From assembly GCA_022508825.1 (NCBI GenBank), contig JAFLUI010000002.1:14140-78139 (forward strand): a stretch of DNA of 64,000 nucleotides. The letters are read 5' to 3'. Below, piece by piece: positions 1 to 64,000 of the stretch; position 1 is the stretch's first letter, and each line of letters begins with the position of its first letter. The translations under genes were made by a program, and so were the position numbers. The stretch comes from Oscillospiraceae bacterium. GTDB taxonomy: Bacteria; Bacillota; Clostridia; Oscillospirales; Ruminococcaceae. The notes below the pieces were generated by a model that did no database searches, was not told where the DNA came from, and saw only the letters and a list, made by a program, of their open reading frames with translations.

Positions 1-975
1 TCCTCAAATATACACAGGGTACAGCAGATAGTGAACAACGCCATCCGCTGCGGAAGAAAGATAGCAGTCTTCGGCAGGAGTATGCTGAATGTCATCACCA
101 CCGCAATGGAGCTGGGATATCTTAAAGTTCCCGACGGTCTTATCATTGACATCGACGCAATGAACCGCTTTCCGCCTGAGAAGATAGTCCTTATCACCAC
201 AGGCAGCCAGGGCGAGCCTATGTCTGCCCTGTCAAGAATGGCGATGAACGAGCACCGCACAGTGACCATCACGCCTATGGACTTTATCATAATCAGCGCT
301 ACGCCTATCCCCGGCAACGAAAAGCTTGTCACAAAGGTAGTAAACGAGCTTATGAGGGCAGGGGCTGAGGTTATATACGAGTCCATGTACGATGTCCATG
401 TGTCTGGACACGCCTGTCAGGAGGAATTAAAGCTTATGCTTTCCCTGACAAAGCCCAGATACTTCATCCCCGTACACGGAGAGTACAAGCATCTGAAAAA
501 GCACGCAGGACTTGCCTACAGTCTTGGATTTGAGCAGGACAGCGTCATAATCGGAAGCATAGGAAACGTCATTGAAACAGACGGTATTGATATGAAGATA
601 ACGGGACAGGTACCTGCAGGACGTGTATTTGTGGACGGTCTTGGCGTTGGCGACGTGGGTTCCATCGTTCTCAGGGACAGGAAGCATCTTTCCGAGGACG
701 GTCTTATCATTGCCGTTGCCACCATAGAAAACGAGAGCGGAGCCATACTTGCAGGACCCGATATCGTTTCGAGAGGCTTTGTGTATGTCCGTGAGTCGGA
801 GGAGCTTATCGTTGCGGCAAGGGAGCTTCTTATGAAGACCCTCCAGGGCTGTCTTGACAAGGATATGCACGACTGGAACACCATCAAGGGCAAAATGAAG
901 GACGAGCTTGGTGATTATATTTATATGAAGACCAAGCGCAGACCCATGATACTGCCTATTATAATGGAGATATAG
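1..975 (+). CDS. rnj: Ribonuclease J, C-terminal part (5' end lies upstream of the window)
   Basis: The frame is open from the window edge. The translation shows RNase J/beta-CASP motifs (DVHVSGHACQEEL, YFIPVHGEYKH) and the C-terminal domain. The ATG at 31 is internal. Confidence 0.85.
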   Translation, partial: SSNIHRVQQIVNNAIRCGRKIAVFGRSMLNVITTAMELGYLKVPDGLIIDIDAMNRFPPEKIVLITTGSQGEPMSALSRMAMNEHRTVTITPMDFIIISATPIPGNEKLVTKVVNELMRAGAEVIYESMYDVHVSGHACQEELKLMLSLTKPRYFIPVHGEYKHLKKHAGLAYSLGFEQDSVIIGSIGNVIETDGIDMKITGQVPAGRVFVDGLGVGDVGSIVLRDRKHLSEDGLIIAVATIENESGAILAGPDIVSRGFVYVRESEELIVAARELLMKTLQGCLDKDMHDWNTIKGKMKDELGDYIYMKTKRRPMILPIIMEI

Positions 976-1008
976 TATAGATAAATCATATAAGAAGGGG
1001 GTATAGAA

Positions 1009-3003
1009 ATGACCGGAAAACGCTGGACGGCTTTCAAGCTGGTGTCACTGCTGCTGGTGGTGGCAGCTCTTGCAAGCGCATTCTCAGTCTATGAGGTGAA
1101 CGAAGTCCGCTTCTGGATGCTGCTTGGCATCACTGCAATGACGGCTCTTGCATTCCTGACGCTTTTTTCCGCGTCACAGAAAAACCTCCACAGGTTCGTG
1201 ACGGAAATGGAGTCCCAGATTAATATTACAGAAAGGGACTCACTGTATAGATTTCCCGCTCCCGCGGTCATCGTTGACGGGGACGGTATCGTTATCTGGT
1301 ACAATATCGCTTTCACCGATCAGGTCTACGGCGGTGACGCCTTCGGACTGCACATCACAAAGATAATAGACATCGACCTGCGGAAGACCATCGAAAACAA
1401 GAATACCACCGTAAATTACGAGACGGGAAACTTCCGTGTATCTGCCTTCACAACGGAAAAGACGGATGCCAATGATGAGATAATCGCAGAGCTGACACTG
1501 CTCTACTTTGACGATATCAGCGACTACATCAGCCTTGCAAACAAGATCAACGATATACGTCCCGCTGTTATCCTTATTTCAGTGGACAATTACGACGATA
1601 TCCTTTCGGGAGAAAAGGAAAGCGAAAAAGCAAATATATCCATCCAGATAGACAAGCTGATGGAGTCCTATTTTGACGAGCACAATGCGCTGCTTAAAAA
1701 GCTTGATAACGACCGTTTCATCGCTGTTGCAGAGGAGCACGACCTTAACGGTATGCTGGCGGATAAGTTCAGGATACTTGAAAAGGTGAGAGGGATAAAC
1801 GTCACCGAAAAAAATCCCGTGACCATCTCAATAGGCGTTGCAATGGACACGGACAGCATAATCGAAAGCGAGCAGACTGCAAAGCAGGCTCTTGAAATGG
1901 CTCAGGGGCGCGGAGGAGACCAGGCAGCCGTCAAAAAGGAAAGCGGATTTGAATTTTTCGGAGGCGTTGCAACGGGTATCGAAAGAAATACCAAGGTCAA
2001 GACACGTTTTGTTGCCACCGCTTTTATGGAGCTTATCAACACCTGTGACAAGGTGATAATAATGGGACACCGCTTCGGCGACCTTGACAGCATAGGCGCA
2101 GGAGCAGGTCTTGTGGGAGCAATACGCCGTTTCAGACCGGGCAAGGAAGTAAGCATGGCGGTAGACCCTGACAGAAATCTTGCAAAGCCCATCATAGAGC
2201 GTCTCAACGAAAATCTTGACGACGAGCCGGAGATATTTATCTCTCCCTCCGAGGCGCTGAGCCGTATCACCGATGATACACTGCTTATCATTGTGGACAC
2301 CAATAACAGGGACATTATCGAAAACACCGAGCTATGCGAAAGAACAAAGCATATCGCCGTCATTGACCATCACCGTCAGACGGTGAACTACATTGACAAT
2401 GCGGTGATCTTCCATCATGAGCCATATGCGTCCTCTGCAAGCGAGATGACTGCAGAGCTGATACAGTATTTTACCGGCATCGACAAGCTGCCAAGCTATT
2501 ATGCGGACGCAATGTTAGCGGGCATTATGCTCGATACAAAGGATTTTGTCATGCGCACGGGAGTGCGTACCTTTGAAGCAGCCGCCTTCCTGAAAAAGCT
2601 GGGAGCGGACATGGTTGCGGTAAAGGGTCTGTTTGCAAATACCTTGGAGTGCGTAAAGCACCGTTCTCAGCTTATATCCTCTACGGAGATATACAACCGC
2701 TGCGGCATTGCTCTTGACGACAGCGGAGACAGCAGCGCAAGAGTCAGTGCGGCTCAGGCGGCGGACGAGATGCTTGACATCGAGGGCGTTGACGCAAGCT
2801 TTGTAATATTCTGTATCCCTGACGGGGGTATAAATATTTCCGCCCGTTCAAGAGGGGCTATGAATGTGCAGATAATCATGGAAAAGCTGGGGGGCGGCGG
2901 TCACCAGACAATGGCGGCGGCTCAGTTCACGGGGATAACCATCCATGAAGCAAAGGCGAAGCTTGTGGGGGCAATTGACGAGCATATCGCGAATATCAGC
3001 TAA
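1009..3003 (+). CDS. gdpP: Cyclic-di-AMP phosphodiesterase GdpP (TM-PAS-degenerate GGDEF-DHH/DHHA1)
   Basis: 664 aa with two N-terminal TM helices, a DHH motif (AVIDHHRQ) and a DHHA1 motif (GGGGHQTMAAAQ). Lies in the conserved gdpP-rplI-dnaB order seen in Firmicutes. Confidence 0.85.
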   Translation: MTGKRWTAFKLVSLLLVVAALASAFSVYEVNEVRFWMLLGITAMTALAFLTLFSASQKNLHRFVTEMESQINITERDSLYRFPAPAVIVDGDGIVIWYNIAFTDQVYGGDAFGLHITKIIDIDLRKTIENKNTTVNYETGNFRVSAFTTEKTDANDEIIAELTLLYFDDISDYISLANKINDIRPAVILISVDNYDDILSGEKESEKANISIQIDKLMESYFDEHNALLKKLDNDRFIAVAEEHDLNGMLADKFRILEKVRGINVTEKNPVTISIGVAMDTDSIIESEQTAKQALEMAQGRGGDQAAVKKESGFEFFGGVATGIERNTKVKTRFVATAFMELINTCDKVIIMGHRFGDLDSIGAGAGLVGAIRRFRPGKEVSMAVDPDRNLAKPIIERLNENLDDEPEIFISPSEALSRITDDTLLIIVDTNNRDIIENTELCERTKHIAVIDHHRQTVNYIDNAVIFHHEPYASSASEMTAELIQYFTGIDKLPSYYADAMLAGIMLDTKDFVMRTGVRTFEAAAFLKKLGADMVAVKGLFANTLECVKHRSQLISSTEIYNRCGIALDDSGDSSARVSAAQAADEMLDIEGVDASFVIFCIPDGGINISARSRGAMNVQIIMEKLGGGGHQTMAAAQFTGITIHEAKAKLVGAIDEHIANIS

Positions 3004-3034
3004 GATATATTGAAATCGAAAGGAATGTTTTAAA

Positions 3035-3481
3035 ATGAAGGTAATTTTTTTACAGGATGTCAAAGGCTCCGGAAAGAAGGGCGACGTTAAGGAGGTAGCA
3101 GACGGCTACGCAAGAAATTTCCTCATAGGCAAGGGACTTGCCGTGGAGGCTAATGCAAAGAATATGTCCGACCTTGCAGGAAAGAAGTCCTCGGAGCAGC
3201 ATAAGGCTGACGTTGCAAAGCAGGAGGCTCTTGATGCGGCTGCAAAGATAAAGGACAAAAAGGTAGTGTGCAGGTCCAAGGCAGGACAGGGCGGAAAGCT
3301 TTTCGGCTCGGTGACTGCAGGCAATATCGCAGATCTTATAGAGCAGCAGCTGGGCGTAAAGGTGGACAAGAAAAAGGTGTCCCTCAGTTCAGAGATAAAG
3401 TCCTTCGGCACATATACTGCGGAGGTAAAATTCCTTGCGGGTATTTCCGAGAAAATAACCGTAGAGGTCACAGAGGAATAA
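3035..3481 (+). CDS. rplI: 50S ribosomal protein L9
   Basis: 148 aa with the N-terminus [30 protein letters not shown] typical of bL9. A GAAAGGA ribosome-binding site lies upstream. Confidence 0.95.
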
Positions 3482-3514
3482 AAGGTACCTATATTTTATC
3501 GGGAGCTGAAATGT

Positions 3515-4864
3515 ATGGACTTTGATCTGAATATAGGGGAGATGCCCCATAACGTTGAAGCGGAGCAGGCTGTTCTGGGCGCGCTGCTCATCGACCCGGA
3601 ACTGATCTCCGTGGCAATGAACTACATAAAGGCTGACAGCTTCTATGTTTCAAAGCACAAGGACCTTTATGCCATCATAGAGAGACTTTTTACATTCGGC
3701 GTGAACGTGGATGTCATCACCGTCATAAACGAGGCGGTAAAGGAAAAGATCTTTGAAAGCTCTGCGGCAGGAAGGGATTATGTTCTTAAAATTGCAGACC
3801 CCCATCTTGTCATTACAAGCAATATAGAAAATTACTGTAAGATCGTCGAGGAAAAATACTATATCCGCCAGCTTATAACAGCTGCGAGGGACATAATCGA
3901 CGCTTCCGCGGGAGGGCAGGAGACTGCCGAGCATCTTCTTGACTATGCGGAGCAGAAGATCTACGATATCCGTCAGGGAAAGGCAGTGGACGGACTTTCA
4001 AAGATCGGTGACGTCCTTGCGGAAGCGTATACCGAGCTTGGACGGAGAGCAGGTCCCGACAAGGAAAAATATATGAGCGCAAGATCGGGCTTTGGCAAGC
4101 TTGATAACATCATTAACGGACTTAACAGATCGGATCTTATTATTTTAGCCGCCCGTCCTGCTATGGGAAAGTCAGCGTTTGCTCTTAATCTGGCGGTGAA
4201 CGTGGCACGTGTCCATACGGACGCCCAGGTGGTCATATTCTCTCTGGAGATGTCCAATGAGCAGAATGTCACCAGAATGCTGTCCTCCGAGAGCTTGGTG
4301 AACAGCAAGCACATTATGGAGGGAAATATTTCACATAAAGAGTGGGAAGAGCTTGCTGATGGCGCAAACAGACTGAACAGCATGAACATCTATCTTGACG
4401 ATACCGCAGGAATAACTGTCCCCCAGATGAAAGCAAAGCTGCGCCGGATGAATAATCTGGGACTGGTCATCATCGACTATCTCCAGCTTATGAATTCAGG
4501 CAGACGGAATGATAACCGTGTAAACGAGGTTTCCGAAATAACCAGACAGTTAAAGCTTATGGCAAAGGAGCTGAACGTTCCCGTTGTAACGCTTTCACAG
4601 CTTTCCCGTTCGGTGGAGTCCAGAACAGACAAGCGTCCTGTTCTTTCCGACCTGCGTGATTCGGGCTCTATCGAGCAGGATGCGGATATTGTTATGTTTC
4701 TCTACCGTGACGAATACTATAACAAGAACACTCAGGATCCTTCCCTTTCGGAATGTATAGTGGCGAAGAACCGTCACGGCAAAACGGGATCGATAGATCT
4801 GCGCTACAACGGTGACTTTCTGCGGTTTTTTGCAGTGGACACAAATGAGCGGAAGGAAGAATAA
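3515..4864 (+). CDS. dnaB: Replicative DNA helicase (DnaB family)
   Basis: 449 aa. Motifs: N-terminal PHNVEAEQAVLGALL, Walker A ARPAMGKSAF, Walker B IIDYLQLM, and SQLSR. Confidence 0.95.
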   Translation: MDFDLNIGEMPHNVEAEQAVLGALLIDPELISVAMNYIKADSFYVSKHKDLYAIIERLFTFGVNVDVITVINEAVKEKIFESSAAGRDYVLKIADPHLVITSNIENYCKIVEEKYYIRQLITAARDIIDASAGGQETAEHLLDYAEQKIYDIRQGKAVDGLSKIGDVLAEAYTELGRRAGPDKEKYMSARSGFGKLDNIINGLNRSDLIILAARPAMGKSAFALNLAVNVARVHTDAQVVIFSLEMSNEQNVTRMLSSESLVNSKHIMEGNISHKEWEELADGANRLNSMNIYLDDTAGITVPQMKAKLRRMNNLGLVIIDYLQLMNSGRRNDNRVNEVSEITRQLKLMAKELNVPVVTLSQLSRSVESRTDKRPVLSDLRDSGSIEQDADIVMFLYRDEYYNKNTQDPSLSECIVAKNRHGKTGSIDLRYNGDFLRFFAVDTNERKEE

Positions 4865-4913
4865 AGGCAGCACTGCACAAGGAGCGGCTGCTGCCTGAAA
4901 ATATTTTTCAGAG

Positions 4914-6236
4914 GTGTATATGCTAAGCAAAGTCAAATCAGCTGTTGAAAGATACGATATGATAAAAAAGGGCGAAGCTGTCTGCTGTGCGCTTTCGGGC
5001 GGGGCGGACAGCGTTGCCCTGCTTATCGCTCTGCAGGAGCTTTCCGCAGAGCTGGGAGCCGGTCTTTCCGCAGTCCATATCAACCATATGCTCCGGGGAG
5101 AGGAAAGCGACCGTGACGAGGAATTCTGCAGGGAGCTTTGCAAAAAAAGAGGTATACCCCTGACTGTTATCCGGAAAAACGCCGCCGCCTTTGCTCACTC
5201 CATGGGACTTTCCGTTGAAACAGGGGCAAGAGAGATGCGGTATCAGATATTTTCGGAGCTGGCGGCGGACAAGATCGCTACCGCCCACAATCTGAACGAC
5301 AACGCAGAGACCCTCATTTTCCGTTTTGCAAGAGGCACGGGACTCCGGGGACTGGCAGGGATACCTCCTGTAAGGGGGAATATTATCCGTCCGCTGCTCT
5401 GGTGCTCACGAGAGGAGATCGAGACCTTTCTGGCAGCAAGAGACCAGTCCTTTGTAACGGACAGCACAAATCTCACCGATGATTATACAAGGAACCGCAT
5501 CCGACATAAGATAATGCCTGAAATGGCTGCTCTCCACGGGGCTTTTCCCGGATGTGTGACAGCTCTGACCGCTTCCTTTGCCGAGGACGAGGATTTTTTG
5601 ACCTCCGAGGCTGAAAAGTACAAGGGAAAGGATCTGCGGGATATCCACCCCGCTTTGCGGAAAAGAGTAATCATATCCTGCCTTAAGGAACATAAACTGG
5701 AAGTAACGGCAGCCCGTGCTGCGGAAATAGATTCGGCTCTCCTTGGAGAAGGAGGAAAAATAGACCTTGGCAGAGGGCTTACAGCTTTTATCAGAAACGG
5801 AAAGATCATCGTCCGCAGGGAAAAAGAGGTCAGGATAAACGAACTGAAAATACTAAGGGACGGAGAGTATCCCTTTTCAAGTGATAGAATTGTGACAGTA
5901 TCGAAAGTAAATTGCGAAAAAATGAACAGTACGGAGATTGTTAATAAAAAATTAACAACTGACACGCTGGATTATGATAAAATAAATGGTGACGTTGTTT
6001 TGAGAAACAGACTCAGAGGCGACAGGATAAAGCCTGCGGGCTCGGCTCATACAAGAGAGCTGAGAAAGCTTCTGCAGGAGCGTCTTCCCTTCGGAGAACG
6101 GCGTGTATGCGCGGTGCTTGCCGACAGGGACGGGGTCATCTGGGCAGAGCACGTTGGCGCTGCAGAGCGTGTGGCTCCGGACGAAAACACCGGTCTTCTG
6201 ATGAAAATAAACGTCACCCAGTCAGATAAAATTTAG
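4914..6236 (+). CDS. tilS: tRNA(Ile)-lysidine synthase
   Basis: PP-loop motif ALSGGADS, 440 aa, in tilS-hpt-ftsH synteny. GTG start at 4914; an alternative ATG lies at 4920. Confidence 0.9.
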   Translation: MYMLSKVKSAVERYDMIKKGEAVCCALSGGADSVALLIALQELSAELGAGLSAVHINHMLRGEESDRDEEFCRELCKKRGIPLTVIRKNAAAFAHSMGLSVETGAREMRYQIFSELAADKIATAHNLNDNAETLIFRFARGTGLRGLAGIPPVRGNIIRPLLWCSREEIETFLAARDQSFVTDSTNLTDDYTRNRIRHKIMPEMAALHGAFPGCVTALTASFAEDEDFLTSEAEKYKGKDLRDIHPALRKRVIISCLKEHKLEVTAARAAEIDSALLGEGGKIDLGRGLTAFIRNGKIIVRREKEVRINELKILRDGEYPFSSDRIVTVSKVNCEKMNSTEIVNKKLTTDTLDYDKINGDVVLRNRLRGDRIKPAGSAHTRELRKLLQERLPFGERRVCAVLADRDGVIWAEHVGAAERVAPDENTGLLMKINVTQSDKI

Positions 6237-6254
6237 TCAGAAAGGGTCCTGTAA

Positions 6255-6800
6255 ATGAATGCTGAAGCGATAAAACAGGATAGTCATATAAAAAAAGTCA
6301 TTCTGTCCGAAGAGGAGATCAGACAGAAGGTCAGTGAGACAGGAAGGCTTATAAGCGAAAAGTATGCAGGAAAGCCGCTTATGCTGGTGAGCATACTGAA
6401 AGGCTCGTTCATATTTCTTGCGGACTTATGCCGCAGTCTCACCATACCCTGTGAGATAGGCTTCATGCGGGTAAGCAGCTATTATGAGGGCACAAGCTCC
6501 TCCGGCGAGATAAACATCATAATGGATCTGGACAGGGATGTGAGCGGATATCACGTTATCATCGCCGAGGATATCATTGACACAGGAAGAACTCTTAACG
6601 ATATCATAGACCGTATGAAGAAAAAGGGGCCGCTGTCGGTGGAGGTCATAACTCTGCTTGACAAGCCTGAAAGACGTCTTGTCCCTTTGAAAGCGGATAT
6701 GTCCTTGTTCGAGATACCCGATCTTTTTGTGGTGGGGTACGGTCTTGACTGCGGGGAGAGATACAGAAATCTCCCCTATATAGCCGAATATTCAGAATAA
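6255..6800 (+). CDS. hpt: Hypoxanthine phosphoribosyltransferase
   Basis: 181 aa with the PRPP-binding motif VIIAEDIIDTGRTL. Confidence 0.9.
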   Translation: MNAEAIKQDSHIKKVILSEEEIRQKVSETGRLISEKYAGKPLMLVSILKGSFIFLADLCRSLTIPCEIGFMRVSSYYEGTSSSGEINIIMDLDRDVSGYHVIIAEDIIDTGRTLNDIIDRMKKKGPLSVEVITLLDKPERRLVPLKADMSLFEIPDLFVVGYGLDCGERYRNLPYIAEYSE

Positions 6801-6967
6801 CTGTCTTCAATTAAATATATCATAATGGGGGCAATACTAATCCCGATTATTAAAATAGACAAAAGCAAGCCACAAAAGCTTGCATTTATGGGTTTTGCGG
6901 CTTGATTTTGTCATATTTTAAAAGAGGGATTTGTATAAAAGCTCTCAACAGAAAGGATTGATAACAA

Positions 6968-9085
6968 GTGGGTTCAAAGAAAAACACGGGTATTGTTGTT
7001 TATGCTCTGGTAATGATAGCAGCTATCGCTCTGGCAGTAGTTCTGCTTAAGCAGGCGACCAAGCCTGAGCCGGAGTACACATATTCGGAGATAATGGAGT
7101 ATTTTGATAATTATCAGGTCTCGGAAATGAATTTCGATCTTGGCACCGGAGAGCTGGAGATCTTTGTTGACGGCAGAAGCACGCCTATCACTTACACAGT
7201 TCCCAATGTTACGGTGTTCCTGAACGAGATACAGACAGGCACGGAGAACTACCGCCGGGAGTATAATGAAAGACATCCGGACGCTCCGTTAAAGCTTGAA
7301 TACTATAAAATACAGGATACATCCTGGCTGTATAATCTGATACCGTCCCTGCTGATAATCGGTCTGATGATCTTTTTCTTCTTCTTTATGATGCGTCAGG
7401 CAGGCGGCGGAAAAATGAACAACTTCGGCAAAGCGAACGTCAAGAACGCCGCCGGAAAAAAGCATACCTTTGACGACGTGGCAGGCGCTGACGAGGAAAA
7501 GGAAGAGCTTGCCGAGATAGTTGACTTCCTGAAAAATCCCAAGAAATACAGCGAAATGGGCGCAAGAATACCCAAGGGCGTTCTGCTGATAGGTCCTCCC
7601 GGTACAGGTAAGACCCTTCTTGCAAAGGCTGTTTCGGGCGAGGCGGGAGTACCTTTCTTCTCCATCTCAGGCTCCGACTTCGTTGAAATGTTCGTCGGCG
7701 TAGGTGCGTCCCGTGTACGTGACCTGTTCGAGACTGCAAAGAAAAACTCTCCTGCTATCGTGTTCATCGACGAGATCGACGCCGTAGGACGCCGCAGAGG
7801 CGCGGGTCTGGGCGGCGGTCACGATGAGCGTGAGCAGACTCTTAACCAGCTCCTTGTTGAGATGGACGGCTTTGAAGGCAACGAGGGTGTTATCGTTATC
7901 GCAGCAACGAACCGCCGTGATATTCTCGACCCTGCGCTGCTTCGTCCCGGACGTTTCGACCGTGAGGTAATGGTGGGCTATCCCGATGTAAAGGGCAGAG
8001 AGGAAATTCTGAAAGTCCATGCAAAGAACAAGCCCCTTGCTCCCGACGTTGACCTGAATGTCATTGCAAAGACCACTCAGTTCTTTACAGGTGCCGATCT
8101 TGAAAACCTCCTTAACGAGGCTGCCCTCCTTGCGGCAAGAGCAAACCGCAAGTCCATTATCGAAAACGATATCGAGGAGGCTACCCTGAAGGTCATTGCA
8201 GGCCCCGAAAAGAAATCCCATATCGTTACCGACCGTGACAAAAAGATCACCGCCTACCACGAGGCGGGTCACGCAGTTGCTGCTTACCATCTGCCTGAGT
8301 GCGAAAAGGTACATCAGGTAACAACTATCCAGAGAGGTCAGGCGGCAGGACTTACAGTGTGCCGTCCCGAGACAGACGACAACCACGTAACAAAAGGCAA
8401 GATGTATCAGGATATCGTTATGACAATGGGCGGACGTGTTGCTGAGTCTCTTGCATTCGAGGACGTATGCACAGGCGCAAGCGGAGATATCCAGCAGGCT
8501 ACCAAGAAGGCAAGAGCAATGGTCACACGCTACGGATTTTCCGACGCGCTGGGTCCCGTTCTTTACGGCGGGGACTCTGACGAGGTATTCCTGGGCAGAG
8601 ACTACGGTCACACTCACCAGTACAGTGAGGAGACTGCAAACCTTATCGACAGCGAGGTAAAGAGGATAATCACCGAAGCTTATGCAGAGTGTGAAAGGAT
8701 TCTTACCGAATACAATGACCAGCTTGTGAAGCTTGCCGAGTACCTTATCGAGCATGAAAAGATCAACGGCGATGACTTTGAAAAGCTTATGAAGAGCGTT
8801 GAAGCCGGAGAGGATATCGCATCCACACTGACTCTGGAGGAGATCGGTGCTGACGAGGCAAACCTGATCGAGGGCATTGAAAAGCATGAAAGCGGATCGG
8901 CTGACGACGAGCCTGACGGGGAGATCACTTCCACACCGGTTCTTGAAGAGATAGGCGCTGAGGAAAAGAAGTCCGAGGATAAGGACGATGACAAGCCAAA
9001 GGATGAAGACAAGGACGAAGACAAATCGGACGGCGGCAAGTCAGACGAAGATAAGTCGGACGAAGATAAATCAGATAATGAATAA
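6968..9085 (+). CDS. ftsH: ATP-dependent zinc metalloprotease FtsH
   Basis: GTG start and two TM helices. AAA Walker A GPPGTGKT, second region of homology, and Zn motif HEAGHA. The C-terminal tail of about 70 aa is acidic low-complexity sequence (DKDEDKSD repeats). Confidence 0.95.
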
Positions 9086-9146
9086 TTTCCCTTCTCAGGG
9101 CGAGGAGATGCAAAACTCCTCGCTCTTTGTTTTTATCGGAGGTACT

Positions 9147-9914
9147 ATGAATTTATTGTTTTTAGGAGACGTTGTGGGAGCCATCGGAACAAATTTCGTT
9201 GCGGATAAGCTGAGGGGGATAAAGCAGCTTTACGGCATTGATATGACGGTCATAAACGGAGAGAACAGTGCTAACGGAAACGGCATCACCCCCCAGTCGG
9301 CAAAGCAGCTCTTTGACTGCGGGGCAGACGTCATCACTACAGGGAACCACTGCTACAGGCGCAGGGAGATATATCCTATGCTGGAGTCGGAGCAGTATCT
9401 TCTGCGTCCCGCAAATTTCCCCGAGGGCAATCCGGGGCACGGGTACTGCATATATGACATGGGAAGCTGTCAGGTGGCGGTCATCAATCTTATGGGCACT
9501 GTCTTTATGGAGGCACTTGACAATCCCTTTGCAGCAATAGACAGCATACTGGAAAAAATAGACACAAAAAATATTATTGTAGACTTCCATGCGGAAGCTA
9601 CCGGCGAAAAGAAAGCAATGGGATTTTATCTTGCGGAAAAGGTGACCGCAGTTTTCGGAACACATACCCACGTCCAGACTGCGGACGAGATGATACTGTC
9701 GGGACACACGGGCTATATCACAGACGCAGGGATGTGCGGTCCCGAGCATTCCGCTCTTGGAGTGAAGGCAGAAATTGCCATCGAGAAACAGCGGTTCCAC
9801 GGTCCCGTGCGCTTCGCCGAGGCGGACACGACCCCCTTTATCAACGGGGTATTTATCGAATTTAATCATAATAATGGTAAATGTGTTAAAATCGAAAGAC
9901 TTATAATTAGATAA
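9147..9914 (+). CDS. ymdB: YmdB-like metallophosphoesterase (TIGR00282-type 2',3'-cyclic-nucleotide phosphodiesterase)
   Basis: Starts MNLLFLGDVVG with GGAGG 5 nt upstream. Motifs GENSANGNGIT, TTGNH, DFHAEATGEK and GTHTHVQTADE. The longer tracked ORF from 8988 overlaps the ftsH 3' end and was rejected. Confidence 0.85.
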   Translation: MNLLFLGDVVGAIGTNFVADKLRGIKQLYGIDMTVINGENSANGNGITPQSAKQLFDCGADVITTGNHCYRRREIYPMLESEQYLLRPANFPEGNPGHGYCIYDMGSCQVAVINLMGTVFMEALDNPFAAIDSILEKIDTKNIIVDFHAEATGEKKAMGFYLAEKVTAVFGTHTHVQTADEMILSGHTGYITDAGMCGPEHSALGVKAEIAIEKQRFHGPVRFAEADTTPFINGVFIEFNHNNGKCVKIERLIIR

Positions 9915-10047
9915 ACCGCTGAATTTATTACAAAGGTATTGCAATATGGCTACAATTAGTGTATACTTAAATAAATGTAATTGGCCTAAAAGTCATTTTT
10001 TCAGATTCTGCAATATACCTAAAAATATGAATTCGGGAGGCGTTTTT

Positions 10048-10308
10048 ATGGAGGTTCTTAAGGTTTCGGCACGTTCATACCCAAATTCAGTGGCGGGCGC
10101 CATTGCAAGCGTAATGCGCGAAAATGGATCTGTTGAAGTTCAGGCAGTAGGCGCCGGAGCGGCAAATCAAGCCATAAAAGCGATCGCTGTCGCCCGTGGT
10201 TATCTTGCTCCTGTAGGTGTGGATCTGATCTGCTATCCTGCTTTTGCCAGTGTTGAGATAGACGGTGAAAACAGGACTGCTATTCGCTTGATCTGCGAGG
10301 GAAGGTAA
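10048..10308 (+). CDS. spoVS: Stage V sporulation protein S
   Basis: 86 aa. MEVLKVSARSYPNSVAGAIASVMRENG...AVGAGAANQAIKAIAVARGYL is colinear with SpoVS. GGGAGG ribosome-binding site. Confidence 0.9.
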   Translation: MEVLKVSARSYPNSVAGAIASVMRENGSVEVQAVGAGAANQAIKAIAVARGYLAPVGVDLICYPAFASVEIDGENRTAIRLICEGR

Positions 10309-10445
10309 TGCTGTTTGACAGGGTATAAGACGACGCTATAGCATAAAGACATAAGGAAAGTAAAGTGAGTTTTTTATGCTGACGGCAAACAGGAGTAAGG
10401 CTTATGGCTTTGCTCCTTTATTTTTGATCTGCAAGGTGATAAATA

Positions 10446-11069
10446 ATGGAGCTTGACTATCTGAAAATCAGAACCGACAGGGGATATATGTACGGCGGAG
10501 ACCAGAGCCTTTTCGGGAAGCTGTCCTCTCACAGCGGCTGCGGCATGATCGCGGTCTGCGACACCATACTTTTTCTGCGCCATGGTGAGGGATATTCTCC
10601 CACGCTTTCGGAGTACACATCATTTGTGGAGGATGTCCGCGACAATGACATTTACCGTCACAGACTGAACCTGATAGGCGTCCCCACGGGACTGATAATA
10701 AAAACACTGAAAAAGTACACAAAAAAAAGCTTCCGCTTTTACGGAAAAGGGAAATTTGACAGGAAGGGTCTGGGACAGCTCATCTCCGATTCAATCCTGC
10801 AGGGGGTGCCTGTAATTGTCCGCATCGGAGAAAACGGGAACAGGCTCCCCTATAAAATAAATTTTCCCGCCTCGGGAAACAAGACCCGGACGGGAAAAAT
10901 AAGATGGCATTATATTACGGTCACAGGACTCACAGACTCAGAGACGGTGCTCTTTTCCTCATGGGGAGGCAGGGGAGAGATGGAGCTCGACCACCTGTAC
11001 AGGTATTTCGGAGTGACCGGGGGAGTGTTTCTTATTGATTCTTTATCCTTGCGGACAGGGCGTCAATAA
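10446..11069 (+). CDS. Hypothetical protein, possibly a papain-like (C39/BtrH-N-like) cysteine peptidase fold
   Basis: 207-aa ORF. Candidate Cys (HSGCGMIAVCD) and His (RWHYITVTG) are arranged as in C39-like peptidases, but this is pattern-level evidence only. The 3' end overlaps the convergent PPK2 gene by 38 nt. Confidence 0.4.
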   Translation: MELDYLKIRTDRGYMYGGDQSLFGKLSSHSGCGMIAVCDTILFLRHGEGYSPTLSEYTSFVEDVRDNDIYRHRLNLIGVPTGLIIKTLKKYTKKSFRFYGKGKFDRKGLGQLISDSILQGVPVIVRIGENGNRLPYKINFPASGNKTRTGKIRWHYITVTGLTDSETVLFSSWGGRGEMELDHLYRYFGVTGGVFLIDSLSLRTGRQ

Positions 11070-12516
11070 TAATGTTCATGACCTTGATTCTGGCGTAGAG
11101 CTTGTCGTTTGCTTCGATGATATTCCAGGGAGCCGCCTTGGTGGAGGTCTTGGCGATCATTTCGTTTACCGCTTCCTCGTACTGATCCCACTTTTCACGG
11201 TTGCGCCAGTCCTCGTCGGTGATCTTCCACTGCTTTTCGGGAGTGTTAAGACGGTCATTGAAACGCTTGAGCTGCTCGTCCTTGTCTATCTGCATCCAGA
11301 ATTTCAGAAGTATGATGCCCTCGTCGGTAAGCTCCGCCTCAAACTCGTTGATCTCATTGTATGCCATTGCACAGCGGTCGGGAGGAGTGAAGCCCTCCAG
11401 CCTTTCCACCATAACTCTGCCGTACCATGAGCGGTCGAAAATGGTGATGTGTCCGCTTTTGGGAAGATGGTTCCAGAACCGCCACAGATAGTGATGGTTA
11501 AGCTCGTGCTTATCGGGAGCGGCAATGGGGACAGCTTCGTAGCCTCTGGGGTCAAGAGCGTAGGAAACTCTTTTTATGGCTCCGCCCTTTCCTGCAGCGT
11601 CCCAGCCCTCAAAAAGAAGGATGACGGATATCTTCTTCTTGTATATTTTTCCGTGGAGCTTGGCAAGCTCCTTTTGTGCTTTTTTGAGCTCATCCACATA
11701 TTTAGTAGGCTGGAGAGCTTTGTTTTCCAGCTTGACATCTGCAAGCTTTTTGCAGGGGGCAAGCTCGAAACGGTGGGAGGTCTCCTCAATAACAGGGGAG
11801 GGGATGCGCTCGGTGTTTACTGCATTGGTGATCTGGCTCACAAGGATGTTGAACACCTGAAACCGGGTGAAGCTGCGGTCGGTGGTGTCTATGATCCGCC
11901 ACGGACAGTGGGGGGTGTTTGTTTTTGTGAGCATATCGTCAAACTGCTTGTAGTATTCGTTATAATTCTTGTGACGCATCTTGTCAAGCTCGGTGACACG
12001 CCACTTTGTAGAGCTGTCCTCCTTAAGCTTGAGGAAGCGCTTTTTCTGCTCCTTCTGGGAGATGTGCAGGAAAAATTTCACGATAAGGTAGCCGTCGTCG
12101 GAAAGCTGGCGCTCAAAGGTGTTGACCGTATGTATTCGGCGTGCATACTCGTCAGCGGAGATGCCGTCCTCCATTTTTGCGATGGCAAGCTCTTGGTACC
12201 AGCTTCTGTCCATTACGGATATGGTGCCGTATTCGGGGATATCCTCCCAGAAACGCTTCATCATGGGATAGCGGCGCTCAGCCTCGTCGGCAGGCATGGT
12301 AGAAAAGACCTTGAAGAAACGGGGATCCAGCATTTTTATCATGTCCTTGATAAGGGTGCCCTTTCCCGAGGCTCCCCAGCCTTCAAGAAGTATAATAACG
12401 GGAAGCTTCTTGTTTCTGATCTGCTGCTGAAGCGCGGAGAGGTTTTTTTCCAGCTCCTTTGTAAGGTCCTTATAGTCGAATGATTTATTTTTATTGGTGA
12501 TGGCGTTTTCCAGCAT
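11032..12516 (-). CDS. Two-domain polyphosphate kinase 2 family protein (polyphosphate:AMP/nucleotide phosphotransferase type)
   Basis: 494 aa with two tandem PPK2 domains, each carrying a Walker A-like motif (EGWGASGKGT and EGWDAAGKGG) and a DRSWY motif. Confidence 0.85.
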   Translation of the reverse strand: MLENAITNKNKSFDYKDLTKELEKNLSALQQQIRNKKLPVIILLEGWGASGKGTLIKDMIKMLDPRFFKVFSTMPADEAERRYPMMKRFWEDIPEYGTISVMDRSWYQELAIAKMEDGISADEYARRIHTVNTFERQLSDDGYLIVKFFLHISQKEQKKRFLKLKEDSSTKWRVTELDKMRHKNYNEYYKQFDDMLTKTNTPHCPWRIIDTTDRSFTRFQVFNILVSQITNAVNTERIPSPVIEETSHRFELAPCKKLADVKLENKALQPTKYVDELKKAQKELAKLHGKIYKKKISVILLFEGWDAAGKGGAIKRVSYALDPRGYEAVPIAAPDKHELNHHYLWRFWNHLPKSGHITIFDRSWYGRVMVERLEGFTPPDRCAMAYNEINEFEAELTDEGIILLKFWMQIDKDEQLKRFNDRLNTPEKQWKITDEDWRNREKWDQYEEAVNEMIAKTSTKAAPWNIIEANDKLYARIKVMNIIIDALSARIKNQ

Positions 12517-12590
12517 AATATGACAGCTCCTTTCACTGCTATGTTATACATATTATACCTAAAATGAAGGATAATGTCAATACATCCTGC

Positions 12591-12619
12591 TTGACATTTA
12601 TACTGAAAAATAATATAAT
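12591..12619 (+). promoter_or_regulatory. SigA-type promoter upstream of mgtE
   Basis: TTGACA (12591-12596), a 17-nt spacer, then TATAAT (12614-12619). Confidence 0.5.
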
Positions 12620-12657
12620 TAAATATATATTACGGGGTGGACAAGGAGGGGTCAAAA

Positions 12658-14091
12658 ATGGAAAATAAAGATCAGGAAAAGCTCGTCCTTTCGGAGGAGA
12701 CTGCAATAGTCAAGCCGGACTACGGACATGAGATAACCGACATTATCAGGGGAAACGACTCACCGAAAACGATGCTTACAAAGCTTGAGGACTATCACGG
12801 AAATGATATCGCTCAGGTCATTGAAGCTCTCACCGCACAGGAGCGGAGCAAATTTTACCGTGTGTGCAGCGCGGAGATGCTGGCGGAGATATTCGAGTAT
12901 ATCGACGAGGACGAAGTGGGCTCCTATCTTAACGAAATGGATATACGCAAAGCCGCCGCAGTAGTGTCCGAGCTTGAAACGGACACCGCCGCAAACGTCC
13001 TGCGGGAGATCGAAAAGGAAAAAAGAGCCCTGATTATCGACGCCATCAAGCCTGAGATACAGAAGGAGATCAGGATGATCGCCTCCTTTGACGACGACGA
13101 GATAGGAAGTAAAATGACCACTAACTGCATCATCATCAGGGAGAACCTCACTATCAAGCAGGCTATGGACGAGCTTGTAAGACAGGCGGAGGAAAACGAC
13201 AATATCTCCACACTTTTTGTTGTGGACGAGAACGAAGAGTTTTACGGGGCTGTCGACCTGAAAGAGCTTATCATCGCAAGAAGTACGGCTTCACTTGACG
13301 ATCTGATAGTGACGTCCTTCCCGTATGTTTATGCAAGCGAGACTATCGACGACTGTATCGAAAAGCTGAAGGACTATTCCGAAAGCTCCATACCCGTCCT
13401 TGACAATACCAATAAGCTGCTGGGCGTTATTACGTCCCAGAGCATTATTGAAGTCGTTGACGACGAGATGGGCGAGGACTACGCAAAGCTGGCGGGTCTT
13501 ACTGCAGAGGAGGATCTGCGGGAGCCTGTGCTGCAAAGCATGAAAAAGCGTCTGCCATGGCTTCTGGTGCTTCTGGGACTTGGCATTATCGTGTCCGGAG
13601 TTGTGGGGGCTTTTGAAAAGGTGGTCTCACAGCTTACTATTATAATGGCGTTCCAGTCCCTGATACTTGACATGGCAGGTAACGTGGGAACACAGTCCCT
13701 TGCGGTTACTATCAGGGTGCTCATGGACGAAAACCTCACCTTTAAGCAAAAGGGACACCTTGTGACAAAGGAAATGAGGGTGGGACTCTGCAACGGACTG
13801 CTTCTCTGTATGATATCATTTATTTTTGTGGGACTGTATATCATGCTGTTCAAGCACAAGCCTCCCATGTTTGCGTTTGCGGTGTCCGCTTGTATAGGAG
13901 TGTCGCTGGTGCTTGCGATGCTTATCTCCAGCGCAGTGGGAACGCTTATTCCTATATTTTTCAAGAGGATAAAGATCGACCCTGCAGTTGCTTCCGGTCC
14001 GCTGATAACTACCATCAACGACCTTGTGGCTGTTGTGACCTACTACGGCATGAGCTGGATACTTCTGCTTAATATCCTGCATCTGGAATAA
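12658..14091 (+). CDS. mgtE: Magnesium transporter MgtE
   Basis: N-domain, tandem CBS region and a C-terminal 5-TM MgtE channel domain. ATG at 12658 is preceded by AAGGAGGGG. Confidence 0.9.
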   Translation: MENKDQEKLVLSEETAIVKPDYGHEITDIIRGNDSPKTMLTKLEDYHGNDIAQVIEALTAQERSKFYRVCSAEMLAEIFEYIDEDEVGSYLNEMDIRKAAAVVSELETDTAANVLREIEKEKRALIIDAIKPEIQKEIRMIASFDDDEIGSKMTTNCIIIRENLTIKQAMDELVRQAEENDNISTLFVVDENEEFYGAVDLKELIIARSTASLDDLIVTSFPYVYASETIDDCIEKLKDYSESSIPVLDNTNKLLGVITSQSIIEVVDDEMGEDYAKLAGLTAEEDLREPVLQSMKKRLPWLLVLLGLGIIVSGVVGAFEKVVSQLTIIMAFQSLILDMAGNVGTQSLAVTIRVLMDENLTFKQKGHLVTKEMRVGLCNGLLLCMISFIFVGLYIMLFKHKPPMFAFAVSACIGVSLVLAMLISSAVGTLIPIFFKRIKIDPAVASGPLITTINDLVAVVTYYGMSWILLLNILHLE

Positions 14092-14115
14092 TATGCAAAT
14101 GAAAGGACAGTCGTT

Positions 14116-14322
14116 ATGAACATTACCGGTGTGTTTGTCATAATCCCGCTTGCGATAATAGGGTGGTTTGCAGTAAGTCTGGAGCTTTTTCACAGATGTC
14201 CCGATGAGGAGACCGACCGCAAGAAAAAGCTTAAAATAATGCTGATAATTTCATCTGTGTTTGTTGGGCTTCTGTTCGGATTCTTTATCCTGCTTTTCTT
14301 TGCGGCAAATATCCGAACCTGA
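14116..14322 (+). CDS. Small two-TM membrane protein, hypothetical
   Basis: 68-aa ORF with two hydrophobic helices, directly downstream of mgtE. No recognised motif. Confidence 0.35.
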   Translation: MNITGVFVIIPLAIIGWFAVSLELFHRCPDEETDRKKKLKIMLIISSVFVGLLFGFFILLFFAANIRT

Positions 14323-14507
14323 TATTTATGCTTTTGAATATAATAAAAAGCTCTCCTGAAATTTTATATCAGAGCGGTTTTGCAATTTGGTCAGTTTTTG
14401 TATTGCTTTTTTAAGAATATTTTGATATAATGATATAAACGAAAGTTTGTGCAAATATAATTGTACACAATGCAAGTCAAAATTTCCCGCAATGAAAGGA
14501 GTATTGT

Positions 14508-16682
14508 ATGAAGCTAAAAAAATTATTTGCTGCAGCAGCAGCGGCGCTGATGCTTTCTGCCGTGGTTTTGACTGCAAATGCTGATATTTTCGAAAACGAC
14601 GAGGGCCTGACAGCTGCATACAGCGATGACGGTATCTCTCCTGTGGCTGACGGGGAGGGTATCCCTATTGATGATGAGCATTTTCCGGATTGGTTTTTTC
14701 AAACGGTGATTAAAGGATCATCTATTGATATTAATGGAGACGGATATCTTTCTCAGGATGAAATAGATGCGGTCTGCAATCCAGATCCAATCAAGCCGTT
14801 GTTTTTAGACAATAATCACATAGAAGACTTAACGGGAATAGAATACTTTACTGATTTGAAATTACTTAGCTGTTCTAATAATCAAATTACAAACCTTGAT
14901 ATAAGCAAACTTACCAATTTAATATATCTTAATTGCAATAAAAATCAGCTTACAAGCCTTGATCTCAGCAACAATACAAATTTTACAACGCTTTTTTGTA
15001 ATGAAAATCAGCTTACAAGTCTTGACCTTAGCGGATGTACACAATTAACAAGTAAAAATTTTTCTGCTAAGGATAACAAATGTGTAATTGCATTGAATGA
15101 ACTGACCGTTGATGCTCTTTGTGAAGAACTGAAAAAATACAATAAAAATTTTGATAAAAACAATATTACCTCATGGGACAGCGGCGTTGAGGGTAATTAC
15201 ATCACAGGGGATACTGTTTCATACACATATTACTGCGGAATAGAAGGCTGTTATCTGGAGGCTGAAATTGAAATAGCTATATCTATTGATGAAACTTTTG
15301 ATGATGAATTGGCAAAAATAATTGGAGATTGTTTAAAAGATGGTGATGGCAATAGCTTGAATGGTTTGGCGGATGATGGCAAATTTTCATCAGAAGAAAT
15401 ATCGCAGGTAAAGCAGATCAGTATCAGCAATGCAGAAAAAGTAGAAAGCTTAGAGGGAATAAAAATTTTTTATAATCTTAAGAATCTTTTATGTAATGAA
15501 AGTCGTATCACAGAACTTGACCTCAGCGGACTTGAAAATTTAGAAGAGGTTACCGTCAAATACAGTTATTCCCCAAATCAGCCCAAAGAAGAACGAGGTG
15601 CCCTCAAAATAATTAATGTGACCGGCTGTCAATCGCTTACTGCAATTTGGGCTAACGGAAATTCGATTAATGAGATCATTGGCTTAGATGATTGTAAAAA
15701 TTTGATTACACTGGATATGGAATACACTGATATTACAAGCATTGATCTCAGCAAATTAGAAAATCTGAGTGATGTCAGATTACACTATACTCCGCTGATA
15801 AGTATTGATATAAGTAAAAATGCAATAACCGATAAAGAGAAATTCGGAGTAGGCTGGCATCTGTCCTCCATGGGTGAAGTAACGGATGGCAGCAGCCTGA
15901 TCGCAAAAATGCGGGCTTATGATGGGAATTTCAGAGTGGAAAAGACATCTAACTGGCAATATGCGACAAAGCTGAATACCGATAAAACTACAAGTACTAC
16001 CAATGGCGATGATTGGACAGATTGGAAAGAAATGAATGCTCTGCTTGGAGATAATGCGGAAAATGCAGGCGGACTGATACGTACATTAGCATTGCAGAAT
16101 TACACAGCGGGTGACATTGAGATACCTGAAGGGTTAGCGATACCTGAAGGCGCTATTCTCGTCAAATATAATTACGACTATGGTGTGACTTATGCAGACG
16201 ATCCTTATCATACTAAATTTATACCGGAAATTATGATTACAATAGCTAAGCCTCCCGAAGTCGGAACTAAGCCAACCGATCCCGAACCTACCGAGCCGGA
16301 GCCCACTGACCCGGAGCCGACTGAGCCGGAGCCCACCGATCCTGACCCGACTGACCCGAAGCCAACCGATCCCGAACCCACCGACCCAAAGCCAACTGAC
16401 CCTGAACCCTCTGAGCCGGAAAGACCCGGTCAGGATAACGAAAATAACAAGCCTGCACCGGAGGCTCCTGTACCTCCAGGAAACGGCTATTATCCCGCTC
16501 CCGGCATTTACATTCCGGCGGGTGTAAGCTCTTCTGAGGGAGAGGACGTTTCCTCAGATGCGGGAATTTACGAAAGCGGCGAGCTGATCGATTCGGTTAC
16601 TCATGTATGGATCGCAATAATTCCTTTTGTGACAGCAGTCATTGGGTCAATTATTAAAAAACGACTCAGATCAAACAAATAA
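14508..16682 (+). CDS. Cell-surface leucine-rich-repeat protein with Pro/Thr/Glu linker and C-terminal membrane anchor
   Basis: Signal peptide MKLKKLFAAAAAALMLSAVVLTANA. One Ca-binding EF-hand/dockerin-like loop (DINGDGYLSQDEIDAV). Repeated LxxLxCxxNQLTSLDLS LRR units in two blocks. PTDPEPTEPE linker, terminal TM helix plus a KKRLRSNK stop-transfer sequence. Confidence 0.75.
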   Translation: MKLKKLFAAAAAALMLSAVVLTANADIFENDEGLTAAYSDDGISPVADGEGIPIDDEHFPDWFFQTVIKGSSIDINGDGYLSQDEIDAVCNPDPIKPLFLDNNHIEDLTGIEYFTDLKLLSCSNNQITNLDISKLTNLIYLNCNKNQLTSLDLSNNTNFTTLFCNENQLTSLDLSGCTQLTSKNFSAKDNKCVIALNELTVDALCEELKKYNKNFDKNNITSWDSGVEGNYITGDTVSYTYYCGIEGCYLEAEIEIAISIDETFDDELAKIIGDCLKDGDGNSLNGLADDGKFSSEEISQVKQISISNAEKVESLEGIKIFYNLKNLLCNESRITELDLSGLENLEEVTVKYSYSPNQPKEERGALKIINVTGCQSLTAIWANGNSINEIIGLDDCKNLITLDMEYTDITSIDLSKLENLSDVRLHYTPLISIDISKNAITDKEKFGVGWHLSSMGEVTDGSSLIAKMRAYDGNFRVEKTSNWQYATKLNTDKTTSTTNGDDWTDWKEMNALLGDNAENAGGLIRTLALQNYTAGDIEIPEGLAIPEGAILVKYNYDYGVTYADDPYHTKFIPEIMITIAKPPEVGTKPTDPEPTEPEPTDPEPTEPEPTDPDPTDPKPTDPEPTDPKPTDPEPSEPERPGQDNENNKPAPEAPVPPGNGYYPAPGIYIPAGVSSSEGEDVSSDAGIYESGELIDSVTHVWIAIIPFVTAVIGSIIKKRLRSNK
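16267..16421 (+). repeat. In-frame tandem 12/24-nt repeats encoding the (K/E)PTDPEPTEPE linker
   Basis: Repeated CCNACNGANCCNGANCC units are visible in the DNA. They lie inside the CDS 14508..16682. Confidence 0.8.
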
Positions 16683-16698
16683 TAACAGAACTGTAACA

Positions 16699-16724
16699 GG
16701 GGATGCTGCATATGCAGCATCCCC
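16699..16724. terminator. Bidirectional hairpin between convergent genes
   Basis: GGGGATGCTGCA-TA-TGCAGCATCCCC, a perfect 12-bp stem, between the stops at 16682 (+) and 16731 (-). Confidence 0.7.
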
Positions 16725-16730
16725 TTATTA

Positions 16731-17756
16731 TCATTTTATACGGTCGCTTCCGTTGTTTTTCCGTTTCTGCTTTTGCATCATCAGCACGATAAGTCCCGCC
16801 GCAAGCACGGCTGTACAGCTTATGGCGATACGCTTGATATTTTCCCCTGCTTTGTCGGATGCCCCGGCGGCTGCGCTTACATCGTCTGCCAGTCCGTTGT
16901 AGAAATTATCATTTCCATTAGCGGCGGGTGAATTGACATTTTCTATATCAGGGGAGAGGCTTACGATGTCATCCTCAGATGCATCAACTGTTATTGTTGT
17001 AAAGGGAGCGTTGTCGTCGGTGATGATCTCAGTCACGAATGCCGGGTCAAGAGATTTTGTAATTTCGGTCATGGAGGGGAAAGCTTCTGTGACCGACGGG
17101 TCATATGCGCTTGTCACTGTTTCCTCAGAGCTGATTATTTCGGCAGATACCCTGCCGTTATGCTCATCGTCAATGCCTTCGGATATCCCGATGCTTACGC
17201 TTTTATAGTCCTGACTGAAATATCGGGGAGGGTCGTCCGGGTCAAGATACACGTTTATTTCGCTGGAGCCTATGTCTGCGCCCGGCTTTACAGTAAACTC
17301 CAGAGTTACTGCGACTCCGCCGCAGTCCATATTCTCTCCGGACACAAAAGCGAACACGCAGACATCCCTTGTTATGTTGTTCCGGTAATCCTTTAAAGCC
17401 TGCTCCGGGACAGGTGTTCCGCTGCTTTTGTCAAAGGGGATATATGTAAAGGGGAGGATGCTTCCGTTATAAAAATTACTGCCGGGGACGGCGTCGGTAA
17501 GCTCCAGATCGCCGGTATCCCAGGATGCGTTCAGGGAGAATGCGCAGGTCGACAGGTCGTCCAGGGACACATCCACATAAAATTTCTCTCCGGGACTGAG
17601 ATCGGTAGCGGCAGAGCCTGTTATTTTTGCTGTGACCGTGACAGAGTTATAGTCATCTGCATATGCTGTAAGTCCGGACGGTATCAGCTGACACAGACAC
17701 ATTGCAGCGGACATTGCCCATGCAGTCAGTCTTTTCTTCATTTGACCTTCCTCCAT
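16731..17756 (-). CDS. Membrane-anchored surface protein with N-terminal cohesin-like domain
   Basis: Signal peptide, then a beta-sandwich-like region (VTVTAKITGSAATDLSPGEKFYVDVSLDDL...FSLNASWDTGDLELTDAVPG) resembling cohesin modules. Has a C-terminal TM helix plus a KQKRKNN sequence. The cohesin call is by pattern only. Confidence 0.5.
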   Translation of the reverse strand: MEEGQMKKRLTAWAMSAAMCLCQLIPSGLTAYADDYNSVTVTAKITGSAATDLSPGEKFYVDVSLDDLSTCAFSLNASWDTGDLELTDAVPGSNFYNGSILPFTYIPFDKSSGTPVPEQALKDYRNNITRDVCVFAFVSGENMDCGGVAVTLEFTVKPGADIGSSEINVYLDPDDPPRYFSQDYKSVSIGISEGIDDEHNGRVSAEIISSEETVTSAYDPSVTEAFPSMTEITKSLDPAFVTEIITDDNAPFTTITVDASEDDIVSLSPDIENVNSPAANGNDNFYNGLADDVSAAAGASDKAGENIKRIAISCTAVLAAGLIVLMMQKQKRKNNGSDRIK

Positions 17757-17993
17757 TGTTCTACAAAATGTATATTTGGTACTTACATTGTACTAAATTA
17801 CGAGAAAAATGTCAATAAATCCGGGACTTAATCAACATTTTGTATATTTTCCCCCGTAAATTTTGGTTATTTTTTGTCGATTTTCTACTCTCAGGATACT
17901 TGACATATGTGAACTGATGTGCTAAAATAACCTTGATTATGTAATTTTGTCCGGAAAAACGGCTTCCGGACAGGTATGGAGGGATATTAAACG

Positions 17994-19841
17994 ATGAAGA
18001 AATTACATATATTTACCTGTGCAGCAATTGTATTGGGGATGGTCTTTTCAATGTCCTCCGCAGTTTATGCTGACGTGAGGTCAGAGGTGCGGACATCTGT
18101 CCGGAAGGATATTACCGATATAGACGGACAGTATCCCCACTGGGACGGCGTTTCTCCAATAGCCCAGTTCAAGTACATTGACGGAAGCTTCTGTCTTGCT
18201 GTGGACGGTACTGACGAAATAACCATAGTAAAGACGTCCGCTGACGGCTCTGTGGTGTCAGACGATATCAAGCTTAAAAAGGCACATCCCGTATTCGGAA
18301 CAGTGGTGTGCGATGCAAGCGGGTATTTTTACGCCGTGACCGGAGAGGTCAATCAGACAAGCGACACAAGCAGGCAGACCGTGTTCATTTCAAAGTATCT
18401 TTCAAGCGGCGGAGATCCGATGATGACGACAGGAAACAACGGAAGCTCCAGCCTCCAGTCTTACCACGGAAGCGACTATAATACAAAGATACCCTTTGAT
18501 TCGGGAGTGTCCGCAGCAATTGCCGACAATGTAATGGCAGTTCATTACGGCAGGGAAATGTACAACGGACATCAGGCAAATTCGGTCTGGATAATAAATA
18601 TAAATACGTTTATGACTATGAAGGATACAGCATGGATAAGCTCTCACTCCTTTGCGCACAGAACGATCCCATTCGGATATAAAAGCTTTCTTTTCCTGAG
18701 CGAAGGAGATGCCAATGAACGTGCGTTTTCCACATATGCTGTAGAGGTAGGCTCTCTTGGCGTACTCAATTACAAAAAGGGATACCCGTTCCACTTCTGG
18801 ATCGAACAGGATGCATCTAAAAACGAAAAATGGGGCGTCATTAATAATAACTTTGCTCATCTGGCGGGTATTGTTTCACTTGGCAACGGTACAGCGGCTC
18901 TGGTGGGAACAGCGGCTCCCTCCCTTACGTCAGCGGCTGAGACCGAAAGGGAACAGCTTTTCGTTCAGATATTTGATCCATATGCTGATCTTTCCAAGGA
19001 GTCTGCTTATGTAACCAAGGGGACGCGTTCCGGACTCAGCGGTCCCAACGGAGACAGGCAGGTGACAAATTACGGTGTGAAATGGCTTGCTGATTATACA
19101 GACGCCACGATTGAAAATCCCCAGGTGGTCGGAACCGATGACGGGAAGATAGTTATCCTGTTTGAGAAGGGTGACAGAAACGGTTGGGTATGGGGCTGGG
19201 CATACAAAAGATACGACGGCTTGTACTACATGATACTGGATTCCTACGGCAATGTAATAAAGCCTGCGGCGCTGTTTTCCAAAACGGCGAGATTAAATCC
19301 CTGCACGATGCCTGTGTATATTGATGGGTCAATATATTGGGCAGGAAATACGATCTCCAACAATAAGGACGTTTATGTCAATGTCCTTAAGCTGACCGAT
19401 GAGGAGGACAATATGCCGGAGGACGACAGCGGCAGCGGAGGCAATACAGATACTGACGGCAGCAAAAATGAAGATGGAAGCGGAGACAGCAGCATTGGAG
19501 ACGGCACAGATGCCGGCGGCAATGAAAACAATGCCCCCGGAAGCTCCGGAGACAGCGGCAGCAGCCCGGACAACACCGGAAATGCCGGCAGTGACAGCAC
19601 AGACAAGAGCGTCGGCAGCAGCGGAACCGGCAGTACAGGCAGAAGCTTCATCAAAGGCGACGCAGACGGCAGCGGCACTGTTGATGCTTTTGATGCTGCG
19701 TTGATCCTTGCTTACATAGGAAAAGAAGAGTATGTGACTATCGATAAGGATGCGGCAGACGTTAACGGCGATGGCATCATCAGCCGCGGAGATGCAGAGC
19801 TTATCCTTCGTTATACGGCAGGAAATACAGGACTGTTCTGA
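17994..19841 (+). CDS. Secreted dockerin-containing protein (unknown N-terminal domain, G/S/D-rich linker, type-I dockerin)
   Basis: Signal peptide. The C-terminus has duplicated Ca-binding dockerin segments, GDADGSGTVDAFDAALILAY and DVNGDGIISRGDAELILRY. Confidence 0.75.
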   Translation: MKKLHIFTCAAIVLGMVFSMSSAVYADVRSEVRTSVRKDITDIDGQYPHWDGVSPIAQFKYIDGSFCLAVDGTDEITIVKTSADGSVVSDDIKLKKAHPVFGTVVCDASGYFYAVTGEVNQTSDTSRQTVFISKYLSSGGDPMMTTGNNGSSSLQSYHGSDYNTKIPFDSGVSAAIADNVMAVHYGREMYNGHQANSVWIININTFMTMKDTAWISSHSFAHRTIPFGYKSFLFLSEGDANERAFSTYAVEVGSLGVLNYKKGYPFHFWIEQDASKNEKWGVINNNFAHLAGIVSLGNGTAALVGTAAPSLTSAAETEREQLFVQIFDPYADLSKESAYVTKGTRSGLSGPNGDRQVTNYGVKWLADYTDATIENPQVVGTDDGKIVILFEKGDRNGWVWGWAYKRYDGLYYMILDSYGNVIKPAALFSKTARLNPCTMPVYIDGSIYWAGNTISNNKDVYVNVLKLTDEEDNMPEDDSGSGGNTDTDGSKNEDGSGDSSIGDGTDAGGNENNAPGSSGDSGSSPDNTGNAGSDSTDKSVGSSGTGSTGRSFIKGDADGSGTVDAFDAALILAYIGKEEYVTIDKDAADVNGDGIISRGDAELILRYTAGNTGLF

Positions 19842-19863
19842 GTAAATTTATAGTATATGAAAG

Positions 19864-19906
19864 ACAAACTGACTTCGTTATTGATGCGGAGTCAGTTTGT
19901 TTATGT
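19864..19906 (+). terminator. Rho-independent terminator after the dockerin gene
   Basis: ACAAACTGACT (19864-19874) pairs with AGTCAGTTTGT (19890-19900), followed by TTAT. Confidence 0.6.
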
Positions 19907-19909
19907 CTG

Positions 19910-20846
19910 TTTCGGCAGATTTTATATTTTTCTAAAAATCTGCGATATTCCGCCTGATGCGAGGGGTACAGGAATCCCTTGCCGGACGTGTGGCGCTCCT
20001 GCATATGTCCCCCTTATCACAGCGAGAAATTACAGGAGCAAAGTGTATACCATTCACCACAGACTTTGACAAGCTCCTTGAAGAAAGCAAAAGCTTCACC
20101 GGAATTACTGTCCCCGAACTGTTTAGCCGTATCTGGACAGGCTCCATGCCGGGAATTGTCAGCGGTCAGTATCCTGACAGAAATATTTACTACTCATCCT
20201 ACCTATCCACTTATGCAGAACGTGATGTGCGGGATATTTCCGCCGCTGTGGATGCGCTGAAATTCAACAGATTTATCACAGCCGTTGCTGCAAGAACGTC
20301 ACAGCTTCTGAATTACAAAGCCCTTGCAGATGATGCAGACATTGATCTGCCGACTGTAAAGGTTTGGTTAAATATTCTTGAAACACTGGGAATAGTTTTT
20401 CTGCTGCACCCGTATTCAAATAATGTATTGAAGCGGACTATAAAGACTCCTAAGCTGTATTTTTATGACACAGGACTGGTCTGCTATCTGACAAAATGGT
20501 CATCCCCTGAGATTGCCGAAAGCGGTGCCATGAACGGAGCGCTTCTTGAAAATTTCGCAGTATCGGAGATCATGAAGAGCTATCAGAATTCCGGACTTGA
20601 ACCGTATCTGTACTTCTACCGTGACCGGGACTCCAAAGAGATCGACGTTATCATAGAAGGAGACGGTATGCTTTGTCCAATTGAGATCAAAAAGACTGCC
20701 ACTCCTGACAAACGTCTTGCCAAAACATTCGATGTCATCAACAGATTACCTCTTAAGCTGGGAACGGGAGCCATTCTCTGCATGGCAGAGAAGTTCAGTG
20801 CGTTTGACAAGGATACTTTGATAGTGCCAATTGGGATGATATGATC
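19910..20846 (+). pseudogene. 5'-truncated copy of the DUF4143-type AAA ATPase gene found at 21494..22723
   Basis: 19955-20846 aligns with 21834-22725, with 15 aa differences over 295 codons in the ORF track. 19910-19943 aligns with 21378-21410. About 423 bp carrying the promoter, start codon and P-loop (21411-21833) is replaced by 11 nt. Confidence 0.85.
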
Positions 20847-20961
20847 CGAGAGTGGCGGCTGCTGAAAATTCAGCAGCCATAGTTATAATTCTTTGACCGT
20901 CATTAACCCGGAAACTCACGCATATACATAGAAAGAAATACCGTGTATTGGAGTGAGCATA

Positions 20962-21105
20962 TTGAAGGTAAAAGCAGGTCAGGATATCGAGGAACGCGCC
21001 GTAGTTCTCGGCCGTTATATTCTCGAGAATAAAGCTACTGTTCGTGCCGCTGCTAAACAGTTCGGAATTTCAAAATCCACGGTGCATATGGTTGTAGTAA
21101 ATTAG
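20962..21105 (+). pseudogene. spoIIID: spoIIID 5' segment (interrupted gene; SpoIIID codons 1-42 end at 21086, then 5 element-derived codons and a stop)
   Basis: TTG start with GGAG 7 nt upstream. Translation (M)KVKAGQDIEERAVVLGRYILENKATVRAAAKQFGISKSTVH matches the SpoIIID HTH region (B. subtilis ...KKTVRVIAKEFGVSKSTVHKD...). The start codon is uncertain. Confidence 0.85.
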
Positions 21106-21108
21106 AAA
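21064..21108. other. attL (host half-site + CA core + element left arm TATGGTTGTAGTAAATTAGAAA)
   Basis: See the mobile element entry. The left arm 21087-21108 is the reverse complement of the right arm 40585-40606, apart from 2 mismatches. Confidence 0.75.
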
Positions 21109-21137
21109 ATGTGGTTTTTGTGGTTATATAAAGATTT

Positions 21138-21190
21138 GCATCACTCATTTCATCGCTCACGCAAAGCGAATTAATGAGTGATGCTTATTT
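21138..21190 (+). terminator. Long nested hairpin plus T-tract just inside the element's left end
   Basis: GCATCACTCATT (21138-49) pairs with AATGAGTGATGC (21173-84). An inner TCGCT/AGCGA stem is present, followed by TTATTTT. It would stop read-through from the spoIIID promoter into the element. Confidence 0.55.
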
Positions 21191-21257
21191 TAGCTTATAT
21201 ACCCTGCTCTTGTTTTCTCCCTCAGAAACAATGATATTTTCTTTATTACTTTGCTTT

Positions 21258-21314
21258 ATCGCCGATTTTTATCAACGATTTTTGTCGCCGATTTTTTATC
21301 GCCGATTTTCTTTT
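21258..21314. repeat. Four tandem 13-14 bp repeats, (A/G)TC(G/A)(C/A)CGATTTTT
   Basis: ATCGCCGATTTTT, ATCAACGATTTTT, GTCGCCGATTTTTT and ATCGCCGATTTTC, read directly from the sequence. Confidence 0.8.
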
Positions 21315-21420
21315 CACTGAGATCAGTGTTATGCGTTCCGTTTTTTGAGCGTTCACCAATATTACCAATCTTATTATTTCGGCAAATTTTATAAATTTCT
21401 AAAAATCTGCCGAAAATCTA

Positions 21421-21449
21421 TTGACAATTTTTAGGATTTAGTTTATACT
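21421..21449 (+). promoter_or_regulatory. SigA-type promoter of the ATPase gene
   Basis: TTGACA (21421-26), a 17-nt spacer, then TATACT (21444-49). Confidence 0.5.
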
Positions 21450-21493
21450 AATATAAAATGAAACATTGGACTTCAGCTATTCGGGGGTGTATT

Positions 21494-22723
21494 ATGAGAT
21501 ATATTGAACGTCATATGGAGGATCGAATACTTGATTTGAGTAAATCATACTCCGCAATACTTCTGACCGGACCTCGTCAAGCAGGAAAGACAACAATGCT
21601 CCGATCCCTTGCAGAAAAAGAAAATATCGGTCGTGAATATGTATCTTTGGACGATCTTACAGAACGTGATATGGCAAAGAACGACCCCAATCTATTTCTG
21701 CAGCTGCACAAGCCGCCGGTACTGATCGATGAAATACAGTACGCCCCGGAGCTGTTCACATATATAAAGATCCACATTGACGAGGAGCATAATCCGGGAG
21801 ACTTCTGGGTGACAGGGTCACAGATTTTTCGTTTGATGCGTGGTGTGCAGGAATCTCTTGCAGGACGTGTGGCGCTTCTGCATATGTCTCCCTTATCACA
21901 GCGAGAAATTACAGGGGCAAAGTGTATACCATTTACCACAGACTTTGACAAGCTTCTGGAAGAAAGCAAAAGCTTTACTGGAATTACTGTACCTGAATTG
22001 TTTCGCCGTATCTGGACAGGCTCTATGCCGGGAATTGTCAGCGGCCAGTATCCCGACAGAAACATTTACTACGCATCTTACCTTTCAACCTATGTAGAAC
22101 GGGATGTGCGGGATATTTCTGCCGCTGTGGATGCACTGAAATTCAACAGATTCATTACAGCTGCCGCTGCAAGAACATCCCAGCTTCTGAATTACAAAGC
22201 CCTTGCAGATGATGCGGACATTGACATGGCAACTGCAAAGGCATGGTTAAATATCCTTGAAACACTGGGAATAGTTTTTCTGCTGCACCCCTATTCAAAT
22301 AATGTATTGAAGCGGACTATAAAGACTCCGAAGCTATATTTTTACGACACAGGACTTGTCTGCTACCTGACAAAATGGTCATCTCCGGAAGTTGCCGAAA
22401 GCGGTGCCATGAACGGAGCACTTCTTGAAAATTTCACAGTATCTGAGATCATGAAAAGCTATCAGAATTCCGGACTTGAACCATATCTGTATTTCTACCG
22501 TGACCGGGACTCCAAAGAGATTGATGTTATCATAGAAGGTGACGGTATGCTTTGTCCCCTTGAGATCAAAAAGACTGCCACTCCGGACAAGCGTCTTGCC
22601 AAAACATTTGATGTCATCAACAAATCACCGCTTAAGTCGGGTACGGGAGCTATTCTTTGCATGGCGGAGAAATTCAGTGCATTTGACAAGGATACTTTGA
22701 TAGTGCCAATTGAGATGATATAG
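21494..22723 (+). CDS. AAA-family ATP-binding protein with C-terminal DUF4143-like domain
   Basis: Walker A LTGPRQAGKTT and Walker B VLIDEIQ. ATG at 21494 with GGGGTG upstream; the tracked ORF starts at 21458. Confidence 0.75.
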   Translation: MRYIERHMEDRILDLSKSYSAILLTGPRQAGKTTMLRSLAEKENIGREYVSLDDLTERDMAKNDPNLFLQLHKPPVLIDEIQYAPELFTYIKIHIDEEHNPGDFWVTGSQIFRLMRGVQESLAGRVALLHMSPLSQREITGAKCIPFTTDFDKLLEESKSFTGITVPELFRRIWTGSMPGIVSGQYPDRNIYYASYLSTYVERDVRDISAAVDALKFNRFITAAAARTSQLLNYKALADDADIDMATAKAWLNILETLGIVFLLHPYSNNVLKRTIKTPKLYFYDTGLVCYLTKWSSPEVAESGAMNGALLENFTVSEIMKSYQNSGLEPYLYFYRDRDSKEIDVIIEGDGMLCPLEIKKTATPDKRLAKTFDVINKSPLKSGTGAILCMAEKFSAFDKDTLIVPIEMI

Positions 22724-22915
22724 TTTAAGGGGCTATTGCATTTTTGGCAACAACCCCAAATTTCAATTCATGAGACATTTTATACGACTCTAAGAGCATA
22801 AAAAACTAATATTCATTTATAATAAGTATTAGTTATAAAAAGAAATGATCTTATGGAACTTAAAAAAGAATAGAACAACTGAAATTTCAAGTTAAACTAT
22901 TGTTTAATAATCCAC

Positions 22916-25900
22916 CTAAAATATACGATGAATAATTTCCAAACTTAGGCAATCTAACTTTGCAAGAATATTTTCTAAATTATCATCTTCTTGTCCGGGT
23001 CTGCATCCATTAGGCCAGTCACCTTCTAACTTAGTCTTGTTTTGTAGCAACTTCTCCACATATAAGTATTTCCATTTTGCAAAATGTAATGCGCTCAAAT
23101 TTTTTGCTAGATCCTCTCTTTTTATTAATTGAATACTGGGTCTATGTTTTACCCAATATCCATCTTGACAGTAATGAACAAAATAGCAAACTAAATGAAT
23201 AGGTGTTACAGCAGCTGCCACAATGCAAATTAGAGCAAAAATTATTCCGAATAAGTCTTTATAATTTTTAAAAATCACCCAAAAAGCAATCGTAATTGCT
23301 ATTGAACAAATCAGTTTGATGAAATTAATTAAAAATACCCTTTGTTTTAGCAATTTAATATAAAGAATAAATTGGTTAAGTAATTTAGTAAAAGATGTAC
23401 ATCCTTTTGATAAATTAATAACTATTTTCTTAAATAAATAATAAAAATCATGCACAAATATTATCAATTGCGCTGCATTAAAGGAAATTACACATAAAAT
23501 AATAGCTAAATATATTACTACAGACCATTCTGGTGCATTCAGCAGTATCCCAAACATAACTATTCCCGGGAAAAAAATACTAGAAATTATAAAAAATATG
23601 TTATCTACATATTTACCTTGCCTATATATATGATGGTGTGTAATAATATAAATAATAAAAATTATTTTTGTCGCATAATTTAAAATATCATCGTAAAAGT
23701 TTACAATATGCAATGGTGTCACAGTTTTTTGAATACTCCAACTTGAATCTATTAACTTGGTCAATAATATAATGGCGCTAACGCCTACTGTAACCATCAT
23801 GGATATATATTTCATAAAAATACACAAATGGACAATTTTTACATACCTAAAACTCTTGGAAATAGATAATGAAAAATGTGTATTTTTGTACCGTTTTAAA
23901 AAAGTGGTCATTTTCATAGTAAAAAAATATGTGGAAAATCTTGTTTCAACACGATTTTCCAATTTATGAATCAACCGACAATTTTGTAATATCAAATCAT
24001 TTAACCAACGGTTTTTTAAACTAAAAATCTTAAGAATTGCATCATGCATATTTTGTTGATCAAATAGAACCATGCTATTAGTAAAAGCAATTAGTATAAC
24101 AAAATCCGTATCATCATTTATACTCTCAATTATCAATTGTTCAAATTCTTTGATAAAATCCGACAAAATATTTTGGCGATTACGAAAGGCTTCTGACATA
24201 AAGTTTAATGTATTCACAAGTTCTATACTGCCTTTATTTAGAATGCTATTCCTATAAGAAATATTATTTTTAATCACATCCCAACAGTATCTAGCAATCT
24301 CATAAGCTTTTGCATCGTTAGTTACCTCACAGTATAAAACAAGTGCATCTCTCATTCCGGAACCATTAATAATGCCATTGTACTCGTCATCTCCAATATC
24401 TTGATGCTGCTCCATAATGCTTTCCACCAAGAAAAATTCTTGAAATCTGCGATGAACAAATGAAACACTTCCATTAATTCCTCCAAACCTACATATTTTT
24501 GCATATTCTAAAATCTTGATGGCTTTCTGCCAGTATTCTTTAAATAATCCATTAGACTGCTGATATAATTCATAAATTGGACATTCCAAACCATACTTGG
24601 GTGATTCCTGAAAAAAGGCAGCAAGTCTTTTGGCTGCTTTATGTACATCTTCTTTTGAGAAGTCTTCACTTTCTATCTTTCCTGCACACTTATTTAAACG
24701 GCCATCAACAAAATTACTATATAAATCCATTTGATTTTTAGGGAAAACTATACCTTTTTCTTTTATAAAATTGATTAATAATGTCAAGTAAAAGGGATTC
24801 CGACATAGTACTACAAGATCTTCTCTTTTTCCAAATAATTCTTTAACAATTTCATCTGCATTGTTCAAATATTTTTCCAGCATTGTTTGAATTTTGATAT
24901 CATTAAATTCTTGTATACGAAGAATAATAGTCGGTCTAATTGCCTCAGAGGGAGCTTTATACAATCTAGATGCTACGACACCACCACTTTGATTATTACC
25001 TGTCATAAACTGAAATAATATCTCAGAAATATGATCAATTAGTTCCTGACAATGCTGTTTACCCATTAAACATGGCATCTCATCAAAAGAATCAAAAATG
25101 AAATACCACCGTCCATCTTCTAGCATACTATCAAAATAACCATTCAAAAATCCATCTGTAAAAAAGTCACCATTTTCATAAAGTTCTTCTTTCACAAATT
25201 CTATCAAATCATTTTTATTCGGTAATTTATTTATGTTCCAATTTTTATTCCATTTTTTTAGGTTTATATAGACAGGAATTTTTTTTGTCTTTTTAGACTC
25301 ATCCAAAAGTTCAAGACATAGTTTTCTCAAAGAGACACTCTTACCTGCGCCTGGATCTCCTAGTACTAAAAAAACATCTGCTCCATGCTTAGTTTTTTTC
25401 AGACATTTTAATAAATCTGAATACTTCTTTTTACGTCTTCCTTTAACATTTACTTCCACCTCTGCTTCAATGGGAGTAAACAAATTTTCGTTCCAATCTG
25501 TTTCTCTATTTAATGTTTCTAACCGTTGCCGAAGTGCATTACAAAATGCCATACTTTTTTCAGAAAAATTTTTTTCACGAAAGATCGGATTTTCATTTCC
25601 TTTATGAATTCCAATAGCTGTTCTATCCTGTCCATAAAATACTAATATGATAATAAAAAATATCCAAAACAGAACAATAAGTGCCGTTTCGTTTCCAATA
25701 TTATTAGGGCTATCAATTCCTATCTTATTACACAAAGAATCAATAATATTATTGTATAACTGACTGACAAATGAAGCAAATTCAGTTTTTGAAAACGCTT
25801 TACATATTCCTGTAAGACAAGGCTCTGCCATAAATAAAATCGTACGCATTCCTTCATTCTCTAAATTTCTCACTAAGAGAAAAGCAGATACAAACAATAT

Positions 25901-26011
25901 GAAACACAAGCTAATAATTTGTGCTTCACTTTCACTAAATACACCAAACGATAACGCTATAGCAATGATCATCGCTATTAGTGCCGCTAACCATATGATA
26001 TTTTTTTTCAT
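22916..26011 (-). CDS. Membrane-embedded NACHT/STAND NTPase (N-terminal TM helices, NACHT, helical region, C-terminal multi-TM domain)
   Basis: Walker A VLGDPGAGKSVS, Walker B WYFIFDSFDEM, and the NACHT-type motif LCRNPFYLTLL. About 3 hydrophobic helices precede the NTPase and at least 6 lie in the last ~330 aa. Very AT-rich. An alternative start lies at 26020. Confidence 0.7.
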   Translation of the reverse strand: MKKNIIWLAALIAMIIAIALSFGVFSESEAQIISLCFILFVSAFLLVRNLENEGMRTILFMAEPCLTGICKAFSKTEFASFVSQLYNNIIDSLCNKIGIDSPNNIGNETALIVLFWIFFIIILVFYGQDRTAIGIHKGNENPIFREKNFSEKSMAFCNALRQRLETLNRETDWNENLFTPIEAEVEVNVKGRRKKKYSDLLKCLKKTKHGADVFLVLGDPGAGKSVSLRKLCLELLDESKKTKKIPVYINLKKWNKNWNINKLPNKNDLIEFVKEELYENGDFFTDGFLNGYFDSMLEDGRWYFIFDSFDEMPCLMGKQHCQELIDHISEILFQFMTGNNQSGGVVASRLYKAPSEAIRPTIILRIQEFNDIKIQTMLEKYLNNADEIVKELFGKREDLVVLCRNPFYLTLLINFIKEKGIVFPKNQMDLYSNFVDGRLNKCAGKIESEDFSKEDVHKAAKRLAAFFQESPKYGLECPIYELYQQSNGLFKEYWQKAIKILEYAKICRFGGINGSVSFVHRRFQEFFLVESIMEQHQDIGDDEYNGIINGSGMRDALVLYCEVTNDAKAYEIARYCWDVIKNNISYRNSILNKGSIELVNTLNFMSEAFRNRQNILSDFIKEFEQLIIESINDDTDFVILIAFTNSMVLFDQQNMHDAILKIFSLKNRWLNDLILQNCRLIHKLENRVETRFSTYFFTMKMTTFLKRYKNTHFSLSISKSFRYVKIVHLCIFMKYISMMVTVGVSAIILLTKLIDSSWSIQKTVTPLHIVNFYDDILNYATKIIFIIYIITHHHIYRQGKYVDNIFFIISSIFFPGIVMFGILLNAPEWSVVIYLAIILCVISFNAAQLIIFVHDFYYLFKKIVINLSKGCTSFTKLLNQFILYIKLLKQRVFLINFIKLICSIAITIAFWVIFKNYKDLFGIIFALICIVAAAVTPIHLVCYFVHYCQDGYWVKHRPSIQLIKREDLAKNLSALHFAKWKYLYVEKLLQNKTKLEGDWPNGCRPGQEDDNLENILAKLDCLSLEIIHRIF

Positions 26012-26068
26012 ATAAACCATCCTATACTTTTAATACATACCTTATTACTCATACGATATGCTACGCTA

Positions 26069-27148
26069 TTATTCCTTTTTTGACTGATTTCTCTCAATAA
26101 CATCCTTTAATTCACTAAGGGTCATTATGTAGTTTTTCTTGTGATGTATCATGCGGTGACAGTTTGAACATAAGCAGATCATATCATTCACCGGATCAAC
26201 ATTTGTTTCTCCATCAAGAGTATGAAGCGGTTTTATATGATGAACTTCTATAAAGTTTTCACCAAGTTCATACATACTCTTAAAGTCGAAACCGCAAGCC
26301 ATACAAGTATACCCATGTGCTTCTATAGCAGCTTTTCTGTTTTGCGGATTTCGTTCATATCTTCTTCCATAATGTTCTATTTTTCGTCCTTCGGTACCGA
26401 TCCTGATTACAGTAGTTTCCAAATCGTCTGAATTCAACAATTCTTTTATTTCAATTTCAGGCTCGGTATCGTCAATATCACCCATCATCCATACAAAAGA
26501 GTGAGCATCTATCAATTCAGCAGAGCGGTCAATGTCAGCCGCCAGCTTTTCCTGCACCCACTTCATAATTTCCAGAAATGTCTGATAGTTTTCCCATGTA
26601 CATTCGGAAAGGCAGTCTGTTTCAAAACCAAGTCTTTTAAATCTTTCCCTGAATTTATCCGGTCTTGCCGGGACGTATTTTGTACAGTCCTTTATAAAGA
26701 ACAAAAAAGAAAGCAATGGAAATTTTTTGCCCCACAGTTCTATAGCTTCACCAAATAAGGCTTCATCTTTACCATCGGAAGTAAAAAGCCTGTACAAAAT
26801 ATCTTCAGATTTATACAGATGATTTGAAAACTTCTTTTCAATATCATATGTAACATCTCGCCAGTTCAAAAGGTTCTGTTGTATACTGTCAACACGCATT
26901 TTCATAACAGAAAGTACTTTCTTAGTTATCTCTCCTGTTCCGACCATATCAGCAGACCATGAGGGAATACCAAGAATACGCTGTGCCTTATCATAAATAT
27001 CACGCTTGTACCATTCCTGATATCTGATATATCCGGAGGAAAATGAAATTTCCATAGTCGGACAATTCCTTTCCGCCTGTTTCTTTAAAACTGCATCATA
27101 AAACTGTAAAAGACATCGTTGAAATCTCTCTTCGTTTGGAATAAACAT
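26069..27148 (-). CDS. HNH endonuclease with unknown ~270-aa N-terminal domain
   Basis: C-terminal GYTCMACGFDF...FIEVHHIKPL...NDMICLCSNCHRMIHH (HNH with CxxC pairs). The gene ends 48 nt upstream of the NACHT gene on the same strand. Confidence 0.75.
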   Translation of the reverse strand: MFIPNEERFQRCLLQFYDAVLKKQAERNCPTMEISFSSGYIRYQEWYKRDIYDKAQRILGIPSWSADMVGTGEITKKVLSVMKMRVDSIQQNLLNWRDVTYDIEKKFSNHLYKSEDILYRLFTSDGKDEALFGEAIELWGKKFPLLSFLFFIKDCTKYVPARPDKFRERFKRLGFETDCLSECTWENYQTFLEIMKWVQEKLAADIDRSAELIDAHSFVWMMGDIDDTEPEIEIKELLNSDDLETTVIRIGTEGRKIEHYGRRYERNPQNRKAAIEAHGYTCMACGFDFKSMYELGENFIEVHHIKPLHTLDGETNVDPVNDMICLCSNCHRMIHHKKNYIMTLSELKDVIERNQSKKE

Positions 27149-27225
27149 TTATACCTCCAATAATTGTTTTGCAAATGTTGCCGCCTTAGCTTCCATTAAA
27201 AGCTAAATCATTGCTGTATAAATCA

Positions 27226-27254
27226 AGTATATCACAAAAACAGCTATTTTTCAA
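27226..27254 (-). promoter_or_regulatory. SigA-type promoter for the HNH-NACHT gene pair
   Basis: On the minus strand: TTGAAA (27254-49), a 17-nt spacer, then TG-n-TATACT (27231-26). Confidence 0.5.
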
Positions 27255-27370
27255 CGCATTTGGACTTTAAATTTTAAACAACATTCCGCAGGCAGTCAAT
27301 GGAGTTTCCCTCCATCGACAGACAGATGGACCACACCTGCCTTTCCTGCGAAAATATGTATATTTCTGAC

Positions 27371-27406
27371 AAAAAATAAACTCTCCTCATGAGATCACGA
27401 GAAGAG
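27371..27406 (-). terminator. Rho-independent terminator after the mob module
   Basis: Minus-strand CUCUUCUC...GAGGAGAG, an 8-bp stem with one G-U pair, followed by UUUAUUUUUU. Confidence 0.55.
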
Positions 27407-27422
27407 CAATACCACAATATGA

Positions 27423-27590
27423 TCACTTAGCCTGTTCAGAGGCTGATTCACTATCCTTATTTTTTTCATACTCCGTGATTGCGTTCCTGAGCTTTTTACA
27501 TCCTACCTCGGTAAAGACCTTCATAAGCATATTATATGTATCTTTTTCCGAGTTGGGGTTGTGAAACCTGAATGTCAGCTTCTGCTGCAT
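27423..27590 (-). CDS. Small hypothetical protein (55 aa)
   Basis: Not in the ORF track because it is under 60 aa. ATG with AAGGAG 8 nt upstream. Translation MQQKLTFRFHNPNSEKDTYNMLMKVFTEVGCKKLRNAITEYEKNKDSESASEQAK. Sits downstream of the relaxase fragment. Confidence 0.45.
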   Translation of the reverse strand: MQQKLTFRFHNPNSEKDTYNMLMKVFTEVGCKKLRNAITEYEKNKDSESASEQAK

Positions 27591-27727
27591 AAGACCAGCT
27601 CCTTTTCTGTTATAAAAAAGCTAAGATTGTCCATTTCATTCTATGCTTTCAGGGATATAATATATGCCTGAAATCAATGCGTATAACATTTATGGACATT
27701 AAAATCCTGTTGTATGTAAGATAAATC

Positions 27728-28171
27728 TTAACTTTGAGAACCAAAAACCTGCTCGCAGATTTCGTGTAATGCTCGTCTTATACCTTCATCGTCTGTAAGC
27801 CTCGAACCGTCAAGAAAGCTTATGGTATTTACCATAAAATGTGTATGAATATTTGGTGTATCCGAATGTACGCAGAACACTACCTGATGCTTGTAAAAAT
27901 AAGAAGCTATGTATGAGGATATCCTAAACATAGCTTCATCTGATATATTAGCGTCCGTTGACAGCGAAATGATGATATGCAGCAGTTGCCTGCCGTCATC
28001 CTTACCAAACAACCTTTTGACGTGCTTCATCATATATATGGCTTCTTCCGGTAAGGCATTATAGCATCCTGTCAATCCATATGTCTTTACCGAACGGCTC
28101 ATATACTCATAGAGCGTTTTTATTGCGTCAGGATTCGTGTACGGTCTGTCTACTAATTTAATATACCACAT
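27728..28171 (-). CDS. Relaxase/mobilization nuclease domain protein, short (147 aa; probably truncated)
   Basis: MobA/VirD2-type pattern: LLHIIISLS..., then the histidine triad region VFCVHSDTPNIHTHFMVNTI. Full relaxases are usually several hundred aa long. Confidence 0.6.
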   Translation of the reverse strand: MWYIKLVDRPYTNPDAIKTLYEYMSRSVKTYGLTGCYNALPEEAIYMMKHVKRLFGKDDGRQLLHIIISLSTDANISDEAMFRISSYIASYFYKHQVVFCVHSDTPNIHTHFMVNTISFLDGSRLTDDEGIRRALHEICEQVFGSQS

Positions 28172-28437
28172 ATATTCATAACTCCTTCCTCAAGTGCTTC
28201 GCAGATCTCAGGGTAATCGTTTCCAGCAATTTCATAAACCTTGTTTACGGCATTGCTCAGAACGGATAGCCTTGCAAAAACCTCCTGTTTCATCTTCAGT
28301 GCATCTGCTGAATCTGACTCCATAAGTCTCTGTCTGATGTAGCTGCTCATACTCATGTTGCATAAATCGGCATCATTTACAACCTGCTCGTACTGCTCAT
28401 CGCTCAGTCTGACATTAATTTTTCTTTCTTTAGACAT
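28153..28437 (-). CDS. MobC-like ribbon-helix-helix relaxosome accessory protein
   Basis: MSKERKINVRLSDEQYEQVVNDADLCNMSMSSYIRQRL is typical of MobC/RHH proteins. Overlaps the relaxase start by 19 nt. Confidence 0.6.
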   Translation of the reverse strand: MSKERKINVRLSDEQYEQVVNDADLCNMSMSSYIRQRLMESDSADALKMKQEVFARLSVLSNAVNKVYEIAGNDYPEICEALEEGVMNICGILN

Positions 28438-28743
28438 GGTAATCATTTCCTCCTTATATAACATTTATATGATTGTATTGATACTCGTACTGTGCACCTA
28501 AAGAACCAAAATTACTCCAAAACACGTAAATCATGCCTGTCATTACAATTGGATATAAATATTATTCTTATTCTCATTACAGTTAGAGTACCTTAGCAAG
28601 GCAAGCTGTTTTTGTATCACAACTTGCTTTACCACTATGTAATTGTGGGAGTAAAAAGTTACATAAGCCCTCCATAGGGCACTTGAGTTGATCTAATATA
28701 TATCAGTGACCATATACTGAGAGATTCTTATATAAAATATTAC

Positions 28744-28772
28744 TTTACATCTCTATGAACTTCTGGTATAAT
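28744..28772 (+). promoter_or_regulatory. SigA-type promoter with extended -10 for the 774-aa gene
   Basis: TTTACA (28744-49), a 17-nt spacer, then TG-n-TATAAT (28767-72). Confidence 0.5.
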
Positions 28773-28904
28773 AGGTATAAAGTTCTATAAAATTATTATC
28801 ATATAATCGCAGCTATATAGCCTATTTTCTTAAGAAAAAACTGATTTTTTTGTAGACATACGCGTTTTTTAGACATACAAAAATTGTCAGATAGGAGCAC
28901 GCCT

Positions 28905-31208
28905 GTGGAATATTATGAAATTTTAAGATGCATACCTGAACCAAGTAAAAAAGATTCTGTACTTGAGCCTCCCAAGATGCCAAATTACTCCAATAAAGAT
29001 TTAGATAAATTTATTGAAAATCCAGCGGCTTTGCGGGGAAAATATGTAAACTTGCGGCAGAAGCTTGTCGACATATATGAGCATTGTTTTCAATATAATG
29101 AGATCATTCTTAACAATCCCAGCGTAAGTATACTAATGCAATTAATACGCATTAAGCTAATTTCTCCACTTTTTCAACTAGATTATAAAGAATTTGGAGA
29201 AATATTAAACGAAAAATTATATGTATCTTTAGAAACCAAAATTGTAAATACCAAATTATGTTACATTTCGTCATACAATAACAATGTTTATTACTTCATA
29301 AATAACAATATATTGACTTCACGTTCTTTAAGTAAGAATGAAGTTTTAAAAAACATTTCCAAAACTGAACACATACTGGCTTTTGAAAAAGCCTATAACA
29401 TCTTTTGTAAATTTTTGGAAGCGTTTACTAGAGATGATGAGAGTAAGACAATGAAATATTTTATGTATTTTATTGCAAATTATAAAGTTGACAAAAAACA
29501 ACCAACTCCAGATTCTATTTGGGGTTATTTACCAGACCCGTATTTTGCCTTTGGAATCAGTGAAAAAATTACATTTATCCCCAGCACAAATCATCAAGCC
29601 AACTACATTTTAATTGATAAAGAGTCGAAAATATTATTTAATCATGATATGTATTCAGTTGGCAGCTGCTTTTTTAACAATTTTTTGCAATTAAAAATTA
29701 AGGAGAAAGATAAAAAAGCTTTCAACAATATGCTGATTTTGATTTCCAAAATAGTGGGGAAACGATGCAAAAACTTTTCAAAACCATCTTATACAATACA
29801 TTATGATATCTATGATTTAAACAACTATACATACAAATTACAATTTGAAAATTCAACAGTTGATATAACAATAAATGATAGGACATTTGTACCAGATAAT
29901 CTTACTGAACACCAACACTGGAACCCATTTCGTCCAATTGGAATTCTAAATAGCAAAATATTGCAGACAGTAACTGATAATTATAACCCCGAGACGTTAT
30001 ACCAATATTTACATTCTATGGCTTTTGATGCTTTAGATCCCCATCAAATCGATAATATTTCTAAAATGCTGACTATGACATTAATGACATCACATGACGA
30101 GCACAAGGTGGTTATAGTAACTTGTAATTCTAATAATATCTCAGACATTAAAAAATTTTTCACAGGCATAATATGCTCCGAAGAGGCACATAATCTGTCT
30201 GTAATTGATATGAATATTGATATCAAGGAAATAACTCATAAAGACTTTAAAAATAATCTTTGTCAACTTAGCTGCACCAATACAAGAGCTATATTTTTTG
30301 ATCATTTTGATGATAAATTAACAAAGGGTACACTAACTAATTTAATACAGGCACAAAAAGATACACATATGCAGATTATGGTCTTTCAAACCTCAAGAGA
30401 TGTCAGCTATATATCAAATGACAATTTTATACATATAAATTTATCTGACTGGAAAAAGAGGGAAGATATACATGAACTTGATAATTACAACGCACTATGG
30501 GGAAGGCTTTACCTTTCCTTGTATGGACTTCATTTGATTTTCAAAGAAAAAAAGGATAAGTATCGATTCCCACTTGCAGGTGAAAATCTTATAATTGAAG
30601 ATAGTGTCTCAATCATAGTAAGAGACGAAATAGTTGCAAATATAGCTAATGAGTTTATTGAAAAATGTTTTATAGACATTGATGAAGCCAAAAAGCGAAA
30701 AAAAGAACGGCGCAAAGAAATTGCCAAAATAAAAAAAGAAAATCCAGGTGCATCAAATGATACTATTGAGCGCTTAATTAACAAAACACCTTTATTTTCA
30801 ACATATGATGAAGATTTTAAAGTGTATGCAGATACATATTTAGACACACAATGTCCCAAAAGCGTTGTTTCAGCACATACAATTACAAATAAAGACATAA
30901 AAAAATATATAATGAAAAATTATAAAAAAACTTTCAAGCATACACAGATAAACGCAATGTACACTGGTCACGATAACAAAGCTATGGGCTTCCAATATCT
31001 AAGTTTAAAAGAACCGTGGGAAATCACGGAGAAGCAGCTGATGGAAACTAATATAAACAAGACTCCAGATATTGATGAACAAATACAGACAAAACTAAAA
31101 AATTTGATTGAGGTATTGCCTAAAACCATTGATTTCAGTAAGTTGATAGCTACTCCACCTCCAAGTATTCGTATAAAAAGAACACCTGCATCCTCTGATG
31201 AAAATTAA
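28905..31208 (+). CDS. Large hypothetical protein, no recognisable motif (orphan)
   Basis: Long uninterrupted, very AT-rich ORF. The tracked start is TTG at 28884. The in-frame GTG at 28905 has AGGAG 7 nt upstream and is preferred. No P-loop or catalytic motif seen. Confidence 0.6.
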   Translation: MEYYEILRCIPEPSKKDSVLEPPKMPNYSNKDLDKFIENPAALRGKYVNLRQKLVDIYEHCFQYNEIILNNPSVSILMQLIRIKLISPLFQLDYKEFGEILNEKLYVSLETKIVNTKLCYISSYNNNVYYFINNNILTSRSLSKNEVLKNISKTEHILAFEKAYNIFCKFLEAFTRDDESKTMKYFMYFIANYKVDKKQPTPDSIWGYLPDPYFAFGISEKITFIPSTNHQANYILIDKESKILFNHDMYSVGSCFFNNFLQLKIKEKDKKAFNNMLILISKIVGKRCKNFSKPSYTIHYDIYDLNNYTYKLQFENSTVDITINDRTFVPDNLTEHQHWNPFRPIGILNSKILQTVTDNYNPETLYQYLHSMAFDALDPHQIDNISKMLTMTLMTSHDEHKVVIVTCNSNNISDIKKFFTGIICSEEAHNLSVIDMNIDIKEITHKDFKNNLCQLSCTNTRAIFFDHFDDKLTKGTLTNLIQAQKDTHMQIMVFQTSRDVSYISNDNFIHINLSDWKKREDIHELDNYNALWGRLYLSLYGLHLIFKEKKDKYRFPLAGENLIIEDSVSIIVRDEIVANIANEFIEKCFIDIDEAKKRKKERRKEIAKIKKENPGASNDTIERLINKTPLFSTYDEDFKVYADTYLDTQCPKSVVSAHTITNKDIKKYIMKNYKKTFKHTQINAMYTGHDNKAMGFQYLSLKEPWEITEKQLMETNINKTPDIDEQIQTKLKNLIEVLPKTIDFSKLIATPPPSIRIKRTPASSDEN

Positions 31209-31247
31209 TAACATATATTAATGATGTTTTCGTTCAGAAGTACTAAG

Positions 31248-31288
31248 ATCATATCCGCCGCAAAATAAGTGACGGATATGATTTTACT
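31248..31288. terminator. Hairpin between convergent genes
   Basis: ATCATATCCG (31248-57) pairs with CGGATATGAT (31273-82), followed by TTTACTTT. Confidence 0.5.
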
Positions 31289-31846
31289 TTATTTGCCAGC
31301 CTTAACCCTCCTATAAAACGCACTTTTACTCATGCCTACCCTGTGCATAAAATCAGTGGCAGTAATTTCCTTAGCAATCCACTTGTCATACAGGACATTC
31401 CATAGCTGCTCGTTCACGGCAGTTGGCTTTCTGCCCTTGTACTTACCGTTTGCCTTTGCCACTGCTATACCCTCTTTCTGGCGATCCAGAATGTAGCCAC
31501 GTTCAAGCTCGGCAACTGCGGCAAATACTGTCAGCATAAACTTTCCAGCAGGAGTAGTGGTGTCAATGCTTTCCTTTTTGCTTACGAACTCCACTCCCTT
31601 TGCTGTGAAAATGTCAACAAGCTCCAACAGATCACGGGTGTTGCGGGCAAATCTGGAAATGGACTCAACGATAACCGTGTCTCCGGAACGAACAAAGCCC
31701 AGCATTGCTTTAAGCTGAGGACGTTCCTTTGACTTTCCGGACATCTTGTCAATGTATATCTTTTCCACTCCAAGCTGTTCCATGATGACCTCCTGTCTTG
31801 CGGTATTCTGTTCCTCTGTGGAAACCCGTATATATCCGACTTTCAT
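31289..31846 (-). CDS. Small serine recombinase (resolvase/invertase family)
   Basis: 185 aa. N-terminal MKVGYIRVSTEEQNTARQ contains the catalytic Ser. C-terminal HTH. Confidence 0.9.
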   Translation of the reverse strand: MKVGYIRVSTEEQNTARQEVIMEQLGVEKIYIDKMSGKSKERPQLKAMLGFVRSGDTVIVESISRFARNTRDLLELVDIFTAKGVEFVSKKESIDTTTPAGKFMLTVFAAVAELERGYILDRQKEGIAVAKANGKYKGRKPTAVNEQLWNVLYDKWIAKEITATDFMHRVGMSKSAFYRRVKAGK

Positions 31847-31896
31847 AAAAAATCACTCTCCCATTAGACTATACCTTAACGGCACACTAAAAATTG

Positions 31897-31970
31897 ATAA
31901 AAAACTGTCCCGATAGAGTTGAAATCCGAATTACGGCACGTTCTGTAATTCACTCCAATCCTATCGGGAC
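31897..31970 (-). terminator. Long nested hairpin plus U-tract after the amidoligase/GATase operon
   Basis: GTCCCGATAG (31907-16) pairs with CTATCGGGAC (31961-70). Inner GAATTAC/GTAATTC stem. The minus-strand transcript continues AGUUUUUUAUC. Confidence 0.6.
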
Positions 31971-31975
31971 ATTTG

Positions 31976-32902
31976 TCAGTACATTTCCATCATTTTAAGC
32001 TCTGCAATGCTGTCCCTCATTAAACCCGGCTTGTAGAACATTTCTTCGATCTCCAACTCGTCATAGCCGTAATCCACCAGCATAATTACATCTTCTTCCG
32101 GTATACCAAAATATCCGGCATACTCTATCAACGTATCCATAGTACCGTCATAGTAAGGACTTCTATGGAAAAAGCCGTATCCTCCATACCAATCAGGGAA
32201 ATCAAACTGCTGCACTTCTATCACTCCGCTTGGGTCGATCCTCAGGATGTCACCGCAGGACACGTTCACCTTGCTATAATTTGTCAATCCCAGCTTCTTT
32301 ACAACTCTGCTAAGAATTTCGTCAGTGCTTGCATACATATAAAAGCCATTGAACTTGTAAAGTGCCATAGGATTGTCGCCTTTCACTATGTACAGATTGT
32401 TATGACCGTCAAGTATGGTATAACAGAAAGAACCCTCGGTTTTCTCTGCCATCTTTCTGATGGAATCAAAACCGAGGGTATTTTCTTTCTCTATAAGCTG
32501 TACGGCAACGTAGCTGTCCGTCTGGATATGTGTATGCGGTAGCTTTTCCTCATTGCGCAGCATGATGTCATTATGCAGGACACCATTATGCGCAAGGGCA
32601 AATTTCAGCTTGTCGACCTGTCCCGGAAATGGATGATTGTTGTAGTTGAACTTCTCGCTGCCCTGAGTAGTCATTCGGGTATGTCCCATTATTACCCTTG
32701 CATCATCAGGTATCTTATACCACATTTTATGAGCTGCAACGGGTCTTTTATAGATATGCATACCTGAGCAGGTATTGAAAGCTATCCCTGTTGCATCAAT
32801 GCCACGGGCTTCACATTCCTTTGAGAGTACACCGATAATTCTGTTTTTGCTCCGGGTCGAAAAGATATTGCCGTAGTCGATCAATCCAAATAAACAGCAC
32901 AT
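31976..32902 (-). CDS. Class II (Ntn-type) glutamine amidotransferase domain protein
   Basis: Starts MCCLFGL, giving Cys directly after Met as in Ntn amidotransferases. The ATG lies 1 nt after the amidoligase stop, and GAGGAGG sits within the upstream gene's end. Confidence 0.65.
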   Translation of the reverse strand: MCCLFGLIDYGNIFSTRSKNRIIGVLSKECEARGIDATGIAFNTCSGMHIYKRPVAAHKMWYKIPDDARVIMGHTRMTTQGSEKFNYNNHPFPGQVDKLKFALAHNGVLHNDIMLRNEEKLPHTHIQTDSYVAVQLIEKENTLGFDSIRKMAEKTEGSFCYTILDGHNNLYIVKGDNPMALYKFNGFYMYASTDEILSRVVKKLGLTNYSKVNVSCGDILRIDPSGVIEVQQFDFPDWYGGYGFFHRSPYYDGTMDTLIEYAGYFGIPEEDVIMLVDYGYDELEIEEMFYKPGLMRDSIAELKMMEMY

Positions 32903-32903
32903 A

Positions 32904-34010
32904 TTAATATTCCTCCTCACACTCTACCGGTTCGTTTACGTAAAGTCTGCGTTCTTTCAGATAGGTAATAAGCTCCGGTTCCTCAACGCCTGAAACAAAG
33001 TCGCACCAATTCATCAGGGTCATTTCTTCATCCGTCATCCGTGCGGATATATCACATATCCGGTTTACAAGCTGCAGGGCTGCAACAAAGGTATTGTATT
33101 TGAGAGTACCACGGAAAATACGGAACTCTATAGTTTGACTGTTTGTAAGATTAACGCAGGTATAACGTCCGGAATAGTTTTTCTTTGCATTATCAAAGGT
33201 AGCTTTGGGATTTTCCTTGATACCGTATCTTGCCGCCCATCGTGAAAGCTGACTTTCGGTGCGTCTTGAAAATTTAAGAAGCTCCTGCCAGAAACGTTCC
33301 ACAAAGAACAGCACCCTTGAAATGCACGCTTCCTGTTCCTCATGGGTATCGCCAAAGGATGAACGGTTAACATGGATATGCAGTCCGCAGGTTTTTGTTT
33401 TGTGGGAACGATAGCCAAGAGAGGCTGCCTTTCTCATAACATCAGCCCACGGCATTTTGTTAAGATGGTAATCAAGGGACATTGGATGGGTAACGATCTC
33501 CATTCCATCGTTAAGGCTGCTGTCACGCTTTATGTATATACGTCTTGTACTGTCGGCATTAGCAATGTCGATAATCTTTTCCGCATTTGAAGCATACTGG
33601 CCACCTCCGTCAATTTCAAGCTCCACACCAAAATACCGGCTGCTGCTGCCATAAAAGATCGGATCCGGTTTAAAGCTGTAGTCGTGGATATATTCGCCTG
33701 AATCGTGCCTACAATAACAGTTATGGCAATATGGATTATCAGGCTCATCATCCAGATAATAAGCGTCTTCAGCATGAATTGTTCTTCCGCAGTCCTCGCA
33801 GTCTGTATAGTATCGGGTATAGCATCTGTCACAAAGAATGTGATTGCTGTCTCCGGCAACATCGTCAGCCCATATCCTGTCGCCGCAATGACTGCAAATT
33901 ACAGTCTCATCGTCATAACATTCCTGACAGATCTCCTCTCCGTCAAAAGTTTCCATGTCATCAAGGCTGCAGGTGTATCCGCAATGGCTGCATATAAAAG
34001 TATCACTCAT
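32904..34010 (-). CDS. Amidoligase-family (glutamine-synthetase-like) enzyme with N-terminal multi-CxxC zinc-ribbon region
   Basis: At least five CxxC pairs in the first ~110 aa. Then YFGVELEIDGGG, DSSLNDGMEIVTHP and TCGLHIHVN, as in the Amidoligase_2 family. ATG at 34010 with AGGAGG upstream. Confidence 0.65.
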   Translation of the reverse strand: MSDTFICSHCGYTCSLDDMETFDGEEICQECYDDETVICSHCGDRIWADDVAGDSNHILCDRCYTRYYTDCEDCGRTIHAEDAYYLDDEPDNPYCHNCYCRHDSGEYIHDYSFKPDPIFYGSSSRYFGVELEIDGGGQYASNAEKIIDIANADSTRRIYIKRDSSLNDGMEIVTHPMSLDYHLNKMPWADVMRKAASLGYRSHKTKTCGLHIHVNRSSFGDTHEEQEACISRVLFFVERFWQELLKFSRRTESQLSRWAARYGIKENPKATFDNAKKNYSGRYTCVNLTNSQTIEFRIFRGTLKYNTFVAALQLVNRICDISARMTDEEMTLMNWCDFVSGVEEPELITYLKERRLYVNEPVECEEEY

Positions 34011-34462
34011 TTTTGATCTCCTCCTAAAATAAAGAATGGGCAAGTCCCAAAAGACTTGCCCGAAGCATTTGATATTTGTTTTCTGACTACATTACCTCCT
34101 ATAAAAAATAAGCCGCAGCATAAGCTACGACTTATTTTCGCTTCCGAGAATGACGTCAATTACTGCACACAGAATTGTGGCAATAGTAATGACCGCCATA
34201 TCTACGATTTTTGTTGCCATTTTCTCGGATATTGTGTTACCCGAAAACACGTCTGTAAAAAGATTTTATGAATGTCTCCAGTATGCTCTTGATCGTCCTC
34301 AACAGATTTTTCATCATATAGATATCCTCCTTTAATTTGATGAAGCTATGCTTCTCATGGATATAATATATGATTGAAAAATGAGGGTTTACATGGTATA
34401 GAAACAATATGATATATCACAGTTTACAATCATATATGTATAAATAGAAAAATGTAATTTGT

Positions 34463-34996
34463 TTATTTATTCTTCTTAAATTGCTTTTTAAACTCTGATT
34501 TTAGCATATTTACTCCCTTAGAAGAAGTTAGCTCTGAATCGTTTAACTTACCCATTTTTATTTGTTTACAAACTTCTATGAAAGCCTTACCCATAGCTAG
34601 AGTAATCACGCCCGCAGTTCCCCCTGAAATCATACCACCGACAACTGAACCAATTCCTGGAACAAATTTAAAAACATTCGACACAATAGTTTTTCCTATT
34701 ACTGTTGTCCCGCCAACTCCCAAAGCTGCTATAGCAAGAGTTTTAAGTCCATCTTTTTTTACATCAATTTTGAATATTCCTGCTATCGTAGCCATAAGTG
34801 CAACTTGTTCACCAATAAGTAACGGGGCATCTGCAAATGGGATCGGAACAGCGCCTGTGGCAGCCGTTGCTGCAACTGCCGCTGCGACAGCATTATCTGC
34901 TTTTTCAAGCATTTTCTTGATTTCCAGATATTTAAGTTCATCAATAAAGTCATCATCGACTCCCTCATTTTTTAAATTCTCATACTCGTTTGACAT
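34463..34996 (-). CDS. DUF697-like glycine-zipper membrane protein (gene D of the 4-gene operon)
   Basis: 177 aa. Hydrophobic Gly/Ala-rich helices (GAVPIPFADAPLLIGEQVALMATIAGIF and VPGIGSVVGGMISGGTAGVITLAMG). AGGAGG ribosome-binding site. Starts 18 nt after gene C. Confidence 0.6.
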   Translation of the reverse strand: MSNEYENLKNEGVDDDFIDELKYLEIKKMLEKADNAVAAAVAATAATGAVPIPFADAPLLIGEQVALMATIAGIFKIDVKKDGLKTLAIAALGVGGTTVIGKTIVSNVFKFVPGIGSVVGGMISGGTAGVITLAMGKAFIEVCKQIKMGKLNDSELTSSKGVNMLKSEFKKQFKKNK

Positions 34997-35014
34997 AGTT
35001 AATTCCTCCTAAAT

Positions 35015-36457
35015 TTACATTGTAAAATAATTATAAATATCTTCTTGACTTCTTAAAATCCTGCTGCTGTCTACTCCTACCAATTCAGCAAGCTTAATTG
35101 AACCATCAAAAGCAATATTGATGTCAATATCGAAAGCTAAATCTACAGCTGATTTGAATTCCTTGAATTTTTCCATAAGAAATTCGACCAGTTTTCTATA
35201 TTCATCATCAAGCTGTGCATTTAGCTTATCAATAGCAATATTATGCTCCTGAATGCATTGTTGTTCTTTCTCTAAACAGCATTCTTTTGCAATGCCATAC
35301 ATAAACATACCGGCAGCATTACCGATCATTGCACCAAGAACAGGAATAGGTATAGCTACCTGACCTAAAACAGAAGCTATTGCACTTATTGACACATCAA
35401 GGCAAACTGTTTCGGAATTAATAATAAATTCCTCATTATCAATATTTCCCTTTCTTAATTCATTTGCCTGAGAGACAACACCAAAGGCAGCCGTAACAAG
35501 TGCGGAAGCAACATTAGCGGGTGTGGCAGTAAAATTAGTAAGCGCATATACACTTGCTCCTCTTATACCACCTTTTGCTGTATCTATTCCAGTAGTTAAA
35601 CCAATCTCCTTCCAATCCTCAGCAGTAAATTCATTAAGTTTTTTTCCGGATTTTAATTTTTCCCTAACTGCCAGACAGAACGATACACTTCCCTCTAAAG
35701 CTGCACTTATAACAGTAGCTTTAGCTCCTTCTTTTAGTGTCGGTTTAGATGCTTCATATGCTTTATCACGCTGATTTTGATCCTCTTTCTTTATATTTGA
35801 TTCTTCTTTGGAAATTGTTTCTGATACTTTTCCTTTCTGCACCTCATCATATTTTGCAATGGATGAATTAAGATTTTTAGATATACTAAGTCCGGTATCA
35901 TTTTCAAATTGTTTTACTTTGTTTAATAAACTCCAATCCTCTTTACTTAATAATGATGGACTTTCATTAGCAAGTTTTATGACTCTGCTAATCTCTTCAT
36001 ATTGATCTTTCGGAATATCATAAGCACCGCCATCATTTATAAAATCCGGATATTTGAGTAAATGCTTTTTTATATGATTTAATGTATTTTCAGCGCCATT
36101 AATGAATTTCGATTGAATTGGCTGACCGTTTTTCAAATAATCTTCAGGTGCTGTTCTGCCAACCCCATCAAAAGTATATTCACTGGCTAATCCTTTAATT
36201 AAATTTCTTGCATTTGAAATATTTACCTGAATATGCTCTGCAATTTCTCCATGCTTTGTATCTGGATTTCCGAGAATATGACTTGGGTCACCTACAAACC
36301 GCTTTAGTTCGTCAAGTTCTTCAAGAGCTTCTAACAGATTTATATCCTGCTGTGTTAGCTTTTCTATCAATCTATCAAGCCTTAATTGATTCAAATGGTC
36401 TATCCAAGCTGCAGATGCTTGTTCTTGGGTACTTTTAAGTATTTTCTTACTATCCAT
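35015..36457 (-). CDS. Hypothetical protein: soluble N-terminal ~230 aa plus C-terminal hydrophobic helices (gene C)
   Basis: 480 aa. The C-terminal half carries helices such as VSISAIASVLGQVAIPIPVLGAMIGNAAGMFMYGIA, which share the (A/V)PIP motif with gene D. Starts 14 nt after gene B. Confidence 0.6.
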   Translation of the reverse strand: MDSKKILKSTQEQASAAWIDHLNQLRLDRLIEKLTQQDINLLEALEELDELKRFVGDPSHILGNPDTKHGEIAEHIQVNISNARNLIKGLASEYTFDGVGRTAPEDYLKNGQPIQSKFINGAENTLNHIKKHLLKYPDFINDGGAYDIPKDQYEEISRVIKLANESPSLLSKEDWSLLNKVKQFENDTGLSISKNLNSSIAKYDEVQKGKVSETISKEESNIKKEDQNQRDKAYEASKPTLKEGAKATVISAALEGSVSFCLAVREKLKSGKKLNEFTAEDWKEIGLTTGIDTAKGGIRGASVYALTNFTATPANVASALVTAAFGVVSQANELRKGNIDNEEFIINSETVCLDVSISAIASVLGQVAIPIPVLGAMIGNAAGMFMYGIAKECCLEKEQQCIQEHNIAIDKLNAQLDDEYRKLVEFLMEKFKEFKSAVDLAFDIDINIAFDGSIKLAELVGVDSSRILRSQEDIYNYFTM

Positions 36458-36471
36458 TACATCTCACACCC

Positions 36472-37314
36472 TTATTCAACTGTTTTGTTGATTAGTTCAG
36501 CCAATGATAGTGTATTATTTACTAACGTACCAAGCTGTATCTGAACATCTCCGCTCAATTTGATGAAATCTGAATTTTTATACTCAGAAAGATCGTTATG
36601 TTGTACGCTCAGTTTGTCATGAAGTACTTCTGTTTCATCGATCAAATTATGTACTTTCTCATTGCAATTAACAACAGAGGCTCTATACTTTGCAATTTTT
36701 TTCGCTTCCTCTACCGCCTCGTCAGCAATTTTGCTGTTCTTAGCTGAAAGTGAAATCAAAGATACACCAGTCCCTGCGGCAGCAATACCCCATCCAATTG
36801 GTCCTGCTAACGCAAGTAATGCCTGTCCTGCTGCTATACCACCTCCACCTGCTGTTAAAGCGCCTCCACCAAGCCATGCTAACGCCGCCTTAGTAGCTGC
36901 TGCTCCAGACAGGGTACTTATTGCTGTTCCAGTCGAGGCTGTTCCAAAGGTAGTAGCAATGCTCATGGCAACAGTAGGAGCCATCCCTGCAAAAGCACCA
37001 CCTGCACCTATTGCAGACATAACACCTACACCAGATTTTACATTACTTTCCATAGCTTCTTTAGCATATGATTCTGTTTCCTTAAACTTATCTCTCTCCA
37101 TGTAAATACGCTGGATTTTCTGTTCAAAATCTTTCGGCGTATTGGCAATACTATTAATTAATTCACCAACTTTTTCAATACAAATAACAGCTGATACCCG
37201 TTCACGATATAAAGTATCACAGCTTGTCATCATTGTTTGATATGCACTGTCATATTTATCCACCTCTTTTTTATGAATAGCGAGTGCATCCTTTTTTAAA
37301 GACGAGTTAAACAT
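36472..37314 (-). CDS. Coiled-coil protein with central Gly/Ala-rich glycine-zipper membrane region (gene B; paralog of gene A)
   Basis: The central ~95 aa read GVGVMSAIGAGGAFAGM...LAWLGGGALTAGGGGIAAGQALLALAGPIGWGIAAAGTGV. The helical N- and C-terminal arms are homologous to 37401..38288. ATG at 37314 has GGAGGA upstream; the tracked start is 37329. Confidence 0.6.
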   Translation of the reverse strand: MFNSSLKKDALAIHKKEVDKYDSAYQTMMTSCDTLYRERVSAVICIEKVGELINSIANTPKDFEQKIQRIYMERDKFKETESYAKEAMESNVKSGVGVMSAIGAGGAFAGMAPTVAMSIATTFGTASTGTAISTLSGAAATKAALAWLGGGALTAGGGGIAAGQALLALAGPIGWGIAAAGTGVSLISLSAKNSKIADEAVEEAKKIAKYRASVVNCNEKVHNLIDETEVLHDKLSVQHNDLSEYKNSDFIKLSGDVQIQLGTLVNNTLSLAELINKTVE

Positions 37315-37400
37315 ATCCTTATCCTCCATTTTTTATTTACATCATTAGATGACATTTATAATAAATATCAGCATCAATGCTATTTGTAAATATGAGACAT

Positions 37401-38288
37401 TTATTTAATCTCTTCGTTAATAAGCTTTGCTAATTCCAACGTTTCGTTAGCCAAGCTACAAATAGAATTTTGCTCATATTCATCCAATTCGGAAAAATTA
37501 ACATTTCTGAATTCATATCTCGCATTATAAAAATCTTTAATAAAAGAATAGTACCATATTGTCTTTTTACTTAAATTTCTTATATTGCTGATACATTTTT
37601 CTATAGATGTTTTGTACTTTTCTAAACATTCCGATGCTCTGAATGACATCTTATCATTCCACCATGTAGAATAAAATCTCCCAAAATAAGCACGATTAGA
37701 TACCGATTTTTGTGCTCTGAGTGTAATGGAACCACCCAAAGCAAATAATGCGTAATTTTTTCCTAATTTTAAGTCAATTAAATTATCATTACTATGAAAT
37801 TCTGAATTAATTACGTTGCCGCCAAACCATACTGACATAAATGATGAAAACGGTCTCCGAGGCAGGGCCTTTCGTTTTGCAAGTCGCTCGAGTCGTGATG
37901 GTCTGTCTAAGTTTAATTTGATAAATTTTTCCGCTTTTTCTGTTAAACCTGTTCCAAAAGTGGTTATAAAACATATATAAGTTTCAAAATCAGGCGACCA
38001 GAAAGGTTGATTATAAAACAATAAAAAAAGTTCCTCATCTATTTCACTTTTAGCATATTCTTCCTTTCCACTAAAAAAATCTACTTGCTCAATGATTGAG
38101 TGTACCATATTTTCAAGATCATATGGTTTATTGGTGATGCTGTTGATCAATCCACAAATTTCTTCTATGCATTGTACAGATTTGATCCTGTATAGGTATA
38201 AGGAATCACAATATGCCATCATTGTATCATAAGCTCGATTATAGTTGCTTACACTATTATTGAATTTTTTATAACCAAAGATATTCAC
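37401..38288 (-). CDS. Hypothetical protein, paralog of gene B lacking the glycine-zipper core (gene A)
   Basis: GTG start with AGGAGG 5 nt upstream. The N-terminal arm (YNRAYDTMMAYCDSLY...CIEEICGLINSITNKP) and the C-terminal arm (...LANETLELAKLINEEIK) align with gene B. Confidence 0.6.
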   Translation of the reverse strand: MNIFGYKKFNNSVSNYNRAYDTMMAYCDSLYLYRIKSVQCIEEICGLINSITNKPYDLENMVHSIIEQVDFFSGKEEYAKSEIDEELFLLFYNQPFWSPDFETYICFITTFGTGLTEKAEKFIKLNLDRPSRLERLAKRKALPRRPFSSFMSVWFGGNVINSEFHSNDNLIDLKLGKNYALFALGGSITLRAQKSVSNRAYFGRFYSTWWNDKMSFRASECLEKYKTSIEKCISNIRNLSKKTIWYYSFIKDFYNARYEFRNVNFSELDEYEQNSICSLANETLELAKLINEEIK

Positions 38289-38442
38289 TATTGCCTCCTG
38301 TAATAGTCTTCCATATTCTGTTCAATTATTACAGCATATCGACTGCTTAATTAGGGCTTTATCAAAGTATACCATATTACAATAGACAATATATGTCATT
38401 CTCAAAAAATTCATATATTATAATTCAGAAACTTATGACATA

Positions 38443-38471
38443 ATTATACACTATTAGCGTAAATATGTCAA
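38443..38471 (-). promoter_or_regulatory. SigA-type promoter of the 4-gene operon
   Basis: On the minus strand: TTGACA (38471-66), a 17-nt spacer, then TATAAT (38448-43). An 8-bp inverted repeat TATGTCAT/ATGACATA (38391-98 and 38434-41) lies just downstream. Confidence 0.5.
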
Positions 38472-38556
38472 GAACTAAATGCCGTTAGCTACAAATTTAT
38501 ATGAAAAGCAAGAGTATTCTTTATTCTATCAGCGTATGATAAAATTACACTAAGAG

Positions 38557-38910
38557 GTGATAGTTTTGAAAAACAGCTTAAATGTAGAGATAGGAAGCAG
38601 GGTACGCCAACAGCGTAAGCTTATAGGATACACCAGAGAACAATTTGCAGAAGCCCTTGATATATCAGAACGTTTCGCAGCTGATATTGAGCTTGGAAAC
38701 AGAGGTATGTCATTTTCAACACTGATACGGCTTTGCAATCTGCTTTCAGTATCATCCGACTATATTCTTATGGGAAAAGAACCAGAAGCCGAGCGTGACC
38801 ATTCTGCAATAGATAAACTTCTTTCCTCCATCGATGACAAATACATCCCTTACACCGAGGACTTGCTGAAAATACTGGTTAAGATCATCAACACCTCCGA
38901 AAAGAAGTAA
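38557..38910 (+). CDS. XRE-family helix-turn-helix transcriptional regulator
   Basis: IGSRVRQQRKLIGYTREQFAEALDISERFAADIELGNRGMSFSTLIRLCNLL is a classic Cro/C1 HTH. The start may be TTG at 38566. Confidence 0.85.
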   Translation: MIVLKNSLNVEIGSRVRQQRKLIGYTREQFAEALDISERFAADIELGNRGMSFSTLIRLCNLLSVSSDYILMGKEPEAERDHSAIDKLLSSIDDKYIPYTEDLLKILVKIINTSEKK

Positions 38911-39025
38911 TGCGCCCTACTAAAAAAGGCAAAGCGATTCCAAGTAAAAGCCGCCCGAAACAGTGTTTCGGGCATTTTTCCTTGTAATACGCTTTGCCTT
39001 TGCTAAAATTATTCTAAAATATCTC

Positions 39026-39054
39026 TTGACAATCTCTAAATTCTATGTAATAAT
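39026..39054 (+). promoter_or_regulatory. Putative SigA-like promoter of the large serine recombinase gene
   Basis: TTGACA (39026-31), then an A/T-rich -10-like TAATAAT 16-18 nt downstream. A nested hairpin terminator at 38925-39003 precedes it. Confidence 0.35.
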
Positions 39055-39084
39055 AAGCAGTAACAGAAATAACGGAGGTAATAT

Positions 39085-40734
39085 ATGAATATTGCAGCAT
39101 ACTGTCGTGTTTCCACCGACAAAGAAGACCAGCTCAACAGTCTTGAAGCTCAGAAGAACTTTTTTACGGAATATACTCAGAACAACGGTCACAACCTTGT
39201 CCGTTTATATGCCGACGAGGGTATCTCCGGAACGAAAATAAAGAACCGCACTGAATTCCTGCGGCTTATGCGGGATGCTAAAAAAGGTCTGTTTGAGATG
39301 GTAGTGGTTAAGGACATCTCCCGTTTTGCCAGAAACACCGTTGACTTCCTCCAGAGTATCCGCCAACTGAAAGCCCTGAATATTGAGACGGTTTTCCTTA
39401 CTGCCAATCAGACAGTCCTTGGAAACTCCGAATTTGTCCTTACGATTTTTGGAGCCCTTGCACAAGAGGAGTCCGCAAACACCTCCAAGCGTATAAAGTT
39501 CGGAAAAAAGATCAACGCCGAAAAGGGACGTGTCCCTAACTTTGTTTTCGGATACGATAAGACCATAGGGGACTATTTCAACCTTACCATCAACGATACT
39601 GAGGCTGCTATTATCCGGGAGATCTTCGATATGTACATCAATGAAGAAATGGGAGCGTCCCGAATTGCCACCACTTTGAATAACCGCGGCATAAAAACAA
39701 AGCGTGGCTACAACTGGACCCAGAATGCCATTGCCCGAATACTTACCAACAGACTTTACATAGGTCAGATTATCAACGGCAAGGAGGAGGTTCAGGACTT
39801 TCTTACAAGCAAGCGTCAGAAGCGGGATGAATCTGACTGGCTAATTATGGAGCGTCCGGAGCTTCAAATAGTTGATACAGATGTTTTTGAGCGTGCTCAG
39901 ACTATTATGGAGAAGCGCAAAAACTCTTTTATCAACAATCATGAACGAAACAGCAGCAGACATCTTTTCAGCACCCTTATCAAGTGCAAAGAGTGCGGAT
40001 ACTCTTTCCGTAGGACAAGCTATAAGGGCAGAAGCCGTTGGGTATGCAGCGTCCGGAACACTCGCGGAACAGACTCCTGTCCCAATGCTGTTGTTATTGA
40101 GGAGGATGTTCTGATAAGTGAGATACAGACCTATTTCGCTGAAATAATAAAGAATAAGAACACCATGATAAAGAATATTAAAGCAGAGTTTGAGCGGGTC
40201 TACAAAAACAGGGACGACAACGAAAGCTATAATGCCGAGCTTACCGAGCGCAGGGACACCCTTGAAAAGAAGCGTCAGAGGTACATGGATATGTACGTTG
40301 ACGAGCTTATAAGCCGTGAAGAGCTTAACGAGAATGTAAAAGGCATTGCCTCTGAGCTTGAAAAGATAAAAAACGAGCTCACCATTACCGAATACAATCT
40401 CAGCCGGGGTGATGTTCTTGAAAAAGTCCTTGCTCAGACCTTCTCCGGAATAGAAAATACCGCTGATGTCTCCTCCATGATTAATGCTCAGCTTAAGCAG
40501 ATCATTAATCGTATAGAGGTAGACAAGGACGGTCACATCGATATTTTCCTTAATCTTTTCGGCGAGATCGGTATTGATGAGTCGTTTCTAATTTGCGACA
40601 ACCATACACAAAGATATAACCGAGAAGCTCCCCGTAGTATGTCCGCAGATGTATCCGGCAGTAAAAGAGGTGCTGGAGATCAACAAGCAGGAGCGGCACA
40701 TACGGGGCGGAATGGCTACAAAACACAAGTATGA
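39085..40734 (+). CDS. Large serine recombinase (resolvase catalytic domain, recombinase domain, zinc ribbon, coiled coil)
   Basis: MNIAAYCRVSTDKEDQLNSLEAQ contains the catalytic Ser. Zn-ribbon cysteines CKECGYSF...WVCS. 549 aa with a GGAGG ribosome-binding site. The ORF crosses attR, so its last 41 codons are encoded by host spoIIID DNA in another frame. Confidence 0.9.
   Translation: MNIAAYCRVSTDKEDQLNSLEAQKNFFTEYTQNNGHNLVRLYADEGISGTKIKNRTEFLRLMRDAKKGLFEMVVVKDISRFARNTVDFLQSIRQLKALNIETVFLTANQTVLGNSEFVLTIFGALAQEESANTSKRIKFGKKINAEKGRVPNFVFGYDKTIGDYFNLTINDTEAAIIREIFDMYINEEMGASRIATTLNNRGIKTKRGYNWTQNAIARILTNRLYIGQIINGKEEVQDFLTSKRQKRDESDWLIMERPELQIVDTDVFERAQTIMEKRKNSFINNHERNSSRHLFSTLIKCKECGYSFRRTSYKGRSRWVCSVRNTRGTDSCPNAVVIEEDVLISEIQTYFAEIIKNKNTMIKNIKAEFERVYKNRDDNESYNAELTERRDTLEKKRQRYMDMYVDELISREELNENVKGIASELEKIKNELTITEYNLSRGDVLEKVLAQTFSGIENTADVSSMINAQLKQIINRIEVDKDGHIDIFLNLFGEIGIDESFLICDNHTQRYNREAPRSMSADVSGSKRGAGDQQAGAAHTGRNGYKTQV
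40585..40630. other. attR (element right arm TTTCTAATTTGCGACAACCATA + CA core + host half-site)
   Basis: See attL. The CA core is at 40607-40608. Confidence 0.75.
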
Positions 40735-40765
40735 GGAAAAATCGCGCAATGCGATCGACGGATAA
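40609..40765 (+). pseudogene. spoIIID: spoIIID 3' segment (codons 43-93 plus stop; no start codon of its own)
   Basis: The frame translates (H)KDITEKLPVVCPQMYPAVKEVLEINKQERHIRGGMATKHKYEEKSRNAIDG*, colinear with B. subtilis SpoIIID HKDLTERLPEINP...VRHLRGGEATKLKYK. Confidence 0.85.
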
Positions 40766-40790
40766 AATTCAGGCAGGTAAGTATATGGGA

Positions 40791-40833
40791 AAGCTCCGTG
40801 AGTCTTTGGACGGCTCACGGAGCTTTTGTATTT
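40791..40833 (+). terminator. Rho-independent terminator after spoIIID
   Basis: AAGCTCCGTGAG (40791-802) pairs with CTCACGGAGCTT (40814-825), followed by TTGTATTT. Confidence 0.7.
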
Positions 40834-40909
40834 GCATTGACAAACCATGCCGCTAAGATATATAATATTTATAGCAATATTAAGTAAATTAAGGAGCCTT
40901 TTTACATGG
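40795..40909 (+). repeat. Copy A of a ~115-bp duplicated hairpin/promoter/leader cassette
   Basis: Near-identical to 41450-41564. Contains TTGACA (40837-42), an 18-nt spacer, TATAAT (40861-66), an AGGAG site and an ATG. Confidence 0.8.
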
Positions 40910-41016
40910 GAACAAATGATAAAAAATCACGTATGCCTCAGATCGGAGAAGCAGTATTTTGCGTTGCGTATATCTGCATGATAAGTATGGGACTGGGACT
41001 TATAGGAAAGATGTAA
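40906..41016 (+). CDS. Small hydrophobic peptide (36 aa), hypothetical
   Basis: MGTNDKKSRMPQIGEAVFCVAYICMISMGLGLIGKM. AAGGAG lies 9 nt upstream, inside cassette copy A. It is unclear whether this is truly coding. Confidence 0.3.
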   Translation: MGTNDKKSRMPQIGEAVFCVAYICMISMGLGLIGKM

Positions 41017-41033
41017 AAGCAGCAGGGTGCAGA

Positions 41034-41426
41034 ATGGAGAATCAAATGATAAAGCTTTTTGATGTATATGTTGATATAACCGACACTATCGGTGTAAAAG
41101 GGAAGCTGCACAATATATGTATGCTTTCCTTTACAGGAGAAGCCAAAGGCAGATATTTTAACGGAAGGGTCATCGGTACGGGTGTTGATACCCAGAATAT
41201 ATCTAAGGATGGACGTATGCTGCTTTCTGCAAGATATATGCTTGAGGGAAAGGACATTGACGGAAATGAATGCCGCTGCTTTATAGAAAACAACGGCAGC
41301 TTTGACGGTGGGTTTACCCCTGAGCTCGTAACGGACAGTCCGGCACTTTCGGAATTTGAAGGTGTCGGGCTTAAAGCTGAAATAGAAACTAAGGAAAACG
41401 GGGTAATTGTTTCAATTTTCGGATAA
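41034..41426 (+). CDS. DUF3237-like small beta-barrel protein
   Basis: About 130 aa. The pattern LFDVYVDIT...GEAKGRYFNGRVIGTGVDTQ...ARYMLEG resembles the DUF3237 family. The start is 41034 or 41046. Confidence 0.5.
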   Translation: MENQMIKLFDVYVDITDTIGVKGKLHNICMLSFTGEAKGRYFNGRVIGTGVDTQNISKDGRMLLSARYMLEGKDIDGNECRCFIENNGSFDGGFTPELVTDSPALSEFEGVGLKAEIETKENGVIVSIFG

Positions 41427-41449
41427 GGGATCAGGCATATGAGAAAGAT

Positions 41450-41564
41450 CCGCGGATGTCCTTGGACGTCTCACGGCTCTTTTGTGTATGCATTGACAAA
41501 CCATGCTGCTAAGATATATAATATTTATAACAATATTAAGTAAGTTAGGAGCTTTTTGTACATG
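41450..41564 (+). repeat. Copy B of the duplicated hairpin/promoter/leader cassette
   Basis: TTGACA (41493-98), an 18-nt spacer, TATAAT (41517-22), an AGGAG site, then the ATG (41562) of the esterase gene. Confidence 0.8.
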
Positions 41565-42215
41565 GAAAAAAAGCGCTTCATATACAAAAGCGGCGAATCA
41601 GACGCTTTGCTGATACAAGCTGTGGACGAACACGAGCTTGAGACCCTTGACCGTGAAGTCGGGCTCATAAAGGAGCTTACAGATACCCCCTTTACCCTTG
41701 CCGCCTTTCTGATAGAGGACTGGAACAGAGAGCTGTCTCCCTGGGAGGCTCCCGCTGTTTTCGGAAAGGAGGATTTCGGCTCAGGAGCGGCGGAAACGCT
41801 GTCCTTCATCACCGGTTCGCTGCTGCCGGAACTGAATGGGACAGGGGACAAGCGCTGTTATATCGGAGGATATTCTCTTGCGGGACTGTTTGCGTTGTGG
41901 GCAGCATACCGGACAGACTTATTCAGAGGGACAGCTGCGGTGTCGCCGTCTGTGTGGTTCCCGGGATGGGACAGCTTTATGGAGTCGGAGACTATACTGT
42001 CGCCCGAAGTGTATCTGAGCCTTGGAAATAAGGAAGAAAAAACAAAAAATAAAGTCATGGCGTCCGTAGGAAATAACATACGCCGTCAGTATGAGCTGCT
42101 CTGCAGTGCGGATACGGTAACAAGATGCGAGCTGGAATGGAATCCGGGCAGTCACTTTGCAGATCCTGAACGGCGGACAGCAAAGGGCTTTGCATGGCTT
42201 CTGAACGGTCAATAG
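41562..42215 (+). CDS. Alpha/beta hydrolase (esterase family)
   Basis: Nucleophile elbow GGYSLAG, about 217 aa. Resembles putative esterases of the enterochelin-esterase/esterase D type. Confidence 0.65.
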   Translation: MEKKRFIYKSGESDALLIQAVDEHELETLDREVGLIKELTDTPFTLAAFLIEDWNRELSPWEAPAVFGKEDFGSGAAETLSFITGSLLPELNGTGDKRCYIGGYSLAGLFALWAAYRTDLFRGTAAVSPSVWFPGWDSFMESETILSPEVYLSLGNKEEKTKNKVMASVGNNIRRQYELLCSADTVTRCELEWNPGSHFADPERRTAKGFAWLLNGQ

Positions 42216-42258
42216 TACATTAGCCAATGAAATTTTTAAATAAGGGGACTGATTTTTT

Positions 42259-43812
42259 ATGAGAAATACTTTAAGACAGCCAGAATGGCTGGATAACGCC
42301 GTATTTTATGAGATATATCCCCAGTCCTTTATGGATTCGGACGGGGACGGCATAGGTGATTTCAAAGGCATCATAAGTAAGCTTGACTATATAAATGAGC
42401 TTGGCTGCAATGCCATCTGGCTCAATCCCTGCTTCAAGTCACCCTTTGGCGACGCAGGATACGACGTGGAGGATTATTTCACCGCCGCTGAAAGGTACGG
42501 TACAAATCAGGACTTATACGATCTCTTTGATGAGGTACATAAAAGAGGGATGCACTGTATCCTTGACCTTGTTCCGGGACATACCGCTGTCACGCATCCA
42601 TGGTTCAGGGAGTCCATGAAGGCGGAAAAGAATGAGTATACCCACCGTTACATATGGACGGATTCCATCTGGGAAAACACCGCTCCCCTTGAATGTATCA
42701 GAGGCATCTCGGACAGGGACGGCTCTGCGGCGGTGAATTTCTTTTCTCATCAGCCTGCCCTGAATTACGGATATTTCCGTCCCGAAAAGCCATGGCAGCA
42801 TCCTATGGATTCAAAGGACGCCCTTGCCACTGCAGGCGCCGTAAAGGAGGTCATGCGCTTCTGGCTCAAAGCAGGCTGCGACGGCTTCCGCGTGGATATG
42901 GCAGGCTCCCTTGTGAAAAACGACAACGAAGCCTCCGACGGCAATGTAGCTCTGTGGCAGAGATTCCGTGAATTTCTGGATGACGAATTTCCGGACGCAG
43001 CAATGATCTCCGAGTGGGGAGAGCCGGACAAGTCCCTCCGGGGCGGCTTCCACATGGATTTCCTCCTGCATTTCGGACCCTCCCATTACAACGACCTGTT
43101 CAGATGCGAAGAGCCCTATTTCTCGTCCCGGGGCAAGGGAGATATAGAGTCATTCCTGAAAAAATACACAGAGAACTATGAAAAGACAAACGGCAGGGGA
43201 CTTATCTGCATCCCCTCGGGAAATCACGATATGGACAGAATGAGAAGGCATCTTGACCCGGAGGAAATGAAGCTCGCATTTGCATTTCTGCTTACCGTGC
43301 CGGGAGCCCCGTTTATTTATTACGGGGACGAGATAGGTATGCGCTATGTGGAGAATGTTGTCTCGGTGGAGGGCGGATACGGCAGGACAGGCTCCCGTTC
43401 TCCTATGCAGTGGGACGGCAGCGCAAATGCAGGATTTTCATCGGCGGCTCCCGATAAGCTTTATGTCCCCATAGACCCCTCTCCCGACCGTCCCGCTGTC
43501 AGCGCTGAAATGGACGATGAAAACTCCCTCAGAAGCGAGATAAAGCGTCTGATAGCTTTCAGACAGGCTCACCCTGCGCTCAGGAGCAGGGGAGGGATAC
43601 GGTTTGTCACCGTTAAAGGCTATCCGCTGGTCTATGAGCGTTCATGGGAAAGCGAAAAGCTTCTGGTAATTGTCAATCCGTCCGATAAGGCGGCAGACTT
43701 TGAATATGCTGCAAAGCTCGGAAAGACACTGTATAAATATGGGGGAGATATTTCACAAAATGGAGATACTGTGACCGTTTCAGGGGGGACATTTGCGGTA
43801 ATGGAGGTGTAA
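42259..43812 (+). CDS. GH13 alpha-glucosidase / oligo-1,6-glucosidase-like glycoside hydrolase
   Basis: GH13 conserved regions DLVPGH, GFRVDMAG, ISEWGE and SGNHDMDR. N-terminal YEIYPQSFMDSDGDGIGD. No signal peptide. Confidence 0.85.
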   Translation: MRNTLRQPEWLDNAVFYEIYPQSFMDSDGDGIGDFKGIISKLDYINELGCNAIWLNPCFKSPFGDAGYDVEDYFTAAERYGTNQDLYDLFDEVHKRGMHCILDLVPGHTAVTHPWFRESMKAEKNEYTHRYIWTDSIWENTAPLECIRGISDRDGSAAVNFFSHQPALNYGYFRPEKPWQHPMDSKDALATAGAVKEVMRFWLKAGCDGFRVDMAGSLVKNDNEASDGNVALWQRFREFLDDEFPDAAMISEWGEPDKSLRGGFHMDFLLHFGPSHYNDLFRCEEPYFSSRGKGDIESFLKKYTENYEKTNGRGLICIPSGNHDMDRMRRHLDPEEMKLAFAFLLTVPGAPFIYYGDEIGMRYVENVVSVEGGYGRTGSRSPMQWDGSANAGFSSAAPDKLYVPIDPSPDRPAVSAEMDDENSLRSEIKRLIAFRQAHPALRSRGGIRFVTVKGYPLVYERSWESEKLLVIVNPSDKAADFEYAAKLGKTLYKYGGDISQNGDTVTVSGGTFAVMEV

Positions 43813-43813
43813 A

Positions 43814-45175
43814 ATGGGAAATCACGATATGTCCCAATATGAAAAAATGACGAAGACCCCCATGCTTCCGCTTCTGATACGGCTGTCCATACCGACCATC
43901 ATAAGTATGCTCATAACCAATGTTTACAATCTGGTGGATACAGCATTTGTGGGACAGCTTGGCAACAGCGCCAGCGGAGCTGTGGGAGTGGTGTTCGGAT
44001 TTATGTCTATAATCCAGGCAGTGGGGTTTATGTTCGGTCAGGGCTCCGGCAGCATCATATCCAGAGCATTAGGCAATCAGGATACAGATAATGCAAGCAC
44101 AACAGCCTCCACAGGATTTTTCGGCGTTTTGTTTTTCGGAGCAGTCATTTCGGTCTGCGGATTTTTGTTTTTAGACCCCCTTGTAAAATTTCTCGGAAGC
44201 ACAGACACCATCGCTCCCTATGCCAAGACCTATATATCCTATATCCTCGCGGCAGCGCCTTTTATGACAGCAACCTTTTTTCTGAATAATGTCCTCCGTT
44301 ACGAGGGCAAGGCAATGCTTGGCATGATAGGCATGATGATAGGCGCAGTGCTGAATATCGGCGGGGACGCCCTTTTCATGTTCGGTCTTGATATGGGGAT
44401 AGCAGGGGCAGGTTTGTCAACAGCACTCAGTCAGACCATAGGCTTCATGATACTTCTCAGTATGTTTTTCAGGGGGAAAACACAAAGCAAAATTTCCATC
44501 CGGAATGCGTCTTTTTCAATTTTTCTGGTACTGAATATCATGGCGACGGGATTTCCCAGCCTTTTGCGTCAGGGATTGAACAGCATTACCACCATGCTTT
44601 TGAACAGTCAGTCCTCAGTATACGGAGACGAAGCGGTAGCGGCAATGAGCATCGTGTCAAGGATAGCATTTTTCATGACCTCGGTGGCGCTTGGCATAGG
44701 ACAGGGATTTCAGCCCATCAGCGGATTCAACTACGGCGCAAAAAAATATACCCGTCTGAGACAGGCATACCGTCTTACCTTTATTCTTTCGGAAGGAGTT
44801 ATGATATTAGCAGCAGCTTTTGTTCTGATATATTCAAATGACCTGATAGGGATATTCCGTGATGATGAAACTGTAATAGAGATCGGGACACGGGCATTGC
44901 AGCTCCAGTGCATCGCTATGGTCTTTTTACCTTTGGGAATGGTGACGGAAATGCTGTTCCAGAGCACAGGCAAACGGTTCGGAGCCGCTGTTCTTTCCTC
45001 CCTGAGAAACGGATTGTTTTTTATCCCCGCACTGCTTATCCTGCCGGGGCTCAGGGGTCTGTACGGGATACAGGAGGCTCAGCCTGCAGCTTTTCTGCTT
45101 GCGTTCATACCTGCCTTATTCTTTATGCTGTCCTTTTTCAGGAAGCTGCCGAAGGATGAAGAAAGCGGCGGATAG
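43814..45175 (+). CDS. MATE family efflux transporter
   Basis: 453 aa with about 12 TM helices. The N-terminal pattern LLIRLSIPTIISMLITNVYNLVDTAFVG is typical of MATE/NorM proteins. Confidence 0.85.
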   Translation: MGNHDMSQYEKMTKTPMLPLLIRLSIPTIISMLITNVYNLVDTAFVGQLGNSASGAVGVVFGFMSIIQAVGFMFGQGSGSIISRALGNQDTDNASTTASTGFFGVLFFGAVISVCGFLFLDPLVKFLGSTDTIAPYAKTYISYILAAAPFMTATFFLNNVLRYEGKAMLGMIGMMIGAVLNIGGDALFMFGLDMGIAGAGLSTALSQTIGFMILLSMFFRGKTQSKISIRNASFSIFLVLNIMATGFPSLLRQGLNSITTMLLNSQSSVYGDEAVAAMSIVSRIAFFMTSVALGIGQGFQPISGFNYGAKKYTRLRQAYRLTFILSEGVMILAAAFVLIYSNDLIGIFRDDETVIEIGTRALQLQCIAMVFLPLGMVTEMLFQSTGKRFGAAVLSSLRNGLFFIPALLILPGLRGLYGIQEAQPAAFLLAFIPALFFMLSFFRKLPKDEESGG

Positions 45176-45201
45176 CTGATATATTTTTTTGTGGAAAAAT
45201 C

Positions 45202-45230
45202 TTGACATAATTATTAAAAAATGATATAAT
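45202..45230 (+). promoter_or_regulatory. SigA-type promoter upstream of the cotH-like gene
   Basis: TTGACA (45202-07), a 17-nt spacer, then TG-n-TATAAT (45225-30). Confidence 0.5.
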
Positions 45231-45288
45231 GTCTGTACAAATGAAAATCACAGCTTAGTTGTCAAAAAATGGTTTGGAGGAATTTTTT

Positions 45289-46767
45289 ATGAAAAAGTTT
45301 TTGTCCCTGCTGCTGGCGGCAGCTATGTCCACTGTATTATTAGGTGCGGAAATGACAGTAACTGCGGCGACTATACAGCCTGCAAAGGCTGAACAGGTGG
45401 TAAACAAGACCCCTGCAACATACAAAACATTAGGGGTAAGCAAGTCTGATAAGAATGCATTCAAGACAAAGGTCTCCAAGGACGTCAAGCTTCCGATAAT
45501 CAATATCACTACGAAAAATAATAAGACGGCTGTAACTTCACGCGAAAAATACGTTTCCTGTGTGGTAGATGTGTTCAACTGTGCGAAGTCACAGACCATC
45601 AGTGAGGCATCTGCAGGAGTAAAGGTGCGCGGAAATTCAAGCGCTTATAACGGCGAGGTGAAAGAGATACTCAGCAATCCTGTGCCATACAGGATCAAGT
45701 TTGATTCAAAGACAAATATGCTGGGGCTGAACAACGGCGCAAAATGCAAAAGCTGGGTACTTCTGAAATCCGACTGGGATCTGATAAGAAACGATATAGC
45801 CCTCCGTTTCGGCAGAGCTATAATAGGCGATAACGCTTTCTGCAGCGATGCTCAGTTCGTGCATCTGTATGTAAACGACAAATTCCAGGGTATATATCTG
45901 CTTTGCGAGCAGTCCCAGGTAAATAAAAACAGGGTGAACATCACCGAGCCCAAGAAGGGATATAAAGGCACTGATATCGGCTACTACCTTGCTATCGACA
46001 ATTACGCTACAGAAAAAAATGAAAATTATGTTACTGTTGACTACGGCAAATACAAGGTAAAGGATATAAGGGGTACATCAAGAGCATTTGTGCCTGCGGA
46101 GTATTCGATAAAAAGTGATGTGTACTCGCAGGAGCAGGCAGATTTCATCGAAAAATATATAAACAATCTGTTTGAAATAGTATATAAGGCGTGTGAAAAG
46201 GGAGAGTATCTTACCTTTGACAAGAATTATGACCTTGTAAAAAGCAAGTATAAAAACGCCAAGGATACCATAAGCGCAGTTATGGACGTGCAGTCGGTAG
46301 TGGATATGTACCTGCTGTATGAGATCGTACATGACTATGACTGCGGTGAGGGAAGCTTCTATATGTGCATCGACTTTGCAAAGGACAGCAAGTGTCCCAA
46401 GCTGCAGTTTACATCGCCCTGGGATTTCAACTGGGCATACTATGACAGCACAAACAGATACTGGGCAGCAGCATTCAGCGAGAAAAGCTTTGTGCAGGAA
46501 TACGGCGACCGTTCAAATCCCTGGTTCATCGTGCTGATGAAGCAGGACTGGTTTGCAGATATGGCAAAGCAGAAGTGGACAAAGCTGTACAATGCGGGTG
46601 CTATTCAGGGATGTATTGACGAAGAGGTCGCTATCCTTGAGGAGTACAAGAAGGATCTGAACAAGACCGATGCAAACGCAACAGACTGCTCATATTATCT
46701 GCTTGAATGGATAAACGACAGAATCAAATGGATGAATAAGACATTTGTTACAAAGAAAAAAGGCTAA
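45289..46767 (+). CDS. cotH: CotH kinase family protein (secreted/lipid-anchored form)
   Basis: Signal peptide MKKFLSLLLAAAMS. CotH-like motifs VKVRGNSS and FVHLYVNDKFQGIYLLCEQ. Confidence 0.7.
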   Translation: MKKFLSLLLAAAMSTVLLGAEMTVTAATIQPAKAEQVVNKTPATYKTLGVSKSDKNAFKTKVSKDVKLPIINITTKNNKTAVTSREKYVSCVVDVFNCAKSQTISEASAGVKVRGNSSAYNGEVKEILSNPVPYRIKFDSKTNMLGLNNGAKCKSWVLLKSDWDLIRNDIALRFGRAIIGDNAFCSDAQFVHLYVNDKFQGIYLLCEQSQVNKNRVNITEPKKGYKGTDIGYYLAIDNYATEKNENYVTVDYGKYKVKDIRGTSRAFVPAEYSIKSDVYSQEQADFIEKYINNLFEIVYKACEKGEYLTFDKNYDLVKSKYKNAKDTISAVMDVQSVVDMYLLYEIVHDYDCGEGSFYMCIDFAKDSKCPKLQFTSPWDFNWAYYDSTNRYWAAAFSEKSFVQEYGDRSNPWFIVLMKQDWFADMAKQKWTKLYNAGAIQGCIDEEVAILEEYKKDLNKTDANATDCSYYLLEWINDRIKWMNKTFVTKKKG

Positions 46768-46810
46768 AAAATATCCGTGGGTGTCTTTGCAGACGCTCAC
46801 GGATTTTTTA
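46766..46810. terminator. Bidirectional hairpin terminator
   Basis: AAAAAATATCCGTGGGTGTCT...AGACGCTCACGGATTTTTT between convergent genes. Confidence 0.65.
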
Positions 46811-46821
46811 GTTAATGGATA

Positions 46822-48768
46822 TTACTTTAGCTCTTTCAGCGTATAGGTGATCTTTTTTGTACCCCCCGCCTGTTCTCCGCTCTGGACCATCTGTCCTGTT
46901 TTCTTGTCGTACCAGTAAAGTCCTTTCCAAGCCCATGAGAACACGGTAAGCACAAAGCTTATTTTTACGCAGTCACAGGAGACGCCGTTTACGGTGACTG
47001 TTTCCTCCCCCTCTTTCTTTGCGGCAAATTCACCAAGACCCATTGCTCCCCGGTTGTCTCCCGTGCCTATTGAATAGAACACGATCTCCTTTTCGGAGGA
47101 TGCGATAAACGCAGGCATTGCCATGTCCATCATCTGGTACCAGAGTCCGTCGCTGATCTTGAAGGTCTTGTCCTGAGCCTTGCCTTTAAAGGTACCCGTC
47201 ATGTGGATATAGCCGTCCTGCTTTTCGGCGGTGATATCCGTATTGTCCGAGGGTCTGCTGTAATGCCATTTCATTGCCGACAGGCTGGAGTCCACGGTGT
47301 ACTCATCCCTTGCCCACTCAGAACCGTCCCGGTATGTTATCCGGACTATCTGCTGCTTGTCTGCGTAGTCGGAGACGATGACCTCCTGCTCCTCCTTGCC
47401 GTCCGTCCTTTCGTATCTCATTGCCGATACTCCCTCGGGATAGGTGTAGGCGGGGATGTCGTAGGACTGGATAACATTCTGTGAAAATACCAGCTTTCCT
47501 TTCAGGAACACCTTGTCGATGAACTGCATATTTGCAATATTTTTTGCAGGATCCTCATCAAGCAGGATAAGGTCGGCTTCCATTCCGCTGCGCACAAGAC
47601 CCTTTCTGTACGAAATGCCCAGATGCTCGGCTCCGTTCTTTGTGGCAAGGACTATCGCTTCCATGGGAGTGAGACCCGCTTCTACATAATAGGCAAGCTC
47701 CCTGTGCTCAACGTCTCCGCCCATCATCTCAAACATATTGTCAGTGCCCATTGCGATTGGTATGCCTGCGTCGTACAGTATTTTCAGATTATGCAGACTG
47801 TTTGGAAGTCTGGTGGGCTCCTTTTCATAGGTCATTGCATTGACGGTGGGGACGAAACGGGCTCCGCTGTCCTTCCACAGCTTTATGATCGGGTCGTCCG
47901 GGTCAAGCTTTGTATCAAGGACGCCGTGCTCAATGCCGTAGATACCTGCTTCAAGAAGCTCCTGCACGTCCTCCTTGTAAAAAACATGGGCGGTGGTCTT
48001 AAGACCCTTTTCCCTGCCCTCGCTGATGATCTGCTGCATAAGTGACTTGTCCAGCCTGTTGATATGGAGCTTTTCATCGAAATACCAGTAGTCTCCGCCC
48101 TGATAGGTGAATTTCAGGAAATCGGAGCCTGCCTGCTTCAGCCTGTCGATACCTTCGCTGACCTGCTCGGGAGTGGCGACCTCTATCGCCATCTCCCTGC
48201 GTATCCATGGATTGTCCTTTCCCAGAGTGTTCGCCGGGTGTCCGTCCGGAGCGGTGAAGTTGGGTCCTGTCACAAGAAGCTCGGGACCGGTTATCTTACC
48301 CTTCCTTATCTCGTCTCTCAGCTTATAGATAAAATGCTCGGGAGCGCAGAGATCCTTTACGGTGGTGATGCCGTATGGCAGTATCCTTTCTTTGAAGATA
48401 CCCGGCATGGTGCCGTACAGAAAAGCATCGCTGTCCTTGTCGCTGCGGTTGTTCAGTCCCTGAATGTGGACGTGGCAGTCTATCAGTCCCGGCATGAGCG
48501 TTTTGTCAGTTCCGTCAATGATCTGAGCTGTCTTTGTGTCAAGCTCGCCTTGAGATATCTCCTTTATAATGCCGTCCTTTACATACACATTCTGACGGAA
48601 CAGCTCGGTGCCGTCTCCCACGATGATATGTACGTCTTTGATGATATACTCGTTTTTATTCTTTCTTTTGGGTCTTACAAGATACTTTACAAGAAAAAAG
48701 CCCCCCACCGCTGCGCCGATCATCATCTGTATCCATCCGTGGAGCGGTATCCCTAAAAATGTCGGCAT
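46822..48768 (-). CDS. Membrane-anchored amidohydrolase-family protein with extra C-terminal domain
   Basis: N-terminal TM helix and the metal-binding motif GLIDCHVHIQG. 648 aa. The C-terminal ~220 aa are unassigned. Confidence 0.7.
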   Translation of the reverse strand: MPTFLGIPLHGWIQMMIGAAVGGFFLVKYLVRPKRKNKNEYIIKDVHIIVGDGTELFRQNVYVKDGIIKEISQGELDTKTAQIIDGTDKTLMPGLIDCHVHIQGLNNRSDKDSDAFLYGTMPGIFKERILPYGITTVKDLCAPEHFIYKLRDEIRKGKITGPELLVTGPNFTAPDGHPANTLGKDNPWIRREMAIEVATPEQVSEGIDRLKQAGSDFLKFTYQGGDYWYFDEKLHINRLDKSLMQQIISEGREKGLKTTAHVFYKEDVQELLEAGIYGIEHGVLDTKLDPDDPIIKLWKDSGARFVPTVNAMTYEKEPTRLPNSLHNLKILYDAGIPIAMGTDNMFEMMGGDVEHRELAYYVEAGLTPMEAIVLATKNGAEHLGISYRKGLVRSGMEADLILLDEDPAKNIANMQFIDKVFLKGKLVFSQNVIQSYDIPAYTYPEGVSAMRYERTDGKEEQEVIVSDYADKQQIVRITYRDGSEWARDEYTVDSSLSAMKWHYSRPSDNTDITAEKQDGYIHMTGTFKGKAQDKTFKISDGLWYQMMDMAMPAFIASSEKEIVFYSIGTGDNRGAMGLGEFAAKKEGEETVTVNGVSCDCVKISFVLTVFSWAWKGLYWYDKKTGQMVQSGEQAGGTKKITYTLKELK

Positions 48769-48770
48769 AA

Positions 48771-48983
48771 TTATTCCCCCTTGCTGCTGCCGAATATCTT
48801 ACTGAAATATTCGTTGAACGTATTCTTGGGCGGGATCGCCATACCGCGCTTCACATCGGCAAGTATTATCAGGTTATCGCCGGGTTCAATGCCGAAAACC
48901 TCTCTTGCTTCCTTGGGTATTACGATCTGTCCTTTTGTCCCTACGGTGACTGTCCATGCATATTTGCCTCCCGGTTTTTTCAT
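48771..48983 (-). CDS. AbrB/MazE/SpoVT-family DNA-binding protein
   Basis: SpoVT-AbrB swapped-hairpin motif TVGTKGQIVIPKEAREVFGIEPGDNL. Its stop abuts the start of the amidohydrolase gene. Confidence 0.7.
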   Translation of the reverse strand: MKKPGGKYAWTVTVGTKGQIVIPKEAREVFGIEPGDNLIILADVKRGMAIPPKNTFNEYFSKIFGSSKGE

Positions 48984-49100
48984 AAACACTCTCCTTTTAC
49001 AAATCATACTTTTCATACTTATTATACATTGCTGACAGGATATTGTCAATACTTTATTTCTTTTTTACGTGACAATTATATTAAAATCATGGGGAAACTG

Positions 49101-49129
49101 TTGCAAAATATTGCGTATTATGGTATAAT
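49101..49129 (+). promoter_or_regulatory. SigA-type promoter of the hybrid kinase gene
   Basis: TTGCAA (49101-06), a 17-nt spacer, then TG-n-TATAAT (49124-29). Confidence 0.5.
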
Positions 49130-49163
49130 TGTATAATAATACTGTGATCTGGCGGAGGGGAAT

Positions 49164-52100
49164 ATGAAAAGATTCAAGCTAAGTACAAAGGCTTCTCATA
49201 TATTTGTTGCTATAGTAACGGTCGGTCTGATCGCTATTATGCTGCTGAATATATCTCTTATGTATAAGGTCGCTTCGGTGCAGACAGAAGAGATCGGAAG
49301 AATGAGGATACAGAATATTTCTGCAGGTCTGCAGAAATCCCTGACCCGCGCAGAAAACACCATCGAAAGAGTTTCCAAAGAGCTTGATGAAATGCTAGCA
49401 GACGGCGCTGATGAAGAGGAGGTACGTGAGTTCCTGTCCAACCAGCGCAGGCGTGAAAATGTTATCGCAGGCGGCATATGCATAAATGTATTCTGCGTTG
49501 TGGAAGGCAATGTGCTGATATCGGATATGGAAACTCCGGAGGACTATGTTCTTCAGGACAGAATGTGGTACCGTTATTTTCTTGCCAATCAGGACAAGGA
49601 TATATACATATCTCCTACATATAAGGACGCGTTTACAGACAGTATGTGCTTCTCTGTAGTAACTCTTCTTTCAGACGGCAGGACTATACTCGTGGTGGAC
49701 TACAGCGTGGCAGAGATACAGTCATATATAGATGCAATGAAAAGCGATGGATACGGAGATGCCATCATCGTCGATGAAAACGAAACTATAGTAGGCTATA
49801 CCGATCCTGAAATGATAGGTCAGAAGCTTGCTTCCAGTCTGCCTCAGTACAGGGACGTATTTCTCAGAGCCCTGGCTATGGACGGGGAAAGCTCGTCTAT
49901 GGAGACGGAGATAGGCGGCATGGACAATACCATCTTCTGCAGCCGCACGGAAAACGGCTGGTATATGATGTGCAGCGTCAGCAATTGGTCCCTTTACAGA
50001 GACATCTATGTGCAGCTCCTGTGGAATTTCGGATTATCTTTGCTTCTCGTGCTTGCGGTGGCACTTATCAGTATACTGAGTATCCAGCATAGAAAGCGTG
50101 CGGAAGCGGATTCCCATGCGGTAGGAAAATATTTTTCCGTTGTCAAGGAAAGTCTGGACAAGCTCAGACACCGCCTGAAAGAAACGGCAGGGGAAAATGC
50201 TTCGGAAAATACAGACAGCATACGGGATATCGATTCCGAACTGCTGAACATCATAAAAAGTCTGCAGGATATCCAGAAGCCGCAGAAAACCGTAAAAAAA
50301 GAAACAAAGATAAGCAAAAGGATCAGCAGCAGGGGCGTGCTTATCACCGAGGAGACCCAGCGTGTATATCGGGTGGTCATAACCCTGATATTTGTTGCTA
50401 CAATGATAATCGCCATATCCGTCAGCACATTCATGACTACAAGCGAAAGCCATGCCAAGATGGAAGGTGAGCTTAACAGCTATAACCACAGGATAGGAAA
50501 CTGGGTGCTGGAGCAGCAGAGCATACTGGATATGTTTGAAAATGTTATTGCTGCAAAGCCTGATCTTCTTGACGATTATGACAAAATGGTAAAATTCCTG
50601 GACGACATCACAAGAGGGTATCCTAAAATTTCTGCCACATATATCGCTAATCCCGATTTTCCCCACGGTCACCCCATGGTGATGAACAACGGCTGGGTTC
50701 CCGAGCCTGACTATGTGGAGGAGGAAAGACCCTGGTATATAGGCGCGCTGACAGCTGACAGCTTCAACCTCACCGAGCCCTATTACGACGCCAGAACGGG
50801 AGAATACTGCATAACCTTTTCAAAGGTGGTGCAGTCGGACGCAGGAGATTTTTACGGTGTGTTTGCCATCGACTTCTACATGGACGTGCTGTATGATATC
50901 CTTGGCGAAAGCTATTCGGAAAGCGGATATGCATTCCTGGTGGACAAAAACGGCATCATTATAGACCATCCTAATCCCGAATATCATTTTTCGGACAATG
51001 CGGATGAAATGGTCAATATCCACGACCTTGTCTATGATAAGCTGTACAGCCAGTCGGGAACGGTGATCCTTAAGGATTACGACGGACGGTATAAGGTGTG
51101 CGCTTCCATAGACGAGACCGCTTCAGGCTTCAGACTTTTTGTGGTCAAGGACTGGTGGCGCATCTACGGAAATGTTTTTGAGTATGTGCTCCTTTACACG
51201 ATAATTTTCGGAGTCTGCATAACAGCTGTAAATACTGTTATCCACAGAATGACAGAGTGGCAGCGCTATGCAAACAAAAGCCTCAAGGAGGCTGCCGAGT
51301 CTGCCATAAAGGCTGAGCAGGTAAAATCCATGTTCCTTTCAAATATGTCACACGAGATCAGGACGCCTATCAATGCTGTTCTCGGTATGAACGAAATGAT
51401 ACTGAGGGAATGTCGGGACGAAAAGCTTCTCGGATATGCGGAAAATATCAGGACATCGGGAAAAACTCTCCTTTTCCTTATAAACGATATCCTTGATATG
51501 CAGAAGATAGAGTCGGGAAAGATGAATATTGTGCCGGTGGAATATGAGACGGCTTCTCTTGTCACCGATCTGTGGAACATGACATATATCCGGGCAAAGG
51601 AAAAGAATCTGGCGGTCAGGTTCATTCTTGACGAGAATATGCCCTCTGTCCTTTTCGGCGACGATGTAAGGATAAAGCAGATAGCAGTCAATCTTCTGAC
51701 AAATGCCGTGAAGTACACTCCCGAGGGCAGTGTTGAAATGCATATGTCCTCCTTAAAAACAGAGGACGGGGACTTCATAATGAAGATCGCCGTGCAGGAT
51801 ACGGGTCTTGGTATCAAGGAAGAGGATATGGAAAATCTGTTCAAGAGCTTCCAGCGACTTGACGAGGAGAAAAACCGCAACATTGAGGGTGCAGGTCTGG
51901 GAATGAGCATCACCATGTCGCTGCTTAAGCTTATGGACGGCGATATGAAGGTGGAAAGCGAGTACAGGAAGGGCTCCACATTTACAGTGACTATCCCTCA
52001 GAAGGTGGTAAATGACGAGCCTACAGGGGATTTTGAAAGCGTAAAGAACAGGCATATAAAGCATCAGGAAAATGCAGGAAAGATATTTGAAGCTCCTAAG

Positions 52101-53201
52101 GCGAATGTATTGGTGGTAGATGACAACGCTATGAATCTGGAGGTGTTCAAGGCGCTTCTGGGCCGCACAAAGGTGAATGTGGATACGGCAGATTCGGGAA
52201 AGAAATGTCTGGAGCTTATCAAAAAGCAGAATTACCATATTATTTTCATGGATCATATGATGCCTGAAATGGACGGCATCGAGACCCTTCATGAGATAAA
52301 GAAGCTCCATGGCTGGCCAAATGCGGATACTCCTGTCGTTGCTCTGACGGCGAATGCTATCTCGGGAGTACGGGAAATGTATATTAAGGAGGGCTTTAAC
52401 GACTACCTCACCAAGCCCATAGACGGCGAGCTGCTTGAACAGATGGTTGTAAAGTATCTGCCCGAGGAGCTGGTGACATATGCGGACAGTCAGAAGCAGG
52501 AGAGCGGTCAGGCGGAAAAGGAACAGCCGCCGCAGTCTGTTTCGGAAGAAGCTCCGGAGCACGAAACATATCTTGAATACGGCATATCCGTAAAGCAGGG
52601 ACTGGGTTATTCTGCAGGAGATATGGAGCTTTATCTTGACCTTGTGGGTATGTTTGTAAAGGACAGGGATAAGCGTCAGAAGCTTGAACAGTATCTTGCA
52701 GACGTAAACATGAAGGATTATTCCACTATAGTCCACGCTCTTAAGGGAAATGCAAAGACCCTTGGAGCATCGGGACTTTCGGAGATAGCCTTTGAGCACG
52801 AAAAAGCCTCCAAGGACGGCGACGCAGAGTTCGTAAAGGCTCACTGGGATGAGCTGCTTGACAGCTGGAACAAAGTCCGGGAGGGCTTGGCAAAAATGTA
52901 TCTTGATCTCAGGGGAGAGGATCTTTCCGAGTATAACAGTCCTGCAGACAGCGGAGATGCGGAAGGGTCAGAGGGTGCAGAGGAAGCGTCAGATAGTACA
53001 TTTGCCGTAACACAGAAAGAGCTTTCAAAAGTCGCTGACCTGATAGATGATTTTGAAAGCATAAAAGCTGCCGAACAGCTAAAAATATGGCTTGAAAAGC
53101 CTTTGGAGCAGGAAATGCATGACCGCATAGAAAAGGCGCTCACTGCGCTTAAGGAAGTGAGTGAGGACGAGGCGATGAAGATCCTGAGAGGGGGAAAATA
53201 A
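49164..53201 (+). CDS. Hybrid sensor histidine kinase/response regulator (two TM-flanked Cache-like sensor regions, HisKA, HATPase, REC, HPt)
   Basis: H-box SHEIRTPIN, N/G boxes in the HATPase domain, REC domain VLVVDDNAMN...DHMMPEMDG, and an HPt domain with HALKGNAKTLGA. Confidence 0.9.
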   Translation: MKRFKLSTKASHIFVAIVTVGLIAIMLLNISLMYKVASVQTEEIGRMRIQNISAGLQKSLTRAENTIERVSKELDEMLADGADEEEVREFLSNQRRRENVIAGGICINVFCVVEGNVLISDMETPEDYVLQDRMWYRYFLANQDKDIYISPTYKDAFTDSMCFSVVTLLSDGRTILVVDYSVAEIQSYIDAMKSDGYGDAIIVDENETIVGYTDPEMIGQKLASSLPQYRDVFLRALAMDGESSSMETEIGGMDNTIFCSRTENGWYMMCSVSNWSLYRDIYVQLLWNFGLSLLLVLAVALISILSIQHRKRAEADSHAVGKYFSVVKESLDKLRHRLKETAGENASENTDSIRDIDSELLNIIKSLQDIQKPQKTVKKETKISKRISSRGVLITEETQRVYRVVITLIFVATMIIAISVSTFMTTSESHAKMEGELNSYNHRIGNWVLEQQSILDMFENVIAAKPDLLDDYDKMVKFLDDITRGYPKISATYIANPDFPHGHPMVMNNGWVPEPDYVEEERPWYIGALTADSFNLTEPYYDARTGEYCITFSKVVQSDAGDFYGVFAIDFYMDVLYDILGESYSESGYAFLVDKNGIIIDHPNPEYHFSDNADEMVNIHDLVYDKLYSQSGTVILKDYDGRYKVCASIDETASGFRLFVVKDWWRIYGNVFEYVLLYTIIFGVCITAVNTVIHRMTEWQRYANKSLKEAAESAIKAEQVKSMFLSNMSHEIRTPINAVLGMNEMILRECRDEKLLGYAENIRTSGKTLLFLINDILDMQKIESGKMNIVPVEYETASLVTDLWNMTYIRAKEKNLAVRFILDENMPSVLFGDDVRIKQIAVNLLTNAVKYTPEGSVEMHMSSLKTEDGDFIMKIAVQDTGLGIKEEDMENLFKSFQRLDEEKNRNIEGAGLGMSITMSLLKLMDGDMKVESEYRKGSTFTVTIPQKVVNDEPTGDFESVKNRHIKHQENAGKIFEAPKANVLVVDDNAMNLEVFKALLGRTKVNVDTADSGKKCLELIKKQNYHIIFMDHMMPEMDGIETLHEIKKLHGWPNADTPVVALTANAISGVREMYIKEGFNDYLTKPIDGELLEQMVVKYLPEELVTYADSQKQESGQAEKEQPPQSVSEEAPEHETYLEYGISVKQGLGYSAGDMELYLDLVGMFVKDRDKRQKLEQYLADVNMKDYSTIVHALKGNAKTLGASGLSEIAFEHEKASKDGDAEFVKAHWDELLDSWNKVREGLAKMYLDLRGEDLSEYNSPADSGDAEGSEGAEEASDSTFAVTQKELSKVADLIDDFESIKAAEQLKIWLEKPLEQEMHDRIEKALTALKEVSEDEAMKILRGGK

Positions 53202-53202
53202 A

Positions 53203-55020
53203 GTGCATACAGAATTTTTAATGGGCAATGAAGCCATTGCAATGGGAGCCATTGCCGCAGGTGTGAGAGTTGTCTCGGGATACCCGGGAACGCCCTCCAC
53301 CGAGGTTCTGGAGACTGCCGCGAAGCAGAATAAAGGGGAGCTCTATGTAGAGTGGTCGGTAAATGAAAAAGCCGCTCTGGAGCTTGCCGCAGGAGCTGCC
53401 TATGCAGGCGCAAGAAGCATGGTCACCATGAAGCAGGTGGGACTGAACGTTGCTTCCGACCCTCTCATGAGCCTTGCCTATGTGGGCGTCAAGGGAGGCA
53501 TGGTCATAATGGCGGCAGACGACCCGGGACCCATCTCCTCTCAGACCGAGCAGGACACCCGTCATTTTGCTTCATTTTCCAAGCTGCCATGCTTTGACCC
53601 TTCCTCTGTTCAGGAGGCATACGACATGATACAGGACGCCTTTGACTATTCCGAAAAATATAAAACCCCCGTCATTTTCAGACCCACTACCCGTGTGTGT
53701 CACGGATATGCGTCCATAAATGTCCGGGAGACAGAGGAATATCATAAATGTGAGCCTGAGGGCTTTATGAAGGACTCCTCAAAATGGGTCATCTTCCCAA
53801 GACTTTCCTATCAGAATCATATAGCCATTGAAAAGAGAAACGCAGAACTCTCCGATGTGTTTTCGGATTACGACAAGAACCGCATATATCCCTCCGGCGA
53901 CCCCTCCTGCAAAAAAGGAGTTGTCTCTCAGGGCATAAGCTTTTCCTATGTGACTGAGGAGCTTAAGGGGAAGGACGCTCCAAGACTTATGAAGGTCTCC
54001 ACGCCGTTTCCCTTTCCCGAAAGGCTTGCAGTGGAATTTTTATCGGGACTGGACGAGGTGCTGTGCATAGAGGAGCTTGACCCGGTTATCGAGCGTGAGC
54101 TGACCTATGTCTGCGGGAAATATCATCTCCCCGCTGTTATACGGGGCAAGATGACGGGAGATATGCCCTCCGCAGGAGAAAATACCAGAGACGGCATAGC
54201 AGAAGCTCTTGCTGCTTTTATGGGTTGGGAGCGTCACGGAAGCGTGTCTCTGCCAGAGTCTCCGCCGCTTCCTGTGCGTCCGCCGGTGCTTTGCGCGGGG
54301 TGTCCGCACCGGGCGTCCTTCTATGCAGTCAAGGCAGCGATGAACGGCAAAAAGACCATTTTCTGCGGGGATATCGGCTGCTACACTCTGGGAAATGCAA
54401 TGCCTCTTGACATGGTAGACACCTGTCTTTGCATGGGTGCGGGAGTCAACATTGCACAGGGAGTGGGAAAGATTGAGCCGGACACCGTCTGCTTTGCTTT
54501 TGTGGGGGACTCCACATTTTTCGCTTCCGCAATTACGGGAGTGGTAAATGCAGTCTACAATCAGGCGAATATGACTCTTGTAGTCCTTGACAACTCCACA
54601 ACCGCCATGACGGGACACCAGCCCCATCCCGGCACAGGTCAGACCATGATGGGAGAGATCGTTCAGAAAATATCAATAGAGCAGATATTGAAGGGCATCG
54701 GCGTGACAGCAGTGGAAACAGTTGACCCTCTTGATCTGGCAGGCTCTGTCGCCTGTGTGAAAAGAATCTCCGCTCTGGAGGGCGTCAAGGCTATTATTTT
54801 CAAGTCCCCCTGTGTGGGTGTATCGAAAAACACCTCCCCTGCAAAGAATGTGGACAGGGAGATATGCATAAACTGCAAAAAATGCATGACCTACCTTGGA
54901 TGTCCCGCTATAACGATGCAGAGCGGTCAGGTCACTATTGACGGCGGTATGTGTACAGGATGCGGTCTGTGCGAGCAGGTCTGTCCTGTAGAAGCAATAG
55001 GAGGGGATGACCATGAATAA
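53203..55020 (+). CDS. iorA: Indolepyruvate:ferredoxin oxidoreductase alpha subunit
   Basis: TPP-enzyme N-terminus LMGNEAIAMGAIAAGVRVVSGYPGTPSTE. Two C-terminal 4Fe-4S motifs, CINCKKCMTYLGCP and CTGCGLCEQVCP. GTG start 1 nt after the kinase stop. Confidence 0.85.
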   Translation: MHTEFLMGNEAIAMGAIAAGVRVVSGYPGTPSTEVLETAAKQNKGELYVEWSVNEKAALELAAGAAYAGARSMVTMKQVGLNVASDPLMSLAYVGVKGGMVIMAADDPGPISSQTEQDTRHFASFSKLPCFDPSSVQEAYDMIQDAFDYSEKYKTPVIFRPTTRVCHGYASINVRETEEYHKCEPEGFMKDSSKWVIFPRLSYQNHIAIEKRNAELSDVFSDYDKNRIYPSGDPSCKKGVVSQGISFSYVTEELKGKDAPRLMKVSTPFPFPERLAVEFLSGLDEVLCIEELDPVIERELTYVCGKYHLPAVIRGKMTGDMPSAGENTRDGIAEALAAFMGWERHGSVSLPESPPLPVRPPVLCAGCPHRASFYAVKAAMNGKKTIFCGDIGCYTLGNAMPLDMVDTCLCMGAGVNIAQGVGKIEPDTVCFAFVGDSTFFASAITGVVNAVYNQANMTLVVLDNSTTAMTGHQPHPGTGQTMMGEIVQKISIEQILKGIGVTAVETVDPLDLAGSVACVKRISALEGVKAIIFKSPCVGVSKNTSPAKNVDREICINCKKCMTYLGCPAITMQSGQVTIDGGMCTGCGLCEQVCPVEAIGGDDHE

Positions 55021-55606
55021 GAACATCCTGCTTTGCGGCGTTGGAGGTCAGGGCACTGTGCTGGCGTCCAAGCTCCTTGCTGCGGCGGCAATGGAAAAGA
55101 ATATCCCTGTCATGAGCGCCGAGACCATCGGCATGGCTCAGAAGGGAGGCAGTGTTTTCAGTCATCTGCGCATGGGGGACGACATTCAGACTCCCATGCT
55201 GGCGAAAGGCTCCGCTGACCTTATCATAGGCTTCGAGCCTGCGGAGGCTGTCCGGATGCTGCCATATCTTGCAGAGGGCGGCAGCGTGGTGGTAAATAAA
55301 TGTCCCGTCATTCCAGTGTCCTCGGTATTGAGCCGCTCCTCCTATGACGGCTCTGAAATGACAGAATATCTTAAGCAGAATGTAAAGAAGCTTACCATAG
55401 TGGACGGCTCCGCCGCCTGCAGTGAGGTGGGCTCACCCAAAGCACTGAATATGGTACTGCTTGGTGCGGCTCTTGAAAGCGGTGTGATTCCCTTTACAGC
55501 GGAGGAGATAAAAAGCGTCATGCAGAAACGGGTAAAGCCACAGTTTTATGAAATAAACTGCCGTGCGCTGGACTACGGGGCACGGTCAGGAAAGGACGGT
55601 ACTTAA
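55007..55606 (+). CDS. iorB: Indolepyruvate oxidoreductase beta subunit
   Basis: 199 aa. N-terminal ILLCGVGGQGTVLASKLL is typical of the gamma/IorB-type subunit. Overlaps the iorA end. Confidence 0.85.
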   Translation: MTMNKNILLCGVGGQGTVLASKLLAAAAMEKNIPVMSAETIGMAQKGGSVFSHLRMGDDIQTPMLAKGSADLIIGFEPAEAVRMLPYLAEGGSVVVNKCPVIPVSSVLSRSSYDGSEMTEYLKQNVKKLTIVDGSAACSEVGSPKALNMVLLGAALESGVIPFTAEEIKSVMQKRVKPQFYEINCRALDYGARSGKDGT

Positions 55607-55607
55607 A

Positions 55608-56843
55608 ATGAAGATATCAGCAGAACAGATAGGGCTGGTGAACAGCAGGATAGCCGCACTGACAGCATCGGACAGCTTTTACGGAAAGAAGCTGAAGGCG
55701 GCAGGGATATCGGAAATAAAGACTTCGGAGGATTTTGAAAAGCTCCCGTTTTCCGAAAAGAACGACCTGCGGGACGCCTATCCTCTGGGACTTATGACAG
55801 CTCCCGAAAATGAGATAGTACGTATACATTCATCCTCGGGAACTACAGGACTTCCCGTCATAATCCCATATACTGCAAAGGACGTGGACGACTGGGCGAT
55901 AATGTTCAGCCGCTGCTACGAGACGGCAGGCATCACAAACATGGACAGGATACAGATAACTCCCGCATACGGTCTGTGGACAGCGGGCATCGGCTTCCAG
56001 AACGGTGCGGAAAAGCTGGGGTCGATGGTCATTCCCATGGGACCGGGCAACACCGACAAGCAGATACAGATGATGATAGACCTGCAAAGCACGGTGCTGT
56101 GCTCTACATCCTCCTATGCACTGCTTCTGGCGGAGGAGATCGAAAAACGTGGCATACGGGATAAAATAAAGCTGAAAAAGGGAGTTTTCGGCTCGGAGCG
56201 CTGGGGAGATAAAATGCGTGAGACCATTGCGGAAAAGCTGGGAATCGAGCTTTATGATATCTACGGTCTGACGGAAATTTACGGTCCCGGCATCGGCATA
56301 AATTGTCCCGGTGAGCGTGGTATGCACTACTGGGACGACTTCCTCTATCTGGAGATAATCGACCCTGCCACGGGAAAAAATGTCCCAGACGGCGAGGTGG
56401 GAGAGATAGTCATCACCACTCTTGTAAAGGAGGGTGCTCCCCTTATCAGATACAGGACCCACGACCTGTCAAGAATCATCCCGGAGCCCTGTCCCTGCGG
56501 AAGCAAATACCCCCGCATCGACACCATCATCGGACGTTCGGACGATATGATGAAGATCAAGGGCGTAAACGTATTTCCCGCACAGATCGAGGAGGTGCTT
56601 AAAACCTTCCCCGAGATATCAAGTGAGTATCAGATACGCATTTCCCATCTGGACGGCAAGGATACAATGCGCATCTATGTGGAGACCAACGGCAGCGTGG
56701 ATTTCGCAGACCTGAGCAGACGCATCGCAGACAAGATCAAGAGTAAAATAGGCTTTACGCCTCTTGTAAAGCCTGTGGAGATAGGCGTTCTGCCAAGAAG
56801 CGAAAAGAAGACAAAGCGTATCATTGACGAACGGTACGACTGA
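55608..56843 (+). CDS. paaK: Phenylacetate-CoA ligase (aryl-acetate CoA ligase)
   Basis: AMP-binding motif HSSSGTTGLPV. About 411 aa in iorAB-paaK synteny. ATG at 55608 directly after the iorB stop. Confidence 0.85.
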   Translation: MKISAEQIGLVNSRIAALTASDSFYGKKLKAAGISEIKTSEDFEKLPFSEKNDLRDAYPLGLMTAPENEIVRIHSSSGTTGLPVIIPYTAKDVDDWAIMFSRCYETAGITNMDRIQITPAYGLWTAGIGFQNGAEKLGSMVIPMGPGNTDKQIQMMIDLQSTVLCSTSSYALLLAEEIEKRGIRDKIKLKKGVFGSERWGDKMRETIAEKLGIELYDIYGLTEIYGPGIGINCPGERGMHYWDDFLYLEIIDPATGKNVPDGEVGEIVITTLVKEGAPLIRYRTHDLSRIIPEPCPCGSKYPRIDTIIGRSDDMMKIKGVNVFPAQIEEVLKTFPEISSEYQIRISHLDGKDTMRIYVETNGSVDFADLSRRIADKIKSKIGFTPLVKPVEIGVLPRSEKKTKRIIDERYD

Positions 56844-56845
56844 TG

Positions 56846-56890
56846 AAAAAATCCGTGGAGTGTCTTTTTGGACATTCCCACGGATTTTTT
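56846..56890. terminator. Bidirectional hairpin terminator
   Basis: AAAAAATCCGTGG (56846-58) pairs with CCACGGATTTTTT (56878-90) between convergent genes. Confidence 0.7.
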
Positions 56891-56902
56891 ATTTGCTTAT
56901 AC

Positions 56903-58081
56903 TCATAGACTTGCTTTTGCAGCTATCTTGTATATTTCGGCGACATCATCGGAGGAAAGACTTACAAAGCCCCCTCTTTTGCCGTCCCCTATGCCAAGCT
57001 TTTTCACAAGTACGGGGATGTCCTCTTCCTTTGCGCCAAGCTCCTCAAAGTTGATTGGCATACCGATGCCGTGGAGGAAGCGCCTGAAGCAGCGGATACC
57101 CTCTAAAGCGGTAGACTCCGGGTCTTCAAAATTCATCTGACAGCCGAAAACTCTGGTAGCCATCTGACAGAAGCGCATAACATCATGCTTGTAGACAAAC
57201 TCCATCCATGAGGGCATTATAACCGCAAGACCCGCTCCGTGAGCGCAGTCGTAAAGTGCGGACAGCTCATGCTCGATGCCGTGGCTGTTCCAGTCCTGAC
57301 TTCTGCCCACTCCAACAAGACCGTTATGTGCAACCATGCCCGCCCACATTATGTTGGCTCTGGCTTCATAGTTGTTTGGGTCTGCTATGACTCTGGGGGT
57401 CTCCTTTACCATGGTTATAAGGACAGCCTCGCAGAGACGGTCTGTTATTTCAACCTCTTTTGTATTGGTAAAATATCTTTCAAAGACGTGAGCCATGATA
57501 TCCGTTGCACCGCAGGCGGTCTGATATGCAGGCAGTGTCTGGGTAAGCTCAGGGTCAAGCACCGAGAATTTCGCCCTCAGCACGTCCGAGCCGGTGCCTC
57601 TCTTTATCAGACCATCCTCCTTAGTGATGACCGAATCTCCCGAGCCCTCGCTTCCTGCCGCTGCGATAGTGAGGACTACGCCTATAGGCAGAGCCTCTTC
57701 AACGTGCTTTCCGCTGTAGAAGTCCCAGAAATCCCCCTCGTAAGGCACTCCTGCGGCAATAGCCTTTGCAGAGTCGATGACAGAGCCTCCGCCTACTGCA
57801 AGGATAAAATCTACATTTTCTTTGCGGCACAGTTCAATGCCCTTATACACAAGAGTGTCACGGGGATTGGGCTGTACCCCTCCAAGCTCCGTGAAGCTTA
57901 TACCGCTGTCTGTCAGGGACTTTTTTACCCTGTCAAGAAGTCCCGACTTTACAGCAGAGCCTCCGCCGTAGTGGATGAGCACCTTGCCCTTGCTGTACTT
58001 TTTCACATACTCTCCGCACTCTGATTCCCTGCCCTTGCCGAATACAAACTCGGTGGGGCTGTAAAAATTAAAATTATCCAT
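56903..58081 (-). CDS. Iron-containing (group III) alcohol dehydrogenase, butanol dehydrogenase/YqhD-like
   Basis: 392 aa with GGGSVIDSAKAIA and the conserved His cluster HGIEHELSALYDCAHGAGLA. Confidence 0.85.
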   Translation of the reverse strand: MDNFNFYSPTEFVFGKGRESECGEYVKKYSKGKVLIHYGGGSAVKSGLLDRVKKSLTDSGISFTELGGVQPNPRDTLVYKGIELCRKENVDFILAVGGGSVIDSAKAIAAGVPYEGDFWDFYSGKHVEEALPIGVVLTIAAAGSEGSGDSVITKEDGLIKRGTGSDVLRAKFSVLDPELTQTLPAYQTACGATDIMAHVFERYFTNTKEVEITDRLCEAVLITMVKETPRVIADPNNYEARANIMWAGMVAHNGLVGVGRSQDWNSHGIEHELSALYDCAHGAGLAVIMPSWMEFVYKHDVMRFCQMATRVFGCQMNFEDPESTALEGIRCFRRFLHGIGMPINFEELGAKEEDIPVLVKKLGIGDGKRGGFVSLSSDDVAEIYKIAAKASL

Positions 58082-58160
58082 GTATTGACCTCCTGCTGTT
58101 TTATTTTAATGCCATTATATCATATAAGAAAATATTATTCAATATATTTTGGATAAACTC

Positions 58161-58189
58161 TTGATTTTTTGGTCTGACCGGTGTATAAT
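58161..58189 (+). promoter_or_regulatory. SigA-type promoter of the larB leader
   Basis: TTGATT (58161-66), a 17-nt spacer, then TATAAT (58184-89). Confidence 0.45.
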
Positions 58190-58282
58190 AATACAGGCGG
58201 CATGAAGCCGTCATTTAAGACGCAGAAGCGTCCCAAAAGATCGGGCTTTATACAATCGGATAAATTTAAATAGTATGCTTTG

Positions 58283-58326
58283 AAAGCACACATATCTCCA
58301 GAAGGGGATAGGTGTGCTTTTTTGAA
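58283..58326 (+). terminator. Intrinsic terminator inside the larB 5' leader (attenuator or candidate riboswitch expression platform)
   Basis: AAAGCACACATATCTCC-AGAA-GGGGATAGGTGTGCTTT followed by TTTT. It ends about 15 nt before the larB start and is on the same strand as larB. Confidence 0.6.
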
Positions 58327-58340
58327 TGCGAGGTAAAGAT

Positions 58341-59093
58341 ATGAATACTGATATAAGAAAACTGCTGGAGGGGGTCAGTGACGGAAGCGTCTCTGTGGAG
58401 GACGCTCTCCTGAAGCTTAAGACCAAGCCCTTTGAGGACATAGGATACGCAAAGGTGGATATGCACCGCAAGCTCCGTCAGGGAGCGGCAGAGGTGATAT
58501 ACGGAGCAGGAAAGACCCCGGAGCATATCATCGGGATAGTGGACACCATGCTTAAAAACGGACAGGACACCATCCTTATCACCCGTCTTTCTGAGGAAGC
58601 CGCCGCCATCGTTGAGGTCACACACCCCATGACTTATTACAAGGATGCCCGCTGCGGCATAGTGGGACGCATACCCGACCCTGACGGCATAGGAAAGATA
58701 GTGGTTGCAACCGGGGGGACAAGCGATATCCCCGTTGCTGAGGAGGCGGCGCTGACAGCGTCCGTCCTTGGCAATGAGGTGGTTCGTCTCTACGATGTGG
58801 GAGTTGCGGGTCTCCACCGCACACTTGCACATCTGGAGGACATCATGGGCGCTTCGGTCATAATCGCCATTGCGGGAATGGAGGGGGCTCTTGCAAGCGT
58901 GATAGGCGGTCTTGCGGACTGTCCCGTTATTGCAGTCCCTACAAGCGTGGGGTACGGAGCGTCCTTTAACGGACTGTCCGCGCTTTTGTCCATGCTCAAT
59001 TCCTGCGCAAGCGGCGTGTCGGTGGTGAACATCGACAACGGCTTCGGGGCAGGCTATATCGCAAGCATGATAAATCACGTCAAAGGAAACTAA
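58341..59093 (+). CDS. larB: Nickel-pincer cofactor biosynthesis protein LarB (PurE-like carboxylase/hydrolase)
   Basis: About 250 aa. PurE-like core VVATGGTSDIPVAEEA...AGMEGALASVIGG with the LarB-type N-terminal extension. Confidence 0.75.
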   Translation: MNTDIRKLLEGVSDGSVSVEDALLKLKTKPFEDIGYAKVDMHRKLRQGAAEVIYGAGKTPEHIIGIVDTMLKNGQDTILITRLSEEAAAIVEVTHPMTYYKDARCGIVGRIPDPDGIGKIVVATGGTSDIPVAEEAALTASVLGNEVVRLYDVGVAGLHRTLAHLEDIMGASVIIAIAGMEGALASVIGGLADCPVIAVPTSVGYGASFNGLSALLSMLNSCASGVSVVNIDNGFGAGYIASMINHVKGN

Positions 59094-59095
59094 GA

Positions 59096-60685
59096 ATGGA
59101 TATCAGAAAAATACTATCTTTGCTTCTGGCGGCTCTCCTGCTTCTGACGGTGCCCTCCTGCGGGGGAAAAAGTTATCCCCGTGACAGGGACAGCATTGTT
59201 ATCGCCATAGGCTCGGAGCCTGAAACTCTTGACCCCGTCAAGGGCTGGGGACACGGGAACTATCCCATAGTCCAGAGCACTCTTGTAAGATACACCGCAG
59301 GTCTTGACTTTGAAAACGACCTTGCCATAGACTACACCTTGTCAGATGACGGTCTGGTGTGGACATTTACTCTCCGTGACGATGCTTATTTCACCGACGG
59401 GGAAAGGGTCACTGCCGCCGATGTGGCTTTCACTCTGGAAACAGCAAAGTCAGCCCATGGCTCCGTTGACCTGACCTACATGGAAAAATCCGTCCCCATT
59501 GACGACAGGACGGTAGAGGTCACACTGTCAGGACCCACCTCCATTTTTCTTAACACCCTTGCATCGGTGGGCATAGTTCCGGAACACGCTTACAGTGAAG
59601 ACTATGGTATCAGTCCCATTGGTTCGGGACCCTACAAGCTTGCAGAATGGAGACCACAGGAGCAGCTTGTCTTTACCGCCAACGAAAATTATTACGGGGG
59701 GGCTCCCTCTATAAAAACCGTTACGGTGGTGTTTATGTCCGAGGACGCAGCTCTTGCCGCTGTCCGTGCGGGACAGGTGGACGTGGCTTACTCCTCCGCT
59801 TCTCTTGGAAAGACAGATGTGGACGGTTACCATATTGAAGCTATACCATCGGCAGACAATCGCGGATTTACCATGCCTGTCCTTCCCGATAAAGGGGAGA
59901 CCGCCGAAAACGGCGCACCTGTCGGAAACAATGTGACCTGCAATATAGAGATACGCCAGGCGGTCGCCTATGGTGTAGACCGTCAGCAGATAGCGGATAC
60001 TGTCCTGAACGGATTCGGACGTCCTGCATATTCCGAAAATGACGGTATGCCATGGAACAACCCCGAGGTGGTGATCGAAACTGACAGGGAGTATGCAAAA
60101 AAGCTTCTTGCCGATGCGGGATGGTCTGACACTGACGGCGACGGTATCCTTGAAAGGGACGGCATCAAAGCGGAATTTAACTGCATATATCCTGCCGGGG
60201 ACTCTGTGCGTCAGGCTGTGGCAATGGCTGCTGCAGAGCAGGTAAAGGATATCGGCATAAAAATAAATGTGGAGGGTACAAGCTGGGACGAAATCTCAAG
60301 ACGGATGTTCTCTGACGCTGTCATGATGGGATGGGGCTCTGCAAATCCAAATGAGACTTACTATCTGTACCGCTCTGAGGGGGCTCTCCTTGACGATTTT
60401 TACAACCCGGAGGGCTACATGAGCGAAGTGACGGACACTTATCTTGACGCTGCCATGAAGGCTCTCACGGAGTCGGAAGCAAATGAATACTGGAAAAAGG
60501 TACAATGGGACGGCACTACAGGCACTGCCATGAAAGGGGAGTGTCCATGGGTGTGGATAGTGAACCTTGACCATGTTACATATGTGCGGGACGGGCTTTC
60601 CATCGGAGAGCAGCCCATACACGGTCATGGACACGGTCTGCCGCTGATACAGAATCTTCAGGACTGGTTTTGGGAGGAATCATGA
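59096..60685 (+). CDS. ABC transporter substrate-binding lipoprotein, family 5 (nickel/peptide type)
   Basis: Lipobox LLTVPSCGG, 529 aa, SBP_bac_5-like pattern. Confidence 0.8.
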   Translation: MDIRKILSLLLAALLLLTVPSCGGKSYPRDRDSIVIAIGSEPETLDPVKGWGHGNYPIVQSTLVRYTAGLDFENDLAIDYTLSDDGLVWTFTLRDDAYFTDGERVTAADVAFTLETAKSAHGSVDLTYMEKSVPIDDRTVEVTLSGPTSIFLNTLASVGIVPEHAYSEDYGISPIGSGPYKLAEWRPQEQLVFTANENYYGGAPSIKTVTVVFMSEDAALAAVRAGQVDVAYSSASLGKTDVDGYHIEAIPSADNRGFTMPVLPDKGETAENGAPVGNNVTCNIEIRQAVAYGVDRQQIADTVLNGFGRPAYSENDGMPWNNPEVVIETDREYAKKLLADAGWSDTDGDGILERDGIKAEFNCIYPAGDSVRQAVAMAAAEQVKDIGIKINVEGTSWDEISRRMFSDAVMMGWGSANPNETYYLYRSEGALLDDFYNPEGYMSEVTDTYLDAAMKALTESEANEYWKKVQWDGTTGTAMKGECPWVWIVNLDHVTYVRDGLSIGEQPIHGHGHGLPLIQNLQDWFWEES

Positions 60686-61677
60686 AAGGAACAGTAAGCC
60701 GTCTTATACGGATATTTTTTTCATACGGTGTCAGGCTTGTTTCCCTGCTGCTGGCGGTGACGGTCGTTACCTTTGCGCTGGTCAGCCTTTCACCTGTTGA
60801 CCCTGTGCAGCAGTATATCCTTGGACTTGGTGCCGCCGTTTCTCCCGAGCAGAGGGCGGAGATAGAGGACTACTGGGGTGTGAATGAGCCTCCCGCAGAA
60901 CGGTATCTTGGCTGGCTCTCACAGGTGCTGCATGGCAATTTAGGGGAGTCCTCCCTTTACCGCAGACCTGTGGCGGATATCATCGGAGAGCGGTTCCGGG
61001 GCTCTTTGGCACTGATGCTCTGCGCATGGGTGCTGTCAGGAGTGACAGGATTTGTTCTTGGCTGCGTTATGGGGATGTACAAAGACAGGCTTCCTGACAG
61101 GATACTTAAAAAGGTCTGCTACATTATCAGCTCCCTCCCAACATTCTGGCTGGGACTGGTTTTCCTGCTGGTGTTTTCGGTGCAGCTGGGCTGGTTCCCC
61201 ATCGGTTTTTCCGCTCCCATCGGTGTCCTTGACAGTGATGTTACCGTCGGACAGCGGATATACCATCTGCTGCTGCCTGCGTTTACACTGAGCCTGATGT
61301 CCTTTGCAAATATCGCACTGCACACCCGTCAGAAGCTGTCGGACGTGCTTGGCAGTGAGTATGTGCTTTTTGCAAGGGCAAGGGGAGAGGGCGAATGGAC
61401 TATCCTTTGCCGTCACGGACTGCGGAATATCCTTATACCTGCGCTGACGCTGCAGTTTGCATCTTTTGCGGAGCTGTTCGGAGGATCGGTCATTGCGGAG
61501 AATGTGTTCAGCTATCCGGGGCTTGGAAGCGCGGCTGCGGCGGCGGGACTTAATTCGGACGTCCCACTGCTTCTTGGGGTGACCCTGTTTTCCGCTCTTT
61601 TTGTTGGAGTGGGCAATATGATCGCAAACCTGCTTTACGGAGTCATTGACCCTCATATAAGGGAGGGAGAACGATGA
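60682..61677 (+). CDS. ABC transporter permease (NikB/DppB/OppB type)
   Basis: 6-TM BPD-type permease with an EAA-like loop. The ATG overlaps the SBP stop (ATGA), and GGAGG lies upstream. Confidence 0.85.
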   Translation: MKGTVSRLIRIFFSYGVRLVSLLLAVTVVTFALVSLSPVDPVQQYILGLGAAVSPEQRAEIEDYWGVNEPPAERYLGWLSQVLHGNLGESSLYRRPVADIIGERFRGSLALMLCAWVLSGVTGFVLGCVMGMYKDRLPDRILKKVCYIISSLPTFWLGLVFLLVFSVQLGWFPIGFSAPIGVLDSDVTVGQRIYHLLLPAFTLSLMSFANIALHTRQKLSDVLGSEYVLFARARGEGEWTILCRHGLRNILIPALTLQFASFAELFGGSVIAENVFSYPGLGSAAAAAGLNSDVPLLLGVTLFSALFVGVGNMIANLLYGVIDPHIREGER

Positions 61678-62498
61678 AGAAGCTGAACCAACGTCAAAAA
61701 ACAGTTATCCTCACCGTCATAATGGCGGTGCTGCTGACGGCGATATATGTCTGCGGAGCACTTATCCCCGATGAGGCTGTAAACGGAAGCTTCCTTGATG
61801 CGGGGCAGTCACCGTCCTTTGCCCACCCATTCGGAACGGATACTCTGGGACGGGATCTGCTGCTTAGGACTGTCAAGGGACTGTCTGTCAGCATGACGGT
61901 AGGGCTTGCGGCATCTGTAATAAGCGGGGTCATTGCAGTGCTGACGGGAGCCGCTGCTGCTTCCGGGTCAAGGCTTGCGGACTCCTTTATAGGCTGGCTC
62001 ATTGACCTTGTAATGAGCGTACCTCATACTATTCTTGTCATGCTTATCTCCTTTGCAATGGGACGGGAACTTAAGGGGCTGCTTATCGGCATCGCCGCAA
62101 CACACTGGTGCAGTCTTGCCCGTGTTATAAGGGGAGAGGTGCTGCAGCTCCGTGACAGACATTATATAGCGGTGTCCCGGAAGCTTGGAAGGTCGTCTGC
62201 ATGGATACTTGCACATCATCTGCTGCCCCATCTGACGCCCCAGTTTTTAGTGGGACTGATACTGATGTTCCCCCACGCCGTACTTCATGAAGCCACGGTG
62301 TCCTTTTTAGGCTTCGGACTGTCCCCCGAACAGCCTGCCATCGGCATCATCCTTTCGGAAAGTATGCGGTACCTGACTGCAGGGATGTGGTGGTCTGCAG
62401 TGCTTCCGGGACTTACCCTTGTGCTTATCGTCCTGCTTATCGACAAGCTGGGGGACTGCCTGAAAATGATTATCGACCCATACACAGTCCAGGAATAG
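61674..62498 (+). CDS. ABC transporter permease (NikC/DppC/OppC type)
   Basis: N-terminal HPFGTDTLGRDLL motif typical of DppC/NikC. Overlaps the upstream gene by 4 nt. Confidence 0.85.
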   Translation: MKKLNQRQKTVILTVIMAVLLTAIYVCGALIPDEAVNGSFLDAGQSPSFAHPFGTDTLGRDLLLRTVKGLSVSMTVGLAASVISGVIAVLTGAAAASGSRLADSFIGWLIDLVMSVPHTILVMLISFAMGRELKGLLIGIAATHWCSLARVIRGEVLQLRDRHYIAVSRKLGRSSAWILAHHLLPHLTPQFLVGLILMFPHAVLHEATVSFLGFGLSPEQPAIGIILSESMRYLTAGMWWSAVLPGLTLVLIVLLIDKLGDCLKMIIDPYTVQE

Positions 62499-62508
62499 GA
62501 GGGAGACT

Positions 62509-63294
62509 ATGGAACAGACTTTGCTTGAAATACATGACCTGTCCGTCTCATTCCGTATGTATGACAGGGGATTTGAACAGACAGACCTGCAGGTGATCGC
62601 CGGTCTGTCCCTGACGGTGTATCCCGGGGAGATAGTCGCTGTTGCAGGTTCCTCGGGAGCGGGGAAAAGTCTGCTTGCTTCTGCCATTCTTGGAATACTC
62701 CCATCAAATGCCGCAGTAAAGGGTCAGCTTCTTTATAAGGGTCGGGAGCTGACACCCGCATTGCAAAAACAGCTCCGGGGGACAGAGATCGCTCTTGTGC
62801 CCCAGTCGGTAGAATTTCTTGACCCGCTGATGAAGGTGGGTGCGCAGGCGGAGGGACACAGCAGAACAGCAGGATCGGCAGATAAACGAAGAGAGCTTTT
62901 CAGACGCTTCGGACTTCCCGATGGAACAGAGAAAATGTATCCATTTCAGCTTTCGGGGGGCATGGCAAGACGTGTGCTGGTGTCCGCCGCTCTTATGACA
63001 GACGCAGAGCTTATTATTGCAGACGAGCCTACACCGGGCATGAGCCTTGACCAGGCGTTGGAGGCTCTTAAAATGTTCCGTGAGCTGGCAGACGAGGGAA
63101 AAGCGGTCATTCTCATAACCCATGACATCGACCTTGCTGCATCATTTGCTGACAGGGTGGCTGTTTTTTATGAGGGGACAACTGTGGAAACGGTCTCTGC
63201 GTCCGATTTTAAAGCAGGCACTTTAAGCCACCCATATTCAAAAGCATTATGGAGGGCTCTGCCCCAGAACGGCTTTGAGTATGAAAGAAAGTGA
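62509..63294 (+). CDS. ABC transporter ATP-binding protein (NikD/DppD type)
   Basis: Walker A GSSGAGKS, signature LSGGMARR, Walker B IIADEPT. Confidence 0.85.
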   Translation: MEQTLLEIHDLSVSFRMYDRGFEQTDLQVIAGLSLTVYPGEIVAVAGSSGAGKSLLASAILGILPSNAAVKGQLLYKGRELTPALQKQLRGTEIALVPQSVEFLDPLMKVGAQAEGHSRTAGSADKRRELFRRFGLPDGTEKMYPFQLSGGMARRVLVSAALMTDAELIIADEPTPGMSLDQALEALKMFRELADEGKAVILITHDIDLAASFADRVAVFYEGTTVETVSASDFKAGTLSHPYSKALWRALPQNGFEYERK

Positions 63295-63303
63295 GGTGCT
63301 TTC

Positions 63304-63906
63304 ATGGCTCTTGAAGCGAGGAATGTCTATTTCAGATATAATAAAAAGTCCCCATGGATACTTGAGGACTGCTCACTTAAAATTGAACGGGGGGAGCGTC
63401 TTGCGGTGCTTGCTCCCAGCGGCTATGGCAAGACCACTCTTGCGATGCTGTTATCGGGCTATCTTGCGCCTGTCAGGGGAGAGATACTGCTTGACGGCAA
63501 GCCGCTGCCAAAAAAGGGGGTCTGTCCCGTCCAGCTTATCTATCAGCATCCCGAAAAGGCGGTGGATCCCCGATGGCGAATGAAGCGCGTCCTTGAAGAA
63601 AGCGGGGGACTCAAAGAAGATATGCTCCCCGCTTTCGGGATAGAGCGGGCATGGCTTGAACGGTTTCCCAGAGAGCTTTCCGGCGGTGAGCTTCAAAGAT
63701 TCTGCGCTGCCAGAGCGCTTATGAGCGGGGCGGACTATCTTATCTGTGATGAGATCAGCACCATGCTGGACGCTGTCACTCAGGCGCAGATATGGAGCGT
63801 CATTTCAGAGGAAGCAGAAAGACGGAATATGGGGCTTATTGCAGTGACCCATAACAGGCATCTGGCGGAGAGGGTGGCGGAAAGAATAGTTGATCTGTCG
63901 GAATAA
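63304..63906 (+). CDS. ABC transporter ATP-binding protein (NikE/DppF type)
   Basis: Walker A APSGYGKTT, signature LSGGELQR, Walker B LICDEIS. Confidence 0.85.
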   Translation: MALEARNVYFRYNKKSPWILEDCSLKIERGERLAVLAPSGYGKTTLAMLLSGYLAPVRGEILLDGKPLPKKGVCPVQLIYQHPEKAVDPRWRMKRVLEESGGLKEDMLPAFGIERAWLERFPRELSGGELQRFCAARALMSGADYLICDEISTMLDAVTQAQIWSVISEEAERRNMGLIAVTHNRHLAERVAERIVDLSE

Positions 63907-64000
63907 TAACCTTTTTTGTGCCGGGAGAAGCCACGGCTTGCCTGACTCATATCATTATTTCAATAGAAAAAACATTTTCATCTTTTAATTCTGTACTGAC

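Follow-up and report, generated by a model that had tools for sequence, protein, structure and literature searches.

A probable copy of the candidate defence cassette PDC-M09, with a DUF697 third gene, on a mobile element of an Oscillospiraceae bacterium

Four closely packed genes of an Oscillospiraceae bacterium raise the question of whether they form one membrane-directed system or a smaller conserved unit with local additions. The window, i.e. the whole stretch of 64,000 nucleotides that was analysed, was originally predicted to encode here a four-gene system unlike any named one, and the layout on which that prediction was built is confirmed. The minus-strand ORFs A, B, C and D lie where they had been placed, with intergenic gaps of 86 nt (A-B, counted from the B start M6 at 37314, which has GGAGG 8 nt upstream), 14 nt (B-C) and 18 nt (C-D), behind a promoter of full consensus score.

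38557..38910, plus strand: divergent XRE/HTH_3 regulator, 117 aa (Pfam HTH_3 4.9e-9)
38443..38471, minus strand: promoter TTGACA-17-TATAAT, sigma-70-type, consensus score 12/12
37401..38288, minus strand: gene A, 295 aa, GTG start at 38288, AGGAGG ribosome-binding site upstream
36472..37314, minus strand: gene B, 280 aa from M6; PDC-M09A (PADLOC 5.1e-100)
35015..36457, minus strand: gene C, 480 aa; PDC-M09B (PADLOC 1.1e-178)
34463..34996, minus strand: gene D, 177 aa, small DUF697 Gly-zipper membrane protein
34038..34061, minus strand: terminator-like hairpin, the first 3' of D, ~400 nt past its stop codon

The window contains five perfect TTGACA-17-TATAAT sites where shuffles predict 0.02, so the promoter is not a chance occurrence; it stands back to back with the divergent XRE gene and drives A, and then B-C-D by read-through.

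The identity of the locus is given by B and C, which are matched end to end by the PADLOC models PDC-M09A and PDC-M09B (E 5e-100 and 1e-178). PDC-M09, one of 145 candidate systems and unvalidated, is cassette CAS_00055 (FAM_02775>>FAM_02807), has 380 RefSeq instances, and was picked for the embedding of the pair in BREX, DISARM or type I RM loci (Payne et al. 2024, bioRxiv 10.1101/2024.01.29.577857). The locus is very probably PDC-M09 plus a DUF697 protein, and the view that it belongs to no named system is overturned, since B and C are a catalogued candidate. In related loci B lies directly 5' of C in 89 of 89, D lies 3' of C in 64 of 85 and is missing from a quarter, and the median gaps are ~16-18 nt. 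The B and C genes overlap in Klebsiella, E. coli, Rhodococcus and Lactococcus, and three proteins are B-C fusions (P0244, P0364 and P0379), the last with an N-terminus that by eye apparently resembles a ribbon-helix-helix DNA-binding domain. The C-type domain is found in 372 clusters at 50% identity, with the same architecture in nearly all. DNA homology to the closest relative, L013, ends exactly at the B-C-D borders and leaves A outside the common block.

34462..37338, minus strand: B-C-D cassette, DNA homology block (71%) shared with L013

On this sequence comparison B-C-D appears to be a mobile unit. The expected co-occurrence of the four genes thus held throughout for B-C, in part for D and not for A, and the conserved unit is B-C with D, rather than a four-gene system.

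Gene A is a locus-specific paralogue of B that has kept the end helices of the bundle and lost the hydrophobic centre. BLASTP gives 35% identity across the N-terminal ~80 aa (E 8e-17), and the B-family HMM finds both the N-terminus (2.8e-20) and the C-terminus (1.4e-12) of A, with no match to its centre. That centre, of ~134 aa, is non-hydrophobic, with a maximum 19-residue Kyte-Doolittle value of 0.86; on the same scale no hydrophobic segment was found in A, nor did A contain a frameshifted remnant of the B centre. The predicted paralogy of A and B is borne out by the BLASTP and HMM matches with its polarity reversed, B being the canonical form and A the deviant one. Among 5.8 billion proteins (5.8e9) the only relative of A was its paralogue B, and a tandem A-like gene upstream of B was seen in 0 of ~100 related loci. 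Most probably A is a modulator or decoy peculiar to this locus, or a duplicate in decay, and not a component of the system.

B is a cytoplasmic helical-bundle protein that carries a conserved Gly/Ala-zipper insert. Its AlphaFold model is a long bundle (H2-55, H61-93, H189-245 and H255-274) together with the insert.

36742..37035, minus strand: hydrophobic centre of B, 98 aa, residues 99-196 of the 285-aa ORF

The centre is moderately hydrophobic with a single charged residue (K147), and most of the invariant columns of the B family lie within it; it is the most conserved part of the family. It is shortened in L071 and L073, and in L079 its place is taken by a classical 2-TM hairpin that gives a SLATT-like match. 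The C-terminal membrane part of the dynamin-like LeoBC weakly matches the B centre of the window (1.2e-5) and those of Klebsiella (3.5e-4) and Lactococcus (1e-8), and reversed and shuffled B controls gave no LeoBC match. Foldseek searches with B against the PDB and BFVD returned only matches with E > 0.09, and profile comparison likewise gave B no significant match to a known fold.

C is a YeeR-family protein in which a well-folded N-terminal domain is followed by weakly hydrophobic helices.

35828..36289, minus strand: N-terminal globular domain of C, residues 57-210, equivalent to Pfam PF27347 YeeR_C
35285..35725, minus strand: helical region of C, residues 245-391, including the IPIPVLG motif; moderately hydrophobic, low pLDDT

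By hhalign the C-family profile aligns to the 840-aa long form of E. coli YeeR (probability 95%, E 4e-8; C 66-390 to YeeR 408-725), making C a homologue of the C-terminal two-thirds of that protein. The N-domain is modelled by AlphaFold with pLDDT above 90 in the predicted order alpha-beta-beta-beta-alpha-beta. Across 112 divergent C homologues (25-52% identity) strict invariance is confined to D106, Q115 and K117; the near-invariant H69, E74, H132 and Y136 cluster with them in the N-domain, and TKHGEIAEH, PEDY and IQSKF, in which a nuclease signature of the PD-(D/E)xK kind had very tentatively been read, are the most conserved positions of the family. The model places E74 in the first helix, D106 at the opening of strand 2, Q115-x-K117 on strand 3, where Gln stands in for the acidic residue of (D/E)xK, and H132-xxx-Y136 in the helix after strand 3. 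Variants of the form E...D...QxK/NxK occur among PD-(D/E)xK enzymes, e.g. HinP1I and MspI. As modelled, the N-domain may carry a PD-(D/E)xK-like site, an idea that gains support from the invariant residues and their strand positions, and the earlier statement that none of the four proteins has a recognisable enzymatic motif is at odds with the conserved E/D/QxK set. Fold and profile comparisons gave no confirming match: Foldseek with C against the PDB and BFVD gave E > 0.09 throughout, hhalign against YqaJ, Cas4 and Mrr gave no match, and PDB profile searches yielded nothing convincing, the best (0.0057) being an unrelated peptidase subunit aligned over the hydrophobic helices of C. DUF3482 is weakly matched by 14 of the 112 family members (best E 2.5e-4).

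D scores above the Pfam gathering threshold for DUF697 as predicted (5.9e-11, 42.8 bits with the cut-off at 27.7), and is the accessory third gene of the B-C cassette. It is 90% identical to the L013 copy, whereas C of the same pair is only 64% identical. The (A/V)PIP helix ascribed to both C and D holds as a short motif and does not extend to relatedness (hhalign probability 1-4%, not significant). The link of this DUF697 gene to B-C is newly described here, as are the homology of C to the long YeeR and the invariant D106/Q115/K117 set. The reading of the four N-termini directly from the sequences showed no hydrophobic signal-like stretch, and the description of the proteins of the locus as membrane-associated and lacking signal peptides is supported; membrane insertion itself we infer, because the hydrophobic segments are only moderate (Kyte-Doolittle 1.35-1.96) and their models have low confidence.

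A large serine recombinase, a resolvase and a relaxase fragment in the window, together with the HTH_3 match, confirm the mobile element and the adjacent XRE regulator. The XRE gene (38557..38910), which also matches the HTH, control-protein and capH-like models of PADLOC, is the local regulator, at the position where many relatives have an HTH-WYL protein: one lies directly upstream in 27 of 75 loci, with remnants in 5 more, and that of E. coli has a WCX domain. These upstream regulators we take to be of the BrxR/CapW type, typical of defence systems. The neighbours are mostly defence genes and mobile elements; PDC-S01 (twice), NACHT and HNH genes occur in the window, and GmrSD with a UvrD helicase, type I-C CRISPR, BrnTA, Mrr, DUF4238, SIR2, and DUF262/HEC-06 with dynamins occur near relatives, some of which sit among housekeeping genes. 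The cassette is present on 61 plasmids, 46 of them from Klebsiella (IncFIB in the one examined, where it lies ~3 kb downstream of psiA), and in Klebsiella the plasmid copies have psiA and the ter operon nearby, which leaves room for a role in plasmid biology. In phage collections it is almost absent, which is neutral for a defence reading. The neighbouring ORFs that were scanned include no identified sporulation gene, and the suggested tie to sporulation is not supported.

The locus is one copy of a widespread B-C core cassette with D as a frequent third gene, carried as cargo of a serine-recombinase-type element; here it stands under an XRE-controlled consensus promoter with an extra degenerate copy of B, gene A, in front. 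It is most likely a membrane-associated anti-phage or anti-mobile-element module. Of the functions proposed at the outset the class of defence, abortive infection or exclusion fits best, in view of the defence neighbours and the PADLOC candidate status of B and C, and a defence or conflict function of the cassette is assigned a probability of about 0.55. In such a module the YeeR_C domain of C would sit on the inside of the membrane as a PD-(D/E)xK-like site, either a phosphodiesterase or one that binds nucleic acid, insertion into the membrane would be supplied by B (with D), and the host or its mobile element would be guarded against phages or other invading DNA, either because triggering of C leads the zipper helices to permeabilise the membrane (abortive infection) or because C acts locally on entering DNA. 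This combination of a nuclease-like sensor/effector with a zipper pore is proposed only tentatively.

The same proteins could instead be the GTPase-less membrane part of a dynamin-like machinery, B, C and D sealing, stabilising or reorganising the membrane where phages inject or lyse the cell, so that lysis would be delayed or entry blocked instead of the cell being killed. The LeoBC likeness of three B proteins, with its negative controls, points in this direction, as do the Lactococcus plasmid pSD96_06, in which B-C lies between two dynamin-family genes, one of them matching LeoBC at 2.2e-12, and the E. coli island, on which a YeeP-like GTPase matches Dynamin_N; DUF697 and DUF3482, matched by D and by the C family, are presumably families often linked to GTPases. 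However, the likeness is short and falls in a compositionally biased segment, neither the window nor the other ~100 loci encode a GTPase in or beside the cassette, and the invariant D/QxK site of C is left unexplained; this reading is rather unlikely. A selfish or competitive role of the mobile element, as an addiction module of toxin-antitoxin kind, in entry exclusion of related elements, or as a plasmid-establishment or anti-defence factor, is a somewhat poorer candidate. It would suit the occurrence on integrative elements and 61 plasmids and the varied regulators in front (XRE, WYL, and the apparent ribbon-helix-helix fusion), XRE/WYL or ribbon-helix-helix regulators being common for toxic modules, and A could be an antitoxin-like dominant-negative partner of B; yet many copies are found between housekeeping genes, away from any recognisable mobile element, there is no conserved partner of the small labile antitoxin kind, A occurs at this locus alone, and the WYL-WCX regulators and neighbouring genes indicate phage defence.

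The four genes might also build one obligate membrane-permeabilising complex of A+B and C+D pairs. Their tight packing behind a single consensus promoter would agree with this, and A retains the conserved bundle helices of B and so could still bind the partners of B; hydrophobic and non-hydrophobic paralogues are likewise paired in the NheA/NheB-type split of tripartite toxins. The lack of any A homologue elsewhere or of a tandem A-like gene 5' of B in ~100 related loci, the end of L013 homology before A, and the non-significant C-D relatedness render such a complex very improbable. Least probable of all is that B (and A) are exported alpha-pore-forming toxins of the ClyA/Nhe/Hbl type acting on other cells: the general shape agrees, B being a long bundle of helices with a hydrophobic head, and ClyA, SmhB and AhlB are among the top Foldseek rows for B, but at E ~0.5-2, TM-scores of ~0.2 and probabilities <=0.28, while the NCBIfam NheB match (E 0.003) scores 16.7 bits against a cut-off of 500; moreover there is no signal peptide, no secretion genes lie nearby, and B is strictly coupled to the intracellular-looking C.

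Several known systems can be set beside the locus. Abortive-infection systems made of a sensor and a membrane effector, such as lambda RexA/RexB and the 2-TM/SLATT effectors of CBASS-like systems, likewise combine a cytoplasmic nucleic-acid-type domain with membrane-inserting helices, by analogy only, as they share no sequence relationship with the locus, which has no signalling enzyme. With the restriction-endonuclease-like PD-(D/E)xK enzymes C shares the predicted order of elements and the placement of E74, D106 and Q115-x-K117, and H132xxxY136 stands where RecB/Cas4-type nucleases have their QxxxY motif, but C differs in its Gln for an acidic residue and in having no significant sequence, profile or fold match to them. 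In the Eleos defence system (dynamin-like LeoA/LeoBC), LeoBC model positions ~388-543, in the C-terminal region, match the zipper centre and flanking helices of three divergent B proteins, and one plasmid places B-C between two dynamin genes, whereas in the window A, B, C and D all lack a GTPase domain and none lies beside the cassette. E. coli YeeR is an inner-membrane protein of the CP4-44 prophage; in both E. coli and L021 the gene for its 840-aa long form comes third, after B-C. Residues 390-499 of K-12 YeeR share the HG..AE, NAR, D, QxK and PxDQY motifs with C; C is without the ~380-aa N-terminal part of YeeR (a polytopic membrane region and a Cys-rich segment), and K-12 YeeR is without the C-terminal helical and zipper part. 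D belongs with DUF697 (PF05128) by the Pfam threshold, in a position left vacant in a quarter of loci. The closest system is PDC-M09, with two genes in the model and the same-strand B-C adjacency of the Klebsiella, E. coli and Lactococcus copies; its relatives often have a WYL regulator where this locus has an XRE protein instead, and to the pair the locus adds D, which is common in relatives and outside the model, and the orphan paralogue A.

Proteins B and C of the minus-strand operon match from end to end the two components of PDC-M09, a PADLOC phage-defence candidate that is one of 145 listed candidate systems and corresponds to cassette CAS_00055 (FAM_02775>>FAM_02807), with 380 RefSeq instances (Payne et al. 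2024, bioRxiv 10.1101/2024.01.29.577857); the PDC set is termed unvalidated in a later preprint. B aligns to the PDC-M09A model at 5.1e-100 (residues 6-284 on model positions 1-280 of 282) and C to PDC-M09B at 1.1e-178 (residues 2-478 on positions 3-484 of 486), and the genes keep the PDC-M09 adjacency, B then C on the same strand across 14 nt. The original prediction, which did not recognise the system and proposed it as a candidate novel one, therefore has to be withdrawn on this point: the locus belongs, as an ordinary member, to a candidate family that is already catalogued though uncharacterised. Neither B nor C belongs to a Pfam, NCBIfam or PHROG family (weak tape-measure-like PHROG matches were put down to composition), both are annotated hypothetical in the Oscillospiraceae metagenome-assembled genome (J1F11_00605 and J1F11_00600), and searches of the literature on PDC-M09, DUF697, YeeR and anti-phage glycine zippers found no functional data and no mention of PDC-M09 by name. 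Beyond the database entry, the present analysis adds a DUF697 three-gene subtype, a WYL regulator, homology to YeeR, an invariant D/QxK site and a LeoBC-like insert in B.

The operon and its immediate surroundings are laid out as follows.

38557-38910, divergent from the operon: XRE/HTH_3 gene
38471-38443, minus strand: promoter TTGACA-17-TATAAT, 12/12 positions matching
37401-38288, minus strand: gene A, 295 aa, GTG start with AGGAGG upstream
36472-37329, minus strand: gene B as listed ORF (285 aa); 280 aa from the M6 start at 37314
35015-36457, minus strand: gene C, 480 aa
34463-34996, minus strand: gene D, 177 aa, strong AGGAGG site
34061-34038, minus strand: first terminator-like hairpin 3' of D

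The true start of B is M6 at 37314, which has GGAGG 8 nt upstream and gives the 280 aa of the database gene call; with this start the gaps are 86 nt (A-B), 14 nt (B-C) and 18 nt (C-D). Much of the original description thus holds, namely the four closely spaced minus-strand genes with these gaps, the consensus promoter, the absence of signal peptides (none of the four proteins has a hydrophobic N-terminal stretch) and the DUF697-like nature of D, which scores 42.8 bits against a PF05128 gathering threshold of 27.7 (E 5.9e-11). DUF697 is the sole Pfam family found among A-D, and D orthologues are annotated DUF697 in every encoding-contig locus fetched. Five perfect TTGACA-17-TATAAT sites occur in the window where shuffles lead one to expect 0.02, and the organism therefore evidently uses such sites as promoters. 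Moderately hydrophobic Gly/Ala-rich segments are carried by B, C and D (peak 19-residue Kyte-Doolittle values of 1.5, 2.0 and 1.7) and not by A (0.86). In the 155-nt leader between promoter and A (38289-38442), the inverted words TGTCAT / ATGACA overlap candidate divergent XRE promoters and are possibly operator sites. The 400 nt that separate D from the terminator contain two small minus-strand ORFs (34237-34317 and 34125-34220). The product of one would be an amphipathic peptide of 26 aa, MMKNLLRTIKSILETFIKSFYRRVFG, with a strong ribosome-binding site (AAAGGAGG); that of the other, MATKIVDMAVITIATILCAVIDVILGSENKS, is hydrophobic and 31 aa long. No related locus conserves either ORF, and the two may be small toxin-like partners or have arisen by chance. 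Rfam gave no match on 33900-39100.

Related loci, 113 in all, were gathered from genomes, metagenomes, viral contigs, plasmids and E. coli, and 107 of them were scanned with B, C and D HMMs. In all 89 loci with room for it, B immediately precedes C on the same strand, generally with gaps of about 16-18 nt within the cassette, although the two genes overlap in Klebsiella, E. coli, Rhodococcus and Lactococcus; in three cluster representatives B and C are fused, and one of these fusions is preceded by an apparent ribbon-helix-helix domain. B and C are thus an obligate pair and sometimes one polypeptide. D follows C directly in 64 of 85 loci, an unrelated gene taking the next position in the other 21. 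In the closest relative, L013, the proteins are 76% (B), 64% (C) and 90% (D) identical to those of the window, and the DNA similarity runs exactly from 37338 to 34462, i.e. to the borders of B-C-D, with A and the promoter outside. The constant adjacency of B and C, the orphan status of A and the borders of this block together define the unit as B-C, usually with D, and not as the A-B-C-D system first proposed. C and D do share a PIP-containing helix, as had been noted, but since the C-D profile comparison (hhalign) is insignificant, as are those of D with B, B with C and D with long YeeR, the 840-aa form of E. coli YeeR, this helix is not evidence of homology. Two divergent arrangements were also seen: in L004 (4539-5969) B has a ~190-aa N-terminal repeat extension and a 110-aa coiled-coil protein stands in D's place, and in L074 (4481-5851) D is followed by a distant second B-like gene with the zipper motif alone in common.

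A and B are paralogous with different centres, as first described. The B-family HMM matches A at residues ~7-85 (2.8e-20) and ~220-294 (1.4e-12), the PDC-M09A model likewise meets only its two ends (2.2e-19), and most residues invariant in the bundle helices of B are kept in A, while the zipper is gone from its ~134-aa centre; a TTFGT remnant aside, the two centres are no more alike than expected by chance, 24 of 500 shuffles scoring at least as high as the real pair. A is thus a tandem duplicate of B that has retained the scaffold and lost the membrane insert. A frameshifted B is ruled out, because the other reading frames of A hold no B-like sequence. Among 5.8 billion proteins A has no other homologue, and a second B-like gene upstream of B was found in no other locus surveyed; A may be a modulator or a decaying copy. 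This orphan paralogue is the sole unique feature of what is otherwise an ordinary genomic object.

The AlphaFold model of B (49 homologues) is a long helical bundle, confidently predicted (H2-55, H61-93, H189-245 and H255-274; pLDDT about 90-96) around a centre, residues 94-193, of low confidence. Most invariant columns of the family fall within this centre (...TTFGTASTGTAIS.LSGAAA.KAALAWLGGG...LALAGPIGW...), so that conservation in B is concentrated on the Gly/Ala-zipper insert. The insert is exchangeable: it is shortened in L071 and L073, both of which carry a single B gene, and in L079, where B is again the sole copy, it is replaced by a classical 2-TM hairpin with a SLATT-like match. These altered centres indicate that the scaffold tolerates exchange of the insert. 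Foldseek with the B model against the PDB found nothing significant, and searches of the PDB by single sequence and family profile gave chance-level matches only. Better reproduced is a similarity of B to the C-terminal region of the dynamin-like LeoBC model in PADLOC, over a short, compositionally biased segment; it is seen in the window (1.2e-5), Klebsiella (3.5e-4) and Lactococcus (1e-8) proteins and is lost when B is reversed or block-shuffled.

Protein C is modelled as a soluble 55-residue N-terminal helix, a globular domain (pLDDT above 90 for residues ~30-235) and a low-confidence helical half holding the hydrophobic helices. The domain is related to the E. coli protein YeeR, which in K-12 is an inner-membrane protein of the CP4-44 prophage with function unassigned. 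Comparison of the C-family profile with long YeeR gives 294 aligned columns (C 66-390 to YeeR 408-725; hhalign probability 95%, E 4e-8), and the C N-domain HMM matches K-12 YeeR at 3.6e-8 for a database size of 1. K-12 YeeR residues 390-499 align to C 49-161 with the common motifs HG..AE, NAR, D, QxK and PxDQY; the precomputed match to YeeR_C (PF27347) is "weak", on 8 of 120 homologues among the matches listed. The hhalign result and the motif alignment thus place C in the YeeR family, without the N-terminal polytopic membrane domain of YeeR, the alignment starting at YeeR ~390-408. Out of 5426 complete E. coli genomes, six have an HTH-WYL-WCX gene followed by B (281 aa), by C (481 aa, overlapping B) and by long YeeR, an order that is also found on the IMG/VR contig L021. 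Long YeeR shares 63% identity with K-12 YeeR over 509 aa and continues in a helical, zipper-bearing extension of 330 aa. In E. coli a YeeR paralogue occupies the position held elsewhere by D, which has no detectable relation to YeeR or C by hhalign. The island that carries this arrangement is CP4-like and also has Ag43, DUF932, AlpA, a YeeP-like GTPase and a SIR2 protein.

Searches with the C-domain profile against 1.84 billion cluster representatives gave 372 matches (clusters at 50% identity), nearly all of ~480 aa with the domain at residues ~55-215, apart from the B-C fusions and a single protein whose C-terminal module differs; in P0374, a C-domain cluster representative, the YeeR_C domain is fused to a Cys-rich repeat region. 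An alignment of 112 homologues, 25-52% identical to C, leaves D106, Q115 and K117 as the sole invariant columns in the whole protein, with at least 90% conservation at G63, H69, G70, E74, L126, H132, Y136, Y146, P149 and Y203. Conservation in C is thus centred on a small polar site of the folded cytoplasmic domain, whose elements (helix 69-87; strands 94-95, from the structure string, 107-109 and 112-116; helix 122-135; strand 145-148; helix 150-165) fit the order alpha-beta-beta-beta-alpha-beta at pLDDT above 90, which is read as secondary-structure order only. E74 falls in the first helix, D106 at the start of strand 2 and Q115-x-K117 on strand 3, placements that in this model would be those expected of a PD-(D/E)xK site. 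The middle residue of the motif is Gln rather than Asp/Glu; HinP1I and MspI use QxK and NxK variants of the motif. HxxxY (H132-Y136) is located where RecB/Cas4-type nucleases carry QxxxY.

The PD-(D/E)xK assignment of C, originally made very tentatively, gains support from the placement of the invariant residues but stays an inference, as no significant profile or fold match to a known member was found. Foldseek with the C model returned helical proteins throughout (best E 0.33 in the PDB and 0.09 in BFVD), single-sequence and family-profile searches of the PDB gave nothing relevant, and Pfam on the 112 homologues produced 185 weak families in all, DUF3482 among them, with no nuclease family among the 25 most matched. 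The hhalign comparisons of the N-domain with YqaJ, Cas4 and Mrr were not significant, the comparators being single sequences from fetched loci and hence uninformative.

Control of the cassette varies among its relatives. Of the 75 loci with room for it, 27 have an orthologous HTH-WYL regulator immediately before B in the same orientation; in L013-15 it stands one step further upstream, and five further loci, a Klebsiella plasmid included, have a remnant. In E. coli it also has a WCX domain. Such HTH-WYL(-WCX) regulators are of the BrxR/CapW type, a common controller of defence systems. The window contains no WYL gene or remnant and uses the XRE gene and consensus promoter in its stead. The cassette lies on a low-GC island at ~21-40.7 kb, the further features of which are these.

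19957-20844 and 21458-22723, plus strand: two PDC-S01 (AAA_14/DUF4143) genes, the first without the N-terminal ATPase part
22916-26020, minus strand: NACHT/STAND NTPase, 1034 aa, NCH3 C-terminal domain
26069-27148, minus strand: adjoining HNH protein, 359 aa
31976-32920 and 32904-34043, minus strand: overlapping Amidoligase_2 and class-II glutamine amidotransferase genes, downstream of the cassette

A relaxase fragment, a resolvase and a large serine recombinase are also present, in agreement with the mobile element beside a Cro/C1-type regulator that had been proposed; no word of 11 or more bases is shared as a direct repeat between the candidate end regions of the element (19.5-29 kb against 40.5-41.3 kb). 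Models of type IV restriction and ZorE-like proteins match the HNH protein, no PADLOC model matches the NACHT protein, and the two look like another defence pair. The amidoligase-amidotransferase pair recurs with DUF932 and YqaJ downstream of B-C-D in L013 (14232-16243), from which it follows that the two mobile elements have a common backbone. A 774-aa plus-strand ORF (28884-31208) at the island's GC minimum of ~29-30% has no Pfam or PADLOC match, and the PDC-S01 family accompanies B-C-D in L017 and lies ~8 kb off in L007, L010 and L012. The scan of neighbouring ORFs turned up no sporulation gene, which leaves the suggested role in the sporulating mother cell without support.

Among relatives, neighbours of the cassette include GmrSD with a UvrD helicase, type I-C CRISPR-Cas with a Macro protein, BrnTA, Mrr and DUF4238, a similar element with PDC-S01, resolvase and serine recombinase, and DUF262/HEC-06 with dynamins; as counter-examples, some copies are found between housekeeping genes. 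The cassette moves in the company of defence genes, and its regulators are BrxR-like, XRE or possibly ribbon-helix-helix proteins. PDC-M09 is spread over Bacillota, Actinomycetota, Pseudomonadota, Cyanobacteria, Spirochaetes and Synergistetes. C is carried by 61 plasmids, 46 of them from Klebsiella (mostly clinical isolates among those listed), and in the IncFIB Klebsiella plasmid examined, a further counter-example, B-C adjoins the ter operon and follows psiA at ~3 kb. C is essentially absent from the phage collection, and the 2.9 million contigs of IMG/VR contain only three full-length copies.

A defence or conflict role is the reading preferred for the cassette, with a probability of about 0.55. 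How it would act is a more tentative matter: the YeeR_C domain of C may form a PD-(D/E)xK-like site that binds or cuts nucleic acid, and C would be held at the membrane by its own helices together with B and D. On infection, the zipper segments might then permeabilise the membrane and cause abortive infection, or the tethered enzyme might act on entering DNA; this coupling of a nucleic-acid site to a zipper pore or to local DNA action is possible rather than probable. Equally speculative is the broader proposal that B-C(-D) represents membrane-integrated immunity of a mechanistically new class, where YeeR_C as a hitherto uncharacterised catalytic domain (E/D/QxK/HxxxY), tethered at the inner membrane face, would work with glycine-zipper, dynamin-paddle-like proteins to destroy DNA at entry or to gate a lethal pore. 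Were that so, it would give a first function to E. coli YeeR and to the DUF697 family, and A would be a natural dominant-negative or decoy membrane subunit. Any kind of defence role would tie to immunity one orphan prophage gene of K-12 together with two domains of unknown function. PDC-M09 is widespread, yet without assigned function or a structural relative found here, and the three-residue invariant site of C, being directly mutable, offers an experimental handle.

Other explanations are weighed against this reading as follows. It is distinctly unlikely that the cassette serves the mobile element through addiction, exclusion or plasmid establishment. The four-component complex originally envisaged is highly improbable, given that A and its position upstream of B recur in no other locus. 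Least credible is an exported toxin of the ClyA type: Foldseek does list ClyA, SmhB and AhlB for B, but at noise level (E about 0.5-2, TM-score about 0.2, probability at most 0.28), B scores 16.7 bits on NCBIfam NheB against a cut-off of 500, and A-D have no match to Pfam HBL or ClyA. Neither sequence-family nor fold searches thus support membership of the ClyA/Nhe/Hbl alpha-pore-forming toxins, and the resemblance remains an analogy.

A non-lethal, dynamin-paddle-like role in protecting the membrane is unlikely, but it draws on the similarity of B to LeoBC. On the Lactococcus lactis plasmid pSD96_06 (NZ_CP043518.1, 2825-10481; locus L113), B-C stands between two inverted dynamin-family genes that are 84% identical, have N-terminal HTH segments and are adjoined by a DUF262/HEC-06 gene; one of them matches LeoBC at 2.2e-12 and has a similar ...ALGGPVAWVIG... 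segment. Against this role, the cassette contains no NTPase, the window has no dynamin homologue, and a dynamin/GTPase neighbour occurs in no surveyed locus besides this plasmid. Unlike Eleos (LeoA/LeoBC), then, A-D include no dynamin-type GTPase or P-loop, and under the preferred defence reading permeabilisation of the membrane by the zipper segments would, by analogy, liken the cassette to RexA/RexB or to SLATT-type effectors.
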